This document shows positions 1 through 64,000 of a stretch of DNA of 64,000 nt, piece after piece. The notes under the pieces are model-generated. The model worked only from the letters and a program-made list of their open reading frames with translations. It was not told the DNA's origin and made no database searches. Position numbers and translations under genes: made by a program. The stretch lies in assembly GCA_905233165.1 (NCBI GenBank), contig CAJODL010000001.1, forward strand, positions 563,927 through 627,926, in the 5' to 3' direction. The DNA is from an uncultured Prevotella sp. (GTDB taxonomy: Bacteria; Bacteroidota; Bacteroidia; Bacteroidales; Bacteroidaceae). How positions within the stretch are numbered: position 1 is the first letter of the stretch; each line of letters starts with the position of its first letter.

Positions 1-1
1 G

Positions 2-394
2 CACGGCTCAGGTCATGGGGTAGGGGCTTGTCTGTCAGTTCATGAGGGCCCTCAGTCGATGAGGCAGAGATGGTGCCCTGCTCCCCTGCAAGAGGGTATG
101 ACGCTCACTATAGAGCCAGGCGTCTATCTGGAAGGAAAGTTTGGCGTAAGGGTAGAGAATACGATGCTTGTAAAGAGAGACAATTCTGTTGCTGATGGCG
201 AAAAAAAATGGTTTGCCTTCGAACCGCTTACGCTGTGTCCTATTGATACTGCGCCTATTGAAATGGATATGTTGGAGCAATATGAGAAGGACTATCTTAA
301 TGATTATCATGATCTTGTGAGGGAAAAGCTGCTTCCCTTGCTAAGCAATCCCGATGATAAGGCTTGGTTGGTAGAAAATACTAAAAAAATATAA
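2..394 (+). CDS. Xaa-Pro aminopeptidase (M24 family), C-terminal fragment; 5' end lies outside the window
   Basis: Frame is open from base 2. HGSGHGVGACLSVHEGP and EPGVY..GVRVEN motifs are typical of M24 metallopeptidases. Confidence 0.85.
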   Translation, partial: HGSGHGVGACLSVHEGPQSMRQRWCPAPLQEGMTLTIEPGVYLEGKFGVRVENTMLVKRDNSVADGEKKWFAFEPLTLCPIDTAPIEMDMLEQYEKDYLNDYHDLVREKLLPLLSNPDDKAWLVENTKKI

Positions 395-423
395 AAATAA
401 CGTAGTCGCTTAAATTCGCAACA

Positions 424-1164
424 TTGAATATCAAAAAAAAACATTACCTTTGTGGCGAAGTCACTATGATGGGCATTCTCAATGTCACGCCTGACTCCTT
501 CTATGCTGCTTCTCGAAAGCAGACAGATGAAGAGATTCTTTCGCGTGCCGACGAGATTCTTTCACATGGAGGTGATGGGGCAATAATAGACGTTGGCGGA
601 TGTTCTACCCGTCCTGGCAGCGCTCCTATAAGTGAAGAGGAAGAGATGCGTCGAGTGTGTCATGCGTTGGATTTATTGCAGAGGGAGTTTCCCAATGCGT
701 TGCTAAGTGTTGACACCTTTCGCCCCGAAGTTGCCCAGAAAGTCGTTGAAGACTACGGCGTCAGCATCATCAATGACATCTCTGGCAATGTGGCATGTGC
801 TATGCCGAATGCCAGCTATGTACTTACTTCCAGCGAGGCAGGCATAGATGCTATCATAAGCGATTTCAAGAGGAAGACAGAGAAGATACACTCTTTGCAG
901 CCATCTACAGAGGTGATACTCGATCCAGGCTTCGGCTTTGGAAAAACAAGGCAGCAGGAGTATGAGATACTACTTAACTTGCACAAGATAAAAGAGACAT
1001 TTCCTAACAACAAGCTCCTTGTTGGTGTCAGCAGAAAGCGTATGATATACGAGATACTCGGTACTACACCAGACAGCGATGCAACACTTGCAGGCACAAG
1101 GTTGATTCACCATATTGCGATGCTTCAGGGAGCTGATATAATTAGAACTCACGACTTACAATAA
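424..1164 (+). CDS. folP: dihydropteroate synthase
   Basis: MGILNVTPDSFY, GGCSTRPG and DPGFGFGK motifs. The TTG start at 424 gives a normal-length N-terminus; ATG at 466 is the alternative. Confidence 0.85.
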   Translation: MNIKKKHYLCGEVTMMGILNVTPDSFYAASRKQTDEEILSRADEILSHGGDGAIIDVGGCSTRPGSAPISEEEEMRRVCHALDLLQREFPNALLSVDTFRPEVAQKVVEDYGVSIINDISGNVACAMPNASYVLTSSEAGIDAIISDFKRKTEKIHSLQPSTEVILDPGFGFGKTRQQEYEILLNLHKIKETFPNNKLLVGVSRKRMIYEILGTTPDSDATLAGTRLIHHIAMLQGADIIRTHDLQ

Positions 1165-1170
1165 CGATAG

Positions 1171-1935
1171 ATGTTTTTCACTTTCGGCATAAAGGATGCA
1201 ATTGACATATTGCTGGTAGCAACGGTTCTTTACTACGTCTATCGCTTCATGCGAGAGACGCGAACCCTTAATATGTTCGTCGGCACCCTCACATTCATTG
1301 TGATTTGGCTCTTTGTAAGCCGTGTGCTGGAGATGAAGATGATGGGCGCGTTGTTCGATAAATTCGTCGCAGTAGGTGCTTTGGCGGTTCTTATCATCTT
1401 CCAAAAGGAAATCCGAAAATTCCTTTTCCGTATGGGAGAAAGCCGTAACAGAAGTTCTATTATCGGATGGCTGGTAAGGAAGTCCAACGAAAATGAAGAA
1501 GTGAGTCATGCTAACACAATGCCTATCGTTATGGCATGCATCAATATGGCACGCAACAAGTGCGGAGCATTGATAGTGTTGGAGCGTAACAATCCCCTCA
1601 ACGACATTGTTGAGACAGGCGATAAGATAGATGCTGCTGTCAATCAGCGTCTTATTGAGAATATCTTCTTCAAAAATTCTCCCCTCCATGATGGCGCTAT
1701 GATAATCAGCAATAATCGCATCAAGGCAGCAGGATGTATCCTTCCTGTAAGCCATAATCAGGATATCCCTCGCGAATTAGGCCTGCGCCATCGTTCTGCT
1801 ATGGGTATCTCGCAGCAGTCGGACGCTATAGCGATAGTAGTGTCAGAAGAGACGGGCCGCATAAGTGCTGCGATAAATGGAAACTTCCGCTTGCGCCTGT
1901 CAGCAGAAGAATTGGAAAAGATAATAAATTCATAA
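1171..1935 (+). CDS. cdaA: diadenylate cyclase CdaA (DisA_N/DAC domain, N-terminal TM helices)
   Basis: Hydrophobic N-terminus followed by DGAMII...LGLRHRSAMGISQQSDAIAIVVSEETGRIS, a DAC signature. Confidence 0.85.
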   Translation: MFFTFGIKDAIDILLVATVLYYVYRFMRETRTLNMFVGTLTFIVIWLFVSRVLEMKMMGALFDKFVAVGALAVLIIFQKEIRKFLFRMGESRNRSSIIGWLVRKSNENEEVSHANTMPIVMACINMARNKCGALIVLERNNPLNDIVETGDKIDAAVNQRLIENIFFKNSPLHDGAMIISNNRIKAAGCILPVSHNQDIPRELGLRHRSAMGISQQSDAIAIVVSEETGRISAAINGNFRLRLSAEELEKIINS

Positions 1936-1956
1936 ACAATCAATACAATAATCATT

Positions 1957-2967
1957 ATGAGTCTAATCGAAAAAATCATTGCTCGCGCTAAGGCAAACAA
2001 ACAGCGCATTGTACTTCCTGAGGCAGAAGAAGAACGCACACTATGTGCCGCTGACCAGGTGTTGGCACAGGATATTGCCGACCTTATCCTGATTGGTAAT
2101 CCTGCGAAGGTGCATGCTCTCGCAGAGAAGCATGGCTTAAAGAATATTGACAAGGCAACTCTGATAGACCCAGAGAACTATGAGCGTTCAGAGGAATTGG
2201 CACAGCTGCTCTTTCAGTTGCGTCAGAAGAAGGGCTTAACATTAGAGCAGGCACACGAACTAGTAAAGAATCCTCTCTATCTTGGATGTATGATTATCAA
2301 GACAGAGGGTGCTGACGGCCAGATTTCTGGTGCTCTCTCTACTACTGGTGACACCCTTCGTCCTGCATTGCAGATTATCAAGACAGCTCCTGGCATCACA
2401 TGTGTTTCTGGTGCAATGCTTATGATTACAGATAAGCCAGAGTATGGTGAGGATGGCGTACTTGTCTTTGCTGATGTTGCTGTAACTCCAATGCCAGATG
2501 CACAGCAGTTGGGACAGATTGCAGTTTGTGCTGCTCAGACAGCTAAGAGTGTTGCCGGATTTGCAGAGCCTCGTGTCGCTATGTGTTCTTTCTCTACAAA
2601 GGGAAGTGCCAGCCATGAGGTTGTTGATAAGGTTATAGAGGCTACTGCCGTAGCAAAACAACTCGACCCAACACTCAAGATTGATGGTGAGCTGCAGGCT
2701 GATGCAGCGCTCGTACCAAGTGTCGGCTCTAAGAAGGCTCCTGGTTCAGAGATTGCTGGTAAGGCAAATGTCCTCGTATTCCCTAACCTCGAGGTTGGTA
2801 ATATTGGCTACAAACTGGTTCAGCGTCTTGCTGGTGCTCAGGCCCTCGGCCCAATCCTTCAGGGTATCGCTCGTCCAGTTAACGACCTTTCTCGTGGCTG
2901 CTCAGTAGAGGATATCGTAAACCTCGTCGCTATCACAGCATGCCAGGCAATGGACGCGAAGAAGTAA
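1957..2967 (+). CDS. pta: phosphate acetyltransferase
   Basis: 336 aa with a PTA_PTB-type sequence (IVLPE..EERTL, GPILQG..PVNDLSRG). Sits directly upstream of ackA. Confidence 0.9.
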   Translation: MSLIEKIIARAKANKQRIVLPEAEEERTLCAADQVLAQDIADLILIGNPAKVHALAEKHGLKNIDKATLIDPENYERSEELAQLLFQLRQKKGLTLEQAHELVKNPLYLGCMIIKTEGADGQISGALSTTGDTLRPALQIIKTAPGITCVSGAMLMITDKPEYGEDGVLVFADVAVTPMPDAQQLGQIAVCAAQTAKSVAGFAEPRVAMCSFSTKGSASHEVVDKVIEATAVAKQLDPTLKIDGELQADAALVPSVGSKKAPGSEIAGKANVLVFPNLEVGNIGYKLVQRLAGAQALGPILQGIARPVNDLSRGCSVEDIVNLVAITACQAMDAKK

Positions 2968-3041
2968 AGAGTGAAAGCCCCCCCCTCTAGTTAGAGGGGA
3001 CTTTGAAGGGGACGAAAATATATAATAATTAAACCTGAAAA

Positions 3042-4235
3042 ATGAAAATACTTGTATTAAATTGCGGTTCATCCTCTATTAAGTACGCTTTGTACAACAT
3101 GGATGACAAGAGTGTTATGACCAGTGGTGGTGCTGAGAGAGTTGGCCTTGATGGCGCTTTCGTAAAGGTGAAGCTCCCTAATGGTGAAAAGAAACAGATT
3201 ATGCACGATATTCCTGAGCATACTGAAGGCGTGAAGTTTATCTTCTCTCTCCTTACAGATCCAGAGATTGGCGTTATAAAGTCACTCGACGAGATTAATG
3301 CTGTAGGTCATCGTATGGTGCATGGTGGTGAGAAGTTTACAGAGTCAGTTGTCATCACTCCAGAGGTGATAAAGGCTTTCGAGGCTGTTTCTGACCTTGC
3401 TCCTCTTCACAACCCTGCAAATATGAAGGGTGTAAATGCTGTGTCAGAACTGATGCCAGGCCTTCCACAGGTTGGTGTCTTTGATACTGCTTTCCATCAG
3501 ACAATGCCAGCAAAGGCATATATGTATGCTGTTCCTTACGAGTTGTATGAGAAGTATGGTGTTCGCCGTTATGGCTTCCACGGAACCTCTCATCGCTACG
3601 TTTCAAAGCGTGCCTGTGAGTTCTTGGGTATTCCTCAGCAGGGTTGCAAGATGATTACTGCCCACATTGGTAATGGCGGCTCTCTTGCTGCTGTTGTTGA
3701 TGGCAAGTGTGTTGATACCACTATGGGTCTTACTCCTCTTGAGGGCGTCATGATGGGTACTCGTTCTGGCGATATCGATGGTGGCGCTGTTACCTTCATC
3801 CAGAAGAAGCTCAACCTCGATGCTGACGGCATCAGTAACCTGTTGAATAAAAAGTCAGGCGTTCAGGGCCTTTGTGGCTATTCTGATATGCGTGATGTAG
3901 AGGCTGCTGCAAAGAATGGCGACAAGAAGGCCGAGGTGGCTCAGGCATCTTATTTCTATCGTATCAAGAAGTATATTGGTGCCTATGCTGCTGCTATGGG
4001 TGGCTGCGATGTGCTGGTATTTACTGCTGGTGTTGGTGAGAATCAGACAGGTATGCGTGAGGCAGCCTGCGAGGGTCTCGAGTTTATGGGCATCAAGATT
4101 GACAAAGCTGTCAATGCTTCTGTTCGTGGTAAGGAGGCTGTCATCTCTACTCCTGACTCAAAGGTGAAGGTGGTTGTGATACCTACTGACGAGGAGCTGA
4201 TGATAGCTACAGACACTATGGCTCTTGTGAAGTAA
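3042..4235 (+). CDS. ackA: acetate kinase
   Basis: MKILVLNCGSSSIKY N-terminus, FDTAFHQTMP, RRYGFHGTSH and VFTAGVGEN motifs. Confidence 0.95.
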   Translation: MKILVLNCGSSSIKYALYNMDDKSVMTSGGAERVGLDGAFVKVKLPNGEKKQIMHDIPEHTEGVKFIFSLLTDPEIGVIKSLDEINAVGHRMVHGGEKFTESVVITPEVIKAFEAVSDLAPLHNPANMKGVNAVSELMPGLPQVGVFDTAFHQTMPAKAYMYAVPYELYEKYGVRRYGFHGTSHRYVSKRACEFLGIPQQGCKMITAHIGNGGSLAAVVDGKCVDTTMGLTPLEGVMMGTRSGDIDGGAVTFIQKKLNLDADGISNLLNKKSGVQGLCGYSDMRDVEAAAKNGDKKAEVAQASYFYRIKKYIGAYAAAMGGCDVLVFTAGVGENQTGMREAACEGLEFMGIKIDKAVNASVRGKEAVISTPDSKVKVVVIPTDEELMIATDTMALVK

Positions 4236-4259
4236 AGGTTATACGTATATAAATAATGA

Positions 4260-4290
4260 GAGGAGGCTGCGAGTGCCTCCTCTTTTTTCT
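4260..4290 (+). terminator. rho-independent terminator after ackA
   Basis: Stem gaggaggc (4260-4267) pairs with gcctcctc (4275-4282), followed by a T6 run. Confidence 0.6.
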
Positions 4291-4337
4291 TGTGTTGCAG
4301 TTGCAACGCTAAAAGAGAGTTATTAGTATTTTATCTG

Positions 4338-5249
4338 TTAGTTGATTCTGTTCTGTCTGCGATATTGAGTTGCGGTAATTCCCATTATCTTTTTAAATGT
4401 ACGCGAGAAATATTGTCCTTCTCCGAATCCCATTCGCATAGCAATCTCTATAATACTCTCGTTGGTATTCTTCAGCAACATACAGGCACGCTCTATCTTC
4501 ATCTTGAGGAAGTATCCCTTTGGTGGCATTCCCATCTCTCTTGTGAAGGTATGAGTGAAGTGACTCCGGCTATATCCGCATTTTGTTGCTAAGTCATTTA
4601 TAGATAGAGTTGACTCAACATATTCTGACATATATGAGATAGCTACATTCACGAAATTGTCAGCAGGCTTGCGTCTGTTTGTTGTTGCCAATAGATACAA
4701 ATCCGTAAACGTCAGGGTTGCCAGCAGGTGATGGAAACAAAGACTTGCGTAAGTCATGCGGTCAATGTTGCGTCCGTCGCCCAGCATGAAGTATATCTCC
4801 TCAAACAATTCTATGCGATAATAGGCGTGCGAGTCAACAAAAGAAACAGCCTTTTGCGGCTTGTTGAGGTCTTTGCACATCAGTTGTGCCTTTGTGCCAT
4901 CGAAGTATATCCAATATATCGTCCAAGGGTTTTTGGCGTCAGCTCCATAGGAGTACTCCTCACCACTTGGTATAATGACATATTGGTTTGCCTCAATCTG
5001 CTGTTTGTGTTTGTTGCCAATCTTAATCCATCCTTTGCCCTCTTTGCAAAAGATGAGAACACAACTGCTGATACTCTCTCTGCTGTTGTTCTGATGATAC
5101 TGCGCCTGAGGAAAATATCCTATAGCTGTGATGTAAAGGTCTGAGATTCGTGGGTCAGCAGATGCAGCCTCCAATATCTTGGGTGGTACGATTGTAAACC
5201 GTTCGCCTACGAATCCTGATTTCTTCTTTAGGTTAGAACTTGTAGCCAT
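4338..5249 (-). CDS. AraC family transcriptional regulator (cupin-like N-terminus, C-terminal HTH)
   Basis: C-terminal AraC HTH signature (SINDLATKCGYSRSHFTHTF...GMPPKGY...IIEIAMRMGFGEGQYFSRTFKK). Confidence 0.85.
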   Translation of the reverse strand: MATSSNLKKKSGFVGERFTIVPPKILEAASADPRISDLYITAIGYFPQAQYHQNNSRESISSCVLIFCKEGKGWIKIGNKHKQQIEANQYVIIPSGEEYSYGADAKNPWTIYWIYFDGTKAQLMCKDLNKPQKAVSFVDSHAYYRIELFEEIYFMLGDGRNIDRMTYASLCFHHLLATLTFTDLYLLATTNRRKPADNFVNVAISYMSEYVESTLSINDLATKCGYSRSHFTHTFTREMGMPPKGYFLKMKIERACMLLKNTNESIIEIAMRMGFGEGQYFSRTFKKIMGITATQYRRQNRIN

Positions 5250-5298
5250 TATAGTAGGGTATTTCTTATTGCCATTATTATAGTTTATTCTTTCGATG

Positions 5299-5306
5299 CA
5301 AATTTA
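5299..5306 (-). promoter_or_regulatory. Bacteroidota -7 box (TAaaTTTG on the minus strand) for the AraC gene
   Basis: caaattta on the plus strand, about 50 nt upstream of the start at 5249. Matches the TAnnTTTG consensus. Confidence 0.4.
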
Positions 5307-5795
5307 AGCAAAATTTCTCAAATTCAATAATTTTGTGCAATAAATTTTGCGAAAAAACACGCAAGTCCACAAATTAAGACAATAAATGATATCTCTGTCA
5401 TCCGCAAATGATCAAAATGTGTGTTTGTTTGGTCAAATTGTTTAAAATCCATTGAGAATTTTTATTTTAGGACTATGTAGATTTTCTTTTTCCTCTCGAT
5501 GGATTTTTTCTTCCCCTTAAGGGTATTTTATATCCAATGCCCCAAAACACCTGTCCAAGGGCTGTGGACAGTAGTTTAAGGGCCTTGAACATATGTTTCA
5601 AGCCCTTGAACATAAAATCTCCTTAAGGGAAAATTATTTTCTTCCTCGATGTAAACTGAAGTTTATCGAAAACAAAATAAAAAAAATCTTTTTTTATTTG
5701 TATTTCTCACGACTTAATCGTACCTTTTACCTTCGGTTGAAGGTACTCTCGTTCGGAAAATTGCAAAAATATTTGCATTTTCGCTCACTTAATTG

Positions 5796-5803
5796 TACCT
5801 TTG
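5796..5803 (+). promoter_or_regulatory. Bacteroidota -7 box (TAccTTTG) for the VanZ-like/GT4 operon
   Basis: tacctttg lies 10 nt before ATG 5813, which implies a very short or absent leader. Confidence 0.45.
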
Positions 5804-5812
5804 CACACAGAT

Positions 5813-6184
5813 ATGACGCAATACTTAAAAAGATATCCCTTTTCATGCGCCTTGCTGGTGGCGATATGGGTGGTGTGTCTGATACCTATCCCAGACATTG
5901 AGCCGCTACATGGATTTAACCTCTTGGACAAGTGGACACACTTTGTGATGTATGGGGTTTTCTCGTTTGTGATTTGCTATGAACATAAGCGCATCTCCTG
6001 GCACACCATAGTGCTGCCAATATTGATGGGAGGAATGATAGAACTGGCGCAGGCTTATCTGACAACATGCAGAAGTGGCGAATGGCTCGACTTGCTCGCA
6101 AACTCCATAGGGGTAGTAATCGGAAATACTTTGTATTTCCTTGTCAAAGGTTTAAAGTCCAAAGTCAAAAGTCAAAGGATATGA
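5813..6184 (+). CDS. small polytopic membrane protein, VanZ-like
   Basis: About 4 hydrophobic helices. ATG at 5813 (the track ORF starts at TTG 5801). The stop overlaps the GT4 start (ATGA). Confidence 0.5.
   Translation: MTQYLKRYPFSCALLVAIWVVCLIPIPDIEPLHGFNLLDKWTHFVMYGVFSFVICYEHKRISWHTIVLPILMGGMIELAQAYLTTCRSGEWLDLLANSIGVVIGNTLYFLVKGLKSKVKSQRI
6143..6178. repeat. heptad tract (gtcaaag gtttaaa gtccaaa gtcaaaa gtcaaag) inside the VanZ-like 3' end
   Basis: Five in-register 7-mers. They encode VKGLKSKVKSQ. Confidence 0.85.
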
Positions 6185-7287
6185 AGGTACTTCTACTATC
6201 GACATACGAGAAAACAGGTGGTGCTGCTATTGCTGCCAGCAGGTTGTTGCAGGCGCTCAGGAAGAGAGGTGTGGATGCTACGATGATGTGTCGCAAGAAC
6301 CTGTCGTGGTGGAAGGGAAAGCCCCAATCGTGGAGCTCTATAGCAGAGAGAATGATGCTTGTGGCAGGAAATATCTCGACCTTCGGAAACCTGTGGACAA
6401 TGGATTATGCACAATACGGGCAGGACATTACGAAGACAAAGGAGTTTCAGGAGGCTGATGTGATACATCTGCATTGGGTGAATCAGGGATTCCTGGCATT
6501 CAAGGAGTTGGAGAAGATAGTATATAGCGGCAAGCGCATAGTATGGACAATGCACGATGAGTGGTGCTTTACTGGTGGCTGCCATTACGCAGGCGATTGC
6601 AGACAGTACCAGTTGGGATGTGAAAGCTGCCCTTATGTGAGGGCTTCAGCTCTCAGAAATGCTACCCACAAGGCTTGGGAGAAGAAGCAGCGGCTTTACA
6701 ACAAGCATAACATCACCTTTGTGGCATGCAGCCTTTGGCTAAAACACATTTCTGACAAGAAGGCTCTTGCTGACGGACAGAAGATATTGGCGATACCAAA
6801 CCCAATTGATACCAACATCTACAAACCTCTCGATACACCTTCGACGAACAAGATACTCTTCGTTGCACAAAGGGTGGACGATGAGCGCAAAGGCTTGAAA
6901 TTTCTCGACAAAGCAGTGCAGATTCTCAAGAAGAGAGGAGAAAAAGTGGAAGTTCTGGCCTTAGGAAGGGACATTCCTTATATCTCTGACGAAAAGGAAA
7001 TGGCAGAACTGTATGCAAAGTCAGCATGCTTTGTGACCCCTTCGCTACAGGACAATCTGCCAAATACCATCATGGAGGCGATGGCTTGTGGCACTCCTTG
7101 CGTGGGATTCAATGTCGGAGGAATACCAGAGATGATAGATCATGAGATTAACGGCTATGTGGCCAGATATAAAGATGCGACGGACTTGGCTGATGGCATC
7201 AGCTATGTGTTGAGAAGCAGCCAGAGAAAAAGTATTAGCTACCTACAGCGAAGACTTCGTAGCAAAGAGATATATAAAAGTTTATAG
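6181..7287 (+). CDS. glycosyltransferase family 4 (GT-B fold)
   Basis: MKVLLLSTYEKTGGAAIAA N-terminus and a C-terminal EX7E-type block (NTIMEAMACGTPCVGFNVGGIPEMI). ATG 6181 chosen over the 6067 track start. Confidence 0.8.
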   Translation: MKVLLLSTYEKTGGAAIAASRLLQALRKRGVDATMMCRKNLSWWKGKPQSWSSIAERMMLVAGNISTFGNLWTMDYAQYGQDITKTKEFQEADVIHLHWVNQGFLAFKELEKIVYSGKRIVWTMHDEWCFTGGCHYAGDCRQYQLGCESCPYVRASALRNATHKAWEKKQRLYNKHNITFVACSLWLKHISDKKALADGQKILAIPNPIDTNIYKPLDTPSTNKILFVAQRVDDERKGLKFLDKAVQILKKRGEKVEVLALGRDIPYISDEKEMAELYAKSACFVTPSLQDNLPNTIMEAMACGTPCVGFNVGGIPEMIDHEINGYVARYKDATDLADGISYVLRSSQRKSISYLQRRLRSKEIYKSL

Positions 7288-7310
7288 TTTATAGTTTAAA
7301 GTTTATAGTT
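7279..7310. repeat. heptad tract (agtttat/agtttaa) spanning the GT4 stop codon
   Basis: 4.5 in-register 7-mers. The same words recur at 57921-57948. Confidence 0.85.
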
Positions 7311-7358
7311 CTGTTTTCGTCATTTAAGATAAGGAAAGAAGAGCGCAAGAGTACCTTA

Positions 7359-8711
7359 GTGGCATTCTTGGTTGCCTTGATGCTTAATATTCTCAACATA
7401 GTGCGCTATGCTGGGGAATTGAGCGTGAAGAGTGACGATACCTGGAAACTCTTCGTCAGAACTTGGCACCTGTCAGGCTTTGACCCTATAACATATGCTG
7501 TCATTACGGATTGGAGAGTAGGGTATAACATCTATCGCCATCCTCTGCTGCCATATTTCATGTGGCCTTTCACAAAGATAAACGAGGGGCTGATGTGGCT
7601 GACAGGATATAATTGCGTAATGTTTGTGACAGCAGCATTGCTGATATTCTGTAGTGTTTATTCTTTTGTCTTTCTGAATCGTATTTTTACCGATATCATC
7701 GGCATAAAACGCAAGGAAGGTTACATTCTTTCAGCACTAACATTCTCTTTCGCGTATATCCTGCTTGCTTCCTTCGCACCAGACCATTTCATAATGTCGA
7801 TGTGCTGTCTGCTGGCAACCTTGTATATCTTCGGAAGAGAAAAGGCTATTGTACCAGAGAAACAGAAAAAAGCAACAGTTCTGGATGCCTGCCTGCTGTT
7901 CGTAGTCACTGCTGGAGTGACATTGAGTAATGGTCTGAAGGTGATTGCTGTAGCATTTCTGGCGAAAGGAAAAAAGTTCTTCCCTTATTACTTCATAACA
8001 CTTCTTGCTTTGTCAGGAATGATATGGGGAAGCGCCCGACTGACTTACCATTATCTCGTAAGGCCCACGGAAGTTGCTAACAAGGAAAAGGCTGCCAAGA
8101 AACGAGAGGCGCAACTGGAACGGCTTGTGGCGAAATATGGAGAGGCAAAGCGAGACAGCATTGAGAAAAAACTGAAGGAAAAGAGGACTCGCAGATATAA
8201 GATGAGTGCTTTCTATAAGCATACAGGCAAGCCAATAGCAAAGGGCGAATTCATGGGATGGACAGATGGTACGACAAATCGTTGGGATGTGGCTGTAGAA
8301 TGTCTTTTCGGAGAAGGCATAATGCTGCATGAGGACTATCTGCTGAAAGATGTGTTGGTAAACAGACCTGTCATAGTTCGCTATATCAACTGGTTCAACT
8401 ATATAGTAGAAGGATTGCTGATACTATTGTTTCTCGCAGGAATATGGATGGGACGACATAGCAGATTCCTATGGATATGCCTTGCATGCTTTGCTATCGA
8501 TATGGCTTTGCACATGGGACTTGGCTTTGGCATCAACGAAATAGCAATAATGTCTGCCCACTATCTGTGGGTTCTGCCAATAGCGATGGGCTATCTGCTA
8601 AAATACTCGGAAGAAAACAGAAGAACGATATTTTCATCGATTTTATCGGTTATTACAATATATCTCGTAATATGGAACGTAGTACTCACCATAGAATTTA
8701 TGTATTTCTGA
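7359..8711 (+). CDS. polytopic membrane protein, paralogue A (possible GT-C-like or polymerase-like; function unknown)
   Basis: Many TM segments. Shares the blocks FAY(I/V)LLASF.PDH, AGVTL(S/T)NG.KV, FGEG..LH.D and RPVIV.Y..W.NY with the next gene. GTG start is uncertain. Confidence 0.6.
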   Translation: MAFLVALMLNILNIVRYAGELSVKSDDTWKLFVRTWHLSGFDPITYAVITDWRVGYNIYRHPLLPYFMWPFTKINEGLMWLTGYNCVMFVTAALLIFCSVYSFVFLNRIFTDIIGIKRKEGYILSALTFSFAYILLASFAPDHFIMSMCCLLATLYIFGREKAIVPEKQKKATVLDACLLFVVTAGVTLSNGLKVIAVAFLAKGKKFFPYYFITLLALSGMIWGSARLTYHYLVRPTEVANKEKAAKKREAQLERLVAKYGEAKRDSIEKKLKEKRTRRYKMSAFYKHTGKPIAKGEFMGWTDGTTNRWDVAVECLFGEGIMLHEDYLLKDVLVNRPVIVRYINWFNYIVEGLLILLFLAGIWMGRHSRFLWICLACFAIDMALHMGLGFGINEIAIMSAHYLWVLPIAMGYLLKYSEENRRTIFSSILSVITIYLVIWNVVLTIEFMYF

Positions 8712-10018
8712 TAGCATTATTGGGATTGTGTATCTTTGGCGCTATGAATGGGCTGATGCTGATGCATGGCCCTGAAGCATGGACATCACAAAGATTTGGC
8801 GCTTGGACGGCTTTCCATAAGGATTTTGTGTTTTCTGGCTTTGATCAGTTTACATATATTGTTGTGTCTAAGTGGCGTCCCATATTTGAAATATATCGAC
8901 ACCCAATGCTGGCATTCTTGATATGGCCACTAACGTGGATAAACTCGATTTTGTCGGAGTATTTCCACATGAATTGTGCCATCTATGTGGTAGCTGTAAC
9001 ATATACTTTGGTGAGTACAGCAACATGGTGTCTGCTGTATGCTATCTTCCGCAGAAGGATAGGTCTTTCGAGAACTTCGTCGTTACTTCTGCTGCTGTTC
9101 TATTTTGGCTTTGCTTATGTGCTGCTTGCCAGCTTTGTTCCTGACCATATGATATGGACGCAATTCCTGCTGATACTTACAATATATCTTGCCAGTAGCC
9201 AGAAGGGTATGAAATATTGGCTGGCATTGGCGATATATTTCTTTGCTGCAGGAGTGACATTGACAAATGGCATAAAGGTGTGGCTGATAGATATGATTGC
9301 AGCATATCGTTCTGCTAACTATACAAAGTTGTTTAGACGCAGTTTATTGTACATTGTCCCAACAATATTGTTGGGTTGTGTCTATCTGTGGCAACAGGAG
9401 ATTTACTATGAAGAAGAAGTGTCATATCAAAAATTGATGCGTCAACGTGCAATAGAACGCGATAGTGTTGCTACCATGAAGAAATTTACCAGAGATAGTT
9501 TATTCCTGGCAAAGAGACATGAAAAGCAATCGGTTGACAGCCGTTTCTTTGCTTTTACCGACAATACTGTGGATAGAGGACAATTGGTGTATGAGAACTT
9601 CTTTGGTGAGGGATTTATATTGCATAGAGACCACCTGATGGAGGATGCCAATGCCAGAAAGAATATCCGCCCTGTGATAGTGCATTACTTAGATTGGTGG
9701 AACTATATTGCTGAGGCTGGAATAGTAGTATTGTTCGCAGGAGGAATATGGTGGGGCAGGAGAAAACGCCTGCTGTGGCTTGCTATGATGCCTTTCCTCT
9801 TTGATGTATGCCTGCATATCGGCTTGCGCTTTGCTGCTGCAGATGTGTATATCATGACAGCACATTGGGCTTATGTCATACCGATAGCAATAGGACTCAT
9901 GCTGAAGGAGTGCAAGAAGACTTTTCTGCGGAGTATTGTTATAACGACACTTGTCGCGCTGACTGTATTCCTTTGGTGGCACAACCTAAACTTGCTTGTG
10001 CCTTATATACTCCCATGA
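8672..10018 (+). CDS. polytopic membrane protein, paralogue B
   Basis: Colinear with paralogue A. ATG 8672 chosen (track ORF starts at 8471); overlaps paralogue A by 40 nt. Confidence 0.6.
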   Translation: MERSTHHRIYVFLIALLGLCIFGAMNGLMLMHGPEAWTSQRFGAWTAFHKDFVFSGFDQFTYIVVSKWRPIFEIYRHPMLAFLIWPLTWINSILSEYFHMNCAIYVVAVTYTLVSTATWCLLYAIFRRRIGLSRTSSLLLLLFYFGFAYVLLASFVPDHMIWTQFLLILTIYLASSQKGMKYWLALAIYFFAAGVTLTNGIKVWLIDMIAAYRSANYTKLFRRSLLYIVPTILLGCVYLWQQEIYYEEEVSYQKLMRQRAIERDSVATMKKFTRDSLFLAKRHEKQSVDSRFFAFTDNTVDRGQLVYENFFGEGFILHRDHLMEDANARKNIRPVIVHYLDWWNYIAEAGIVVLFAGGIWWGRRKRLLWLAMMPFLFDVCLHIGLRFAAADVYIMTAHWAYVIPIAIGLMLKECKKTFLRSIVITTLVALTVFLWWHNLNLLVPYILP

Positions 10019-11467
10019 TTGACGTATAATCTTGGCGCCACTAAGATATATTATGCCAAGATATATGATAGCGGCAAGGAATATCCTTACCAGCATGAGG
10101 CAAAGAGAAGTGTAAAATGTGAAATGTGAAGAGTGAAGAATGAAGAGTGATAGGTGGTGAGTTACAACCATAGTGAATGCTGCAATAAAGAAGAATGGCA
10201 GTATATCTTTCAATGCTTGGTACCAGCTGAAGCCTATTTCGCGATTGACGAAGAAATGCCATACAAAAGTCCATGAAATGACTATAATGACATAAGCTAT
10301 TACCATATCTCTTATGCTTCCGCCAAGATAGTGTACTGTCAGTAGTGAGCCCATGATAACACAACCTTGTATGATGACATTCCACATATAGATGGCACTC
10401 TTTCCACGACTGATTATCATATCATAATATAAGGTGGCAAGAGGCAGAAAGGCGCCTGCGATGCATAATAACTGCATCAGGGTTGCTGAAGGTAGCCACT
10501 TCTCTGTAACTGTTATGATAATAAATTCCCGTGCTATTAATGCTAAACCAAGCATTGCAGGGAATGATATGAAGCATGTAAAGCGTAGCATCTTAGAAAA
10601 TGCCCTGCATAAGCGCTCCTTGTCGTCACCAACCTGCACAAAGGTGGGTTGAGCAACACCATGCACCATTCCTGTTATAGTATTGCTTCCCATAACGTTC
10701 CACTTCTGTGCCTGAGAATAGACACCTGCCTCAGTCTTGTTGTACAGACGACCCAGAAGGAGTGAGAAGATGTTGTTGTTGATGTTGTTGAAGATGTATG
10801 TAAACAGCATCTTGCAGGAGAATCCAAGGAGAGGTTTCAGGGGAGTGAATTGTGAAATGTGAAAGGTGAAAGGTTTTGGACGCCACTTTGAGAAATACCA
10901 GCTGAAGATAGTAATGCAAAAATTAAACACAAGTGTTTGGGTTGCTATACCCCAAAAGGCAAAGCCGTTAGCGGCAAGGGTGATGCCAACAGCTCCTGAA
11001 ATTAGGAGTGAAGATAGTGCCATTAAAGCGAGTTCTCGTTGCTGTAATCGACGAAATAGAATGGCTCGTGGCACAATAGAGAAACTGGCAATGAAGAAAC
11101 CTATGAAGAAATATCTTGACAGGGATGTCAGTATAGGTTCATTATAAAACGCTGCTATCCAAGGGGAAACACTGAACAGGATGACATAGGCAATGATGCT
11201 CACCATGATATTAAACCAAAAGACGGCATTGTAGTCATCGTGGGTGGCGTCGCGTTTATTTGTCAAAGCAATTACGAAACCGCTGTCCTGCAAGGCAGTC
11301 GCAACAGTAGAAAAGACAAGTAGCATAGCAATGAGACCATAGTCATCAGGAGAAAGTAGACGAGCCAGTACAATGCCGAAGATAGCATTGAGTACTTGTG
11401 TGGCACCATTATTGACAGCACCCCATACAAGTCCTTTCGCTGCTTTGTCTTTTAGTGTATCGCTCAT
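9986..11467 (-). CDS. polysaccharide flippase (Wzx/MOP superfamily)
   Basis: 493 aa with about 12-14 TM segments. N-terminal KGLVWGAVNNGATQVLNAIFGIVLARLLSPDDYG is typical of Wzx-like exporters. Confidence 0.8.
   Translation of the reverse strand: MSDTLKDKAAKGLVWGAVNNGATQVLNAIFGIVLARLLSPDDYGLIAMLLVFSTVATALQDSGFVIALTNKRDATHDDYNAVFWFNIMVSIIAYVILFSVSPWIAAFYNEPILTSLSRYFFIGFFIASFSIVPRAILFRRLQQRELALMALSSLLISGAVGITLAANGFAFWGIATQTLVFNFCITIFSWYFSKWRPKPFTFHISQFTPLKPLLGFSCKMLFTYIFNNINNNIFSLLLGRLYNKTEAGVYSQAQKWNVMGSNTITGMVHGVAQPTFVQVGDDKERLCRAFSKMLRFTCFISFPAMLGLALIAREFIIITVTEKWLPSATLMQLLCIAGAFLPLATLYYDMIISRGKSAIYMWNVIIQGCVIMGSLLTVHYLGGSIRDMVIAYVIIVISWTFVWHFFVNREIGFSWYQALKDILPFFFIAAFTMVVTHHLSLFILHSSHFTFYTSLCLMLVRIFLAAIIYLGIIYLSGAKIIRQSWEYIRHKQV
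10110..10158. repeat. heptad tract (NNGTGAA x7) inside the wzx 3' coding region
   Basis: gtgtaaa atgtgaa atgtgaa gagtgaa gaatgaa gagtgat aggtggt. Confidence 0.8.
10844..10873. repeat. heptad tract (agtgaat tgtgaaa tgtgaaa ggtgaaa) inside wzx
   Basis: Four in-register 7-mers in the middle of the CDS. Confidence 0.75.
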
Positions 11468-11606
11468 TCTATTGTTTTCTTAATTCGATTTGCTATGCTA
11501 TGCGTGTCTTTCTCTATATCATTGTGATGAAAGCTTCTGGAGCAAGAATTTTTGATGAATGCATGCTGTTTCTGCGAAAAAAAAAAGACACAAGTATTGA
11601 TTCATA

Positions 11607-12530
11607 TTACATGTACTTCGTTTCCCGCCCCCATCTTTCTTGCAGACCGTCCATGAATGCATTGTGAAACAATGATGCCCATGAGATGGAGCGCTTACAA
11701 AGGAGCAAGTATGCCTGGCTGATAATATAATAATATGTAAGGACGCACATCTTACGTATCCATGGCCCGTCTGCTGTTTTCTTGTTATAGGTCTTGTTGC
11801 GACTCATGCAGTACATCTTCCATCTTACGGGCTTGAAATGTCCCAATACTCCAAAACGCACATCGGTATCTTGCATCACAGGATGACAATGCCTTGCCGC
11901 GAATACTCCGTGTGGTGTGAAGCCTGCCTGTCGCATTCGTTGGTCGTAGTTCATTTCGTCGCCATAGATGAACAGTTCGCGCATGGGGAAGCCAACCTTG
12001 TCAACGGCCTTCTTGCTGAAGAGTCCTCCATTGAAGGGATTGCAATATCCTTTGAGCAACTCTTTCCCACCATATGCCTTCTTCAGTTCTTCTGGGTCGT
12101 GGCTCTCGCCTATGGCTCCGTTAAGTCGTTCGGGATGACTGATGTCCATCAGCACGGGCGAGACATATCCATATTCATCTACGTATTTACATAAGGTTTC
12201 TAAGCAGTCAGGCATTGGGAGACCGTCATCGTCGAGCATCCAGAATGCATCATAACCTCCTTCGTTGTATGCTGTCTCCATGCCTACGGAGAATCCCATT
12301 GCTCCTCCACCGTTCTGCTCAAGGTAATTATAGTTGACTGGCACGCCGCACACCTCACGGTCATAGCCCAAGGCGCGGAGGAACTCCGGTGTGCCGTCGC
12401 TGGAATGGTTATCTACAACAAAAATTTTTGTTGGCCGCAGTGTCTGTGTGGCTACAGCCTTGAGGCATTCGGCTAACAGTTCTTTCCGGTTAAAGGTGGG
12501 GATGGCTACTGCTATGTTGAATTCTTTCAT
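11607..12530 (-). CDS. glycosyltransferase family 2
   Basis: AVAIPTFNRKELL...VVDNHSSDGT and LDDDG (DXD-type) motifs. Confidence 0.85.
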   Translation of the reverse strand: MKEFNIAVAIPTFNRKELLAECLKAVATQTLRPTKIFVVDNHSSDGTPEFLRALGYDREVCGVPVNYNYLEQNGGGAMGFSVGMETAYNEGGYDAFWMLDDDGLPMPDCLETLCKYVDEYGYVSPVLMDISHPERLNGAIGESHDPEELKKAYGGKELLKGYCNPFNGGLFSKKAVDKVGFPMRELFIYGDEMNYDQRMRQAGFTPHGVFAARHCHPVMQDTDVRFGVLGHFKPVRWKMYCMSRNKTYNKKTADGPWIRKMCVLTYYYIISQAYLLLCKRSISWASLFHNAFMDGLQERWGRETKYM

Positions 12531-12535
12531 AATGG

Positions 12536-13444
12536 TTAATTTCTGCGAAGATAATCTATCTGTTCTATTAGCTTGCGGCTCTTTTCAGAGGTCAGTTTCC
12601 TTGTAAACATCTTTCCGCTCTTCATGAGTGTGCCTAAGTCCTTCTCCGTCCATATGCTGATAGCACCGTCATAAACAATGAAATGTAGCGGTGTGAGAGC
12701 TATCAGACCAGGGTAGTGGCCTTTGAACAGAATGCATCTGTCCTTCCACCGTGTGGAATTGAATGCGATGGTTTGAATAAGTGTTTCATCTTGACCGAAA
12801 GAATCCTTAAAATAATGGTATATCGTCTTGTCGCCTTGATAGGTGTCATAGATATATTGTGCGAGGCCTTCAGAGATGCTCCACCATGATGCGCCTTTGT
12901 ACAGGTGCATGCCATTGGGCAGGATGAGGCTCTTCCTTATTCCTGTATGGTAAGCTGCTTTCCTGCAGATTATGCTCAGTTGCTGATTGCGTTTGTTGCT
13001 GAGGAATGACCAACTGAAGAAAGGACGCGGCACACGGTATATTATAGTGTTCTCGTCTGGTACACCTTCCGTAGCCATGTCAAAGCCCGAGATATATTCT
13101 TTGTCAGCGTTTTTCTCAAAGAAATCTACAATTTGGCTGTTGCTCCAGAGTGGATAGTCCAGCCCGCTGAGTGTCATTAGACGGTCAAAGTGCATTGGGA
13201 AATCAAGAGCGGCCTTTATCAACTGCATCTGGTATTCTACCTGCAGTATTGTGCCCCATCTTACGTCCACTCTATCAGGGAGAAAATGCACCCTGTTATC
13301 ATCAGCCATTAGCTGCTTGAAAGGGGTGATGTCAGATTTTCTGTCTATATGCACGAAGAAATGCGACTCGTCTGGCAGTGCATTGATGAGCCTCTTTAGT
13401 TGCGGTGCATCTGTGTGGGCAGATATGAGGAATGCTATTTTCAT
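12536..13444 (-). CDS. core-2/I-branching-type glycosyltransferase (GT14-like)
   Basis: MKIAFLISAH.DAPQLKRLINAL....FFVHIDRKSD N-terminal pattern of the Branch family. Confidence 0.7.
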   Translation of the reverse strand: MKIAFLISAHTDAPQLKRLINALPDESHFFVHIDRKSDITPFKQLMADDNRVHFLPDRVDVRWGTILQVEYQMQLIKAALDFPMHFDRLMTLSGLDYPLWSNSQIVDFFEKNADKEYISGFDMATEGVPDENTIIYRVPRPFFSWSFLSNKRNQQLSIICRKAAYHTGIRKSLILPNGMHLYKGASWWSISEGLAQYIYDTYQGDKTIYHYFKDSFGQDETLIQTIAFNSTRWKDRCILFKGHYPGLIALTPLHFIVYDGAISIWTEKDLGTLMKSGKMFTRKLTSEKSRKLIEQIDYLRRN

Positions 13445-13461
13445 AATGTGGTTGCTCTTAC

Positions 13462-14262
13462 TTAGGTTAGTCTCTCTATATAGAATGCTGCATGGACTTT
13501 GCGTTTGTCCTCCGGGGGAAGCTGCATATAGTTGCCGTATAACTCGGTGAGGTAGGCATCGGGATTTGCCGGGCTGCGGAAAGTCTTTCCTGCAAAGGTG
13601 ATGGGCTTAGTGGGGAATATATTCTCCTTTAGATGCATGATGCCGTATCCGCATTGATTGAGTACATTGCTATAATAGTCTTTCTTCCTTGTGGCATTGA
13701 GGAAACGCCATATCATATAAAAGTATGCGCGTTTTGCACCGAACCAGAAGAATTCCCCCACAGCCCGCCAGGAATACGTATGTGGCTTGTGCATTATATC
13801 ATCGGCCTTGCAATATCCCTTGGCTATATGGCGGCATAGCTTGCGTGAGATGTTGGGATAGGATGTCATGGGGAAAATGTCGACGAAGAGCCCCTTCTGG
13901 TAGTCCTTGGTGAAGTCATCGTTAAACTCCACCAACAAGGAGTTCTTATCCCTTATCTTCATCATCGGGTGTGGGAATGTAGGGTCGGTCTCTTTTGTCT
14001 GTAGGAACAGACCATCTGGCAGTTCGCGCTTTGCGGCTTCTGCAAAGCGTGGCAGGTCTTCCTCGCGTATGGCGATGTCAATGTCATCGTCCCATGGTAT
14101 GAAGCCCCCGTGCCTGACAGCACCTAAGCAAGTGCCACCATCGAGCCAATAGTCGATATTGTTTCTCTCACAGATGTCATGTATCGCACACAAAATGGAA
14201 AGTTCTTTCTGCTGTATGGCTGCAAGATGCTCTTGCATATATTTATTGAGGTTCTGGTTCAT
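13462..14262 (-). CDS. LicD family phosphotransferase (phospho-alditol or phosphocholine transfer to glycan)
   Basis: YWLDGGTCLGAVRHGGFIPWDDDIDIAI, the LicD nucleotidyltransferase-fold signature. Confidence 0.8.
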   Translation of the reverse strand: MNQNLNKYMQEHLAAIQQKELSILCAIHDICERNNIDYWLDGGTCLGAVRHGGFIPWDDDIDIAIREEDLPRFAEAAKRELPDGLFLQTKETDPTFPHPMMKIRDKNSLLVEFNDDFTKDYQKGLFVDIFPMTSYPNISRKLCRHIAKGYCKADDIMHKPHTYSWRAVGEFFWFGAKRAYFYMIWRFLNATRKKDYYSNVLNQCGYGIMHLKENIFPTKPITFAGKTFRSPANPDAYLTELYGNYMQLPPEDKRKVHAAFYIERLT

Positions 14263-14279
14263 TATCTCATCGTTACCTG

Positions 14280-15299
14280 TTATTCATTGTTCAATATCTT
14301 AATAGTTCTTAGTATGGCATCGTGCATTTCATACTTAGGTTGAAATCCGATAGCTTTAATACGGTCATTGTTGAGAATAGCTCTCTGTGCCAAAGAATAG
14401 CCTTTGTTTTCTGCGTCTGAGGGTAAGTCGAAAATAACCTTTCGGTTACAAGCTTCTGCACATATTTGTGCAAAATCCTTGAGACGTATGTTTGTCTTAT
14501 TGCTGCTTACATTGTAGGGAACTCCATACTCACCGTTAAGAAGTACAATGAGTAACCCTATGACAGCATCTGCAACATAAGTATATGAGAAATATTGGTT
14601 ACCTTCACTTTTGAGGATGATATCTTCTCCAGCAAGAGCTTTCTTTATGAATTGTGATGAGGCTTTACTGTCACTCATAAGCATTGTTGGACCGAAGATG
14701 CGGCATAGACGGGCAATTTTCACTTTCGTGCCATGCTCTTCTTTGTAACTTTGACACATCGCCTCACAGGTCCTTTTGGACTCATTATAACAAGAACGGG
14801 CATTACAGAGATTTAAAACACCATTACTGTTTTCATAAAAATCTTCGTTGTTTATGGCATTTCCATATACTTCATTAGTGGAAGTCATTACTACTGTAGC
14901 TCCAGTTTTATCGGCAAGATTTAATGCATGTTCACAACCTTTGATGTTTACCATTATGGTTTCAATGGGATATTGTGAATATGCCATAGGGTGTGTGTTG
15001 CTTGCCATTGGAAGAATATAATCTACTTTCAATTTCTCTGAGAAAGGATTACACACATCATGTTCAAGAAAAGAAAATCCAGGAAGTTGTAGCCAACGTT
15101 CTTTTATCTTTTGCCTATCCCTCCCTACAGCAATTATTCTTACTCCCTCTAATGAAAGCAAAGCATCAATTAGCATTGTTCCCACCATGCCAGTACCTCC
15201 AGTTATGAGAAAACTTTTATTCTGTAGGAGTTCAATACCTTTGATGGAGAGAATATTTCGTATGTCTTCTTGATATAGTGGGTGTGTTATTTCAACCAT
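14280..15299 (-). CDS. NAD(P)-dependent SDR (epimerase/dehydratase/reductase fold)
   Basis: ITGGTGMVGTMLIDAL Rossmann motif and an extended SDR length. Overlaps the upstream cytidylyltransferase gene by 13 nt. Confidence 0.75.
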   Translation of the reverse strand: MVEITHPLYQEDIRNILSIKGIELLQNKSFLITGGTGMVGTMLIDALLSLEGVRIIAVGRDRQKIKERWLQLPGFSFLEHDVCNPFSEKLKVDYILPMASNTHPMAYSQYPIETIMVNIKGCEHALNLADKTGATVVMTSTNEVYGNAINNEDFYENSNGVLNLCNARSCYNESKRTCEAMCQSYKEEHGTKVKIARLCRIFGPTMLMSDSKASSQFIKKALAGEDIILKSEGNQYFSYTYVADAVIGLLIVLLNGEYGVPYNVSSNKTNIRLKDFAQICAEACNRKVIFDLPSDAENKGYSLAQRAILNNDRIKAIGFQPKYEMHDAILRTIKILNNE

Positions 15300-16015
15300 T
15301 TGTCCTCTTCTTTTGTCATGTAGCCTTTGAACAATTCTAAATCATCTTTTGTAGTGAGTTTAATGTTCTTGTCAGAACCTTTGGCAAAATAGAGTTTTAT
15401 GCCCAATTCTACCATCATAGTATTTGCATAATGTGAACCATGTATTCCGATGTTCTTTGCATAGGCCTCATGGTATTTCGTGTTGAGTAGATCGTAGCGG
15501 TATGCCTGAGGGGTGGAGACTCTTCGGAGGGTCTCACGGGGAATAAACTGTGTAGTAGTATTTTCGTCATCCTTGTCAACAACAAAGATTTGTTCATTGT
15601 AAGGCATGGATGTCACAGCATTGCCATATTCTTCAGCTTTATTAATAACATCAGTCAAAACACTGTCATCAATCATCGGTCGTATACCATCATGGATAAT
15701 AATGATATCATCGTCATTAACCTTGCCTTCAAGATTGTACACTCCGTTACGGATACTTTCCTGAGCAGAACATCCTCCCTTGGTTATCCATTGCAGTTTG
15801 GAAATATTAAATTGATTGGCATATGCTTGCAATACTTTTTCCCAACCTTCTATACAGACAACTTCTATGGCATCAATCATGGGATGCCGTTGAAAACCTT
15901 CCAACGTATATATTAATACTGGTTTGTCATAGACATTGATGAACTGCTTTGGGATGTCCTGTCCCATGCGGTTTCCGCTACCACCTGCAATTATTATTGC
16001 GATATTCTTGTGCAT
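15287..16015 (-). CDS. IspD/TarI-family cytidylyltransferase (CDP-alditol synthesis candidate)
   Basis: IIAGGSGNRMGQDIPKQF N-terminal signature of the IspD/TarI family. Confidence 0.8.
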   Translation of the reverse strand: MHKNIAIIIAGGSGNRMGQDIPKQFINVYDKPVLIYTLEGFQRHPMIDAIEVVCIEGWEKVLQAYANQFNISKLQWITKGGCSAQESIRNGVYNLEGKVNDDDIIIIHDGIRPMIDDSVLTDVINKAEEYGNAVTSMPYNEQIFVVDKDDENTTTQFIPRETLRRVSTPQAYRYDLLNTKYHEAYAKNIGIHGSHYANTMMVELGIKLYFAKGSDKNIKLTTKDDLELFKGYMTKEEDKWLK

Positions 16016-16040
16016 TATAAAATGTTTTGCAGTTTAGATA

Positions 16041-17009
16041 TTAAAAAACTCTGAAGGAATCAATGACTCCGATTACTTCACCATCCTTATTTGTTACTAC
16101 AAGGGCGTGAATATTGTATTTCCTTAGAATTTTGTCAACTTCGTTAAGCGTAGTCTCTGGGCGAACTGTCTTCGGATTTGGAGTCATAATATCCTTAACT
16201 GTAAGCTCAAACATCTTGTTTTGATATTTTTGTACGGCACGACGTACATCACCGTCAGTAATAATTCCGACGAGTACTCCGTTGCCATTGTTAGAATTGC
16301 TATTATCAATTACAATTGCCAAACCTAGCTTGCCATTGCTGGCTGTGATGATGGCATCAAAGACCTTCGTGTCTGGAGTCACTATAGGCAGATTGTCTTT
16401 TACCATATAATCCCGTGCATGAGAAAGCAGACGTTTGCCGAGTGAGCCTCCAGGATGGAACTGTGCGAAATCATTGGCTTTAAAGTCACGCATTTTTACC
16501 AGTGCGCAAGCTAAAGCATCTCCCATAGCCATCGTCGCCATTGTTGATGATGTTGGGGCAAGGTTTAATGGGTCGGCTTCATGATCAACATGTATATCCA
16601 GATAACATGAAGAATATTGTGCCAACAAGGAGTTCTTATTGCCTGTAATACCGATGATGGGGATATTACGTTCCATCAGTAACGGAATAAAACGTAGTAG
16701 CTCGTCAGTATATCCGCTATAACTAATAGAGATGACAACATCTCCTTCTGATATCATTCCCAAATCACCATGAAAGGCGTCAAGAGGATTCAGAAAAAAT
16801 GATGGAGTTCCTAAAGATGCAAGTGTAGATGCCATCTTCTCACCCACATGTCCGCTCTTACCGACACCTGTTACAATAACTTTTCCTTTGCAGTTGAAAA
16901 TCATTTCTACTGCCTTTGTAAAATTGTCGTCAAGGCGTGGTATGAGATCCAGGATGGCTTGTGCTTCATCTTGGAAACATCGTACGGCATATGATTTTGT
17001 ATCTTGCAT
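16041..17009 (-). CDS. KpsF/GutQ-family arabinose-5-phosphate isomerase (SIS plus tandem CBS domains)
   Basis: VTGVGKSGHVGEKMASTLASLGTPSFF SIS motif and a C-terminal CBS pair. Confidence 0.85.
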   Translation of the reverse strand: MQDTKSYAVRCFQDEAQAILDLIPRLDDNFTKAVEMIFNCKGKVIVTGVGKSGHVGEKMASTLASLGTPSFFLNPLDAFHGDLGMISEGDVVISISYSGYTDELLRFIPLLMERNIPIIGITGNKNSLLAQYSSCYLDIHVDHEADPLNLAPTSSTMATMAMGDALACALVKMRDFKANDFAQFHPGGSLGKRLLSHARDYMVKDNLPIVTPDTKVFDAIITASNGKLGLAIVIDNSNSNNGNGVLVGIITDGDVRRAVQKYQNKMFELTVKDIMTPNPKTVRPETTLNEVDKILRKYNIHALVVTNKDGEVIGVIDSFRVF

Positions 17010-17036
17010 TAGTTTTGAATTGTTATTTTGTTGTAA

Positions 17037-18458
17037 TCATTTATTCGGACCATTTACATTTTTTATTTCTACATCCTCAACATCAATGAATTTAAGCATC
17101 GGACGTCCTTCCGGTTTTTCAACGGAGAAGTTCAGGTTGGTGAGCTTAAGTCCTCGTACATGACGAGCAAAAACGCCATAAGATGGGGTGAAACCAGCAA
17201 ACTTTGGCTCTGGATAATTGGTTCCCTGCTCACGATAATCTTTATCGGCATATTCGGCCTTGCCACCACCAGCATATTGTACTGTGATATTCTTCAAAGA
17301 TATGTTTTCGAGTGGTGTACCAGGCATTCCTGTTATTATGATACCTGCAATAGAATCAGCATGCAGACAGGTTACATTTTTAATAAAGATGTTACGACCT
17401 GTAGAGACGTCTGTGCGTTCTTTGGGACCTCGATTGCGACAACCAGTAGTAATGTAGATAGGATAGTGGTGCGTGTGATTGATAGTGACACCATCAACAT
17501 AGATATTTTCCATCAGCCCTTGGTCAACAGATTCAAAGGCTAATCCACTAGAATATTCGCCTTTGCAATCTTTGATGTATATGTTGCGATAACCTCCATT
17601 GCTTTCTGTTCCAAGTTTTATACGTCCGCAGACCCAGTTAACAGGCTCTGGAACTTTCGTACCATCAAGATATGTACCACATTTATATCCCGTTACTGTA
17701 CAATTCTTTACAGTAACATTTTCGCATGGAACAACTTTTTTCAGGGCATAGGAACTCTTCAGTACAATGGCGTCATCATGTGAAGTGTTGACGATGCTGT
17801 TTTGTATGATAAGATCTTTACAACAATCAATGTCAACACCATCACGGTTAGTGTCAATCGTAACGCCATCAATCAATGTCTTCTTGCAGCCTGTGACAAT
17901 GATTGCGAAGTGACCTCCACGATATATTGTAATATCTTTTATCTTTACATTTTGGCATAGTTTGAAGGCTATGGATTTATCTCCAGTATCCACTCCTCCT
18001 CCTTCAACGATACCGGCTTTCTCTTTATCCTTCTTGGTCAATCCAACTCCATCAATAAATCCCTTGCCTGTAATAGAAATATTCTTCTCTCCATCTGCCC
18101 ATATCAATGAATTGTGAAAGAATGTATGCCCTCCGTCTTGATATTGTGGTCCGTCCCATTGCTCTCGTTGGTCATAGGCTTGATATTTCTCTGGGGCGGC
18201 AATAATCTTGGCACCATCTTCAAAATGAAGTTCGGTATTGCTTTTCATGCGTATTGAACCACAGAGATATTCTCCTGCAGGAACAATGATGCGACCACCT
18301 CCATTGTTGGATGCTGCTTCAAGGGCTTTGTTGAAGGCTTCATTTGTTAATGTCTTGCCATCAGCAACGGCACCATAGTCTTTTACATTATAATCTTTTG
18401 CAGATAGTAATGAAAAAGGAATGAGAAGATAGGCAAGTAGAGATATAGTTAGTTTCAT
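17037..18458 (-). CDS. secreted glycoside hydrolase family 28-like (right-handed beta-helix)
   Basis: Signal peptide. NRDGVDID, SHDDAIVLKS and GRIKLGT resemble the GH28 NTDG/DD/RIK motifs. Confidence 0.75.
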   Translation of the reverse strand: MKLTISLLAYLLIPFSLLSAKDYNVKDYGAVADGKTLTNEAFNKALEAASNNGGGRIIVPAGEYLCGSIRMKSNTELHFEDGAKIIAAPEKYQAYDQREQWDGPQYQDGGHTFFHNSLIWADGEKNISITGKGFIDGVGLTKKDKEKAGIVEGGGVDTGDKSIAFKLCQNVKIKDITIYRGGHFAIIVTGCKKTLIDGVTIDTNRDGVDIDCCKDLIIQNSIVNTSHDDAIVLKSSYALKKVVPCENVTVKNCTVTGYKCGTYLDGTKVPEPVNWVCGRIKLGTESNGGYRNIYIKDCKGEYSSGLAFESVDQGLMENIYVDGVTINHTHHYPIYITTGCRNRGPKERTDVSTGRNIFIKNVTCLHADSIAGIIITGMPGTPLENISLKNITVQYAGGGKAEYADKDYREQGTNYPEPKFAGFTPSYGVFARHVRGLKLTNLNFSVEKPEGRPMLKFIDVEDVEIKNVNGPNK

Positions 18459-19309
18459 TATTGTAGTTTTATATGGTTAACGATAATGTCATTGTGCAGG
18501 AAGTTCTTGCCGATTTCTTTAAAACGTTCCTCTGATTCTGTAGTGTAGTATTGTATTGTTCCTCCTTTGGAACATTTTTTATCCATTTCTGGATGCCGGT
18601 GTAGATAATCTTTCAATGATTCTGCCACATATTCTCCTTGTGATATAAGGTTTATATTCTTTGGAACAGCTTTGTTCAAAGCGTTCTTAAGTAGAGGATA
18701 GTGTGTACATCCAAGTATGATTGTATCGATGAGCGGATCTTTCATAAGCAATTGGTTGATTCTCTTTTTTACAAAATATTCTGCACCTAAACTGTCTGCC
18801 TCTCCTGCTTCAACTATGGCTGCCCATAAAGGACAAGCTTGACCAGTAACAATAATGTCTGGGTAAAGTTTCTCTATTTCAAGATTATAACTTTCAGAAC
18901 GTATTGTTCCTTCTGTTGCCACAATGCCGATATGGCGTGTTTTTGTAAGGTCGCCTATAATCTCTACAGTAGGGCGTATGACTCCTAAGACTCTGTATCC
19001 CTGCTCCTCTAATGTCATTGTATCATCGCTCGATGGCAGGTGATATTTTTTCTTCAGATCTTCTTGCTGTATTGTGCGCAATGCTTTGGCTGAGGCTGTA
19101 TTACATGCTAAAATCACGAGATGACAACCAAGAGAGAATAGTTTCATAACGGCCTGTCTCGTAAATTCATATACTACATCAAATGACCTAGGACCATATG
19201 GTGCCCTAGCATTATCGCCGAGATATATGAAATCATACTCGGGAAGGGTCTCTCGCAATTGTTTTAGGATAGTAAGACCTCCGTAACCAGAGTCAAAAAC
19301 GCCAATCAT
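18458..19309 (-). CDS. murI: glutamate racemase
   Basis: IGVFDSGYGGLT, ACNTASA and LGCTHYPLL motifs. Confidence 0.9.
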   Translation of the reverse strand: MIGVFDSGYGGLTILKQLRETLPEYDFIYLGDNARAPYGPRSFDVVYEFTRQAVMKLFSLGCHLVILACNTASAKALRTIQQEDLKKKYHLPSSDDTMTLEEQGYRVLGVIRPTVEIIGDLTKTRHIGIVATEGTIRSESYNLEIEKLYPDIIVTGQACPLWAAIVEAGEADSLGAEYFVKKRINQLLMKDPLIDTIILGCTHYPLLKNALNKAVPKNINLISQGEYVAESLKDYLHRHPEMDKKCSKGGTIQYYTTESEERFKEIGKNFLHNDIIVNHIKLQ

Positions 19310-19312
19310 ATA

Positions 19313-19852
19313 TTAACGAAGTTCTGCTGATGGAGTTTGCTGTTGTGGGTTAGACAAAATAGAGGATATCTTCTCTGTAAGATCCTCTGAGTAGTTAGGA
19401 TTTATGTAGGGACATGTTTCGCTATCACTATTCACAATGATAAGGTACTCTCCTTGTTCAGCAACTTTCTGTATAGCTTCAGATATCCGTATCTTAGCTG
19501 CAGAAATAGCTTCTTCTTCAGACTTCTTGATAAGTTGCTGTGTTTCCTTCCTGAAGTTCTCAGTACGCTCAAGAAGAGCCTGCAAGTCGCTTTGCCTTTT
19601 TGCACGTATTGATTTGGCAAGGTCACCTTGCTGCTCAAGGAATAGCTCATATTTCTCCTTGAAATCCTGTTCAGCTATCCTTTGCTCATTAGCATATTGC
19701 TGTTTCAGGACTTGAGCATTGGCAATTGCTTCCTGATATTTAACATCAGTATTAAGCAAGTCTTGCATAGAGAAAAAACCAATCTTCGCTTGTTGTGCCA
19801 TGATTGTGGAACAACAAGCGAAGCATAGCGCCATTATTATGAATTTCCTCAT
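19313..19852 (-). CDS. OmpH/Skp-family periplasmic chaperone (third paralogue)
   Basis: Signal peptide plus a coiled-coil-rich Skp-like sequence, directly downstream of two other ompH genes. Confidence 0.7.
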   Translation of the reverse strand: MRKFIIMALCFACCSTIMAQQAKIGFFSMQDLLNTDVKYQEAIANAQVLKQQYANEQRIAEQDFKEKYELFLEQQGDLAKSIRAKRQSDLQALLERTENFRKETQQLIKKSEEEAISAAKIRISEAIQKVAEQGEYLIIVNSDSETCPYINPNYSEDLTEKISSILSNPQQQTPSAELR

Positions 19853-20352
19853 TATTTAATCTTATTAATTTCAGCCTTGACTGCTGCAGTAACATCTGTA
19901 GAAGTAGCACCAATGTAAGGGAAAGAACCTGCTGGTACGATATAGGTGTAGTTACCAGCCTTGCCAACGTTCTCAATAGCCTTCATAATCTTTTGGTTGA
20001 TTGGAGCCATCAGTTCTTCTTGCTTCTTCTGGATATTCTGCTGGTTTTGCTGATATGTCTCTTGCAGTTTGTTGTAAAGAGTATGCAACTCCTGCTCAGC
20101 AGCCTGTTGGTCTGTGGCATTCATTGTTGACTTCTTCTTGTCAAACTCGTCTGCCTTACGCTGAATTTCTTCTTGCATAGTCTTCAATTCATTCTCATAC
20201 TGCTGTGCTGTAGCCTGAAGTTCACCATTAGCTTTAGTTACTTCTGGGAGACTCTGCATTATAGACTGAGTATCAACATGTCCGAATTTCTGTGCGTTAG
20301 CATTTACTGCTACACCAAGCACTGCGATGAGTGCGATAATAATCTTTTTCAT
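19852..20352 (-). CDS. OmpH/Skp-family periplasmic chaperone
   Basis: Signal peptide, KFGHVDTQSIMQ start and Q/E/K-rich helices. Confidence 0.8.
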   Translation of the reverse strand: MKKIIIALIAVLGVAVNANAQKFGHVDTQSIMQSLPEVTKANGELQATAQQYENELKTMQEEIQRKADEFDKKKSTMNATDQQAAEQELHTLYNKLQETYQQNQQNIQKKQEELMAPINQKIMKAIENVGKAGNYTYIVPAGSFPYIGATSTDVTAAVKAEINKIK

Positions 20353-20398
20353 TTACAATTTTTACTTTATTATTTTATACTATAGTTTATTTATCAAT

Positions 20399-20908
20399 TT
20401 AATAGCCAAGTTTTTGTAGGACCTCGTTAGAAATGTCTATTCTAGGGGAAGCAAATATTATACCTGCTCCATCTGAAGCTCTGTCAAGAACCATTTGGTA
20501 TCCACGAAGTTCTGCCACCTCTTTTACGGAATTGTATATCTCATCCTGTATCGGAGCCATCAGGGATTCGCGTTTTTTGAATAATTCTCCGTCAGGACCG
20601 AAATACTTCTTCTTCAAATCTGCAGCCTCTTTTTCTTTCTGCATGATAGCTTCCTGCTTTTTCTGTTTCTGATCTTGAGAAAGGAATACGACCTCGTTCT
20701 GATAATTTTTATACATGGTAGAGGCCTCTGTGTTTAGTGCTTCTACTTCTGCTTGCCATCGCTTGCTAACCTGATTAAGCTGTTCATTAGCGCGCTCGTA
20801 GGCTGGTATGTTTTTAAGAATGTATTCCATGTCTATGAGAGCATACTTTTGCGCCATTGCACATGTTGCGAACAACATAAACGAGAAAAATACGAGAATC
20901 TTTTTCAT
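20399..20908 (-). CDS. OmpH/Skp-family periplasmic chaperone
   Basis: Signal peptide, KYALIDMEYILKN start. Lies downstream of bamA. Confidence 0.8.
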   Translation of the reverse strand: MKKILVFFSFMLFATCAMAQKYALIDMEYILKNIPAYERANEQLNQVSKRWQAEVEALNTEASTMYKNYQNEVVFLSQDQKQKKQEAIMQKEKEAADLKKKYFGPDGELFKKRESLMAPIQDEIYNSVKEVAELRGYQMVLDRASDGAGIIFASPRIDISNEVLQKLGY

Positions 20909-20928
20909 AGTGATTTCTGTTTTGTGGT

Positions 20929-23556
20929 TTAAAATTCTTGTCCAAGTATGAAGTGGAAGTTGCTACCTCCCTTTTTGCCAAATACATTGTCGAAACCATA
21001 AGCCCAGTCAATACCCATAAGTCCCACCATCGGAAGGAAGATACGGACACCTGCACCAGCAGAGCGTTTCATGTCAAATGGATTGAAGTCTCTAGTGTTT
21101 GCCCATGCATTACCAGCTTCAAGGAATGTCAATCCGTATATTGTGGTATTTCCAAGTAAGAACGGATAACGCAATTCTACTGAGAAACGGTCATATGCAT
21201 AGCCAGAGTATCCAGATGGGGTGAGAGAACCATTCTCGTAACCACGCAAGCCAATAGTCTCTGTAGCATAGCTACTTGAATAGCCTGACATACCATCACC
21301 ACCCATGTAATATGTTTCGAATGGTGACTTCTTATGCTTGTTATAGTATCCTAAGATACCAAATTCTGCACGCGTCATGAGAACGAAACATTTCTGTCCG
21401 CTTGTGAGTGCTGTGTATGTACGACTCTTAAACTTCCATTTGTGATACTCAATCCAACGATGCTTCTCTTGCAGTTGGCTTTGATAGCGCGAGTCAAGAG
21501 GGTTGTTGGCAAGTTTTGAATAGTCTTTACCATCAAAAACGCTCCATGGTGGAGTAGCGGTAACGGTAAGTTCAAAGTCTGAGCCATGACGTGGGAATAA
21601 CTGATTGTCTGTAGATGTACGTGCCAGAGTTATTCCAAAGTTTATGTTGTTACAATTACCATTTGTGACAAGGAAGTAATTCCAGTTCTTCAGCATGTAG
21701 CGTGTATAGCCAATGTTCAAAGAAAGATGGAAATAATCGTCAGGCCAGCGCAAACGCTTTCCCCAACCAATCGAACCACCTAACAACTGTACATACTTAT
21801 CTGGGTCGTAGTAATTTTCATAGTTATTATAAGTAGAGTAGTTTCCTATTCCTCCAATGTAGTTATAATAAGAATTCTGCCAGTTGGAGTTATAGTAACT
21901 GCTACTTACATCTGTCTGTTTAGAGTAGAAGACACCAACATTGAACATAATAGGACGTTTGCCACCAAACCAAGATGTTCCGTATGATATGTTGTATGCC
22001 TGATAGTAACGACCATTCGTTTGGGCACCAAGAGACAGTGTCTCACCATCTCCAACAGGTAGTATGCCACGATGCTCCTTTTTTCTGTTGAAGAGGTTTG
22101 CCATAGAGAAGTTGTTCAATTTCAATCCTATGCGTCCGATGACACCTGTCTGTCCCCAACCCAAAGAGAATTCGACTTGGTCATTAGACTTCTGTTCCAA
22201 ATCCCAGTTGATATCAACAGTTCCATCTTCGTAGTTAGGACGTACATCTGGATTTACTTTTTCTTGATCGAAATGTCCCATAGATGCTATTTCACGTGCA
22301 GAACGCATCAAAGCATCTTTAGAGAACAGGTCGCCAGGCTTGGTGCGTAGTTCACGACGCACAACTTTCTCGTACAGGCGATTGTTACCTGTTATACGAA
22401 CATGAGAGATATGTGCTTGCGGACCTTCTTGTATACGCATTTCAAGGTCTATGGAATCGCCTACAATGTTTATCTCGGTAGGGTCAAGTTTATAGAACAG
22501 GTAACCATTATTCCAATAAAGGTTTCCTACCGCATCGTCATCATCTTTCAGACGTTTGTTCATAAGTTTTTGGTTATAGACATCGCCTTTTTTCATTCCA
22601 AAAACTGTCTGCAGGTAATCAGTCTTATAGACAGTATTGCCTACCCATGTAACATTGCGGAGATAATATTTCCGTCCTTCGTAAATGCTAAAGTGTATGT
22701 CAACATGCCTATCATCGTATGTGGAAATGCTGTCTTTTACTAATTTCGCATCACGATAACCATACTCGTTATAATAATCAATAAGGTTATTCTTATCCTC
22801 TTCGTATTTCTCTGGCTTGAATTTTTTGGACTTCAGGAAACCACGAAGAGTATTGACCTCATGAAGCTTCTTCAGAGCTCCACCACCAAAGAGTTTACCT
22901 TTTAACTTTTTTGTTTTTATTTGTTCGTTGCCATCAATGTAGATGCGATGAATCTTTGTCTTTAGTTTCCTGTCTATCTCAACATCAAGAATGACATGAT
23001 TCTTTTCTGCCACATCATCGCGTTGACGTATTGTTACTTCACAATTCTTGAAGCCTTTATCTGCATAATATCTTTCTGCAAGGTACTTAGCTCTGGATAT
23101 CATATTTGGGGTTATCTGAGACCCTTTCAGAAGTCCAAGCTTTGCTTCCATGTCTTCTCGCTCGCTTTTCTTCTTAATACCGATATAGTTTATCGTACTA
23201 ACGCGAGGGCGCGTGCGCAGATAAAAATGTAAGTATATGGAATCTAAAACAATAGAATCGGCAGCGATTTTAACTTCTGAGAATAATCCGTGTTTCCAGT
23301 AGTGCTTTACTGCTTCTGTTATTTCGTTTCCTGGCACGCTAATCTCCTGACCAACCGAAAGGCCGGATATACCTGTGAGCATAAAATCTTCATATTCATC
23401 AACACCACTGACAGCTATGTGGGCTATCGTGTATTTCTTTACGGAGCCGACATAGGAAATGTCAGGATTGATTATCTTTTCCTGGCCAATTATGGCTAAG
23501 GATGAAATAAAGAGATATATGAATGTGAAGAAAAATCTGTTTCTAAACACGGACAC
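20929..23556 (-). CDS. bamA: outer membrane protein assembly factor BamA
   Basis: 875 aa with POTRA-like repeats and an Omp85 barrel ending ...FHFILGQEF. Lies in the uppS-bamA-skp synteny. Confidence 0.9.
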   Translation of the reverse strand: MSVFRNRFFFTFIYLFISSLAIIGQEKIINPDISYVGSVKKYTIAHIAVSGVDEYEDFMLTGISGLSVGQEISVPGNEITEAVKHYWKHGLFSEVKIAADSIVLDSIYLHFYLRTRPRVSTINYIGIKKKSEREDMEAKLGLLKGSQITPNMISRAKYLAERYYADKGFKNCEVTIRQRDDVAEKNHVILDVEIDRKLKTKIHRIYIDGNEQIKTKKLKGKLFGGGALKKLHEVNTLRGFLKSKKFKPEKYEEDKNNLIDYYNEYGYRDAKLVKDSISTYDDRHVDIHFSIYEGRKYYLRNVTWVGNTVYKTDYLQTVFGMKKGDVYNQKLMNKRLKDDDDAVGNLYWNNGYLFYKLDPTEINIVGDSIDLEMRIQEGPQAHISHVRITGNNRLYEKVVRRELRTKPGDLFSKDALMRSAREIASMGHFDQEKVNPDVRPNYEDGTVDINWDLEQKSNDQVEFSLGWGQTGVIGRIGLKLNNFSMANLFNRKKEHRGILPVGDGETLSLGAQTNGRYYQAYNISYGTSWFGGKRPIMFNVGVFYSKQTDVSSSYYNSNWQNSYYNYIGGIGNYSTYNNYENYYDPDKYVQLLGGSIGWGKRLRWPDDYFHLSLNIGYTRYMLKNWNYFLVTNGNCNNINFGITLARTSTDNQLFPRHGSDFELTVTATPPWSVFDGKDYSKLANNPLDSRYQSQLQEKHRWIEYHKWKFKSRTYTALTSGQKCFVLMTRAEFGILGYYNKHKKSPFETYYMGGDGMSGYSSSYATETIGLRGYENGSLTPSGYSGYAYDRFSVELRYPFLLGNTTIYGLTFLEAGNAWANTRDFNPFDMKRSAGAGVRIFLPMVGLMGIDWAYGFDNVFGKKGGSNFHFILGQEF

Positions 23557-23582
23557 TAATTATTAACTATTGTATATTGATG

Positions 23583-24320
23583 CTATAGACCTTTCTCTAC
23601 CTGTTCTTCAGTCTTGCCGAAACGACGTTGCTTGGTGTTGAAATATTCTATGGCTTTATGAAGTTCGTCTTCGTTGAAATCAGGCCAATATATTGGCGTG
23701 AAGTATAATTCGGAATATGCTATCTGCCAAAGCATGTAGTTTGAGATACGAATATCGCCTCCTGTTCTTATCAAGAGGTCAGGGTCTGGCTGATAGCCAC
23801 TATTCATATTATCTACGATTGTCTGCTCTGTGATATCGCTGGCTTTTAAAGTGCCTGCTTCTACTTGAGCAGCTATTTTCTGCATGCAGTCAGTCAATTC
23901 CCAGCGTGAAGAATAGCTGAGGGCTACAGTAATCGTCATCCTCTTATATTCTTTCGTACGCTCTTCAAGACCCGAAAGGGTGTCTTGTACGTCCTTTGGA
24001 AGGCGCTTCCTGTCACCTATGCAGCGGAATCGTATATCATTATCATCGAAGAGGGAATTATCTAATGACGAAATAACCAGTTCCATCAATAGTCTTACCT
24101 CTTCTGGTGGACGATTCCAGTTCTCTGTAGAGAAAGCATATACTGTGAGATATTTTACTCCTATTCGAGCACATTCGGCGGTTATCTTACGTAGGGAATC
24201 AACGCCAGCAGAATGACCATAATTGCGTGGCTTCCCATGCTGCTCGGCCCATCTGCCATTACCATCCATGATAATAGCTATATGCTCAGGTATATTCATT
24301 CTTTGTGACATGTTCTGCAT
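23583..24320 (-). CDS. uppS: isoprenyl transferase (undecaprenyl diphosphate synthase)
   Basis: HIAIIMDGNGRWA and YAFSTENWNRP motifs. Confidence 0.95.
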   Translation of the reverse strand: MQNMSQRMNIPEHIAIIMDGNGRWAEQHGKPRNYGHSAGVDSLRKITAECARIGVKYLTVYAFSTENWNRPPEEVRLLMELVISSLDNSLFDDNDIRFRCIGDRKRLPKDVQDTLSGLEERTKEYKRMTITVALSYSSRWELTDCMQKIAAQVEAGTLKASDITEQTIVDNMNSGYQPDPDLLIRTGGDIRISNYMLWQIAYSELYFTPIYWPDFNEDELHKAIEYFNTKQRRFGKTEEQVEKGL

Positions 24321-24988
24321 CTTTCGAAAAATGAGTAAGTAAAAGCAAGTGTTAAGGTACTGTAGCAGTCGGTGTTCTTAAACAATCCCTTGCTGCTGAT
24401 ACCATATGGGTCTTTTATACCATCGAGTTCATCAGACAAGGAGAAATGCATCTGCCAATCCAATGAAAAGTTGTATCTGTCTTTATAGCGATATTTCACA
24501 CCTACGCCAATAGGCACGTTGGCTGTGAAAATATTCTTTTTTTCGATTTTCATCGCCTCGTCAGCCTTAATTTTTGCGAGTGTTGCGCCTATGCCGATAG
24601 AGATAAATGGTGTCAGACGCTTAGCACCTCGATAGTCCTTTCCTGTTCCATAAGGCCAGAAATTGTATTCATATGTAGCACTAAGGTCTGCAAGAGTGTT
24701 ATTGAATGTATAGGTGTTTACATTCGGATAATAGGTCTTGCTTGGTTCGTATGAACCTTTTATCTTTGTGTACATAGCGGAAAGCCTTATAGCCATATGT
24801 GGATTTAAGACATCACGAAAGACGATGGCACCCGCAGGCTGAATGTTTTTGGTGGGTGAGGCGTTGAAATCACCATAATATGTTGTCGCTCCCACACCTG
24901 CGCCAATATCCATACGATATTCAACATCTTCTTGGGCAAAGACGGTGAATGGTAATAACATTGTTATAAAAAGGATATATATGCGCAT
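24296..24988 (-). CDS. outer-membrane beta-barrel protein (DUF6089-like, from recall)
   Basis: Signal peptide MRIYILFITMLLPFTVFAQ and alternating beta-strand pattern ending in F. ATG 24988 preferred over 25027. Confidence 0.55.
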   Translation of the reverse strand: MRIYILFITMLLPFTVFAQEDVEYRMDIGAGVGATTYYGDFNASPTKNIQPAGAIVFRDVLNPHMAIRLSAMYTKIKGSYEPSKTYYPNVNTYTFNNTLADLSATYEYNFWPYGTGKDYRGAKRLTPFISIGIGATLAKIKADEAMKIEKKNIFTANVPIGVGVKYRYKDRYNFSLDWQMHFSLSDELDGIKDPYGISSKGLFKNTDCYSTLTLAFTYSFFERCRTCHKE

Positions 24989-25002
24989 CTTTATTCTTGT
25001 TT

Positions 25003-26409
25003 TTAATAAATCTTCTGACCTCTCCAAACTTCTCCTGTCTCACCTCCTATAAGGTATATATAGGTGTAGTCGGCTCCAATTGCCACTTGATCAGTGCTTT
25101 GAAGTCCTGATGGAATATTTATAGAACTTTTTGTTACCCAAGTGGTTCCCCAATCATTAGAGTAGTAGAGCTTTCGAACGTTTGGTTTACCTCCTGTGGC
25201 AATTATTCCGTCTGCATATGATGTGGCAGACAGATATGGCATACGAGGCAATACTTTATAGTGATTGTTCCATGCAGGAGTCATGAGACACCAGTCCTGC
25301 GGGACATCATCTATGATTTTACTCCATATTACAGCCTTATCAACGTTTGGAGCTTTGATGTTTGTTGCATCATTCTGCTTGTTTGCCAATATGATGGCAC
25401 GACCCATTGATGGATCTGTAAGCAGGTTTGTTGCAATGAAGTTATAGTCGTTATAAGGGAGACTGTCACCAACAACATATTGCATCTCTTCCATATCGTC
25501 TGGAATAAATGATGCTGTCATAGGGTCTCCTCCTGTTGCTACTTCTATCTTCTTTTGGTCATTCACTCCATAGAAATAGTCCAGAAAACCTCCAAGGATG
25601 GCTCTCAGGTTGCAAGGTTTTTGGGTGGTCCAATCATCAGAACAAATCAACATACCGTCATGAAGCAGATATAGTTTATTCCTATAAACTGCCATCGTAG
25701 GTATCTTATACTGCTCAAATGGTACAGTAATCTTTTTTGGTGCAGGGTTATATTCTATGCTCCAGGTATTTCCGTCTGTTGTCTTTAATACCTGTACTCC
25801 GCAATATATATCAGTAGCTACACCAGTAATATCTGCTGCCAGGACATAGAACGCATCATCGCAGGAAAGTGCTTTCAGAGTAATTAGCTTCTTTCCTTTT
25901 ATGGCATTGCAATCACTCAGACGAGTCCATTTCAGGGAATCAACACCAACCTTATGTATTCTTATATCAATTGTGTAATCCTTCGAATGTGCTTTGTCGG
26001 ATGATGTTACTCTTATCTTACGTGGCTTGGAGAAATCAAGCGTGTCTGTAGCGTAATATGTTCTCGCAAAAGAGTCCTTTTTCTCCAATGTCTCAAGAAC
26101 TCCAGTGGAGTTGTTCTTGAAAGACAGGTTAAGAAGTATCTTGGACGGAATTGTACGTACTGGCAATGAGTCCGGATTGTATATCTCGCCCTTTATGTGG
26201 TCTATGAAGATAGGGTAGGTCGCTGATGAAGGCACAAAGGTAGAATACGAATTACCTGTAGTATTCTGCCTGCGAAGTGATCCAAATGTAGCAGCTGTGA
26301 TACCTACCTGGTCACTTGGCGTTATACCTTCGTCACTTGACTTACACGATGCTGTCAGCAGCATCAGCGCTGCTGACAACATTATGGTTATGTTTTTAAA
26401 TCTGTACAA
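25003..26409 (-). CDS. hypothetical lipoprotein
   Basis: Lipobox LLTASC after a signal peptide. 468 aa with no recognised catalytic motif. Confidence 0.6.
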   Translation of the reverse strand: MYRFKNITIMLSAALMLLTASCKSSDEGITPSDQVGITAATFGSLRRQNTTGNSYSTFVPSSATYPIFIDHIKGEIYNPDSLPVRTIPSKILLNLSFKNNSTGVLETLEKKDSFARTYYATDTLDFSKPRKIRVTSSDKAHSKDYTIDIRIHKVGVDSLKWTRLSDCNAIKGKKLITLKALSCDDAFYVLAADITGVATDIYCGVQVLKTTDGNTWSIEYNPAPKKITVPFEQYKIPTMAVYRNKLYLLHDGMLICSDDWTTQKPCNLRAILGGFLDYFYGVNDQKKIEVATGGDPMTASFIPDDMEEMQYVVGDSLPYNDYNFIATNLLTDPSMGRAIILANKQNDATNIKAPNVDKAVIWSKIIDDVPQDWCLMTPAWNNHYKVLPRMPYLSATSYADGIIATGGKPNVRKLYYSNDWGTTWVTKSSINIPSGLQSTDQVAIGADYTYIYLIGGETGEVWRGQKIY

Positions 26410-26434
26410 AAGAATTGTAAATTAAGATTTGTTT

Positions 26435-27244
26435 TTAAGATGGCTGCTTTCCGATGTATGCAAGGATACCGCCATCAACATATAATACGTGTCCATTCAC
26501 TGCATCAGAAGCATGAGATGCGAGGAATACTGCTGGTCCACCCAACTCTGATGGGTCGAGCCAACGTCCTGCTGGAGTCTTTGCACAGATGAAGCTGTCA
26601 AAAGGATGACGGCTGCCGTCTGGCTGTCTCTCACGCAGTGGTGCTGTCTGTGGAGTAGCGATGTAACCAGGGCCAATGCCGTTGCACTGGATGTTGTACT
26701 CGCCATACTCTGAGCAGATGTTTCGTGTGAGCATCTTCAGACCACCCTTGGCAGCTGCATAGGCAGATACTGTCTCACGACCCAGTTCTGACATCATAGA
26801 GCAGATATTGATGATTTTTCCTTCCTTACGCTCCATCATTTCAGGCAATACTGCTGCAGAACAGATGTATGGCGCAACAAGGTCAATGTCTATAACCTGC
26901 TGGAACTCTGCACGCTTCATTTCGTGCATAGGAATACGCTTGATGATACCTGCATTGTTTACGAGGATGTCAATCTGACCAACTTCCTTGTGGATGGTAT
27001 CTACAAGTTTCTTTATACCTTCTTCGTCAGTAACGTCACAAACATAACCCTTTACATTTGTTATGCCTGCTTCCTTATAGTTGTCAAGTCCACGCTGTAG
27101 TGCTGCCTCATTGATGTCGTTGAAAACAATCATGTTAGCACCAGCGGCAACAAATGCCTTAGCGATGTTGAAACCAATTCCGTACGATGCGCCTGTAATC
27201 CAAGCGTTTTTCCCTTCGAGGGAGAAATTTGATAAGTTTGCCAT
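26435..27244 (-). CDS. SDR-family oxidoreductase (gluconate 5-dehydrogenase-like)
   Basis: TGASYGIG cofactor motif and YAAAKGG catalytic YxxxK. Confidence 0.8.
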   Translation of the reverse strand: MANLSNFSLEGKNAWITGASYGIGFNIAKAFVAAGANMIVFNDINEAALQRGLDNYKEAGITNVKGYVCDVTDEEGIKKLVDTIHKEVGQIDILVNNAGIIKRIPMHEMKRAEFQQVIDIDLVAPYICSAAVLPEMMERKEGKIINICSMMSELGRETVSAYAAAKGGLKMLTRNICSEYGEYNIQCNGIGPGYIATPQTAPLRERQPDGSRHPFDSFICAKTPAGRWLDPSELGGPAVFLASHASDAVNGHVLYVDGGILAYIGKQPS

Positions 27245-27265
27245 AGTAGTAATAAATTTTGGTAG

Positions 27266-28771
27266 TTATTCTTTGATATATTCAGAGAAATCTGTCAGAT
27301 GCATATCACCTTTTCTGCGGAGTGTGTCATGCATAGCAAAAGCACATGGCAGGTTGTGGTGTGTCTGTCCACCAGTTGCTATCTTAACGTATTCACGCAG
27401 GATAGGACGATAGTCGGGATGTGCGCAGTTCTCTATTATCAACTGGGCGCGTTCTATTGGAGCCTTGCCACGTAAGTCTGCAATACCCTGCTCTGTGATG
27501 ATGACATTAACATCATGCTCAGAGTGATCCTGATGGCTTACCATAGGCACGATAGATGATATCAAACCGCCCTTTGCTGTAGAAGCGCAGGTGAAAATAG
27601 AGATATATGCATTGCGTTCGAAGTCGCCTGAACCGCCAATACCGTTCATCATCTTTGTACCGCTGATATGTGTGGAGTTTGCATTGCCATATATATCAAC
27701 TTCGATAGCAGTGTTGATGGCAATGACACCAAGTCGGCGTATTACCTCTGGAGAGTTGCTTATCTCTGACTGACGGATTACGAGATGCTTTGAGAACAGG
27801 TCGAGATTGTCATATACCTTCATCAGACATTCGTTGTCAACGGTAAGAGAACATGTTGATGCGTCCTTCACACGTCCTGACAGCATCATGTCAACGATGG
27901 CGTTCTGGAATACTTCTGTATAGATATTGAAGTCTGGTACGCTCTTGTCCTTGCCGAGAGCTGCGAGAATAGCGTTGGCTGTTGAACCTACACCACTTTG
28001 CAATGGCAGAAACTCTGGAGGGATAATGCCACGCTTCATGTCACCTAACAGGAAATGTGCTACGTTAGCACCAATCTGGTCTGTGATAGGGTCTGTTCCC
28101 TTGAAGGCACGTGCCTCATCAGGTATGTTACACTCTATGACGCCGACAACCTTAGACTTCGGAATAGACAGATATGGCTTTCCTATCCTGTCTCTAACCG
28201 ATGTAATCATATATGGCTGACGGTAAGGGGGATTCTGTGGCTCGAAAATGTCGTGTAGCTGTCCAGCACCTTCGTTGTGGAAACTGTTGAGCTCTAAAAT
28301 GATTTTTTCTGCCATCATTGCAACAGTAGGGGAGATACCTCCTGCAGCAGTGAGGGAAACATTGTATTTGTCCCCGGCGTCTTCAATCTTACAAACCTCT
28401 ATGATACCCCAGTTCAGCGGACCATAGAAACCATAGCGCAGCTCCTGTGCCATGTGGCTGAGGTGCAGGTCGTTGTAACGGATTTCGTTTTTGTTTACAG
28501 AGGCACGGAAGTCTGGATTCGTGGTGTAAGGGGCACGGAAGTCGATAGCGTTGGCCAATGCCAAGTCACCATCAGTACTCTGTCCTGTTGATGCTCCTGT
28601 GAACAGGTTGATTTTGAAAGGATTGCCCTTCTCGTGTTCAGCTTGGGCAAGCTTTGCTAACTCCTTTGTTGTTGCCTTTGGCGCTCCTGCAGGGGTAAAT
28701 CCTGACAGGCCTATTGAGTCGCCATTCTTGATAAGTGAAGCCGCTTCTGCGGCAGTGATAGTTGTGTACAT
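27266..28771 (-). CDS. acetyl-CoA hydrolase/transferase family protein (succinyl-CoA:acetate CoA-transferase-like)
   Basis: 501 aa with family-typical blocks (GLSGFTPAG, LQSGVGSTANA, MNGIGGSGDF). Confidence 0.85.
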   Translation of the reverse strand: MYTTITAAEAASLIKNGDSIGLSGFTPAGAPKATTKELAKLAQAEHEKGNPFKINLFTGASTGQSTDGDLALANAIDFRAPYTTNPDFRASVNKNEIRYNDLHLSHMAQELRYGFYGPLNWGIIEVCKIEDAGDKYNVSLTAAGGISPTVAMMAEKIILELNSFHNEGAGQLHDIFEPQNPPYRQPYMITSVRDRIGKPYLSIPKSKVVGVIECNIPDEARAFKGTDPITDQIGANVAHFLLGDMKRGIIPPEFLPLQSGVGSTANAILAALGKDKSVPDFNIYTEVFQNAIVDMMLSGRVKDASTCSLTVDNECLMKVYDNLDLFSKHLVIRQSEISNSPEVIRRLGVIAINTAIEVDIYGNANSTHISGTKMMNGIGGSGDFERNAYISIFTCASTAKGGLISSIVPMVSHQDHSEHDVNVIITEQGIADLRGKAPIERAQLIIENCAHPDYRPILREYVKIATGGQTHHNLPCAFAMHDTLRRKGDMHLTDFSEYIKE

Positions 28772-28802
28772 ATGTCTTACGCGTAAATATTCAAATCGTG
28801 TG

Positions 28803-28810
28803 CAAAGATA
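28803..28810 (-). promoter_or_regulatory. -7 box (TAtcTTTG, minus strand) for the CoA-transferase operon
   Basis: caaagata on the plus strand, about 32 nt upstream of the start at 28771. Confidence 0.4.
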
Positions 28811-28914
28811 TAAAAAAAAGGTGAGAGCAAGATAGGAAGCCTTCCTTTTTCGTGTTTTTTTACTAAAAAAATATAAAAATTAACGATAATATGGGACATA
28901 ATAAGAACTTTTTA

Positions 28915-28922
28915 TACCTTTG
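28915..28922 (+). promoter_or_regulatory. -7 box (TAccTTTG) for greA
   Basis: tacctttg lies 80 nt upstream of ATG 29002. Confidence 0.45.
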
Positions 28923-29001
28923 TACCGAAATTTTAATGAAAGTATATGCGACTCTGAGCTTACTCGGGGTTGTTGTTTTTTTGTATAAATACAGATAAAA
29001 T

Positions 29002-29466
29002 ATGGCTTACATGTCAAAAGAGGGCTACGAAAATATGGTAGCCGAACTTCACCGTCTTGAGGCGGTAGAGATGCCTAAGGCAAGTGCTGCTATTGCAGAA
29101 GCGCGTGACAAGGGCGATTTGTCGGAGAATTCAGAGTATGATGCTGCTAAAGAGGCACAGGCTAATCTGGCTATCAGAATAAATGCGTTGAAAACTCAGA
29201 TAGCAGATGCTAAGATTGTGGATAAGAGTCGTCTTTCTACTGATGCTGTGCAGCTGCTCAGCAAGGTCGAAATGACAAACCTTGGTAATAAGGCAAAGAT
29301 GTCTTATACTATAGTAAGTGCTAATGAGGCTAATCTTCGAGAGGGAAAGATCTCTATCGAAACACCTATCGCACAGGCATTGCTCAACCACAAAGTAGGT
29401 GACGAAGTAGAAGTAAAAGTACCAAACGGTATTCTGAAACTTAAAATTGAGAATATTAGTTATTGA
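29002..29466 (+). CDS. greA: transcription elongation factor GreA
   Basis: GDLSENSEYDAAKEAQ motif and a C-terminal FKBP-like domain. Confidence 0.95.
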   Translation: MAYMSKEGYENMVAELHRLEAVEMPKASAAIAEARDKGDLSENSEYDAAKEAQANLAIRINALKTQIADAKIVDKSRLSTDAVQLLSKVEMTNLGNKAKMSYTIVSANEANLREGKISIETPIAQALLNHKVGDEVEVKVPNGILKLKIENISY

Positions 29467-29467
29467 C

Positions 29468-29526
29468 CCTTAACGGTTATCGGTTAAAGACCTTTAAACT
29501 CTAAACTCTAAACTCTAAACTAAAAC
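29468..29526. repeat. heptad-built greA-HIT spacer (cggttat cggttaa ... taaactc x3)
   Basis: Period 7 is continuous from the greA stop to the HIT ATG (29528). Confidence 0.85.
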
Positions 29527-29527
29527 A

Positions 29528-29926
29528 ATGGATATTTTCTCAAAAATTGCTGCTGGTGAGATTCCCAGTTATAAGTGTGCAGAGAATGAAGAATTCTACG
29601 CGTTTCTTGATATTAGTCCTGTAGTAAAGGCTCATGTCCTCGTAATCCCACGTCGAGAGGTTGATTATCTCTTTGATATGGAAGATGATGAGATAGCCCG
29701 TTATTTCGTGTTCGCCAAGAAGGTGGCAAAGGCTATCAAGGAGGCGTTCCCTTGTAAGAAGGTTGGCATGAGTGTCTTTGGCTTGGAAGTAGCACATGCT
29801 CATATCCACCTGATGCCAATGGACACAGAGGGTGATATGGATTTCCGCAGGGAAAAGCTGTCATTGCCAGCAAACGAGATGGAAGAGATAGCAAATAAAA
29901 TTTTTACAGCTTTCCAAAACCTTTGA
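29528..29926 (+). CDS. HIT family protein
   Basis: Histidine triad HAHIHLMP. Confidence 0.9.
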   Translation: MDIFSKIAAGEIPSYKCAENEEFYAFLDISPVVKAHVLVIPRREVDYLFDMEDDEIARYFVFAKKVAKAIKEAFPCKKVGMSVFGLEVAHAHIHLMPMDTEGDMDFRREKLSLPANEMEEIANKIFTAFQNL

Positions 29927-29982
29927 CCTTTGACCTTAGACCTTTGACCTTTGGCCTTAGACCTTAGACCTTTGACCTTTGA
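29920..29982. repeat. heptad tract (cctttga/ccttaga x9) from the HIT stop toward rbfA
   Basis: Nine in-register 7-mers. Confidence 0.9.
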
Positions 29983-29994
29983 CTTTTTATAATT

Positions 29995-30330
29995 ATGCAA
30001 GAAACACGACAAAACAGAATATGTAGGCTCCTGCAGAAAGAGTTGAGCCTTATCTTCCAAAGCCAGACACGTGCCATGAAGGGCGTGATGGTTAGTGTTA
30101 CTCGTGTGAGGGTCTCCCCAGACTTAAGCATCTGTACGGCATATCTGTCCATCTTCCCTTCTGAGAAGAGTGAGGAATTGCTGCAGAATATCCAACGAAA
30201 CACTTCACAAGTACGCTATGAGTTGGGAACAAGGGTTCGTAACCAGTTGCGTATAATTCCTGAATTACGCTTCTTCATTGATGATAGTCTTGATTATATC
30301 GAACGTATAGACGAGTTGTTGCAGAAGTAA
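29995..30330 (+). CDS. rbfA: ribosome-binding factor A
   Basis: 111 aa. VSVTRVRVSPDLS..AYLSIF and IPELRFFIDDS are typical of RbfA. Confidence 0.9.
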   Translation: MQETRQNRICRLLQKELSLIFQSQTRAMKGVMVSVTRVRVSPDLSICTAYLSIFPSEKSEELLQNIQRNTSQVRYELGTRVRNQLRIIPELRFFIDDSLDYIERIDELLQK

Positions 30331-30339
30331 AGAAACACC

Positions 30340-31578
30340 ATGCGCCAGTCAACCTCTTCACTACACACATCATTATATATAGCTCTCCGATATCTGTTCT
30401 CTAAGAAGAGCACAAACGTGATAAATGTGATATCGGCTATCAGTGTAGTGGGCGTTATGGTAGCAACAACGGCACTTGTGGTCGTATTAAGTGTCTTCAA
30501 TGGCTTCTCTGATTTAGTAGCTACCTTTTTTACCAGTTTTGACCCACAGCTGAAGATTGTTCCTGCTATGGGCAAGACGTGTTCTGCTGACAATCCGAAA
30601 CTTGTTGAGATAAAAAGTCTCGATGAGGTGGCCGTTGCTACTGAATGTGTCGAAGAACAGGCTCTGGCACTCTATGGTGACCAGCAGGCTATGGTGTATA
30701 TAAAGGGTGTGGATGATTCCTTCACCAAGCTGACGCATATTAATGATATCTGCTATGGTGACGGAAACTTTGCCCTTCATGCTGCTGACTTGGAATATGG
30801 CACTCCTGGCTTGCGCCTCGCTCAGACCTTACACATGCCGGCTCGCTATCAGGGGTTCCTTTATATCTATGCTCCAAATAGGGTGGGGCAGTTGGATTTG
30901 ATGAATCCCCTCGATGGCTTTGTCGTCGATTCCTTGATATCCCCTGGTGTGGTATTCTGCGTGCAGCAGGCTCGATATGACAAAAACTATATCGTTACCT
31001 CCCTGCGCTTTGCCAGGATGTTGTTCCAGTGCGATGGCGAGATAACGTCATTGGAACTGAAGCTGAAGCCCGATTTGTATATTCCTGACGTGAAAAAGAG
31101 GATTGAGGGAATATGTGGCAAGGACTTCAAGGTGTTGGACAGGTATGAGCAGCAGTCAGAAACGTTTAATATTATGAAGGTGGAGAAATTGATTGCCTAC
31201 ATCTTCCTCACCTTTATTCTTATTGTTGCTTGCTTTAATATCATTGGTTCTTTGTCGATGCTCATCATCGATAAGAGGGCCGATGCCCAGACGCTGCGTG
31301 CCTTAGGAGCACGTGAGAGTCTCATAAGGAATGTTTTCCTCTTCGAGGGATGGGCAATAAGCATCCTTGGTGCTATCCTTGGTGTGATATTGGGCTTGCT
31401 CCTGTGCTTGTTGCAACAGCAATATGGCATAGTGAGTCTTGGCGATGCCGATGGCTCTTTCATCGTTGATGCCTATCCTGTCAGCGTACATTATACAGAT
31501 GTATTGGGCGTCTTCGTGACAGTCGTTATAATCGGATTCATTAGTTCTTTGGTAACCCTACATATTCGAAAAGTTTGA
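30340..31578 (+). CDS. FtsX-like ABC permease (LolC/E-like)
   Basis: MacB-type topology: N-terminal TM, a large periplasmic domain and a C-terminal FtsX 3-TM bundle. Confidence 0.8.
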   Translation: MRQSTSSLHTSLYIALRYLFSKKSTNVINVISAISVVGVMVATTALVVVLSVFNGFSDLVATFFTSFDPQLKIVPAMGKTCSADNPKLVEIKSLDEVAVATECVEEQALALYGDQQAMVYIKGVDDSFTKLTHINDICYGDGNFALHAADLEYGTPGLRLAQTLHMPARYQGFLYIYAPNRVGQLDLMNPLDGFVVDSLISPGVVFCVQQARYDKNYIVTSLRFARMLFQCDGEITSLELKLKPDLYIPDVKKRIEGICGKDFKVLDRYEQQSETFNIMKVEKLIAYIFLTFILIVACFNIIGSLSMLIIDKRADAQTLRALGARESLIRNVFLFEGWAISILGAILGVILGLLLCLLQQQYGIVSLGDADGSFIVDAYPVSVHYTDVLGVFVTVVIIGFISSLVTLHIRKV

Positions 31579-31607
31579 TTAAGTGAGAAGAAAAGGAATG
31601 TATTTCT

Positions 31608-34600
31608 TTGCTCGAACGTGAAAATTTTATCAAAAACATGGTTAATATTGATGTTTTTACCCTTTGCCCCAGCAGCCCTGGGATTGTCTCTTCAGAACAG
31701 ATGGCTGCAATAGCGGAGCAGATAAAGACTGAGTTTGTACTGTTGTCACTAAAACCTACTCCCTATGTCCTTGGTCAGAATGCCTTGGCTCGCATGCAGC
31801 GTGTTATGCGTGAGACAGCATCTGTGCTTGTCTATGCCGACAGATACCAGGAGGTAACTATCGATGGCAAGAAAGAAATCCGCAAGTGTCCTGCTATTGA
31901 TTATCAGGAGGGCTCTATTCGCGATGACTTCGACTTCGGACAGTTGGTGCTGGTACGCTCCAGCCTGCTGCGTTCTTTCATGAAACAGCAAAAGCAGCAG
32001 TATGCCTATGCTGCATGGTATGCCTTCCGCCTGTTCCTGCAGCGTAGTGGCGAACTCTTCCACCTGAATGAATTCCTTTATACGGAGCAGGAGCGTGATA
32101 CGCGTGCCAGTGGGGCAAAACAATTTGACTATGTGAATCCTCAGAATCGCAGCCTGCAGATCGAGATGGAACAGGCTGCAACGATACATCTTACTACCAT
32201 AGGCGCTAAGGTGGATACTACGAAACTGCTGGAGGTTGACTTCAACGAGCAGGATTTTGAATATGAGGCATCTGTCATCATCCCTGTCTTCAATCGTGAG
32301 AAGACCATTGCCGATGCAGTGAAGAGTGCCCTCTCTCAGGAGACGAAGTTTCCTTACAATGTCATCGTTGTTGACAACCATTCTACAGACCAGACACCAT
32401 TTATCCTTGGTAGCATAAGCGACAAGCGTCTGATACATATCATCCCAGAGCGTACCGACCTTGGTATTGGTGGCTGTTGGAATGAAGCCATCCACTCCGA
32501 TTACTGCGGACGTTTCGCTGTTCAGCTGGATAGTGATGACCTCTATTCCAGCCCAAAGACCCTCCAGCGTATAGTGGATGCTTTCTATCGTCAGAAGGCT
32601 GCCATGATGATAGGTTCCTATCGCATCTGCGACTTTAATCTCGAAACACTTCCCCCTGGCCTCATAGACCATAAGGAGTGGACAGATGAAAATGGTCCTA
32701 ATAATGCTTTGCGTATCAATGGCCTGGGTGCTCCACGCGCCTTCTTTACTCCGCTGATACGTCATATCGGTTTCCCTAATACCAGCTATGGTGAAGACTA
32801 TGCTATAGGGCTTGCCTTCTCACGTTTCTTCAGGATTGGACGTATCTTTGAAGAGCTCTATCTGTGTCGCCGATGGAGTGGTAACAGCGATGCTGCCCTC
32901 AGCATCGAGAAGGTAAATGCCAATAACCTTTATAAGGATCGCCTGCGCACAATAGAGATAAAGGCCCGTCAGCAGGTTAATGAGGGGCTGCTGAAGGTTA
33001 ATGTGGGCGATGCCCTGCAGCGTTTCCATAATCGTCAGTTAGAGGTGTGGGATGCTACCCGTAAGCGTTATGAAGAGTTGGCAAATGTGAAGGTGAAGGA
33101 GTTGGACGAACTGAAGGCGCAGTTTAACCCTGCACGCATCGTCTCTACTGGCGCAAATATCGAGAAGTCGGCACTGATGAAACGCCGTTGCTTCCTGTGT
33201 AAGGAGAATCGTCCTGAGGAACAGTTCTCAAAGCAGATAAAGATTGATAATGATGCCACATACGAGCTTCTCGTCAATCCGTTCCCTATCTTGCCGGAAC
33301 ACTTCACCATACCTCTGGTGTCGCATGAGCCACAGTCGATATACAAGCATTTTGGCACTATCCGTCAGCTGCTGCGTCGCTATTCTCGCATCATGGTGTT
33401 CTATAATGGTCCTCTCTGTGGGGCCTCTGCTCCTGACCACATGCATTTCCAGGCTGGCACATCAGGCATCGTGCCTATACAGACAGCGTGGAAGCGCCTG
33501 AAGAATACCATGCAGGTGATTCTCGATAATGATGAAGGCGAGAAACTGGCTCTTATTACTGACTATGTATGTCCTGTCTTTGCTATTATTACAAATAATG
33601 CCAAGACAGAAGAGACCTTCTTCCATCGACTCTATCGTGCTATGGACACTGGTAAGGGCGAACCGATGATGAATATCATTGCATGGAAGCAGGACAGTGA
33701 ATATATCACCCTCGTCTTCCCACGCAGCAACCATCGTCCTGCTGCATATCCTAATCCTATGGTGTCACCAGGGGCCCTCGATATGGCGGGACTGATAATC
33801 ACACCTCGTGAGGAGGACTTTAATGCTATGACGACAGAGCAGGCAACAGCCATCCTGCAGGAGGTGAGCGTCACGATGCGTACAGCCGAGGATATCGCTG
33901 AGAGAATAAAAAAGGATGTGCATACACCTACCCAAGCACCTCTGCCTGCTACGTCCATTACCCGTATGGCACATCAGCCAAATGTGAAGGTGGGCATAGT
34001 ACGCGCCATAGAGATACACTTCACCCTTTATGGCGATTATATCGCTAAGGGACAGACCGTAACAGGTCAGCAGACAGCAGAGTATGTTGATGGAGCTATC
34101 CGATGGAATGGCACATTATATAAGGAATTGACCTTCACGCCTGCAGAAAATAATAGTGGTGCTGGTGATGCTACTACTGCTGGTGACCCAGGCACCTTCT
34201 CCTTGGAGAATGTGATGATAGGCATCGGCTTCCATTGGGAGCGTCAGCAGACGCAGACCTTTGTGGGTACCCTGCATTTCGTGGTGGAGAAGGATGGCGT
34301 GACAGCCATCAATGAGCTGCCGGTAGAGAAGTATATTGAGAGTGTTATCACCTCCGAGATGTCTGCTACGTCGTCCCTCGAACTCCTTAAGGCTCATGCC
34401 ATTATCTCGCGTTCGTGGCTGATGGCGACATCACGTCCTGCAACACATGAGTTGTATGATGTGTGTGCCGATGACCATTGTCAGAGGTATCAGGGCATCA
34501 CGTCGTTTGTCAATCCTACTGTCGCACAGGCAGTGCGTGAGACGTGTGGTCAGGTGTTGGCCTATCAGGGGGAGATATGCGATACACGCTATTCTAAGTG

Positions 34601-35243
34601 TTGTGGCGGTATTACGGAGGAATTCCAATACTGCTGGGAGAATATCAAGAAGCCATATCTGCGTTCTATTCATGACCCATACTGTAATACCCAGGATAAG
34701 AAGATACTCTCTGAGGTACTCAGGGATTATGATCAGGAGACGTTAGACTTCCATGACTGGCTCGTCACCTATACACAGGAAGAGTTGGCATCCATACTGC
34801 AGGACAATCTCGGTATCGACTTTGGCCACATCCTCAGTCTTGAGGCTCTGGAGCGTGGTAAGAGTGGTCGTATCTCCTCACTGCGCATTGTGGGTGATAA
34901 GGCAGAGAAGACCATTGGTAAGGAGCTCGCCATCCGCAAGGCCCTGTCACGTTCGTGTCTCTATAGTTCCGCCTTCACTGTTGCGACGACAAATAAGAGT
35001 GACACTCTGTTGGGACAGCTCTCCGCCCTCATTCCACATCCATCATCCATCATCCATAATCCATCATCCAACAGCCATCAGCCAACAACTTGGCCGGCCC
35101 ACTTTATTTTGAATGGCAAAGGCTGGGGTCATGGAGTAGGGTTGTGTCAGATAGGCGCTGCCGTCATGGGCGCCAAGGGAATACCATACGACGATATCCT
35201 GAAGTTCTATTATCAGGGCACCGAAATCGAAAAAGCGTGGTAG
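31608..35243 (+). CDS. tri-domain fusion protein: N-terminal unknown region, GT2 glycosyltransferase, DUF4922/HIT-like nucleotide-sugar phosphorylase-like domain and SpoIID/LytB domain
   Basis: GT2: [10 protein letters not shown]...[10 protein letters not shown] (about 32.27 kb). HIT-like: CFLC..N.PEEQ and [10 protein letters not shown] (33438-33452). SpoIID: [27 protein letters not shown]. Start is TTG 31608 or ATG 31638. Confidence 0.8.
35044..35099. repeat. heptad tract (ccacatc catcatc x2 cataatc catcatc caacagc catcagc caacaac) inside the SpoIID-domain coding region
   Basis: Eight in-register 7-mers. Translated as a non-repetitive [19 protein letters not shown]. Confidence 0.85.
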
Positions 35244-35246
35244 CGT

Positions 35247-35322
35247 TACCGCTTGCCCCAATTTTAAAGCCCCAATTTTAAAGCCCCAAAAATAAACGTA
35301 GGCTGCAAATGTGCAGCCTACG
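35247..35322. repeat. left copy of the 76-bp perfect inverted repeat (two 14-bp tandem units plus a terminator hairpin)
   Basis: taccgcttgccccaattttaaagccccaattttaaagccccaaaaataaacgtaggctgcaaatgtgcagcctacg is the exact reverse complement of 47996-48071. Confidence 0.95.
35297..35322. terminator. bidirectional terminator hairpin inside the left IR
   Basis: 11-bp stem cgtaggctgca/tgcagcctacg with a 4-nt loop. A T-rich run follows on both strands. Confidence 0.65.
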
Positions 35323-35385
35323 AACTTTTATCTTTTAATTTTTGACTCTCCACTCACAACTGACTCTAAACTCTTAACTTTGAAA
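35323..35385. repeat. heptad tract (aactttt atctttt aattttt gactctc cactcac aactgac tctaaac tcttaac tttgaaa)
   Basis: Nine in-register 7-mers between the left IR and the 3' end of the small minus-strand gene. Confidence 0.8.
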
Positions 35386-35562
35386 ATCATCCTTGATTTT
35401 CTTAATGTAGTAGTCCAGTCCGAATATAGAACCTGCGAGTAGGAAAGCTTGCGCTACATACATGAGTAGTCCGTTAGCCACGTCAGCTATGGTAAGTACT
35501 TGGTACGCCACCATCATTATTGAAGCGCAAGCATATTGTACTATGGAAAAACTCTTTCTCAT
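35374..35562 (-). CDS. small membrane protein (62 aa)
   Basis: MRKSFSIVQYACASIMMVAYQVL...; two hydrophobic helices. ATG 35562 preferred over the 35610 track start. Confidence 0.4.
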   Translation of the reverse strand: MRKSFSIVQYACASIMMVAYQVLTIADVANGLLMYVAQAFLLAGSIFGLDYYIKKIKDDFQS

Positions 35563-35657
35563 TACAACTGAGCACCCCCGATACCACCAGCGAGACCAGC
35601 AAGGATGCAATACGCTATACGAATAAGTATCGATTTAAAAGAACCATTTATTTTCAT
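35562..35657 (-). CDS. candidate 31-aa hydrophobic peptide (below the ORF-track cutoff)
   Basis: ATG at 35657 encodes MKINGSFKSILIRIAYCILAGLAGGIGGAQL. Its stop overlaps the next start (TAATG). Confidence 0.25.
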   Translation of the reverse strand: MKINGSFKSILIRIAYCILAGLAGGIGGAQL

Positions 35658-35659
35658 AA

Positions 35660-35729
35660 CTTTAAACTTTCTACTTTAAACTTTTAACTGCCTATAAACT
35701 TTACACTTTAAACTCTACACTCTACACTA
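35660..35729. repeat. heptad tract (ctttaaa ctttcta ... tacactc tacacta)
   Basis: Ten in-register 7-mers downstream of the HU-like gene. Confidence 0.85.
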
Positions 35730-35778
35730 TTTCCCACAACTCAATCCCCCCGAAGGGGGAAAGAGTTAGGGAAATCGT

Positions 35779-36390
35779 TTATCCCTCTTCCCAACCGTCG
35801 CCGGTGTTACCACCGCCGCCGTTGTTGCCGCCAGTGCTTGGTTCAGGGTCGGAGGGCTCATTCTGAGTATTCTGATTACTCTGATTACTCTGATTATTCT
35901 GAGTATTCTGAGAGCCCTCTGAGCCCTCCTCTGGGTCTTCCACCTCGCCAGCGTCAGAAGTGACACGCTTGATGATGTTGCCGTCCTTGTCGTAACAAGT
36001 GATGTTGATAGAAGTCTGCTTGAGTTCCTGCTTCAGGTCCACAGAAGGAGTGAACACGATACGACGAGAAGTGATGAGCTTTGATGCCACATCGTTTACA
36101 TCAGCGACGCTTTCAGAACGGAGTCCGAAACGCATGGTACCGAGTCCAGGGATTGCCACAGAGTGACCTTCAGTAGCCCATGCCTTGATTACCTCACCTG
36201 CTGCATCCCAACAAGCAGACATTACACCCTTAGAGACACCGCTACGCAGAGCAGCCTCTGAAATAACCTTGCTTTCGGAAAGTTTGCTGTAGAGCTCAGG
36301 CTTCAGCACATAGCGATAGCCAAGTGACTTCCCTTCCTTGTCGGAAAAATGACTGAGATCAGTCTCGATTGCTTTAACTTTAATAGACAT
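35779..36390 (-). CDS. Bacteroidota HU-related (histone-like) DNA-binding protein with a low-complexity C-terminal tail
   Basis: Core ...VISEAALRSGVSKGVM...VAIPGLGTMRFGL... resembles HU_rel proteins. The tail is QNTQNNQSNQSNQNTQNE...GGNNGGGGN. Confidence 0.7.
   Translation of the reverse strand: MSIKVKAIETDLSHFSDKEGKSLGYRYVLKPELYSKLSESKVISEAALRSGVSKGVMSACWDAAGEVIKAWATEGHSVAIPGLGTMRFGLRSESVADVNDVASKLITSRRIVFTPSVDLKQELKQTSINITCYDKDGNIIKRVTSDAGEVEDPEEGSEGSQNTQNNQSNQSNQNTQNEPSDPEPSTGGNNGGGGNTGDGWEEG
35860..35913. repeat. 9-bp-period tract (attctgagt/attctgatt/actctgatt) encoding the HU-like tail
   Basis: Six nonamers, in frame (Q-N-T/S repeats on the minus strand). Confidence 0.85.
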
Positions 36391-36453
36391 GATTTTGAAA
36401 ATTTTGAATTTTGATTGATTAATAATTTAACATTTCTCATGGCATCCTTCTTC

Positions 36454-36462
36454 TTATCCACA
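36454..36462 (+). promoter_or_regulatory. perfect DnaA-box 9-mer (TTATCCACA)
   Basis: Exact consensus 9-mer about 180 bp from the iteron-like arrays. A single occurrence could be chance. Confidence 0.3.
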
Positions 36463-36483
36463 ATCTTCAATCTTCAGTCTTCA
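36456..36483. repeat. heptad tract (atccaca atcttca atcttca gtcttca)
   Basis: Four 7-mers that overlap the DnaA-box-like 9-mer. Confidence 0.7.
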
Positions 36484-36557
36484 AAATTTTCTATGCGCAT
36501 GAAAATATTTTTTATGCTCTTGAAACGAAATAGCTGCGCGCTTGCTGATTTCTGATG

Positions 36558-36565
36558 CAAAGGTA
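36558..36565 (-). promoter_or_regulatory. -7 box (TAccTTTG, minus strand) for the HU-like gene
   Basis: caaaggta on the plus strand, about 170 nt upstream of the start at 36390. Confidence 0.4.
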
Positions 36566-36640
36566 CGACATATTTTTCTCTCACGAAAAATTAGCGTGGA
36601 TTTTAACATTTAGTCTTTTTGTGGTGGCTTCTGAGGTACG

Positions 36641-36676
36641 GTCGTAAAAGTCGTAAAAGTCGTTTTTGTCGTTTTA
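36641..36676 (+). repeat. array of four 9-bp iteron-like units (GTCGTAAAA x2, GTCGTTTTT, GTCGTTTTA)
   Basis: Read directly. Units 2-4 recur exactly at 46736-46762, and the array recurs in inverted form at 36846-36881. Confidence 0.9.
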
Positions 36677-36732
36677 GGGTTGCGGGCACGCATACGCATA
36701 TATATATATTATTAAATCTATTACTCACCCCC

Positions 36733-36752
36733 ATATAATATTAATATTATAT
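36733..36752. repeat. 20-bp perfect AT-only palindrome (atataatattaatattatat)
   Basis: Self-complementary. Lies between the two inverted 9-mer arrays, next to a (ta)n run at about 36699-36709. Confidence 0.9.
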
Positions 36753-36845
36753 CTCCCCCCTCTCTCTTCCTTTGCTTTTTACATTAGCATGTTATGTTTT
36801 TATCAAATCCAAAAGATGAAATAACAACAGGTTGCCAGAAAATGT

Positions 36846-36881
36846 AAAAACGACAAAAACGACAAAAACGACCAAAACGAC
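36846..36881 (-). repeat. array of four 9-bp units in inverted orientation (AAAAACGAC x3, CAAAACGAC)
   Basis: Reverse complement is GTCGTTTTG, then GTCGTTTTT x3. The 17-bp core gtcgtttttgtcgtttt is shared with the left array. Confidence 0.9.
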
Positions 36882-36893
36882 TGTTGATAAAAA

Positions 36894-36914
36894 CTTTAAA
36901 CTCTAAACTAAAAA
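36894..36914. repeat. heptad tract (ctttaaa ctctaaa ctaaaaa)
   Basis: Three 7-mers just after the right 9-mer array. Confidence 0.7.
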
Positions 36915-36951
36915 AACGAAGTGATTTTTTGCAGATATGGGGAAAAAGTAG

Positions 36952-36959
36952 TAAATTTG
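36952..36959 (+). promoter_or_regulatory. -7 box (TAaaTTTG) upstream of the RM-like pair
   Basis: taaatttg lies about 320 nt upstream of ATG 37279, which implies a long leader. Confidence 0.35.
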
Positions 36960-37278
36960 CAACCGCATCACACGATTACGATTGTGTGTTGAAGAGTGTG
37001 TAAGCGTACATTACTCGCAAATCTTAAGGGTTAAAATTAAAGACATTAGCAGTTATTAGGAGAACATAGAAACCTGAGAAATTTCTAAAATCCAAGCGAC
37101 CGATAGTTGTGAATGCCTGCGCTTATAGCGTGGACGTCACTTATCAGTTTGGTGGGCAATCTCAGGGCCTCTATGTTCGATAAGGAGCGGACACGCTTTT
37201 ATCGTGTATAGAGGTCTTGACGTTTTCAAGTCCCAAAGAATTCCGATAAGTGCTTTTGCCATTAGTTATAAGCACATT

Positions 37279-38331
37279 ATGTCCTCAAAGACCAAAGAGC
37301 CGTTGAATGTTGACGGCAAACTTCCCTATGTTGACATTCGGGAAGATGATCTGCGTAATATTTCGGAGGATGTATTAGAAGCACTTCTTCGAGACCATAC
37401 TACGCAGAAGAATATATTTTGGGCTACTCATGATTATGAGGAGTTAGGTGAAGGATATGAATACCATTCACCAATATTACCAAACCTAATCACTAAAGAA
37501 AATGGCTTGGTAATAAGACCTCGTGTGTTGAAAACAAAGGAAGAGCAAACAGCTCGTGCAAAGGGTAAAGCAGAAGTCTTTACTCCTTCGTGGGTTTGTA
37601 ATGCCCAGAACAATCTGGTTGATGAAGCATGGTTTGGAAGAAAGAATGTTTTCAATACAGAAAATTCTGCTAATCATACTTGGAGAGTAAACCATAACAA
37701 AATAGAGTTTCCAGAAGGTAAGACTTGGAGAGACTATGTGAAGGCTACTCGCATGGAGATAACTTGCGGTGAAGCTCCTTATCTTGTCAGTCGTTATGAT
37801 ACAACTACAGGCGAACCAATACCACTTGAAAGACGCATTGGTATTTTAGATAGAAAACTTCGTGTTGTAAGCGAAAATACTACCACTACCACACAATGGC
37901 TACAATGGGCCAGAGAGGCTTATAAAAGCACTTATGGATATGAGTGGCAAGGAGATAATCTCTTGCTTGCCAGAGAGGCTCTTTTGTGGAGTTTCTATGA
38001 GTATTATTATGCAAAGTTTGGCAAGAAACCACAAACCAAGTCAATGAAGTTTATTGCCTATATTGTTTCGTGGAATATATGGCAGATGGATGGCTTAAGG
38101 TGTGTGGTTCCTGATTCGTGCAAACATGGAGTAATAGAGAAGATACAAACCCTCTTTGGTGAAGAAGAAACCAAAGTAACTTGTCCTGGTTGTAATGAAG
38201 ATGATATTCATAAACACAATGGTATTTACTGCCTCATAAGAGATTGGGGAGTAAAGGACTTATGGACGAGAGAGAATAACAGAAAGATACGTTTTGTTGA
38301 CCTAATAACAGAAGAAGATGGCGACATTTGA
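37279..38331 (+). CDS. 350-aa partner protein of the helicase-methyltransferase fusion; MTase-like motif remnants plus a C-terminal Cys/His cluster; function unknown
   Basis: AEVFTPSWVCNAQNNL (motif X-like), EITCGEAPYL (degenerate motif I/IV-like, 37768-37782), C..H...CPGC..H.H...C. ATG 37279 preferred over GTG 37204. The 3' end overlaps the next gene by 14 nt. Confidence 0.65.
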   Translation: MSSKTKEPLNVDGKLPYVDIREDDLRNISEDVLEALLRDHTTQKNIFWATHDYEELGEGYEYHSPILPNLITKENGLVIRPRVLKTKEEQTARAKGKAEVFTPSWVCNAQNNLVDEAWFGRKNVFNTENSANHTWRVNHNKIEFPEGKTWRDYVKATRMEITCGEAPYLVSRYDTTTGEPIPLERRIGILDRKLRVVSENTTTTTQWLQWAREAYKSTYGYEWQGDNLLLAREALLWSFYEYYYAKFGKKPQTKSMKFIAYIVSWNIWQMDGLRCVVPDSCKHGVIEKIQTLFGEEETKVTCPGCNEDDIHKHNGIYCLIRDWGVKDLWTRENNRKIRFVDLITEEDGDI

Positions 38332-41300
38332 ATCATCATTAAAATCAAAACTGATTTATGTTTTTGCAATCCCAGATGAACGTCACAAGGATTGCCTAAA
38401 AATTGGAGAAACCACCATTGATGAAGATGATGGCAGTAATCTCTTTAATAATTCAGAAGTTCTACAGGAAGCAGCCCATCGTCGTATACGCCAATATACC
38501 AAGACGGCAGGCATAGCGTACCAGTTGCTATATACTGAGATAAGTATCTTCATGCATAGTGGCATGATAATGTCTTTTAATGACAAACAGGTGCATCATG
38601 TCTTGGAACGCTCTGGTATCAAGAAGAAGGAGTTTGACAACGTCAAAGGAGCCGATGAGTGGTATTGTTGCGACTTGGAAACTGTCAAGAAAGCAATACA
38701 AGCCATAAAACATGGCGAGACAAGCCTAAAGCCTTCAGATGTAACACAAGGACTTACCCCAATAATCTTCCGTCCAGAACAAAGAGAAGCTATAGACAAA
38801 ACACGCAAGCGCTTCAAAAAAGGCAACAATATGCTTTGGAATGCCAAGATGCGTTTTGGCAAGACTCTTTCTGCATTGCAACTTGTTAAGGAGGAGGAGT
38901 TTACAAGGACTCTTATATTGACCCATCGTCCTGTAGTCGATGAAGGTTGGTTTGAAGACTTCAATAAAATATTCTATGATCGTGATGACTATAAATATGG
39001 TTCACGGAATAAAGGCGAAGACTTCAACAAGTTAGAAAAACATTGTCCCAAGCAAAAGTACGTTTATTTTGCTTCTATGCAAGACCTGAGAGGCTCCGAA
39101 CAAGTAGGCGGCAAGTTTGATAAGAACGATAAAATCTTCTCCACTCCTTGGGATTTTATAATAATAGATGAAGCTCACGAAGGTACAAAGACAGAATTAG
39201 GGCAAAACGTAATAACAGAACTTATAAAGCCAACCACAAAAGTATTGCAGCTGTCAGGTACTCCATTTAACCTATTTGATGATTACACTGAGAACGAAAT
39301 CTTCACTTGGGATTATGTAATGGAGCAGAAAGCAAAACAGACTTGGGCAGTAGATAATCCATATGAGCCTAATCCATATGTTTCTTTGCCAGCAATAAAT
39401 ATATATACATACGACCTTGGAAACCTCATGTCTGAATATGCAGAGGATGAAAAGGCATTTAACTTCAAAGAATTTTTCAGGACAAGAGATGATGGTTCGT
39501 TTATCCATGATAATGATATAGACCGTTTTCTTGTGTTACTATGCAAGGAAGACAAAGACAGCCTCTATCCATATAGCAACGAAACATTCCGCAGGACATT
39601 CCGCCACACACTTTGGCTTGTGCCAGGAGTGAAATCAGCAAGGGCTTTGAGTGCAAAGCTTCAGTCACATCCTGTTTTTGGTAACTTCAAGATTGTCAAT
39701 GTTGCAGGAAATGGTGATGAAGATGAAGAGAATGACGAGGCATTACAGATGGTTAACAAGGCTATAGGTAGTGACCCAAGTCAGACCTATACCATTACAT
39801 TAAGTTGTGGAAGACTTACAACTGGTGTCAGCATCAAGCCTTGGACAGCAGTATTTATGATGGCAGGTTCTTTCAGTACTTCTGCAGCACAATATATGCA
39901 AACAATCTTCCGTGTCCAGACTCCTTTTGAATGTAATGGAAGGATGAAGGAACAATGTTATGCTTTCGACTTTGCTCCAGATAGGACGTTGAGAGTACTT
40001 GCAGAAGCAGCAAAGGTTTCAACCAAAGCAGGCAAACAATCGGATGAAGACCGAAGAATACTTGGCGATTTTCTGAACTTCTGTCCTATAATCTCCATCG
40101 ATGGCTCTCAGATGAAGCCATACGATGTGAACAAGATGATGAGCCAACTGAAAAAGGCTCAAATAGAACGTGTAGTACAAGGAGGTTTTGAAGATGTTGC
40201 CCTATATAATGATGAACTGCTGAAGCTAACAGATGTAGATTTAAAAGAATTTGCCAATCTGAAGAAGATAATCGGCTCTACGAAGGCTATGGCAAAGACT
40301 GCCGACATAGATGTAAATAATCAAGGCTTTACGAATGAGGAATACGAAGAGAAGGAACGCCTAGAGAAGAAACCAAAGAAGCAGCTTACACCTGAGGAAT
40401 TGGAACGTCTGAGAGAACTCAAGGAGAAGAATAATGAGCGGAAGAACGCTATCAGTATCCTTCGTGGAATTTCTATTCGAATGCCATTGCTTATCTATGG
40501 AGCAGAATTAAAGAATGAGGAAGACGAAATAACAATAGATAATTTTGCAACACTTGTTGATGACCAGTCATGGGAAGAATTTATGCCCAAAGGTGTTGAT
40601 AAGAAATACTTTGAAAAGTTCAAAAAATACTATGACCCAGACATATTCCGAGAGTCAGGAAAGCGAATTCGCGAAATGGCTCGTACAGCTGACAAGTTTA
40701 CTATTGAAGAGCGCATAGAACGTATTTCAGCCATCTTCAACACTTTCCGTAATCCAGACAAAGAAACCGTTTTAACTCCTTGGAGAGTAGTTAATATGCA
40801 TATGAGTGATTGCCTTGGAGGCTGGTGTTTCTATGATAAGAATTTTGAACATACTTTGGATGTTCCAAGATATGTAAATCAAGGCAAGGTGACGAAAGAC
40901 GTATTCCGTCCAGACAGCCATATTTTGGAAATAAATTCAAAGAGTGGTCTTTATCCGCTTTATGTTGCTTATAACATTTATCGCAGCAGAGTCGAGGCAG
41001 CAAAGGAGAAATACGGAGATGTTAGTCACGGCTTTGCTATGCAGCTATGGGATGCAACAATAGAGGAGAATGTCCTTGTGGTATGTAAAACCCCTATGGC
41101 GAAAAGTATAACCAAGCGCACCCTTGCAGGATTCCGTAATACAAGGGTGAATGCACAATATTATCCTAACCTTATAGAAAACATTTCAGAGAAGCCTGAA
41201 CTAGTAATCAATACCCTTCGTGATGGCAAACGCTTCTGGAAAATAAATCAAGATGAAACAATGAAAATAGACGCAATAGTAGGAAATCCGCCGTATCAGG

Positions 41301-42232
41301 TAAATGTGGGAATAAAAAAAGATAACTATGGAGTTCTAATTTTTGATAAATTTGTTCAGCTCTCAAAAAAAATGACTCCAAACTATATTTCAATGATTAT
41401 GCCATCTCGCTGGTTTACAGGAGGTAGAGGATTGGATACCTTCCGAGATGAAATGCTGAATGATAGAAGAATTTCTTTTATCAAAGATTTTGTTGATTCT
41501 AAAGAATGTTTCCCTGGAGTCGATATAGCTGGTGGTATTTGCTACTTTTTATGGGATAAGAAACACAATAGTGATTGTACTTTTGTTAGCCGAATAAGAG
41601 GAAAAGATACTAAAACTGTGAGAAAACTCAATGAATATGAATTATTCCCTCGTTATAATGAGGCTCTTTCTATTATAAGAAAAGTCACGGAGAAAAAAGA
41701 AAAAAACTTTTCTACTACAGTGGGACCTCAAACAGCATTTGGTTTTATTACGACATTTAGAAGCACTACAGAATACTTTGATGATGCTATTGCTTTATAT
41801 ACAAGTGGAGGCATAAATTATGTTAAAAGGGAGGAGGTCAAAAAAGCACAAGAGTGGATTGATTTATATAAAGTTATATTTTCAACAGCAACTGCTGAAC
41901 ATGCAGGTACACCAGATAAGAGTGGAAAATATAGAGTACTTTCATCCTTACGAATAATAAAACCTAAGGAAATATGTTCTCAAAGTTATTTTGTTGGGAA
42001 CGTTTTTAAAACACATGACGAGGCTGTTAATTGTATGGAATACTTGAAGACAAAATTTGTTAGATTCCTTTTACAACAATTAATAACAGGACAACATTTA
42101 AGTGCTGATAAATTTAGATTCGTCCCACTTCAGGATTTTACCCATTCTTGGACAGACGAAATGTTATACAAGAAATACAAATTTAATGAAGAAGAAATAT
42201 TGTTCATTGAATCCATGATAAAACCAATGTAA
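38318..42232 (+). CDS. 1304-aa fusion: T5orf172 (GIY-YIG superfamily) domain, SF2/ResIII DEAH helicase, coiled-coil linker and gamma-class N6-adenine DNA methyltransferase (Eco57I/TaqI-like) with a C-terminal TRD-like region
   Basis: LIYVFAI..LKIGETT..RRIRQY..DEWY; FGKT (GKT at 38858-38866); IIIDEAHEG (DEAH at 39167-39178); LSGTPF; TPWRVVNMH, ILEINSKSGLY, DAIVGNPPYQ (NPPY at 41285-41296). Confidence 0.85.
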   Translation: MATFESSLKSKLIYVFAIPDERHKDCLKIGETTIDEDDGSNLFNNSEVLQEAAHRRIRQYTKTAGIAYQLLYTEISIFMHSGMIMSFNDKQVHHVLERSGIKKKEFDNVKGADEWYCCDLETVKKAIQAIKHGETSLKPSDVTQGLTPIIFRPEQREAIDKTRKRFKKGNNMLWNAKMRFGKTLSALQLVKEEEFTRTLILTHRPVVDEGWFEDFNKIFYDRDDYKYGSRNKGEDFNKLEKHCPKQKYVYFASMQDLRGSEQVGGKFDKNDKIFSTPWDFIIIDEAHEGTKTELGQNVITELIKPTTKVLQLSGTPFNLFDDYTENEIFTWDYVMEQKAKQTWAVDNPYEPNPYVSLPAINIYTYDLGNLMSEYAEDEKAFNFKEFFRTRDDGSFIHDNDIDRFLVLLCKEDKDSLYPYSNETFRRTFRHTLWLVPGVKSARALSAKLQSHPVFGNFKIVNVAGNGDEDEENDEALQMVNKAIGSDPSQTYTITLSCGRLTTGVSIKPWTAVFMMAGSFSTSAAQYMQTIFRVQTPFECNGRMKEQCYAFDFAPDRTLRVLAEAAKVSTKAGKQSDEDRRILGDFLNFCPIISIDGSQMKPYDVNKMMSQLKKAQIERVVQGGFEDVALYNDELLKLTDVDLKEFANLKKIIGSTKAMAKTADIDVNNQGFTNEEYEEKERLEKKPKKQLTPEELERLRELKEKNNERKNAISILRGISIRMPLLIYGAELKNEEDEITIDNFATLVDDQSWEEFMPKGVDKKYFEKFKKYYDPDIFRESGKRIREMARTADKFTIEERIERISAIFNTFRNPDKETVLTPWRVVNMHMSDCLGGWCFYDKNFEHTLDVPRYVNQGKVTKDVFRPDSHILEINSKSGLYPLYVAYNIYRSRVEAAKEKYGDVSHGFAMQLWDATIEENVLVVCKTPMAKSITKRTLAGFRNTRVNAQYYPNLIENISEKPELVINTLRDGKRFWKINQDETMKIDAIVGNPPYQVNVGIKKDNYGVLIFDKFVQLSKKMTPNYISMIMPSRWFTGGRGLDTFRDEMLNDRRISFIKDFVDSKECFPGVDIAGGICYFLWDKKHNSDCTFVSRIRGKDTKTVRKLNEYELFPRYNEALSIIRKVTEKKEKNFSTTVGPQTAFGFITTFRSTTEYFDDAIALYTSGGINYVKREEVKKAQEWIDLYKVIFSTATAEHAGTPDKSGKYRVLSSLRIIKPKEICSQSYFVGNVFKTHDEAVNCMEYLKTKFVRFLLQQLITGQHLSADKFRFVPLQDFTHSWTDEMLYKKYKFNEEEILFIESMIKPM

Positions 42233-42341
42233 AATTGAAAAAAAAATATTGTCTCTACAATAATTTGCAGAGTCAAATGTTAAAATGTATCAAAAAAACC
42301 TCTGGTAAGAGGATGGGTTATTTTTGTAAATAATTTTTTTG

Positions 42342-42349
42342 TAACTTTG
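42342..42349 (+). promoter_or_regulatory. -7 box (TAacTTTG) for the 42373 gene
   Basis: taactttg lies 24 nt upstream of ATG 42373. Confidence 0.45.
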
Positions 42350-42372
42350 CACGAGGCAAAAAAAATAAAGAA

Positions 42373-42885
42373 ATGACTCAGAAAGAAGCATTGGAACAGG
42401 CTCTTAAAGATTTAGGTGGACGCGCTCCGCTAAAAGATATCTATCCTATAGCATTAAAGTATTGTACACATAAAGAGGGCAGTAAAATAAAGGAAGCATT
42501 AAGATCATGTATACATAGGGATCGAAGTAAATTCATCCCTTCACCAGGCAAACCTGTTGGCTGGTGGGAGTTAACATCATTTCAGGAAGATGTTGCCCAA
42601 ATGAAGACTCACATCCAAGAGTTAGAAGAGGAAAATGAAAGATTGAGAAAAGTTCCTACGGAAGATGATTTCGTAGAGAGATTTATAAAGCAAGTGAAGA
42701 CTTTTCTAAAACGTGATAAGAAGTCAGTTGACGAGATAAGGAAGATATTAGTGGCATTAAATCGTGCAGATGCTGCAAAAGATCTTGATAACTGGATAGA
42801 AGAGAATGATACTCCTTTGCTGTCTATCGGTTCAGCAAGTGACATCATAGAGAGAGGTGGAAAGAAAATAGTTAATAACAGATAG
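42373..42885 (+). CDS. winged-helix (Mrr_N/HARE-HTH-like) plus coiled-coil protein
   Basis: N-terminal QKEALEQALKDLGGRAPLKDIYPIAL... resembles restriction-system N-terminal wHTH domains. Central region is heptad-rich (QELEEENERLRK). Confidence 0.55.
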   Translation: MTQKEALEQALKDLGGRAPLKDIYPIALKYCTHKEGSKIKEALRSCIHRDRSKFIPSPGKPVGWWELTSFQEDVAQMKTHIQELEEENERLRKVPTEDDFVERFIKQVKTFLKRDKKSVDEIRKILVALNRADAAKDLDNWIEENDTPLLSIGSASDIIERGGKKIVNNR

Positions 42886-42894
42886 AGAAAGACA

Positions 42895-43311
42895 ATGTCT
42901 ATATACATAAGAGGTAATGTGATCGGCGACGTCATAGAAGCTGGGGCAGTGAAGAATGAGACTCACTACCACTATGAGGGTGAGCAGAAAGCGGAGGAAA
43001 AACAAGGCAATATCAACAACGTAAATGAATTGCCTAAAGAACTTCTGACGGATGAGGCCCAGGTGTTGTGGCAAAGTCTAAGAGATAATGGATTTATTGT
43101 TGCTGATGGTTATGATTTGGCTAAAGGTGTGTCAAGCAACCAAGCGACTTACATAGCTGATTGTATGGCTGAAAGGCTGGATATCCAAAACAAATGGAAG
43201 GTGTTTGAACAGTTATGGGGTATTAAACATATGGCTCAGATGGCTGGATCTTGGAAACAAACAGGCAAGGAACCATCCCGCGCAAATGAAATTCGAGAGC
43301 TTTTAGAATAG
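42895..43311 (+). CDS. hypothetical protein (138 aa)
   Basis: ORF lies 10 nt after the previous stop. No recognised motif. Confidence 0.5.
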   Translation: MSIYIRGNVIGDVIEAGAVKNETHYHYEGEQKAEEKQGNINNVNELPKELLTDEAQVLWQSLRDNGFIVADGYDLAKGVSSNQATYIADCMAERLDIQNKWKVFEQLWGIKHMAQMAGSWKQTGKEPSRANEIRELLE

Positions 43312-43353
43312 GTTGAATATCAACCGATTAGGGTCTTATATAAGTCTTATGGT

Positions 43354-43379
43354 AGGTCTTATATAAGACCTTTTTTTTT
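43354..43379 (+). terminator. rho-independent terminator
   Basis: Palindrome aggtcttatataagacct followed by a T9 run. Confidence 0.6.
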
Positions 43380-43390
43380 GTCCCTTTATT

Positions 43391-43398
43391 TACCTTTG
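43391..43398 (+). promoter_or_regulatory. -7 box (TAccTTTG) for the replication-module genes
   Basis: tacctttg lies 75 nt upstream of ATG 43473. Confidence 0.45.
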
Positions 43399-43472
43399 CA
43401 CTCAGAAATCCAGAACAATTCTGGTCGTGCAAGGGAATAGTTCCATGTGCGTACATATTTAATAACAAAATT

Positions 43473-43757
43473 ATGGAAACAAAGATTTTAAAAGTGGTAC
43501 GTCAGGGCGAGGCCTTCAATGTACCGAGTAAGACGACTGAATCGGGAGAGATTCAGAAATGTAACATTGTGTTGAAAGAGCTTGGAAGCTCGAAGTACGA
43601 GAATGAGTATTCATGTGTCATGCTGGGCAACCTGGCCGGATGCAAATTTGCAGAGGGGAGCATCGTGGCAGCTACTCTGAAGTTCTCAACTCACGAAAAC
43701 AACGGTGCGACCTATCAGGACATCCTGGCAACGGACATTGTGACGGTTAAGGGTTAA
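43473..43757 (+). CDS. small OB-fold-like protein (DUF3127-like, from recall)
   Basis: 94 aa. The length and pattern (MExKILKVV....G......VLKE...... F.EG..V...L.F...E.NG..YQDI.A..I) resemble DUF3127. Confidence 0.45.
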   Translation: METKILKVVRQGEAFNVPSKTTESGEIQKCNIVLKELGSSKYENEYSCVMLGNLAGCKFAEGSIVAATLKFSTHENNGATYQDILATDIVTVKG

Positions 43758-43807
43758 AGGTTAACGGTTAAAGGTCTAAAACTTAATTTTCAATTTTCAA
43801 TTAACTT
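43745..43807. repeat. heptad tract (ggttaag ggttaaa ggttaac ggttaaa ggtctaa aacttaa ttttcaa ttttcaa ttaactt)
   Basis: Nine in-register 7-mers that start within the last codons of the 43473 gene. Confidence 0.85.
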
Positions 43808-43890
43808 GAGTTGAAGGGGAGGAGTCTTCACGTGATTAAAGATGGCCATCGGATTTCCGAAACTTCTCTCGCTAAAAACAACTCAAAGAA

Positions 43891-44235
43891 ATGATTAAAA
43901 AGATTTTTATAAAAAACGAAAAGCAAGTTATGAACGTCCTGAAGAAAGGACAAGTGGTGGAAGGTCGTTTGAGAATAGAAAGGGCAGATGATGGCAGAAT
44001 ATGCATATGCTTCAAGGCATGGGAACGTACTGCTCCGAAATGCGGACATCGTGACAGAGGCAAGATAATAATGAGGACTGAACATGGATGGGTGAAGGAA
44101 TCGAAGGAAAGGATTAAAACCTATGAGAGCGTGCCGAAAGACCTTGGCAAGCAGAAGGTCGTGGCAATACTGGATAGGGATACGTATGAGGCGTGTGACT
44201 TCCTTATGTCTTACTCGGAAACTAATAACTTTTAA
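43891..44235 (+). CDS. hypothetical basic protein (114 aa)
   Basis: ORF immediately upstream of the primase-helicase gene (8-nt gap). Confidence 0.45.
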   Translation: MIKKIFIKNEKQVMNVLKKGQVVEGRLRIERADDGRICICFKAWERTAPKCGHRDRGKIIMRTEHGWVKESKERIKTYESVPKDLGKQKVVAILDRDTYEACDFLMSYSETNNF

Positions 44236-44243
44236 TACCGAAT

Positions 44244-46742
44244 ATGGAAAGAGTATATAGTTATATAGACGGTGTGACGGATACGAAACCCAAGCCGTTG
44301 ACAAGGGAGAAATTCCATGAACTCTGCAAAGCACCACGCACAAGGAAACTTGTGCGTGACTTCCAACAGGGTAACGGGGAGGCAAAGAAAAAACTGCCTG
44401 CTGCCATGTTTCTCGGATTTCAAACACAGGGTGACCGCATACAGGAACATATGGAGCCTACGCAACTTTACCTAATTGATATCGACCATATCAGTAACAA
44501 GAACGAGGACATGACCCCTGAAATGGTATGGGAGAAGATAAGACAGGAGATGGAGGTGGCGCAATATGACTTCATGGTAAGACTTGTTCACAAGACTCCA
44601 AGTGGTGATGGGCTGAGAATTGTGCTACATGCTACGGAGAACTTCGAGACTCTGGAAGAACATGCCGAATGGTTGAGAAAGGAACTCGACCTGGACAGAT
44701 ATGGAAAATTTGACTGCCTGAAAAATCTCGACAGGGTGTCGTTCATAATTCCTGAAGAATACATCCTCCTTGAAAGTCCATGTCTGTGGGATGAGACAGA
44801 AGAAGGTGGACCGATAAAGAAGAAAACGAAGGATGAAGGACGAAAGACGAAGGACGATAACCATAACGTTAACGAAAACAACTCTCAACTGTCAACTTTC
44901 AACTCTAAACTGAACGATGACGGGGAACCTATCTTGTGGGAGGGGTATGACATTCAGAAGATTATCGATGACCGATACAGAAGGGGGGTGCCTGGGGCAG
45001 GAAACATATCGAGGCATGATCAGAGCTTGAAACTGGCACGTGACCTTCTTATTATGTTCGACCGCGATAAGAGCCTTGTTCTCAGAATATTGCTTAGGCA
45101 GAGCTGGATAAAGGACATAATTAAGGAACGCAACGAACCTGTTGAAAAAACGATTGAAGCGGCTCTGACTTATGCTAACGGCAAGGATGGTGGAAAGTAT
45201 GCCCTGACATACAGGTATCTGACGCCTGCAACGCAAAACTCTATACTGCATGTAACGGGAAATACATGGAAAGAATGGATAGCAGAACTTGATGCGAAGT
45301 TTGAAGAAACTCTGGAAGAAAGAAACGATAACGAAAACGAAAACCAGGACGAAAACTATGACGAAGACGATGACGAAGAAGATGCTGTTGCGACTATGCC
45401 GCCTGCACCACCTGTGATAAGGGAACTGATATCTATTGCTCCAAAGGATTTCGTGATACCTGCCATCAATGCTCTGATGCCAATACTGGGTACGTTGACA
45501 TCATACGTAAGGGCTGAGGACAAGCAGGATGCGAAAACGATATCTACAACATTCTTCTCCATAATCTATGCTCCGCCATCATCGGGTAAAAGCTTCGTTG
45601 ATAGGTATATCAACTACCTCATGCGTGACCTCTACAGACGAGACGAACTGAATGATGCAAGGGATGAAGTTTATGCAAGGGCTGACCAACAGAAAGGTCA
45701 GAACGTGCATGGAGAGCCACTGCCACTGACTACGATACGCATAATGGAGGCAAAGAGCTCTGAAACAGAGTTTCTGCAGAAACAGAGAAACAACAAGGGG
45801 CATCATATGTTTACGTACTGTTCGGAGATAGACCAGTGGCGCAAAGGTGTAAAGGCTGCAGGTGGTAATAAGGACGACATGATACGCATAGCATGGGACA
45901 ATGGACGATATGGACAGAAATACAAATCAACCATGTCCTTTAAGGGTAAGGTGTTCCTGTACTGGAATGTGCTCATAGCAGGTACCGACGATCAGTTACG
46001 GGCGTATTTTAAGAATGTGACGAACGGACTGGTGACGAGATGCTGCTTTCAGGAGATAAAGAACCAGGAATTTCAGGAAGTCCCCCCAGAATGGAAGACC
46101 TTGAACAAGAAGGAACGGAAGGTTATAGACAATTTTATAGAAAAGTGTGACCGGATGACCTATACAGAGCCTCTTACCTACGACGTGGAGCAATGCTATA
46201 GCGTGGCCGACAAAGACTTTGACGCAGAGGTGCCATGGCGGATGGACTTCAAACCCCTGATAACTGTTAATATCGATTGGATAATGCCCACAATAGCACG
46301 GTTCAACAGAGAGCATTGCAGAAAGGCGATGATGGACAATGATAGAGCTCATGACACTTTTCGCAGACGAGTAGGAACAAGAGCTAAGAGACTGGCATTG
46401 TTATGTACCCAGTTGTATGAAAAATCCATGACACAGGCTGACAAAAAAGCTTGCGCAAAGTGGATAGCATGGTGGATGGAACAGGATATAAAAGGTATAA
46501 TGAGACCATTCGCAAACAAATACAGAAAAGCTATAGAAGAAGATACTCCTGACAATACTCCACGAAAGACTCTGTTTGAACGACTGCCTGAAGAATTTTC
46601 GAAAGAAGACGTAAGAAGAATGGCTGATATCTTGGGATATAAGACGAGTGTTAGAGAAATTACTTTCAGGTGGAAGAAAATAAATATTATAGAGAAAATG
46701 ACAAATGATACTTGGAGGAAAATTACAGAGAAAAAGTCGTAA
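44244..46742 (+). CDS. primase-helicase: VirE_N/BT4734-like N-terminal primase domain plus DUF3987-type P-loop helicase domain
   Basis: N-terminal KKLPAAMFLG.....R....PTQLYLIDIDH pattern. Low-complexity linker. Walker A PPSSGKSF (GKS at 45585-45593). Confidence 0.75.
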   Translation: MERVYSYIDGVTDTKPKPLTREKFHELCKAPRTRKLVRDFQQGNGEAKKKLPAAMFLGFQTQGDRIQEHMEPTQLYLIDIDHISNKNEDMTPEMVWEKIRQEMEVAQYDFMVRLVHKTPSGDGLRIVLHATENFETLEEHAEWLRKELDLDRYGKFDCLKNLDRVSFIIPEEYILLESPCLWDETEEGGPIKKKTKDEGRKTKDDNHNVNENNSQLSTFNSKLNDDGEPILWEGYDIQKIIDDRYRRGVPGAGNISRHDQSLKLARDLLIMFDRDKSLVLRILLRQSWIKDIIKERNEPVEKTIEAALTYANGKDGGKYALTYRYLTPATQNSILHVTGNTWKEWIAELDAKFEETLEERNDNENENQDENYDEDDDEEDAVATMPPAPPVIRELISIAPKDFVIPAINALMPILGTLTSYVRAEDKQDAKTISTTFFSIIYAPPSSGKSFVDRYINYLMRDLYRRDELNDARDEVYARADQQKGQNVHGEPLPLTTIRIMEAKSSETEFLQKQRNNKGHHMFTYCSEIDQWRKGVKAAGGNKDDMIRIAWDNGRYGQKYKSTMSFKGKVFLYWNVLIAGTDDQLRAYFKNVTNGLVTRCCFQEIKNQEFQEVPPEWKTLNKKERKVIDNFIEKCDRMTYTEPLTYDVEQCYSVADKDFDAEVPWRMDFKPLITVNIDWIMPTIARFNREHCRKAMMDNDRAHDTFRRRVGTRAKRLALLCTQLYEKSMTQADKKACAKWIAWWMEQDIKGIMRPFANKYRKAIEEDTPDNTPRKTLFERLPEEFSKEDVRRMADILGYKTSVREITFRWKKINIIEKMTNDTWRKITEKKS
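44826..44916. repeat. 13-heptad tract inside the primase-helicase CDS (acgaagg-type words switching to ctNtcaa-type words)
   Basis: acgaagg atgaagg acgaaag acgaagg acgataa ccataac gttaacg aaaacaa ctctcaa ctgtcaa ctttcaa ctctaaa ctgaacg. Confidence 0.85.
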
Positions 46743-46762
46743 AAGTCGTTTTTGTCGTTTTA
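46736..46762 (+). repeat. third copy of the 9-mer array (GTCGTAAAA, GTCGTTTTT, GTCGTTTTA)
   Basis: 27 bp identical to 36650-36676. Overlaps the primase-helicase stop codon (46740-46742). Confidence 0.9.
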
Positions 46763-46796
46763 TCAAAAATTGTTTTACATTAAATAATAAGTAAAG

Positions 46797-47288
46797 ATGG
46801 GAATACAAAAGAGCAGATATGCAAGTTATAAAGAAACGCCAGCCTATCGTAACAGGAATCCGTTGAACATACGATGGTCGGCAAAGAATAAGTGGCAGGG
46901 CCAGACAGGATGTGACACAAGAGGTTTTGCCAAGTTTGAGAGCCTGAGCTACGGCTATCGTGCAGCAGTGAAGATACTGCATCGGTACAAGACAAACGGA
47001 TGGAAGACCATAGCGGAGGTGATACGCCATTGGGCACCATCTACAGAGAATTCCACCGAGAGTTATATAAAAACCGTGTGTAACCTGATGGCACAACGGC
47101 AGAGTGAGTTGGGAACAATAACCCCACAGACACAGGTGGACTTGAGAAACAGAAATCTTGTGATAAACCTTCTCTTAATGATGACCAAGGTGGAGACGGG
47201 ATGGAGTACAACGGCAGTATTGTCAATGAGGGAGTATATCGGGATGGGTTACGACCTCGCCGCAACAAGTCCGGAGTTTTTTAAATAA
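46797..47288 (+). CDS. phage-associated conserved hypothetical protein (163 aa)
   Basis: NPLNIRWS..NKWQG....GFAKFESLSYGYRAAVKIL..Y...GWKTIAEVIRHWAPSTENSTESYIKTV. The pattern is recalled from phage proteins, but function is not established. Confidence 0.5.
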   Translation: MGIQKSRYASYKETPAYRNRNPLNIRWSAKNKWQGQTGCDTRGFAKFESLSYGYRAAVKILHRYKTNGWKTIAEVIRHWAPSTENSTESYIKTVCNLMAQRQSELGTITPQTQVDLRNRNLVINLLLMMTKVETGWSTTAVLSMREYIGMGYDLAATSPEFFK

Positions 47289-47296
47289 CAAAACAG

Positions 47297-47330
47297 AGGC
47301 TGCATTTGGTTGCAGCCTTTGATTTATTTA
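47297..47330 (+). terminator. rho-independent terminator
   Basis: Stem aggctgca (47297-47304) pairs with tgcagcct (47311-47318), then a T-rich tail. The stem core is the same as in the IR hairpins. Confidence 0.55.
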
Positions 47331-47364
47331 ATTGTAAAAGATAAAAGTTAATAGTTTTTAGTTT

Positions 47365-47484
47365 ATGAACGATAAGAAAAATATTTGGCAGGTGTTGGCG
47401 AAGGTGATAGTAGCCGCACTGACAGCAGCGCTCACAGCTGTTACAACAACGTCATGTATGGGATTTGGACCTATGTTAAGTTGA
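47365..47484 (+). CDS. 39-aa small membrane/lipoprotein-like peptide ('smalltalk'-like, from recall); below the ORF-track cutoff
   Basis: ATG 47365 encodes MNDKKNIWQVLAKVIVAALTAALTAVTTTSCMGFGPMLS, then a stop. Confidence 0.5.
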   Translation: MNDKKNIWQVLAKVIVAALTAALTAVTTTSCMGFGPMLS

Positions 47485-47530
47485 GAGTTTAGAGTTTAGA
47501 GTTGAGAGTCAGTTTAAAAGTTTATAGTTT
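47479..47530. repeat. heptad tract (gagttta/gagttga/gtttata) filling the spacer before the DUF5675 gene
   Basis: About 7 in-register 7-mers. Confidence 0.8.
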
Positions 47531-47992
47531 ATGGAACTAATTTTAAAAAGAATAGCAAAACGTAAAGGTTATACAATAGGAATACTCTACCTCTCCCCCT
47601 TGGGGGAGTCGGAGAGGGGTTATCTTTGCGACACTCTTGAGCCGCCGTGTATTGAGATGAAGGTGGACAGGACAGTTGAGGAGGTGCTGAATGATAAGAG
47701 TCTCCTGAAGTCTATCAAGCCGTGTGCGATACCGGAAGGGGAATACAGGGTCAGTATGACATACAGCCCAAGGTATAAAACGCAGCTGCCGTTGATAACG
47801 GGTGACAGCCGCTTTAACAGCCTCTGGCAAGGCATCCGCATCCACGCCGGCAACACCGCAAAGGATACACAAGGTTGCATCCTGGTAGGAGAAAACCAAA
47901 TCGTAGGAATGGTGATAAATTCGCGTATCACCTTGAAGACCCTCCTGACTTTCCTTAAAGGGAGGGATGTAAAGTTGAGAGTGAAAAGTTAA
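47531..47992 (+). CDS. DUF5675-family protein
   Basis: GYLCDTLEP...IPEGEY.V.....SPRY...LPLI......GIRIHAGNTAKDTQGCILVGEN matches the recalled DUF5675 pattern. Confidence 0.65.
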   Translation: MELILKRIAKRKGYTIGILYLSPLGESERGYLCDTLEPPCIEMKVDRTVEEVLNDKSLLKSIKPCAIPEGEYRVSMTYSPRYKTQLPLITGDSRFNSLWQGIRIHAGNTAKDTQGCILVGENQIVGMVINSRITLKTLLTFLKGRDVKLRVKS

Positions 47993-47995
47993 TTG

Positions 47996-48033
47996 CGTAG
48001 GCTGCACATTTGCAGCCTACGTTTATTTTTGGG
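47996..48033 (+). terminator. rho-independent terminator after the DUF5675 gene (inside the right IR)
   Basis: 11-bp stem, 4-nt loop, then tttattttt. Confidence 0.7.
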
Positions 48034-48071
48034 GCTTTAAAATTGGGGCTTTAAAATTGGGGCAAGCGGTA
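47996..48071. repeat. right copy of the 76-bp perfect inverted repeat
   Basis: Exact reverse complement of 35247-35322. Confidence 0.95.
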
Positions 48072-48134
48072 GCTTTGCGAAAATAGCTTATATATAAAAT
48101 AAAAAAGGTCAGCATATTTTGCTGGCCTTTTATG

Positions 48135-48205
48135 TTGTCCTAGGCGGATTCGAACCACCACAAACAGAACCAAAACCTGTTGTGCTACCATTACACCATA
48201 GGACA
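48135..48205 (-). tRNA. tRNA-Gln (anticodon UUG)
   Basis: Folded by hand: acceptor TGTCCTA/TAGGACA, D arm GTGT/GCAC, anticodon stem ACAGG/TCTGT with loop TTTTGGT, T arm GGTGG-TTCGAAT-CCGCC. 71 nt; CCA is not encoded. Confidence 0.9.
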
Positions 48206-48237
48206 ATCCAAAATAGACAATTTTTGAAATTGCGCTG

Positions 48238-48245
48238 CAAAGGTA
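48238..48245 (-). promoter_or_regulatory. -7 box (TAccTTTG, minus strand) for tRNA-Gln
   Basis: caaaggta on the plus strand, 33 nt upstream of the tRNA 5' end. Confidence 0.4.
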
Positions 48246-48317
48246 CGAAAAAAAAACGAAAACCAAAACGAAAACGAAAACTTTTTTTATTTTTGTTCGT
48301 TTTTCGACCTTTAACCG

Positions 48318-50078
48318 TTACTTCTTTCCTCCGAATCGGTATGTCATACCTACTGTGAGGGCGCGGTTGTTGTATGTCTCAAACATTTGTGCTCTACTCA
48401 TTGTTGGCATGCCTGCGAGGTCATGGAAGTCGGCAAAGACATTGATGTGGCGACCAAAGTCTTTGTTTACCTTTATTGAAGAATAGAGGTGTGGATGTAT
48501 GTCATAGAGCTTCTGACGACTGGTATAGAGCAGTACAGAAGATACTCTGAATCCCTTGCCTAACAGGAGTGTTGGTGCGAATTTCAGGGTATAGTAGTTT
48601 TGGGTATGGCTACTTTCTGTTGGGGTAGAGTTGATGTGGAGATGGTAGTAGTTGACACCTGCTGTGAGTCTCAATGGTCCCTTGTTCCATGTAGCGGATG
48701 TCCTGATGCCTGTTGTCTGCTCACTTGGTCCGGGCAGGTCGTTCATCCATGTGTGGAGTACGTTGCCAAAGAATACGAAATTCTTGTTCTGGTACGTATA
48801 ACGTGCTTCTGTACGCCAAACGAGGTTTGTCTTGTAGCTGGTGTTATATACTCCCTTGCCATTTACGATGTCTCCAAAGAAGTCAGACTCTACGATAGGG
48901 ATGAAGTGGTCACGGTCGAAGGCTGCCTGTATGAAGTGTCCGTTGGTCTTATAGCCTGCAGATGCTACGAATCCGTGGTTGTTACGATTGTGGGACCACA
49001 GGCCGTTGTCTGTAGGAATAGCCAGACGGTTCCAGTAGTTCATGTGTCTGAAACGGTCACCCAGAGTGAATATCCATGGACCATGAGAGTAGTCGAACTG
49101 CAGGTATATGTTGTTGAGCATGAACTGCTCACGTCCAGCGCCTCTGTACCATGTGTTGTCGTAGTCAATCTCCCAACCCAGCATTATCCAGAGGTCGTTA
49201 TTAAGGACAGGGTAGTTAATCTCAGTGAAGAAATAAGGGTCAGTCTCTCTGGTAGCATTTGTATTGCTGCCGAAAATTTTATCAATGTTAGAGCTGGTAC
49301 TTAGGTAGTCTGCTCCACCTTCAACTATCCACAATGCTCCGTTTTCGTTGACAGTGCGCTCGTATGTTATAACCATGTCGCCGTAACGGTTTATCATAGG
49401 AGAGACCAAAGTGGTGTTCGTGATTTCTGATACTTTCTCCTTGTAGTCGGTAAACTGCTGATAGAGCTTAATCTTGAGGTTGTCGTTTTTGCTTATGTTC
49501 CAGTCAATGAGAAGGTGTGCTGCCTCTGAAGTGCTGCGTGATTTGAAAGTGCCGCCATCAGTAGGATATCCTTTTGTATATTGCTGATTGGTCATGGCAT
49601 ATCCTGTCAGGGTAAGGTTTGGTGACACTTTTGACGTGATGTCTGTATAGAGTTTGCCGTTACCGTATGTGCTGCCCTCAACTGCCACCTTGCCCGAGGT
49701 GCCCTCCTGTGGCTTGTAGTAGATATCGATGACGCCACCGCCGCCATTGACACCCTTTGCTGCAGAGGTCCAGTTACAAATCTGCACATACTTCAGCTCG
49801 CTCGCCTTGATGTTTTCAAGGGCGGTTTCCCAGTCAACGGAAAGGTGGGTGTTGTTGATACGCAGTCTGTAGCCGTTGGTGATGTTCTTACCATCATAGG
49901 AAATTAACTCCGGACAGAGATGCAGAACATCCAATAAGGTCATCTCGCTGTCAGGATTGAGGGCTTCTACGTGGATAACGTAACGATCGCCTCTGTGTTC
50001 AATAATGTCGTCTGCCGAAACGGTCAGATTGCCCAATAAGAATAGGGCGCTAAAAAATGCTAATTTTAATGTTTTCAT
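48318..50078 (-). CDS. outer-membrane beta-barrel protein (small TonB-dependent-receptor-like, plug plus barrel)
   Basis: Signal peptide, plug-like LLDVLHLCPEL...GGGGVIDIYYK, then a long beta-rich region ending ...LTVGMTYRFGGKK. Confidence 0.7.
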   Translation of the reverse strand: MKTLKLAFFSALFLLGNLTVSADDIIEHRGDRYVIHVEALNPDSEMTLLDVLHLCPELISYDGKNITNGYRLRINNTHLSVDWETALENIKASELKYVQICNWTSAAKGVNGGGGVIDIYYKPQEGTSGKVAVEGSTYGNGKLYTDITSKVSPNLTLTGYAMTNQQYTKGYPTDGGTFKSRSTSEAAHLLIDWNISKNDNLKIKLYQQFTDYKEKVSEITNTTLVSPMINRYGDMVITYERTVNENGALWIVEGGADYLSTSSNIDKIFGSNTNATRETDPYFFTEINYPVLNNDLWIMLGWEIDYDNTWYRGAGREQFMLNNIYLQFDYSHGPWIFTLGDRFRHMNYWNRLAIPTDNGLWSHNRNNHGFVASAGYKTNGHFIQAAFDRDHFIPIVESDFFGDIVNGKGVYNTSYKTNLVWRTEARYTYQNKNFVFFGNVLHTWMNDLPGPSEQTTGIRTSATWNKGPLRLTAGVNYYHLHINSTPTESSHTQNYYTLKFAPTLLLGKGFRVSSVLLYTSRQKLYDIHPHLYSSIKVNKDFGRHINVFADFHDLAGMPTMSRAQMFETYNNRALTVGMTYRFGGKK

Positions 50079-50100
50079 AATAAATTTGGTAAATGTGGCG

Positions 50101-50108
50101 CAAAATTA
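50101..50108 (-). promoter_or_regulatory. -7 box (TAatTTTG, minus strand) for the OMP gene
   Basis: caaaatta on the plus strand, 23 nt upstream of the start at 50078. Confidence 0.4.
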
Positions 50109-50121
50109 CAAAAAAATTATG

Positions 50122-50129
50122 TAAATTTG
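50122..50129 (+). promoter_or_regulatory. -7 box (TAaaTTTG) for nhaC
   Basis: taaatttg lies 20 nt upstream of ATG 50149. Back-to-back with the divergent OMP promoter. Confidence 0.45.
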
Positions 50130-50148
50130 CGCACAAATTGTGTAAAAA

Positions 50149-51597
50149 ATGGAAAATAAAGAGAAAAAAGCGCCAAATCCGCTGATTTCGGCCCTGCCGT
50201 TATTGACACTTATCTCATTAATTGTACTTATTCTGGTTTATTTGCCAGACGATGCCCTTAGTGGTGCCAGTCAGTTGGCATTGATATTTGCAACAGCTGT
50301 CTGTGTGGGTATCTCTATGATAGTATATAAGGTATCGTGGTCATCCTTTGAGATGTCTATTCAGGCCACTGTCGGTGATGCTGCCGTCTCTGTCATTATC
50401 CTTTTGATGATAGGCATGATGTCGAGTACCTGGATGATAAGCGGTGTTGTCCCCACCTTAATATATTATGGTGTGCAGCTAATGTCTCCTGCTGTCTTCC
50501 TGCCTTGTGCCTGTATCATTTCGTCACTTATCTCTGTAATGACGGGCACCTCATGGACCACCATCGCCACGATAGGTATTGCCCTGCTCGGTATCGGCGA
50601 TGCCCTCGGCGTACCTTCTGCCCTTAGTGCCGGTGCCATAATCTCCGGTGCATATTTCGGTGATAAGATGTCCCCGATGTCTGATACCACAGTCTTGGCA
50701 TCGTCAATGGCGAAGGCCGACCTGTTCTCGCACATCCGATATATGATGTACACCACAGTGCCGAGTATCACTATTTCGTTGATAATATACCTCATTATCG
50801 GACTGCAGTTTGGTGGTAAGGATGTGGAGATAACACAATATACCACAGCCCTTGACGGCACTTTTGATATCTCGCTGTGGACGATGTTAGTGCCAGTATT
50901 TACGGGCTTCCTAATTTACAAAAAAGTGCCATCACTTATTACCCTTGTCCTGTCATCATTTGCTGCATGTCTCTGTGCAGTGATTCTTCAGACAGAGGTG
51001 GTGTCAGGCATAGGTAGCGAGGGCGCTGTAACAGCAGCAAGCATCATGCAGGGTATCATGAAGGTATGCTTTACCTCGACCCATGTAGATACTGGTTATG
51101 ACTCTATCAACAGCCTTGTTGCCACACGCGGTATGGCGGGTATGATGGATACTATATGGCTCATACTGTGTGCCTTCTGCTTTGGTGCCTGTATGGTGGT
51201 CAGCAGAATGCTCGAAAGCCTGACGACAATATTGCTGCGTGCTGTTCACAATACTGTGAGTCTCGTTTCCGCTACAGTTGTTTCTGGCGTACTGCTCAAT
51301 ATGATAATGGGTGACCAGTTCCTCTCTATCATCATGAATGCCTCCATCTTCCGAAAGGAATACGAGAATCGTGGCTATCGACCAGAGCTGCTAAGCCGCA
51401 GTACAGAAGATTCCTCTACTGTGACATCGGTCCTCGTACCTTGGACAGCATGTGGTATGACACAAAGTACGGTGCTGGGCATTCCGACAATAGTATATCT
51501 GCCTTTCTGCTTTTTCAACATCATAAGTCCTATTATGAGTTGTTTAGTGGCAGCTTTGGGCTTCGTTCCTACCCCAAAACAACAAAAAGAAGAATAG
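50149..51597 (+). CDS. nhaC: Na+/H+ antiporter NhaC family
   Basis: 482 aa, about 12 TM, with family-typical blocks (GAYFGDKMSPMSDTT, VPWTACG). Confidence 0.8.
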   Translation: MENKEKKAPNPLISALPLLTLISLIVLILVYLPDDALSGASQLALIFATAVCVGISMIVYKVSWSSFEMSIQATVGDAAVSVIILLMIGMMSSTWMISGVVPTLIYYGVQLMSPAVFLPCACIISSLISVMTGTSWTTIATIGIALLGIGDALGVPSALSAGAIISGAYFGDKMSPMSDTTVLASSMAKADLFSHIRYMMYTTVPSITISLIIYLIIGLQFGGKDVEITQYTTALDGTFDISLWTMLVPVFTGFLIYKKVPSLITLVLSSFAACLCAVILQTEVVSGIGSEGAVTAASIMQGIMKVCFTSTHVDTGYDSINSLVATRGMAGMMDTIWLILCAFCFGACMVVSRMLESLTTILLRAVHNTVSLVSATVVSGVLLNMIMGDQFLSIIMNASIFRKEYENRGYRPELLSRSTEDSSTVTSVLVPWTACGMTQSTVLGIPTIVYLPFCFFNIISPIMSCLVAALGFVPTPKQQKEE

Positions 51598-51634
51598 AAT
51601 TTCCAGCCTTTTTGCATAAATAGAAAATTTTTTG

Positions 51635-51642
51635 TATATTTG
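51635..51642 (+). promoter_or_regulatory. -7 box (TAtaTTTG) for rsfS-ftsH
   Basis: tatatttg lies 25 nt upstream of ATG 51667. Confidence 0.45.
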
Positions 51643-51666
51643 CAGCCAAAAAATATATAATAGCAA

Positions 51667-52029
51667 ATGACAGAACAGATACAGAAACTAACAGAAACAG
51701 CCGTAAAGGCCATAAAGGATAAGAAGGGTAAAGGCATCAGAGTCATCGACATGCAGGGCATGGATGGTGTCATCTGTCAGGCCTTCGTAATATGTCAGGG
51801 TGGTTCGCCTACCCAGATATCAGCCATTGCCGACAATGTAGAAGAGGTGATGCGCAAGGAACAGGGTGAGAAGCCCCTCAAAATCGCTGGTATGGAGAAT
51901 TGCTACTGGGTAGCAATGGATTATGTTGACATCATCGTACATATCTTCCTTCCAGAGGCACACGACTTCTATGACATCGAGTCACTATGGCAAGATGCGA
52001 AAGTAACGGAAATCCCAGACGAAGAGTAA
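51667..52029 (+). CDS. rsfS: ribosome silencing factor RsfS
   Basis: 120 aa. The pattern ..KKG..I.VIDM......C..FVIC.G.S..Q..AIADNV and WVAMDY.DIIVHIF is typical of RsfS/Iojap. Confidence 0.9.
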   Translation: MTEQIQKLTETAVKAIKDKKGKGIRVIDMQGMDGVICQAFVICQGGSPTQISAIADNVEEVMRKEQGEKPLKIAGMENCYWVAMDYVDIIVHIFLPEAHDFYDIESLWQDAKVTEIPDEE

Positions 52030-52030
52030 A

Positions 52031-52107
52031 GGTCAAAGGTCAAAGGTCAAAGGCTGATTTTCTTAACTCTTAATTCTTAATTCTTAACTCTTAACTCTTA
52101 ACTACAA
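52031..52107. repeat. heptad-built rsfS-ftsH spacer (ggtcaaa x3, ggctgat, tttctta, then actctta/attctta x6, actacaa)
   Basis: Eleven in-register 7-mers occupy essentially the whole spacer (stop at 52027-52029, ATG at 52111). Confidence 0.9.
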
Positions 52108-52110
52108 TAA

Positions 52111-54126
52111 ATGCCTTCAAATGCTTCAATGAGTGGTAACAGACCACCTCGGATGCCAAAATTCAACATGAGTTGGATTTATCTTGTTATCATCATAACA
52201 CTTGGCGTCATATTTTTCACAGATGGAGATCAGTCGATAGGCCAGAGTGCCGTTCGTCGTGCATCATATTCTAACTTCAAGGCATACGTCGATCGTGGCT
52301 ATGCCAAGAGTGTTGTTGTCAACAAACAGGAATCAAAACTCCGCATGTATGTTCGTGCTGAAAATGTCAGGGACTTGTTCCATCAAGGCAAGGACCAGAC
52401 AGGCGATGCCCCATATGTGGAGGTGTTCTATGGTAGCGTTGACCAGGTAGAGGCTTTCCTTGAGGCAGAGCGTACCAAGGGTAAGTTCAAAGGAGAACTG
52501 GTGTATGAAGACCCTTCGCGCAATGGTATTCTCGACTTCCTTATCAGCCTTGCTCCATGGATTTTGTTTATCTTCATCTGGTTCTTCCTAATGAATCGCT
52601 TCAGCGGTGGCGGAGGCGGCGGCATCGGAGGCATCTTCTCCGTAGGACGCTCTAAGGCACAGATGATAGAGAAGGGTAATACCCTTGGTATCACTTTCAA
52701 GGATGTAGCCGGTCAGGCAGGAGCAAAGCAGGAGGTGCAGGAGATTGTGGACTTCCTCAAGCAACCACAGAAATATACCGAACTGGGTGGTAAGATACCA
52801 AAGGGCGCCCTCTTGGTAGGCCCTCCAGGAACTGGTAAGACATTGCTGGCAAAGGCCGTGGCAGGAGAGGCTGGCGTACCATTCCTCTCGATGTCGGGCT
52901 CTGACTTTGTGGAGATGTTCGTAGGTGTTGGCGCTTCTCGTGTTCGTGATACATTTGCTCAGGCAAAGGCAAAGGCACCAAGTATCATCTTTATCGATGA
53001 AATCGATGCTATTGGTCGTGCTCGAAGCAAGAATCCAGGCTATGGCGGCAATGATGAACGTGAGAATACCCTGAATGCCTTGCTGACAGAGATGGATGGC
53101 TTTGGCACTAACTCTGGTGTCATCATTATGGCAGCAACAAACCGTGTCGATATGCTCGATAAGGCATTGCTGCGTGCAGGACGTTTCGATCGTGAGATAC
53201 ATGTGGACCTCCCAGACCTTACAGAGAGAAAGGAGATTTTTCAGGTGCATCTGCGTCCTATAAAGGCTGACGAAAACCTCGATATAGACCTTCTGGCTCG
53301 TCAGACACCAGGCTTCTCTGGCGCTGATATTGCTAATGTATGTAATGAGGCAGCCCTGATAGCGGCCCGTCATAACTCAAAACTCGTTACCAAACAGGAT
53401 TTCCTCGATGCTGTCGATCGTATCATTGGTGGTTTGGAGAAGAAGACCAAGGTGATGACGAATGACGAAAAGCGTGCCGTTGCCCTTCATGAGGCAGGAC
53501 ATGCTACCTGTTCATGGTTCTGTCAGCATGCCAATCCTTTGGTGAAGGTGAGCATCGTACCTCGTGGAAGAGCACTTGGCGCTGCATGGTATCTGCCAGA
53601 AGAGCGTCAGCTGACTACAAAGGAACAGTTGCTTGACGAGATGTGCTCACTGCTTGGTGGACGTGCTGCAGAAGAACTATTTACAGGTCATATCTCAACA
53701 GGTGCTATGAACGACCTTGAGCGTTCTACGAAGATGGCACAAAGCATGATTGCTATCTATGGTATGAGTGACACCCTGCCAAATATCTGTTATTATGACA
53801 ATAATGACTATAACTTCACAAAGCCATATTCAGAAGAAACAGCGAAGGTTATTGATTCCGAGGTGCTGAAGATGGTCAATGAGCAGTATGCCCGCGCTAA
53901 GGCTCTGTTAAAGGAACATAGTGAGGGACATAATGAGTTGGCAGAACTCCTGATACAGCGTGAGGTGATATTTGCAGAAGATGTAGAACGCATCTTTGGT
54001 AAACGCCCATGGGCTTCTCGTGCAGAGGAGATAATAAACGAAAACGATAACGCTAACGATAACGCTAACGATAACGCTAACGATAACGCTAACGATAACG
54101 CTAACGCTAACGATATCAATAAATAG
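52111..54126 (+). CDS. ftsH: ATP-dependent zinc metalloprotease FtsH, with a repeat-encoded C-terminal (N-D/A)n tail
   Basis: [30 protein letters not shown] region and HEAGHA zinc site. The tail is [29 protein letters not shown]. Confidence 0.95.
54037..54114. repeat. 13 x AACGNN hexamer tract encoding the FtsH C-terminal tail
   Basis: aacgaa aacgat, then (aacgct aacgat) x4, then aacgct aacgct aacgat. In frame. Confidence 0.9.
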
Positions 54127-54158
54127 AAACTAAAAACTAGAAACTTGAAACTAAGATA
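54124..54158. repeat. heptad tract (tagaaac taaaaac tagaaac ttgaaac taagata) between ftsH and cdsA
   Basis: Five in-register 7-mers. Confidence 0.8.
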
Positions 54159-54161
54159 ACC

Positions 54162-55031
54162 ATGTCTAATTTCATAACTAGAACCATAACAGGAGTACTC
54201 TTCGTACTCGTTATCTTGACCTGCTTCCTTCGTCCTACGTCGATGGCATTTCTCTTTGCCCTCGTCACAGGACTATCAGTATGGGAGTTTACAGGTCTGG
54301 TAAATCAACGTGAAGATGTAAATGTCAACCGTTTTATATGCACAGCGGCAGGAGTATTCCTGTTCATCGCTATGGTTGGCTTTTGCAGTGGTATGACACC
54401 ATCATCGGTGTTCATCCCTTATCTGCTGACAGTGATATATCTGTTCTGCAGCGGATTGTTCACACGCAATCCTGACCCTATACACGATTGGGCTTATGCC
54501 ATGATGTCGCAGATGTATATCGCCCTGCCATTCTCATGCCTTGCCATCCTCGCCTTCAGGGGATATGCAGACTCTGGATTGGTGATGTATAACATGCTGC
54601 TACCTGTCAGCGTCTTTATCTTCCTTTGGATGAATGATACTGGTGCCTATTGCACTGGCTCACTTTTGGGCCGTCATAAACTCTTTCCTCGTGTCAGCCC
54701 AGGCAAATCGTGGGAAGGCTCTGTAGGTGGTGCTGTAATAGTGCTTTTAGTGGCTTACTTGATATCATATATCGATGAAAATGACCTTCTCTCATCCTTG
54801 GGCGCTATGCCAACAGGACTAAGCACCATAGAGTGGTTGGGACTCGGACTTACCGTTGTTGTCTTCGGAACCCTTGGTGACTTGGTAGAGTCACTGTTCA
54901 AGCGCACCCTTGGCATCAAGGATAGCGGCAATATCCTCCCAGGACACGGTGGAATGCTCGATCGCTTCGACTCATCCCTAATGGCAATACCAGCAGCAGT
55001 GGTGTATATATATACCTTGACGGTGGTCTAA
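54162..55031 (+). CDS. cdsA: phosphatidate cytidylyltransferase
   Basis: C-terminal SLFKRTLGIKDSGNILPGHGGMLDRFDS signature. Confidence 0.9.
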   Translation: MSNFITRTITGVLFVLVILTCFLRPTSMAFLFALVTGLSVWEFTGLVNQREDVNVNRFICTAAGVFLFIAMVGFCSGMTPSSVFIPYLLTVIYLFCSGLFTRNPDPIHDWAYAMMSQMYIALPFSCLAILAFRGYADSGLVMYNMLLPVSVFIFLWMNDTGAYCTGSLLGRHKLFPRVSPGKSWEGSVGGAVIVLLVAYLISYIDENDLLSSLGAMPTGLSTIEWLGLGLTVVVFGTLGDLVESLFKRTLGIKDSGNILPGHGGMLDRFDSSLMAIPAAVVYIYTLTVV

Positions 55032-55199
55032 GGTCAAAGGTCTAAGGTCAAAAGTCAAAGGAAGAAAGGTGATGGTTTAATACCAACTCTACAAACAAAC
55101 CTTCACCCATAAACCTTCACCCATAAACCTTCATCCTTCATCCATAAACCTTCACCAAAATAACAATGTTCAATTTTCAATGTTCAATTTTCAATATAC
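55025..55199. repeat. 25 consecutive in-register heptads filling the cdsA-GH127 spacer
   Basis: Counted base by base: ggtctaa ggtcaaa ggtctaa ggtcaaa agtcaaa ggaagaa aggtgat ggtttaa taccaac tctacaa acaaacc ttcaccc ataaacc ttcaccc ataaacc ttcatcc ttcatcc ataaacc ttcacca aaataac aatgttc aattttc aatgttc aattttc aatatac. Confidence 0.95.
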
Positions 55200-55203
55200 T
55201 GAA

Positions 55204-57264
55204 ATGAAAAAGTTTCTATTTACTCTAAGTCTTATTTTTATGTCTGCTGTGCCATCAGTAGCGCAGTATCCTATCAACCCAGTACCCTTTACGTCTGTAA
55301 AGGTTAGTGATGCTTTTTGGTCTCCACGTCTGAAGGCGTCTCGTGATGTTACTGTTCCTCTGGCTTTCGATAAGTGTGAGGAGACAGGTCGTTACACCAA
55401 TTTCACCAATGCCGCAAGGTGTATGGCAAATCCGGCACAGGAATATCCTGATACCTCTTGGACCTTCACTTTCGACGATACAGACCCTTACAAGACCATC
55501 GAGGGTGCCAGCTATTTGCTGCAGACCTATCCGAAGGCCCTCTATCATGGCCGTCCTCTCGATAAGTATGTTGACAGCGTCATTGCTGTTATAGCAAGTG
55601 GTCAGGAGCCAGACGGCTACCTCTATACTCCTCGTACCAAGGCACCTCATAAGCCTCATTCTTGGGCTGGTGATAAGCGTTGGGAAAAGGTAGAGATAGT
55701 TTCTCATGAGCTGTATAACCTTGGCCACCTTCTTGAGGCAGCCTGTGCACACTATCAGGCAACAGGAAAGCGTAGCCTACTCGATATCGGCATCAAATAT
55801 GCTGATTGCGTTTGTCGTGAGGTGGGTCCTAATGAGGGACAGGCTCATGTGGTGCCAGGTCATCAGATAGCAGAGATGGGACTCTGTAAGTTGTATGTCC
55901 TCACCAAAGACAAGAAATACCTCGACGAAGCAAAATACTTCCTCGATATGCGTGGTAAGACACAGCGTCGCGATGCATACTCACAGGCCCACAAACCAGT
56001 TGTAGAGCAGGATGAGGCTGTAGGACATGCTGTTCGTGCAGAATATATGTATAGTGGTATGGCGGATGTGGCTGCCCTGACAGGTGATACGGCATATATC
56101 AGCGCTATAGACCGCATCTGGCAGAATATCGTAGAGAAGAAATATTATATCACTGGTGGAGTAGGGGCACGCCATGACGGTGAGTCATTCGGTGCAAACT
56201 ATGAACTCCCTAATGCCTCTGCTTATTGCGAGACATGCGCGCAGATAGGTAATGTCTATACCAACTATCGTCTGTTCCTGCTTCATGGTGAGTCAAAATA
56301 CTATGATGTCCTCGAACGCTCTCTGTATAATGGTGTTCTCTCAGGTGTTTCTATTCAGGGCGATGGATTCTTCTATCCAAATCCTCTCTCTTGTACAGCA
56401 GAGCAGCAGTATGCCCGCAAACCTTGGTTTGGCTGTGCCTGCTGTCCAAGTAACATCTGTCGCTTCATACCGTCTGTACCAGGCTATGTATATGCTGTGA
56501 AGGATAATTCTGTTTATGTAAACCTCTTTATGGGAAATACCGCAACTCTGAATGTCGGTGGAAAGAAAATCACCCTCAAGCAGGAGACTCTCTATCCAAA
56601 TAATGGCGATATAAAAATGACCATCGTAAAGGGTGGTGGCGAATTCACCATGAAGATACGCATCCCTGGATGGGTTCGTGGCGATGTAGTACCAAGCGAC
56701 CTGTATACTTATGTTGATGGCAAGAAACTGGGATATTCCATAAATGTTAATGGTACCCAGCTTACGGGCGAAGGAATGAAACTCCTTAACCTCGATAACG
56801 GCTATGCTACAATAACGGCAAAGTGGAAGAAGGGTGATGTGATAGACATCCATTTTGATATGGAGCCACGTCTGGTGAAGGCAAATGATAAGGTAGCGGC
56901 AGACCGTAACCGCCTCGCAGTAGAACGTGGACCACTCGTTTATTGTGCTGAATGGCCAGACAACAGTGCTGATGTATCAACATATCTTCTCAATGCCCGC
57001 CCACAGCTGGCAATGGGAGAGAATATTAAGATAACCCCTGACCATGAGGTGAAGAGTATCACAACAGAGGCACAGGTGCTCTCTATCGGTACTGATGGCA
57101 AGCTGAAGACTGCAGACAGCAAACTCACCCTTATCCCATACTATGCGTGGGACCATCGTGGTCAGAAGGGCGGCATGGATGTATGGCTCCCAGCAGGAGT
57201 GCAGGCAGCATCCGCAACACATGTAACAGCAGAAAAACAAAAAGATAACGGATTCTTTAAATGA
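55204..57264 (+). CDS. glycoside hydrolase family 127 (beta-L-arabinofuranosidase-like, DUF1680)
   Basis: Signal peptide from ATG 55204. CETCAQ and FGCACCPSN Cys motifs are typical of GH127. Confidence 0.8.
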
Positions 57265-57920
57265 TTAATGTAGAAGGCATTACAAAGAGCTTTGGCTCTA
57301 TACAAGTACTGAAGGGTATCGACCTCCATATCTCCAAAGGAGAAGTCGTCAGCATCGTAGGGCCCTCTGGAGCAGGTAAGACAACCTTGCTGCAGATTAT
57401 GGGAACCCTCGACAAAGCTGATAGCGGCAGCGTCGTCATCAATGGCGTCGATACCACATCTCTCTCAAAAAACAAACTGGCAGACTTCCGTAATCAAAAT
57501 ATCGGCTTTGTCTTCCAGTTCCATCAGCTGCTACCAGAGTTTACGGCAGAGGAGAATATCCTCCTGCCATCCCTCATAGCAGGTGCCAAGCGTAGCGAAG
57601 CAACAGCACGTTGTGCAGAGCTGCTGAAATTCCTCGGAATGAGTGACAGGGCAACCCACAAGCCGACACAGCTGTCGGGTGGTGAGAAACAACGCATCGC
57701 TGTAGCCAGAGCCCTCATCAATAACCCTGCCGTAGTATTTGCCGACGAACCATCTGGTTCCCTCGATACTACCAACAAGGCAGAACTGCATCAGCTCTTC
57801 TTCGACCTCCGCAATCAGTACGGCCAGACCTTCGTCATCGTAACCCATGATGAGGGACTCTCAAAAATCACAGACCGCACCATACATCTCAGGGATGGTT
57901 TGATAGAACAGACCTTATAA
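57261..57920 (+). CDS. ABC transporter ATP-binding protein (LolD-like)
   Basis: Walker [10 protein letters not shown], signature LSGGEKQR and Walker B VVFADEP. The start overlaps the GH127 stop (ATGA). Confidence 0.85.
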
Positions 57921-57983
57921 AGTTTATAGTTTAAAGTTTATAGTTTATAGGCAGTGGTAAGTGTATAGTTGAGAGTTGAAAAG
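57921..57983. repeat. heptad tract (agtttat agtttaa agtttat agtttat aggcagt ggtaagt gtatagt tgagagt tgaaaag) after the lolD-like gene
   Basis: Nine in-register 7-mers starting right after the stop codon. Confidence 0.85.
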
Positions 57984-58064
57984 ATGGTTTTTCTTGGTTT
58001 TTGTAAAAATAAAAAATAATTCGTGTAAATTCGTATAATTAGTGGTCTAAAATAATATAAAAAA

Positions 58065-58703
58065 GTGGAACAGCTAAAGTTGGGACGTACCAATCGCTTG
58101 AAGGCGGTATGGAAAGTTGACTTCGGAATGTATCTTAAGGCAGAAGGATATGAAGAAAAAATCCTTCTTCCTAAGCGCTATGTACCCACCTACCTCGAAG
58201 TGGGTGATGAGATTGATGTATTCCTATATCTCGACAACGAGGAACGTCTCATTGCCACTACCCAGACCCCAAAGGTGCAAGTGGGCGAATATGCTACCCT
58301 CGAATGCGTCGATGTCAATAAGTATGGCGCCTTCCTCGACTGGGGCCTTATGAAGCAGCTCTTCTGTCCCTTCCGTGAGCAGAAACAACGCATGGAGGTG
58401 GGGAAGAAATACCTCATCTATTGTCTCATCGACGAACAGTCCTATCGCATCATGGCATCCTCGAAAGTCGAGAAATGGCGTAAGCCGGAAGATGCCCGTC
58501 GCATGGTGACAAATTTCTCAGATACCCTCCTGCGTTATCTCCAAACACAAGGTGGCAGATGTCATCTCAATGACAAAAGCAGTCCTGAAGATATCGAAGC
58601 CCAGTTTGGCGTCTCCAAACGCATCTATAAACAGGCCATCGGAGACCTCTACAAACGCCGTCTTATCACCATAACTGATAATGGCATAGAATTAGCGAAC
58701 TAA
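58065..58703 (+). CDS. S1-like RNA-binding protein (CvfB/YitL family)
   Basis: Two S1-like segments (GMYL....ILLPKRYVP; YGAFLDWGL.KQLFCPF) and a C-terminal wHTH-like KRIYKQAIGDLYKRRLI. GTG start. Confidence 0.7.
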   Translation: MEQLKLGRTNRLKAVWKVDFGMYLKAEGYEEKILLPKRYVPTYLEVGDEIDVFLYLDNEERLIATTQTPKVQVGEYATLECVDVNKYGAFLDWGLMKQLFCPFREQKQRMEVGKKYLIYCLIDEQSYRIMASSKVEKWRKPEDARRMVTNFSDTLLRYLQTQGGRCHLNDKSSPEDIEAQFGVSKRIYKQAIGDLYKRRLITITDNGIELAN

Positions 58704-58716
58704 AATAAAAAGTGCA

Positions 58717-59928
58717 ATGACGGTGATGAAATCCCTTTCTGTAGCGGTCCTCGCTTTATTGACCGCTGTAATAACAAGTTGCACAGAAGATCCTATCATT
58801 AAATATGCAGATAATGGGATACCTGATGCTGAGAGCAATATAGTAACTGTGACCACTACCGTTAGTCTTGATGGTGGTACTCGTGCATTGGATACAAATG
58901 GTAAGAGAACCTTCGCAGCAGGCGACGATGTCGCTGTAGTCTATAAGAATATCTATGGCAAGAATGTTAAGGCCGTTAGCGGAGTACTGACTCCTGACAA
59001 TATCACTGACGGAGGCAAATCGGCTACATTCACCCTTGTCCTTATCAACCCTGACAGTACGCAGAATGTGACATATATCTATCCTGCAACGATGGCAAAT
59101 TCCGATGGTACAGTGAACTATGAAGCCCTTAATGCGCAGGATGGTACATTGGCTACTCTTTCTGCAAAACTCGACTACTGCAGCGGTCCGGGAGAGTGGG
59201 TGGATAATAACAAGTTGCCAAAGGCAGACCTTGAGAGCAATCTCGCCATCGGCCTCTTTGCATTGAAAAATAGCGATGGCAGTAGCACCATTACCAGCGA
59301 AATGAAGACAGTGATTATCTGCGACGACACCAATGCCTACACCGTGAAACCCAATGGTGATACCTTCGGCAGCGATGTCATATATGTTGCCATGAAACCT
59401 GTGACGAATGGTGCACCACTCAATATCATCGCCTCTGATGGTACAAACTATTACTGTCAGAACACCACAAGTCGTGCCTACCCGGCAGGAGGCTTCCTTG
59501 AACTCCCCATGGAGATGGCAGATGCAACGAGAGAAACTATTAAGACGACGGTGGAAGAAGATACTACAGATCCTGTCTTTGAAGGCACTAATATTACTGT
59601 CAGAGGTAAATTTGCTGAGGCTGGTTCTGGAACATACATAAATTGGAATCCTAATGGTGATAATCATAATATGATGTATATCTCCTCAAAGAATGGAGAG
59701 AAAATCCAAAAAGTTGACATCCACTTTCATGGTAATTCAAAATTCTTTGCAGGACTAACACACAGCACCTATGGTATAGTTAAATGTGCTAATTTAAATG
59801 AGAATGGTTATATATTAAATGTAAATTCAAGAGAATTGACGATAACCAGTAATCCGGACCTTTCCAGTAACGACGAAAAGGTGACAATTGATCGTGTCGA
59901 TGTATATTACATCAATGCCCCACAGTAA
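58717..59928 (+). CDS. hypothetical lipoprotein
   Basis: Signal peptide with lipobox VITSC. No recognised catalytic motif. Confidence 0.6.
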   Translation: MTVMKSLSVAVLALLTAVITSCTEDPIIKYADNGIPDAESNIVTVTTTVSLDGGTRALDTNGKRTFAAGDDVAVVYKNIYGKNVKAVSGVLTPDNITDGGKSATFTLVLINPDSTQNVTYIYPATMANSDGTVNYEALNAQDGTLATLSAKLDYCSGPGEWVDNNKLPKADLESNLAIGLFALKNSDGSSTITSEMKTVIICDDTNAYTVKPNGDTFGSDVIYVAMKPVTNGAPLNIIASDGTNYYCQNTTSRAYPAGGFLELPMEMADATRETIKTTVEEDTTDPVFEGTNITVRGKFAEAGSGTYINWNPNGDNHNMMYISSKNGEKIQKVDIHFHGNSKFFAGLTHSTYGIVKCANLNENGYILNVNSRELTITSNPDLSSNDEKVTIDRVDVYYINAPQ

Positions 59929-59935
59929 TCATTAA

Positions 59936-59980
59936 CCTTTCATCCTTCATCCATCATCCATCATCCTTCATCCATCATCC
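59936..59980. repeat. heptad tract (cctttca tccttca tccatca x2 tccttca tccatca) ending at the acetyltransferase ATG
   Basis: 6.5 in-register 7-mers. The ATG is at 59981. Confidence 0.9.
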
Positions 59981-60538
59981 ATGTTCGAAGTAATCGACGC
60001 CACTGGTTCTGGCAATAAGAAAGACCCTCGCATGCGTGCCATAGAGGGAGAGATGATACGCAGTCATGCCCTATGCCTGCAAATATCATCCAAGAAGCCT
60101 ACAGACCCCGACTATAAAGGCCTTCTGGAAGAACTCTTTCAATGCCAGGTGGATGATAGTACTGTTATTGTTTCTCCATTCTATTGCGATTGTGGCTGTA
60201 GGATGAAGATTGGGAAGAATGTTACCATCAACAAGGGTGCCACTATTATCTCTCCTGGGAAGGTGGAGATAGAAGATAATGTTCTTATAGCCCCAGAGGT
60301 GAAGATAGCCACTGTAAATCATGACCCTTATGACAGGCACAACCTCATGCATTTTGGAAAGGTTACTATTAAGGAAAATGCCTGGATAGGTATGGGAGCC
60401 ATTATCTGTCCTGGAGTAACGATAGGCCGTAATGCTATTGTCGGAGCAGGCGCCGTTGTTACAAAAGACGTACCAGACAATGTCGTCGTCGGAGGCAATC
60501 CTGCTCGCATAATACGCCATTTAACCACTAATCCATAA
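59981..60538 (+). CDS. sugar O-acetyltransferase (hexapeptide-repeat, maltose/galactoside acetyltransferase-like)
   Basis: Left-handed beta-helix repeats: IGKNVTINKGATII..., ENAWIGMGAIICPGVTIGRNAIVGAGAVVTKDVPDNVVVGGNPA. Confidence 0.85.
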   Translation: MFEVIDATGSGNKKDPRMRAIEGEMIRSHALCLQISSKKPTDPDYKGLLEELFQCQVDDSTVIVSPFYCDCGCRMKIGKNVTINKGATIISPGKVEIEDNVLIAPEVKIATVNHDPYDRHNLMHFGKVTIKENAWIGMGAIICPGVTIGRNAIVGAGAVVTKDVPDNVVVGGNPARIIRHLTTNP

Positions 60539-60540
60539 AA

Positions 60541-60675
60541 AAGCCAGTGAGAAGACCGACCAGCAAGGTAAGAAGGTAAAAGATGGTAAATACTGCGTAA
60601 AAGTAGAAGCAACACTATATCAGGCAAGCACTGCCCACTCGCAAAAAATCCATGTAAAAACAATACCTTCAGCAT
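60541..60675. pseudogene. mosaic ghost copy: two fragments of the DUF2271 gene 3' part joined to the first 15 codons of the downstream esterase gene
   Basis: 60541-60562 equals 63001-63022. 60563-60631 equals 63098-63166. 60632-60645 equals 63987-64000. The minus-strand reading MLKVLFLHGFFASGQC matches the missing N-terminus of the esterase at the window end. Confidence 0.7.
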
Positions 60676-60772
60676 ACGCTTCGCATTTCCACCGCGAAGG
60701 TACGAAAAATTTTGATTAAGTTATCAAAAATAAAAAAAATAGAGTAATTTTTGTAGTTATTGGATTTTTTTA

Positions 60773-60780
60773 TACCTTTG
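60773..60780 (+). promoter_or_regulatory. -7 box (TAccTTTG) for the 60814 gene
   Basis: tacctttg lies 34 nt upstream of the ATG. Confidence 0.45.
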
Positions 60781-60813
60781 CTGCTGTGTATTTATAACTA
60801 AACTATAATCATT

Positions 60814-61350
60814 ATGAAGAAGAGTATTTTCTATTCAGTATTTATTTTTGTGCTTCTGATGGCATTTTCTCAGTCGTCAGCAGCCCAGTCATTCACATTG
60901 GCAAACGGCAAGTTAGGACCGGTTCAGGTCGGAAAAGCAATCGGCAAGCTGCCACCACGTGTTGCAGGATTGTACGATAAGTACTCTTTCAAAAAAGAGG
61001 AACACGAGGATATGGACGGCGCTTGGACCGAAGAATTCTATCAATTCGTAAAAGCTGGTAAAACCATATTTAAGGTTTACCTCGAAGAGGGTAAGGTGTC
61101 TGCTATATCATTACTTCCAGGCTCATCATTTATCAAGACTCCAGATGGTTTCTATGTAGGCTATCCGGCCCAGAAGCTATATCAGCAAAAGAAGATGCAG
61201 TGGGAGTACTATTTGTCAGAACCGGAAGCCTATGCCACAAGCGGCCATTATACATACGGCGTAGCCGCTACGGATGCAAAGACAAATAGCATGGACCAAC
61301 TGATAGGTTTCAAACCCAATGCTAAAGTCTCAATAATAACATATAGGTAA
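60814..61350 (+). CDS. hypothetical secreted protein (178 aa)
   Basis: Signal peptide ...FSQSSAAQ. No recognised motif. Confidence 0.55.
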   Translation: MKKSIFYSVFIFVLLMAFSQSSAAQSFTLANGKLGPVQVGKAIGKLPPRVAGLYDKYSFKKEEHEDMDGAWTEEFYQFVKAGKTIFKVYLEEGKVSAISLLPGSSFIKTPDGFYVGYPAQKLYQQKKMQWEYYLSEPEAYATSGHYTYGVAATDAKTNSMDQLIGFKPNAKVSIITYR

Positions 61351-61356
61351 AACAAC

Positions 61357-61394
61357 CAGGCCTGCAGTCAGTCAACGACTACAGGCCTGTTTTA
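61357..61394 (+). terminator. terminator hairpin between convergent genes
   Basis: caggcctgcagt (61357-61368) pairs with actacaggcctg (61378-61389) with 1 mismatch, followed by tttt. Confidence 0.5.
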
Positions 61395-61450
61395 CTTTCA
61401 CTCAACGCTAACCAATAAACTCTAACCTCTAACCGTTAACCATTCATCAC
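61395..61450. repeat. heptad tract (taaccaa taaactc taacctc taaccgt taaccat ...) at the GH43 3' end
   Basis: Eight in-register 7-mers. Confidence 0.8.
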
Positions 61451-62532
61451 TTCCCTCTAATAACCGGCTTTCCATCCTGGAATTCTATTGGTAGCCAGAT
61501 ATAGCGTGCATCGCTCGGATGTCTTGGACGCCAAATGTCTGCCATGAAGATGTATCCATCCTGATAGGGTAGGATAAAGGTGCTTTGTCCACCAAATGTA
61601 ATCTCCGCCTTAGGTCCGACGCACGGATTCGGATGCTGCGTCCAAGGTCCCCAGATGCTGGTAGCAGAGAACATACGGGCCTCATTGGGCTTCCACCCCG
61701 TACAGCCAGAGGTAATCATCCAGTACGTACCGTCTTTCTTGAATATAGCGGGAGCCTCATTGTGCCCTGCAGGAGCAATGCGCGTATAGCGACCCGAATG
61801 GTGAAGATAGTCATCGGTCAATTCTGCGACGTGCAGAGTAAGGTTTTCTTCAGACGAGAAGATATGATAAGCCTTGCCGTCATCATCTACATACAGAGTC
61901 ATATCGCGCGACATCTGTCCTGACTTAAAGTCACGTTTTATGAAGAGCCCCTTTTTGACAGCCTCCAACCATTCAGGCGTCCATGACTCCTTGTAGTCAG
62001 AAGGATTAAGGGCATTGAGGGCAGCAATCTCTGCTTCGCCAAATTCTATGGGAAATTTACCGGCATTAGCCCGTTGTGAATACAAAAAAGAGTAGGGGCC
62101 TTCTGGCTTGTCGCTGACGGCAACACCATAGCGGGCAGCATTATATCCCTTGCCCTTGAGCTCAAGGTGGAACCACATGCAGAATTTCCCTGTCATCTTG
62201 TTATATATCACCTTCGGACGTTCCAGGATGCAGCCACGTTCTATGTCGTGCCCCTTCTCGTCAACCACCGATAGTGCAACGCCGCAGTTACGCCAGTTAC
62301 GAAGGTCCTTCGAAGCATAGCACATAACCCCCACCAACGCATCAGAGGTATGGTCAGACTTATGCTCACCAAACCAGTAGTAAGTATCGTTATACTTTAG
62401 GATTCCCCCACCATGAGCGTTGATATGATTCCCGTCAGTATCCGGCCATATCTCACCATAATGATAAATACTATCCTCTCCCCACGTCACCATTGACGTC
62501 ACAGTCATCAACAGAAAAAGAAGCAATCGCAT
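61447..62532 (-). CDS. glycoside hydrolase family 43
   Basis: Signal peptide. Five-bladed-propeller-type blocks (INAHGGGIL..N.TYYWFGE, RPKVIYN, YHIFSSEEN, EAPAIFK.DGTYWMITSGCTGW). Confidence 0.8.
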   Translation of the reverse strand: MRLLLFLLMTVTSMVTWGEDSIYHYGEIWPDTDGNHINAHGGGILKYNDTYYWFGEHKSDHTSDALVGVMCYASKDLRNWRNCGVALSVVDEKGHDIERGCILERPKVIYNKMTGKFCMWFHLELKGKGYNAARYGVAVSDKPEGPYSFLYSQRANAGKFPIEFGEAEIAALNALNPSDYKESWTPEWLEAVKKGLFIKRDFKSGQMSRDMTLYVDDDGKAYHIFSSEENLTLHVAELTDDYLHHSGRYTRIAPAGHNEAPAIFKKDGTYWMITSGCTGWKPNEARMFSATSIWGPWTQHPNPCVGPKAEITFGGQSTFILPYQDGYIFMADIWRPRHPSDARYIWLPIEFQDGKPVIRGK

Positions 62533-62569
62533 AATGTAAACGGTATAAATAGTAAATAACTTCAGTGCA

Positions 62570-62577
62570 CAAAGATA
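62570..62577 (-). promoter_or_regulatory. -7 box (TAtcTTTG, minus strand) for GH43
   Basis: caaagata on the plus strand, 38 nt upstream of the start at 62532. Confidence 0.4.
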
Positions 62578-62651
62578 GGTATTTCTATTAAGGTACTAAA
62601 AAATAATTGTGAATATTTTTCGTTTTCGTTTTGGTTTTCGGATATTTTTAC

Positions 62652-62659
62652 TATTTTTG
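62652..62659 (+). promoter_or_regulatory. -7 box (TAttTTTG) for the DUF2271 gene
   Basis: tatttttg lies 41 nt upstream of ATG 62700. Confidence 0.4.
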
Positions 62660-62699
62660 CGGCAGAAAGTGTAACACAACCCAAACAAAAGTAAACAAA

Positions 62700-63293
62700 A
62701 TGAAACAGAAGAATTATCTTATTTCTGTACTCACAGCCATATTGCTGATGGTACCCACAATGGTTCAGGCACAATCAAAGGGCAATGCAAAGACCCTCGA
62801 AGTATCGTTCGACTACCAGAAGCAACCAGGTCCTGGTTCTAACCAGTATGCTGTATGGATAGAAAATGAGAAAGGTGACGTTGTAAAAACACTTTTCGTC
62901 ACATCCTATACCACAAAGGGACGAGTACGTGGAAATGAACAACCTATGCGCGGCTATGTCAAGCGCCCTAACTGCGTGCCTACATGGGTAAAAGCCTCAA
63001 AAGCCAGTGAGAAGACCGACCAAGAACTTGATGCCGTAACAGGAGCAACACCACAGGCAGGAGGAAAGCAGACATTTTCTTGGGACTTTACCGACCAGCA
63101 AGGTAAGAAGGTAAAAGATGGTAAATACTGCGTAAAAGTAGAAGCAACACTATATCAGGCAAGCACCATCCTCTATACAGGTAACTTCTCAACAAAAGAC
63201 AAGGCTGGCAACATCCCCCTCACATCAACACTCACAGAACCAGCCGAAAACCATAAAGACATGATTACAGCAGTACAAGCAGTACTGAAGTAA
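62700..63293 (+). CDS. DUF2271-like secreted protein
   Basis: Signal peptide from ATG 62700. YAVWIENEKGDVVKTLFV...DAVTGATPQAG...WDFTDQQGKKVKDGKY pattern recalled from DUF2271. Confidence 0.6.
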   Translation: MKQKNYLISVLTAILLMVPTMVQAQSKGNAKTLEVSFDYQKQPGPGSNQYAVWIENEKGDVVKTLFVTSYTTKGRVRGNEQPMRGYVKRPNCVPTWVKASKASEKTDQELDAVTGATPQAGGKQTFSWDFTDQQGKKVKDGKYCVKVEATLYQASTILYTGNFSTKDKAGNIPLTSTLTEPAENHKDMITAVQAVLK

Positions 63294-63296
63294 AAG

Positions 63297-63357
63297 GCTT
63301 AGTAGCTTAATAGCTTACGGCTTACAGCTTACGGCTTAAGAGTTCAAAGTTCAATGG
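63297..63357. repeat. 7/8-bp-period tract (gcttagta gcttaata gcttacg gcttaca gcttacg gcttaag agttcaa agttcaa)
   Basis: Read directly; lies after the DUF2271 gene stop. Confidence 0.8.
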
Positions 63358-63380
63358 CGTGGGATGTTTTTCATCCTGCG

Positions 63381-63471
63381 CCATTACTCTACACTCTACA
63401 CTCTACACTTTTAAAACTTACCCTTCACCATTAACCATTCACCATTCACCTCTCACCTCTAACCACCAACG
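63381..63471. repeat. 13-heptad tract (tctacac x3 ... attcacc x2 tctcacc tctaacc) at and into the esterase 3' end
   Basis: In-register 7-mers. The last about 26 bp lie inside the CDS. Confidence 0.85.
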
Positions 63472-64000
63472 GCACATACCATTCCTTCACCTCCTCTGCT
63501 GTTGGCGTATGTCCTCCCGGGAAGTGGAACGAATGGCTGTAGTATTTCAGGAACAGCGGTTCAAAGTGGGCTAAGGTATCCTTCTCCCCAAAAATCCCCC
63601 AGATGAGGTCACGCATTTCCGGTCTCCATGCATCGAACTGTATCGCCTCCAGTTTCTCAAATTCCTTTATCAACGCCTCGTCGATGACAAAGTTCTGGTT
63701 CCCGTTCTTTCGTGGCGACTTATACTGATGCTCCCCGATGCGCTCCTTCAGGAACTCCGTCATCCGGAAGTGCGGATTCCCTAATAGCGCCGGCATTCCC
63801 AGCTCCGATGCCACCATCTGTGCATAAAACGAACCGCAGCTGTTCCCCACAAGAATATCAGGTTTCTCATCAGAGATAATCTGTTTTATCATCACTAACG
63901 CCTCCTTCGGATGCAGTGGCAAGTCTGGAGACAACACCACAGCCCTCCCATCCAACGCATCGCGCAACGCATTAGCAGGCACACACTGCCCACTCGCAAA
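63446..64000 (-). CDS. YqiA/UPF0227-like alpha/beta-hydrolase esterase; N-terminal ~16 codons lie beyond the window end
   Basis: The reading frame runs off the window (…FASGQCVPANAL…). GNSCGSFYA nucleophile-elbow-like motif. The missing N-terminus is visible in the ghost copy at 60631-60675. Confidence 0.7.
   Translation of the reverse strand, partial: FASGQCVPANALRDALDGRAVVLSPDLPLHPKEALVMIKQIISDEKPDILVGNSCGSFYAQMVASELGMPALLGNPHFRMTEFLKERIGEHQYKSPRKNGNQNFVIDEALIKEFEKLEAIQFDAWRPEMRDLIWGIFGEKDTLAHFEPLFLKYYSHSFHFPGGHTPTAEEVKEWYVPLVVRGER

Follow-up and report, generated by a model that had tools for sequence, protein, structure and literature searches.

The 64-kb stretch of DNA analysed here (the window), from an uncultured rumen-type Prevotellaceae lineage, contains tandem arrays of 7-nt units in roughly 9-fold excess over other Bacteroidota loci. 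A search of the GTDB representative genomes did not return this species, the best FtsH match there being 75% identical and from an uncultured Prevotella MAG. These heptad arrays are an already described kind of repeat, found in a new lineage and at unusually high density. We propose that they are probably heptanucleotide microsatellites, whose turnover through slippage-type events would take place in transcribed spacers under weak constraint.

Period-7 arrays in the window

Intergenic DNA amounts to about 5.3 kb, roughly 8% of the window. Its lag-7 identity is 0.3645, compared with about 0.285 at the neighboring lags and 0.2567 at lag 7 in coding DNA, and echoes were observed at lags 14, 21 and 28. 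Exact 6-mers recurred 240 times at lag 7 in the window and 18-30 times at lags 8, 10 and 11. Shuffling the intergenic segments gave no strict lag-7 tract in 200 trials, while seven were observed. Because alternating words interrupt lag-7 runs, the strict tract finder under-calls arrays, and TRF was used for the array counts. TRF identified 34 non-redundant period-7 arrays versus 0-10 for any other period, together with super-periods of 14 and 21 nt, and about 25 of the 34 merged arrays are intergenic. A sequence-only reading of this DNA had described the same heptad construction in many tracts, and this held at the level of the window. Of the 17 tract positions that it listed, at least 15 lie in or adjoin TRF arrays of period 7, 14 or 21; position 35323 does not, and 63297 lies beside an array, at an 8-nt TRF row.

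From 80 other Bacteroidota loci (1.39 Mb), about 3.7 period-7 arrays would be expected per 64 kb, versus the 34 found. Period 7 was not commoner than period 8 or 10 in these loci by TRF. A general period-7 preference in Bacteroidota was rejected, as the pooled lag-7 recurrence of 7.99 per 10 kb equals that at lags 8, 10 and 11. L043, L045 and L062 are further candidates for heptad-rich Bacteroidota.

The direct 7-nt units agree with the earlier description of the tracts as non-coding tandem 7-bp repeats unlike CRISPR, REP or MITE elements. CRISPR arrays are defined by 24-48 nt repeats with unique spacers of similar length, whereas the units here are contiguous and measure 7 nt. The words are direct repeats and not self-complementary, unlike the imperfect palindromes of 20-40 nt of REP/BIME or the terminal inverted repeats with target-site duplication of MITEs. 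In an Rfam scan of the whole window at the gathering threshold, tRNA-Gln alone was matched. It had also been pointed out that words containing TAA, TAG or TGA place stops in all three frames, which is trivially true, but many words (ggtcaaa, aatgttc, tcatcca) are stop-free. Several upstream ORFs terminate within the first unit of an array.

The cdsA-GH127 spacer

The spacer between cdsA (54162-55031, + strand; phosphatidate cytidylyltransferase, Pfam PF01148, CTP_transf_1, E=3e-56) and the GH127 beta-L-arabinofuranosidase gene (55204-57264, +; PF07944, E=6e-115) consists of three separate arrays and a total of 42 nt of non-periodic linker, all read on the + strand. Array 1 (55025-55059; TRF and heptad table) has five units of ggtctaa/ggtcaaa with a period of 7/14, and its first heptad, ggtcTAA, is made of the final codon and the TAA stop (55029-55031) of cdsA. 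It is followed by a 35-nt linker without significant periodicity (55060-55094; heptad table) and by array 2 (55095-55157; TRF), nine units of ttcaccc/ataaacc/ttcatcc with a period of 7/14/21. A non-repeat linker of 7 nt, aaataac (55158-55164; heptad table), leads to array 3 (55165-55199; TRF and heptad table), five units of aatgttc/aattttc. Array 3 is G-poor, has an in-frame upstream ATG at 55180 and ends 4 nt upstream of the GH127 ATG. In strain L001 the GH127 gene call is 686 aa, starting from the equivalent of the 55204 ATG.

The sequence-only reading had described 55025-55199 as 25 heptads in a register that is never broken, running from the cdsA stop to 5 nt before the GH127 ATG. The tract does run from the last codon and stop of cdsA to 4 nt before this ATG. 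The unbroken register did not hold: only 19 of the 25 heptads have an in-phase partner with at least 6/7 matches, and heptads 6, 7, 9, 10, 20 and 25 are at chance, with 0-3 of 7 matches to the following heptad. The remaining six lattice phases score 16-18 versus 19 for the chosen phase, which is therefore hardly superior. Arrays 2 and 3 have the 4-mer TTCA in common, but the copies are 4 nt off phase. The register across arrays with different words is arbitrary, as it is set by choosing where each word starts, and hence the idea of a continuous lattice pointing to templated synthesis was not borne out.

The sequence of the 35-nt linker suggests that it is partly decayed array 1, since ggtttaa at 55074 matches ggtctaa at 6/7 positions and is in phase with it at exactly 49 nt. 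The same linker carries GGTGATGGTTTA (55068-55079), whose complementarity to the array 2 unit TAAACCTTCACC is 92%; this pair of 12-nt arms was the only inverted repeat found in the spacer. Compared with mononucleotide shuffles, the predicted fold of the spacer shows some excess of structure (z = −3.2). A structured RNA was considered and rejected, because the nested-looking fold does not stand out significantly from dinucleotide shuffles (z = −1.5).

Other arrays and shared words

TRF called further arrays on the + strand. The rsfS-ftsH spacer has two (52028-52103), four units of aaaggtc and then six of ttaactc/ttaattc, and the ftsH-cdsA spacer has four units of tagaaac/taaaaac (54124-54154). 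Four taaactc units lie in the greA-HIT spacer (29495-29521). The ten acctttg/accttag units of the HIT-rbfA spacer (29919-29987) are the complement of the ggtcaaa family and overlap the HIT stop codon. Six units of tcatcct/tcatcca (59940-59982) fill the spacer to the hexapeptide-transferase ATG and have no G on the sense strand. The 4.5 units of agtttat/agtttaa at 57918-57950 begin at the stop codon of the ABC ATPase gene, and the 4.6 units of agtttat at 7279-7310 overlap the stop codon of the ORF at 6067-7287. At 43745-43802 (+) lies a composite cassette, in which a ttttcaa array comes after one of ggttaaN.

The other TRF arrays were given no strand. Three convergent spacers carry them: aacttta and actctac arrays at 35658-35728, four ctaacct units beside a terminator hairpin at 61408-61434, and three arrays at 63312-63465 (agcttac/ggcttac, actctac with 3.4 units, and accattc) which flank a strong terminator-like hairpin (z = −4.5). 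The 4.4 units of agttgag/agtttag at 47479-47509 are downstream of the ORF at 46797-47288, in a spacer where strain contigs call small genes, DUF6486 and DUF5675 (47531-47992, +).

The 64 kb contain at least 15 distinct word families. An exact word is common to 22 array pairs, whereas 2000 null trials gave 4.9 on average and 15 at most. Most of the word sharing noticed earlier was exact, namely agtttat (arrays at 7279 and 57918), ggtcaaa with its complement, and tctacac. The exception was ctctaaa, which is shared exactly only between the arrays at 29495 and 47479, whereas the arrays at 36891 and 44879, for which it had been reported at 36901 and 44903, are only near matches. The ggtcaaa family is found in both orientations to transcription (52028 and 55025 versus acctttg at 29919). 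Except for low-complexity A-rich words, TRF consensus words from the 80 Bacteroidota loci had none in common with the window. Thus the words are not conserved across taxa, which counts against a universal binding motif. A fuzzy search did detect tgaaacY mini-arrays in a Flavobacterium locus (L029).

In two cases the similarity includes a junction. Over 57 nt, non-repeat junction included, the L001 cdsA-GH127 spacer shares about 91% identity with the unlinked cassette at 43745-43802. The 92%-identical relative L108 carries the 3' part of this L001 allele too, and therefore that part is possibly ancestral at this site. The junction actgcctataaact at 35687 has an inverted copy at 57942, with 35687-35714 matching the reverse complement of 57928-57955. 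Such sharing of cassettes with their non-repeat junctions between unlinked loci is not predicted by independent growth in situ.

Array turnover among strains

Independent metagenome assemblies of the same species form a series graded from 100% down to 92% identity. Between strains at least 99.8% identical, a single change (L003, −35 nt) was found in about 45 array comparisons, counted by hand, while about 27 of 28 arrays differ between strains that are 97-99% identical. The length differences are mostly multiples of 7 nt (±7, −14, −35, −42). In some alleles the whole spacer has been replaced, and the length then differs by amounts not divisible by 7 (−82, −61). Spacers without heptads differ by 0 or −1 nt.

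In the cdsA-GH127 spacer, array 1 has at least nine units in L105 and fewer in L107. Array 2 lacks exactly 35 nt (five units) in L003, and shorter versions are present in L105 and L107. Flanking genes are 98.5-99.3% identical where the spacers between them are unrelated. L098 was rejected as a further allele and left out, because its sequence 5' of GH127 is unrelated to cdsA and probably reflects a different join or a mis-join. L001 is one aaaggtc unit (7 nt) short in the rsfS-ftsH spacer, and the ftsH-cdsA array at 54124-54154 is missing from it, its ftsH encoding 681 aa versus 671. The strain alleles of the greA-HIT spacer are 63, 70 and 77 nt, those of the HIT-rbfA spacer are 82 nt versus 40 (−42), 44 and 37 nt, and those of the spacer at 59940 are 58, 51 and 44 nt. 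In L105 the spacer at 61408 is longer by 13 nt, with added taaactc/taacctc units, and the region at 63312-63465 has gained three gttcaag-type units and lost one actctac.

Three allele classes were observed at the 57918 locus. Here tgaaacc/tgaaact increased from two copies in the L001-type allele to eight in L111, an array that has grown in situ. In L111, moreover, sequence between two gtcaaaggt direct repeats has been deleted. The slippage-type generation proposed in the sequence-only reading was supported by these whole-unit length changes and by the increase from two to eight copies. A 12-nt coding repeat in ftsH also varies between strains, by 24 nt, so the length-change process is not confined to 7-nt units.

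Location, composition and folding

Every TAnnTTTG motif upstream of a gene, which we take to be the Bacteroides −7 promoter motif, sits in a spacer without heptads. No Bacteroidota promoter motif was found in the heptad-filled spacers of the window. Where strains cover a TAnnTTTG-bearing spacer, its length is constant or changes by 1 nt. A sigma-70 promoter scan was discarded as uninformative (26 sites versus 23 expected), this being the wrong promoter type for Bacteroidota. From rsfS to the hexapeptide-transferase gene, no plus-strand terminator-like site was found in the spacers; the four that were found are all within CDS. On a gene map based on ORFs, and with operons judged from the published Bacteroides promoter motif, the heptad-filled spacers appear to sit inside operons or at convergent gene ends. 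The arrays in such operons would be transcribed within polycistronic mRNA, which here would reach from a promoter-like motif at about 51635 through 60538.

According to PMC6847099, translation initiation in Bacteroidetes is tuned by mRNA structure. Upstream regions with heptads have a G content of 8.6%, against 14.9% for those without and 22.6% for the window as a whole. In two heptad spacers, 7288-7358 and 57921-58064, G exceeds C on the sense strand. Since the arrays are direct repeats of words that are not self-complementary, they cannot fold. For the co-directional spacers that are short (46-81 nt) and filled by heptads, the MFE ranges from about 0 to −4 kcal/mol.

Relation to described heptanucleotide repeats

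Over-representation of heptanucleotides in scattered bacterial lineages has been known since 1990-2007. The tracts had been thought to match no described element class, which is incorrect, as earlier descriptions exist for LSSRs, Calothrix heptanucleotides and TAACTGA or mixed heptamer arrays; the sequence-only reading had itself named such a description as an outcome that would refute it. Mrázek et al. 2007, as relayed in PMC4679880 and PMC4692102, reported that heptanucleotide repeats are over-represented in bacterial intergenic DNA and outnumber the other classes of long SSR in most of the repeat-rich genomes that it covered, and proposed polymerase slippage for heptanucleotide LSSRs. LSSRs of this type (Mrázek, Guo and Shah 2007; Huang and Mrázek 2014) resemble the arrays here in being tandem 7-nt units beyond chance, mainly intergenic and of sporadic, lineage-specific distribution, with polymerase slippage as the proposed origin. 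Their defining features were all found in the window arrays: head-to-tail units (5-11 nt; here 7), above-chance number, concentration in non-coding DNA and whole-unit changes between strains. The LSSR work featured Burkholderia, cyanobacteria, actinobacteria and Xanthomonas, whereas here many different words are found side by side and arrays occupy short operon spacers over their full length. No description of heptanucleotide arrays in Prevotellaceae was found in searchable papers.

MacGregor 2015 (PMC4679880) described repeats of TAACTGA, as well as mixed "assemblages of heptamer repeats", in spacers of Bacteroidetes, besides Beggiatoaceae and Cyanobacteria. These are intergenic direct repeats often ending just 5' of start codons, with several heptamer arrays per spacer (Gramella, Aequorivita, Elizabethkingia), array-free close relatives at the same locus, indels in 7-nt steps (as in cyanobacterial Cyanothece strains) and contigs broken in arrays, all as seen here. 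Unlike that system, the window has no dominant word; TAACTGA is absent from its array words, the nearest being ttaactc at 52061. Our analysis adds a graded strain series and evidence for a position within operons.

Tandem heptanucleotides were also reported in the cyanobacterium Calothrix (PMC4692102). The STRR of heterocystous cyanobacteria (Calothrix PCC 7601) are dispersed non-coding tandem heptamers which reuse a small genome-specific vocabulary, and a shared word set is likewise found in the window, where 22 array pairs have a word in common and the null averages 4.9. CCCCAGT, TTGGTCA and CAACAGT are the STRR words; none of them is among the canonical array words of the window, and the host here belongs to a different phylum and has a larger vocabulary. 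The GGGAATC/GGGGAYT repeats of Xanthomonas and Nostoc (Rehm et al. 2015, PMC4692102) are similarly intergenic and variable between close genomes at the same gene junctions, but they are G-rich and G-quadruplex-forming, while those of the window consist mostly of A, T and C, have little G near start codons and lack G-runs.

Origin of the arrays

In the explanation that we consider probable, slippage in weakly constrained spacers, an array would start from a chance or duplicated 7-mer, frequently one that includes the stop codon of the upstream gene. It would grow, shrink and decay by slipped-strand mispairing or unequal exchange, with whole units per step. Arrays would persist only where sequence-specific constraint is low, in intercistronic operon spacers and in terminator surroundings between convergent genes, and promoter-bearing spacers would remain array-free; spacers may be filled from stop to start codon because short spacers hold little else. 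Selection would filter arrays instead of creating them, and the A/T/C-rich, very G-poor mRNA strand of arrays within about 35 nt of a start codon suggests a translational filter. Several results stand against slippage alone. A length of 7 nt is favored 9-fold over 8, 10 or 11 nt in this lineage only, a preference that simple slippage leaves unexplained. Words are shared far above chance, cassettes with their junctions recur at unlinked loci, and some spacers are replaced with length changes other than multiples of 7. The two heptad spacers with G above C and the excess of structure of the cdsA-GH127 spacer over mononucleotide shuffles also count against this explanation. A 7-nt-specific mutational process in this lineage, combined with copying of composite cassettes between unlinked intercistronic spacers, appears unlikely as the full account. 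The replisome, primase or loop repair might be its source, by making 7-nt slipped intermediates frequent or poorly repaired. If this account were true, operon spacers would be continuously rewritten by a dedicated mechanism and not by generic slippage, and the rumen strain series would be a natural system for asking why heptamers predominate among long bacterial SSRs.

It is distinctly unlikely that the arrays are functional cis-elements, that is, tandem mRNA or DNA sites for a lineage-specific protein, with a copy number that tunes downstream translation or mRNA stability. A comparable role for an S1, Csp or CsrA-type post-transcriptional regulator was proposed by MacGregor for the TAACTGA repeats of Beggiatoaceae (PMC4679880), and it would suit the recurring, non-random vocabulary, the many arrays that stop a few nt 5' of start codons and the array positions kept across strains with variable copy number. 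However, the number of word families, the two orientations of the ggtcaaa family, the arrays downstream of stop codons and in convergent spacers, and the lack of cross-taxon word conservation all speak against it, and beside housekeeping genes arrays are lost or swapped for unrelated words between strains about 98.5% identical. Copying of pre-formed heptad cassettes between spacers, by ectopic gene conversion via shared words or by an unknown templated-synthesis or mobile process, is quite improbable as the general origin. Such copying would create the shared vocabulary and the wholesale spacer replacements, and the two shared junctions, the word sharing above the null and the unrelated spacers between nearly identical genes speak for it. 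Junction-level cases are limited to these two, though, and the 3' part of one of them may be ancestral in view of L108; most changes are simple differences of whole 7-nt units, and terminal inverted repeats, target-site duplications and an associated enzyme were not found.

Switching of neighboring genes by length change, as in phase-variation (contingency) loci, is very improbable. Array length is polymorphic between strains, and since 7 cannot be divided by 3, a tract lying in frame would cause frameshifts, but most arrays are outside CDS and lack a −7 promoter motif, the neighbors are housekeeping genes (rsfS, ftsH, cdsA, greA, HIT, rbfA) and not surface, virulence or restriction-modification genes, and the rate between strains of ≥99.8% identity, about one change in about 45 comparisons, is low. 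An assembly or sequencing artefact, named in the sequence-only reading as an outcome that would undo it, is hardly credible. Short-read contigs L004, L005, L008, L092, L093, L098, L100 and L101 do end within arrays, but base-for-base identical arrays are present in independent assemblies from different samples and assemblers, and variant alleles recur in independent samples (L001 and L007; L117, L120 and L121).

Slippage-type turnover remains our preferred explanation, and the window adds a gut/rumen Bacteroidota lineage of very high heptad density to this class of repeats. The public metagenome strains, from 100% to 92% identity, show the birth, growth, shrinkage and replacement of arrays, and heptad arrays could serve as high-resolution strain markers. 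The phylum Bacteroidota initiates translation without Shine-Dalgarno pairing, and because the arrays appear to sit in housekeeping operons of such a phylum, any effect of their sequence or length on downstream translation is testable. Heptad tracts also break short-read assemblies and shift predicted gene ends: FtsH is 671, 663 or 681 aa depending on the strain, owing to the in-frame 12-nt repeat and, in L001, to the loss of the downstream heptad array.

Period-7 arrays in the window

A pronounced 7-nt periodicity was observed in the intergenic DNA of the window. In the ~5.3 kb of intergenic sequence defined by a greedy ORF-based gene map, the lag-7 identity was 0.3645, with echoes at lags 14, 21 and 28, while neighbouring lags gave ~0.285. 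The corresponding value for coding DNA was 0.2567 versus ~0.25 in the comparison. Tandem repeat finder (TRF) reported 34 non-redundant arrays at period 7 and 0-10 at every other period, and exact 6-mers recurred 240 times at lag 7 versus 18-30 times at lags 8, 10 and 11. Seven strict intergenic lag-7 tracts were found, whereas 200 shuffles yielded none. About 25 of the 34 merged arrays were intergenic, and many arrays had their 5' edge at or over the upstream stop codon and their 3' edge within a few nt of the following ATG. Both the window-wide occurrence of 7-bp tracts claimed in the sequence-only reading and a signal beyond shuffled intergenic DNA were thus borne out; the 7-nt periodicity is real, with strong statistical support, although calling it a "perfect lattice" was an overstatement.

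Period-7 arrays were also seen inside long ORFs (35033-35087, 44826-44911, 10107-10150, 10845-10874 and 6154-6177), at sites including one near the C-terminus of a 1211-aa glycosyltransferase/SpoIID-domain protein and one in an 832-aa hypothetical protein.

The spacer between cdsA and GH127

This spacer (55025-55199) starts with the final codon of cdsA (54162-55031; Pfam CTP_transf_1) and the TAA stop that follows, and the ATG of the GH127 gene (55204-57264) is located 4 nt past the spacer end. TRF and reading in 7-nt blocks resolved three arrays: array 1 (ggtctaa/ggtcaaa, 5 units, 55025-55059), array 2 (ttcaccc/ataaacc/ttcatcc, 9 units, 55095-55157) and array 3 (aatgttc/aattttc, 5 units, 55165-55199). 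The linkers between them, 35 nt and 7 nt long, both showed chance-level lag-7 identity. While these three 7-bp arrays are clear, the unbroken register of 25 heptads proposed earlier was not: only 19 of the 25 had an in-phase partner at 6/7 or more positions, and the remaining six lattice phases scored 16-18. TTCA is common to arrays 2 and 3, yet 4 nt out of phase. Since the start points of the words are chosen freely, the perfect register is mostly a convention.

A ggtttaa at 55074, in phase with array 1, suggests that a portion of the 35-nt linker derives from decayed array. The linker sequence GGTGATGGTTTA and the array 2 unit are 92% complementary, and the fold of the whole spacer did not differ significantly from dinucleotide shuffles (z = −1.5). 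ATG triplets occur within array 3 at 55166 and 55180, and the latter shares the reading frame of the GH127 gene (start at 55204). Gene callers in different assemblies gave products of 686 or 674 aa, which leaves the GH127 start uncertain.

Array lengths among strains

Independent assemblies of 100% to 92% nucleotide identity were found through exact copies of window proteins. By hand tallies on metagenome contigs, which can be consensus or chimeric, strains at least 99.8% identical showed one change (in L003) in ~45 array comparisons, and at 97-99% identity ~27 of 28 arrays differed. The single-spacer alleles, taken from fixed anchors set a few nt into the genes on either side and therefore slightly longer than the true stop-to-start spacers, were 63, 70 and 77 nt for greA-HIT, 82 nt versus 40 (−42), 44 and 37 nt for HIT-rbfA, and 58, 51 and 44 nt between the 403-aa gene and the hexapeptide transferase gene; rsfS-ftsH was 7 nt shorter in strain contig L001. 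At least five alleles were found for the cdsA-GH127 spacer. Array 2 was shorter by exactly 35 nt (5 units) in L003 and also shortened in L105 and L107, array 1 reached at least 9 units in L105, and L001 and L007 carried an unrelated 90-nt sequence of ggttaac/ggttaaa words. The suggested comparison of close strains revealed whole-unit changes (e.g., −7, −35 and −42 nt), while heptad-free spacers were invariant or 1 nt apart. In the spacer after the ABC gene, two copies of tgaaacc/tgaaact (L001 type) versus eight (L111) show array birth and in-place growth; in L111, the sequence between two gtcaaaggt direct repeats was deleted as well. Short-read contigs often terminated within arrays. An assembly artefact was ruled out by the recurrence of identical arrays in independent assemblies.

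The best-supported reading is that the tracts are heptanucleotide microsatellites, in which whole 7-nt units would be gained and lost through slippage-type events. Arrays would build up where sequence-specific constraint is weakest, and filtering would leave their start-codon-proximal part G-poor and unstructured. Length variation was likewise seen in an in-frame 12-nt repeat of ftsH, which is 24 nt shorter in L002, L097 and L102 and rearranged and longer in L001; FtsH measures 671, 663 or 681 aa depending on the strain. Slippage thus affects tandem repeats of any unit length, and it is the number of 7-nt arrays that sets this DNA apart. Simple slippage does not account for two features: this lineage favours 7-nt units 9-fold, and composite cassettes recur at unlinked loci. 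It is unlikely that the tracts reflect a mutational process specific to 7 nt together with the copying of cassettes from one spacer to another.

Exact words were common to 22 array pairs, versus a null mean of 4.9 and maximum of 15 (2000 trials). The word families said to span distant loci largely held up, except for ctctaaa, where only the match 29495/47479 was exact. Over 57 nt, the cdsA-GH127 spacer of L001 and the unlinked locus 43745-43802 of the window are ~91% identical, and 35687-35714 matches the reverse complement of 57928-57955, with non-repeat junctions included in both cases. These shared cassettes suggest ectopic copying or conversion between arrays to some extent. However, L001 shares the 3' part of its allele with L108, a 92%-identical relative, so this part may be ancestral at the locus.

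The ftsH repeat lies at its 3' end (54037-54115), where 6/12-nt units, (AACGATAACGCT)n, encode the C-terminal tail.

Distribution and known heptamer repeats

The closest FtsH match among GTDB representative genomes was an uncultured Prevotella MAG (75% identity), followed by other Prevotellaceae; sample names suggest that the strain contigs came from ruminant and other gut metagenomes. In 80 other Bacteroidota loci (1.39 Mb), period-7 arrays numbered 3.7 per 64 kb and did not outnumber those of period 8 or 10. No enrichment was seen in four family-level relatives (L009-L012), a few scattered loci (L043, L045, L062) were mildly enriched, and no conservation of array words was found across the 80 loci. 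The arrays thus have a sporadic, lineage-specific distribution. Short tgaaacY/aaaccYt-type arrays in Flavobacterium procerum (L029; ~1802, 2176-2203, 5832) and in L045 (8286-8368) resemble words at position 54124 of the window and in the post-ABC spacer of L001/L111; the likeness may reflect convergence toward leader words rich in A and poor in G.

The sequence-only reading was aware of no described element class for such tracts and allowed that an existing description would count against it; heptamer repeats are, however, already on record (PMC4679880, PMC4692102), so that description exists. According to Mrázek et al. 2007, as cited in these two papers, heptanucleotides are the most abundant long SSR class in most repeat-rich prokaryotic genomes surveyed, and a polymerase-footprint slippage hypothesis was proposed for them. 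Tandem heptanucleotides were recorded in Calothrix (PMC4692102), and MacGregor described TAACTGA repeats in intergenic DNA (PMC4679880). The latter system resembles ours in having several heptamer arrays per spacer in Bacteroidetes, relatives without arrays at the same gene junction, inter-strain indels in 7-nt increments and contig breaks inside arrays. The window arrays belong to this known, mechanistically unexplained class. No report of heptad arrays for Prevotella was found in our literature search; the present analysis contributes the array density, a vocabulary of many words, the apparent position of arrays inside operons and a series of strains.

Genomic context and composition

TAnnTTTG is the Bacteroides-type −7 promoter motif. 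Its gene-upstream matches (28915, 42319/42342, 43391, 50081/50122, 51635, 60773 and minus-strand equivalents) were all in non-heptad spacers, with none in heptad-filled spacers in the window search. From rsfS to the hexapeptide-transferase gene, no spacer held a plus-strand terminator-like site, the four in this region all being inside coding sequence. The heptad spacers therefore appear intercistronic within two putative operons, greA-HIT-rbfA-ftsX-... and rsfS-ftsH-cdsA-GH127-ABC-S1-403aa-hexapep. Other heptad spacers border terminator hairpins between convergent genes (e.g., 63285-63460, z = −4.5). Sense-strand G in the 35 nt upstream of start codons was 8.6% for heptad arrays, 14.9% for other genes and 22.6% over the whole window, and short (46-81 nt) heptad-filled co-directional spacers were nearly unstructured (MFE 0 to −4 kcal/mol).

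Putative mobile segment and a breakpoint

A 76-nt perfect inverted repeat (35247-35322 and 47996-48071), including the 14-mer GCCCCAATTTTAAA x2.5 and a terminator-like hairpin, flanks a 12.7-kb segment of lower GC that encodes a 1304-aa ResIII/Eco57I-type gene, DUF6486 and DUF5675 and adjoins tRNA-Gln (48134-48205). Two strain contigs (L112, L114) match at ~100% identity to 35243 and then, directly past the 1211-aa gene's stop codon, continue into DNA absent from the window; the segment therefore looks strain-variable, as a mobile or invertible element. Within it, 9-mer GTCGTAAAA arrays in both orientations (36641-36663, 36846-36881, 46732-46749) and a 31-nt exact direct repeat, aaaagtcgtaaaagtcgtttttgtcgtttta, at ~36646 and ~46732 look iteron-like.

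In one strain of the L002/L097/L102 group (contig k119_126929), the alignment begins within the rsfS-ftsH heptad spacer, at 52062, and upstream of it genes for a 437-aa protein and a sigma-70 factor take the place of rsfS and the Na+/H+ antiporter. Position 52062 is a rearrangement breakpoint within a heptad array.
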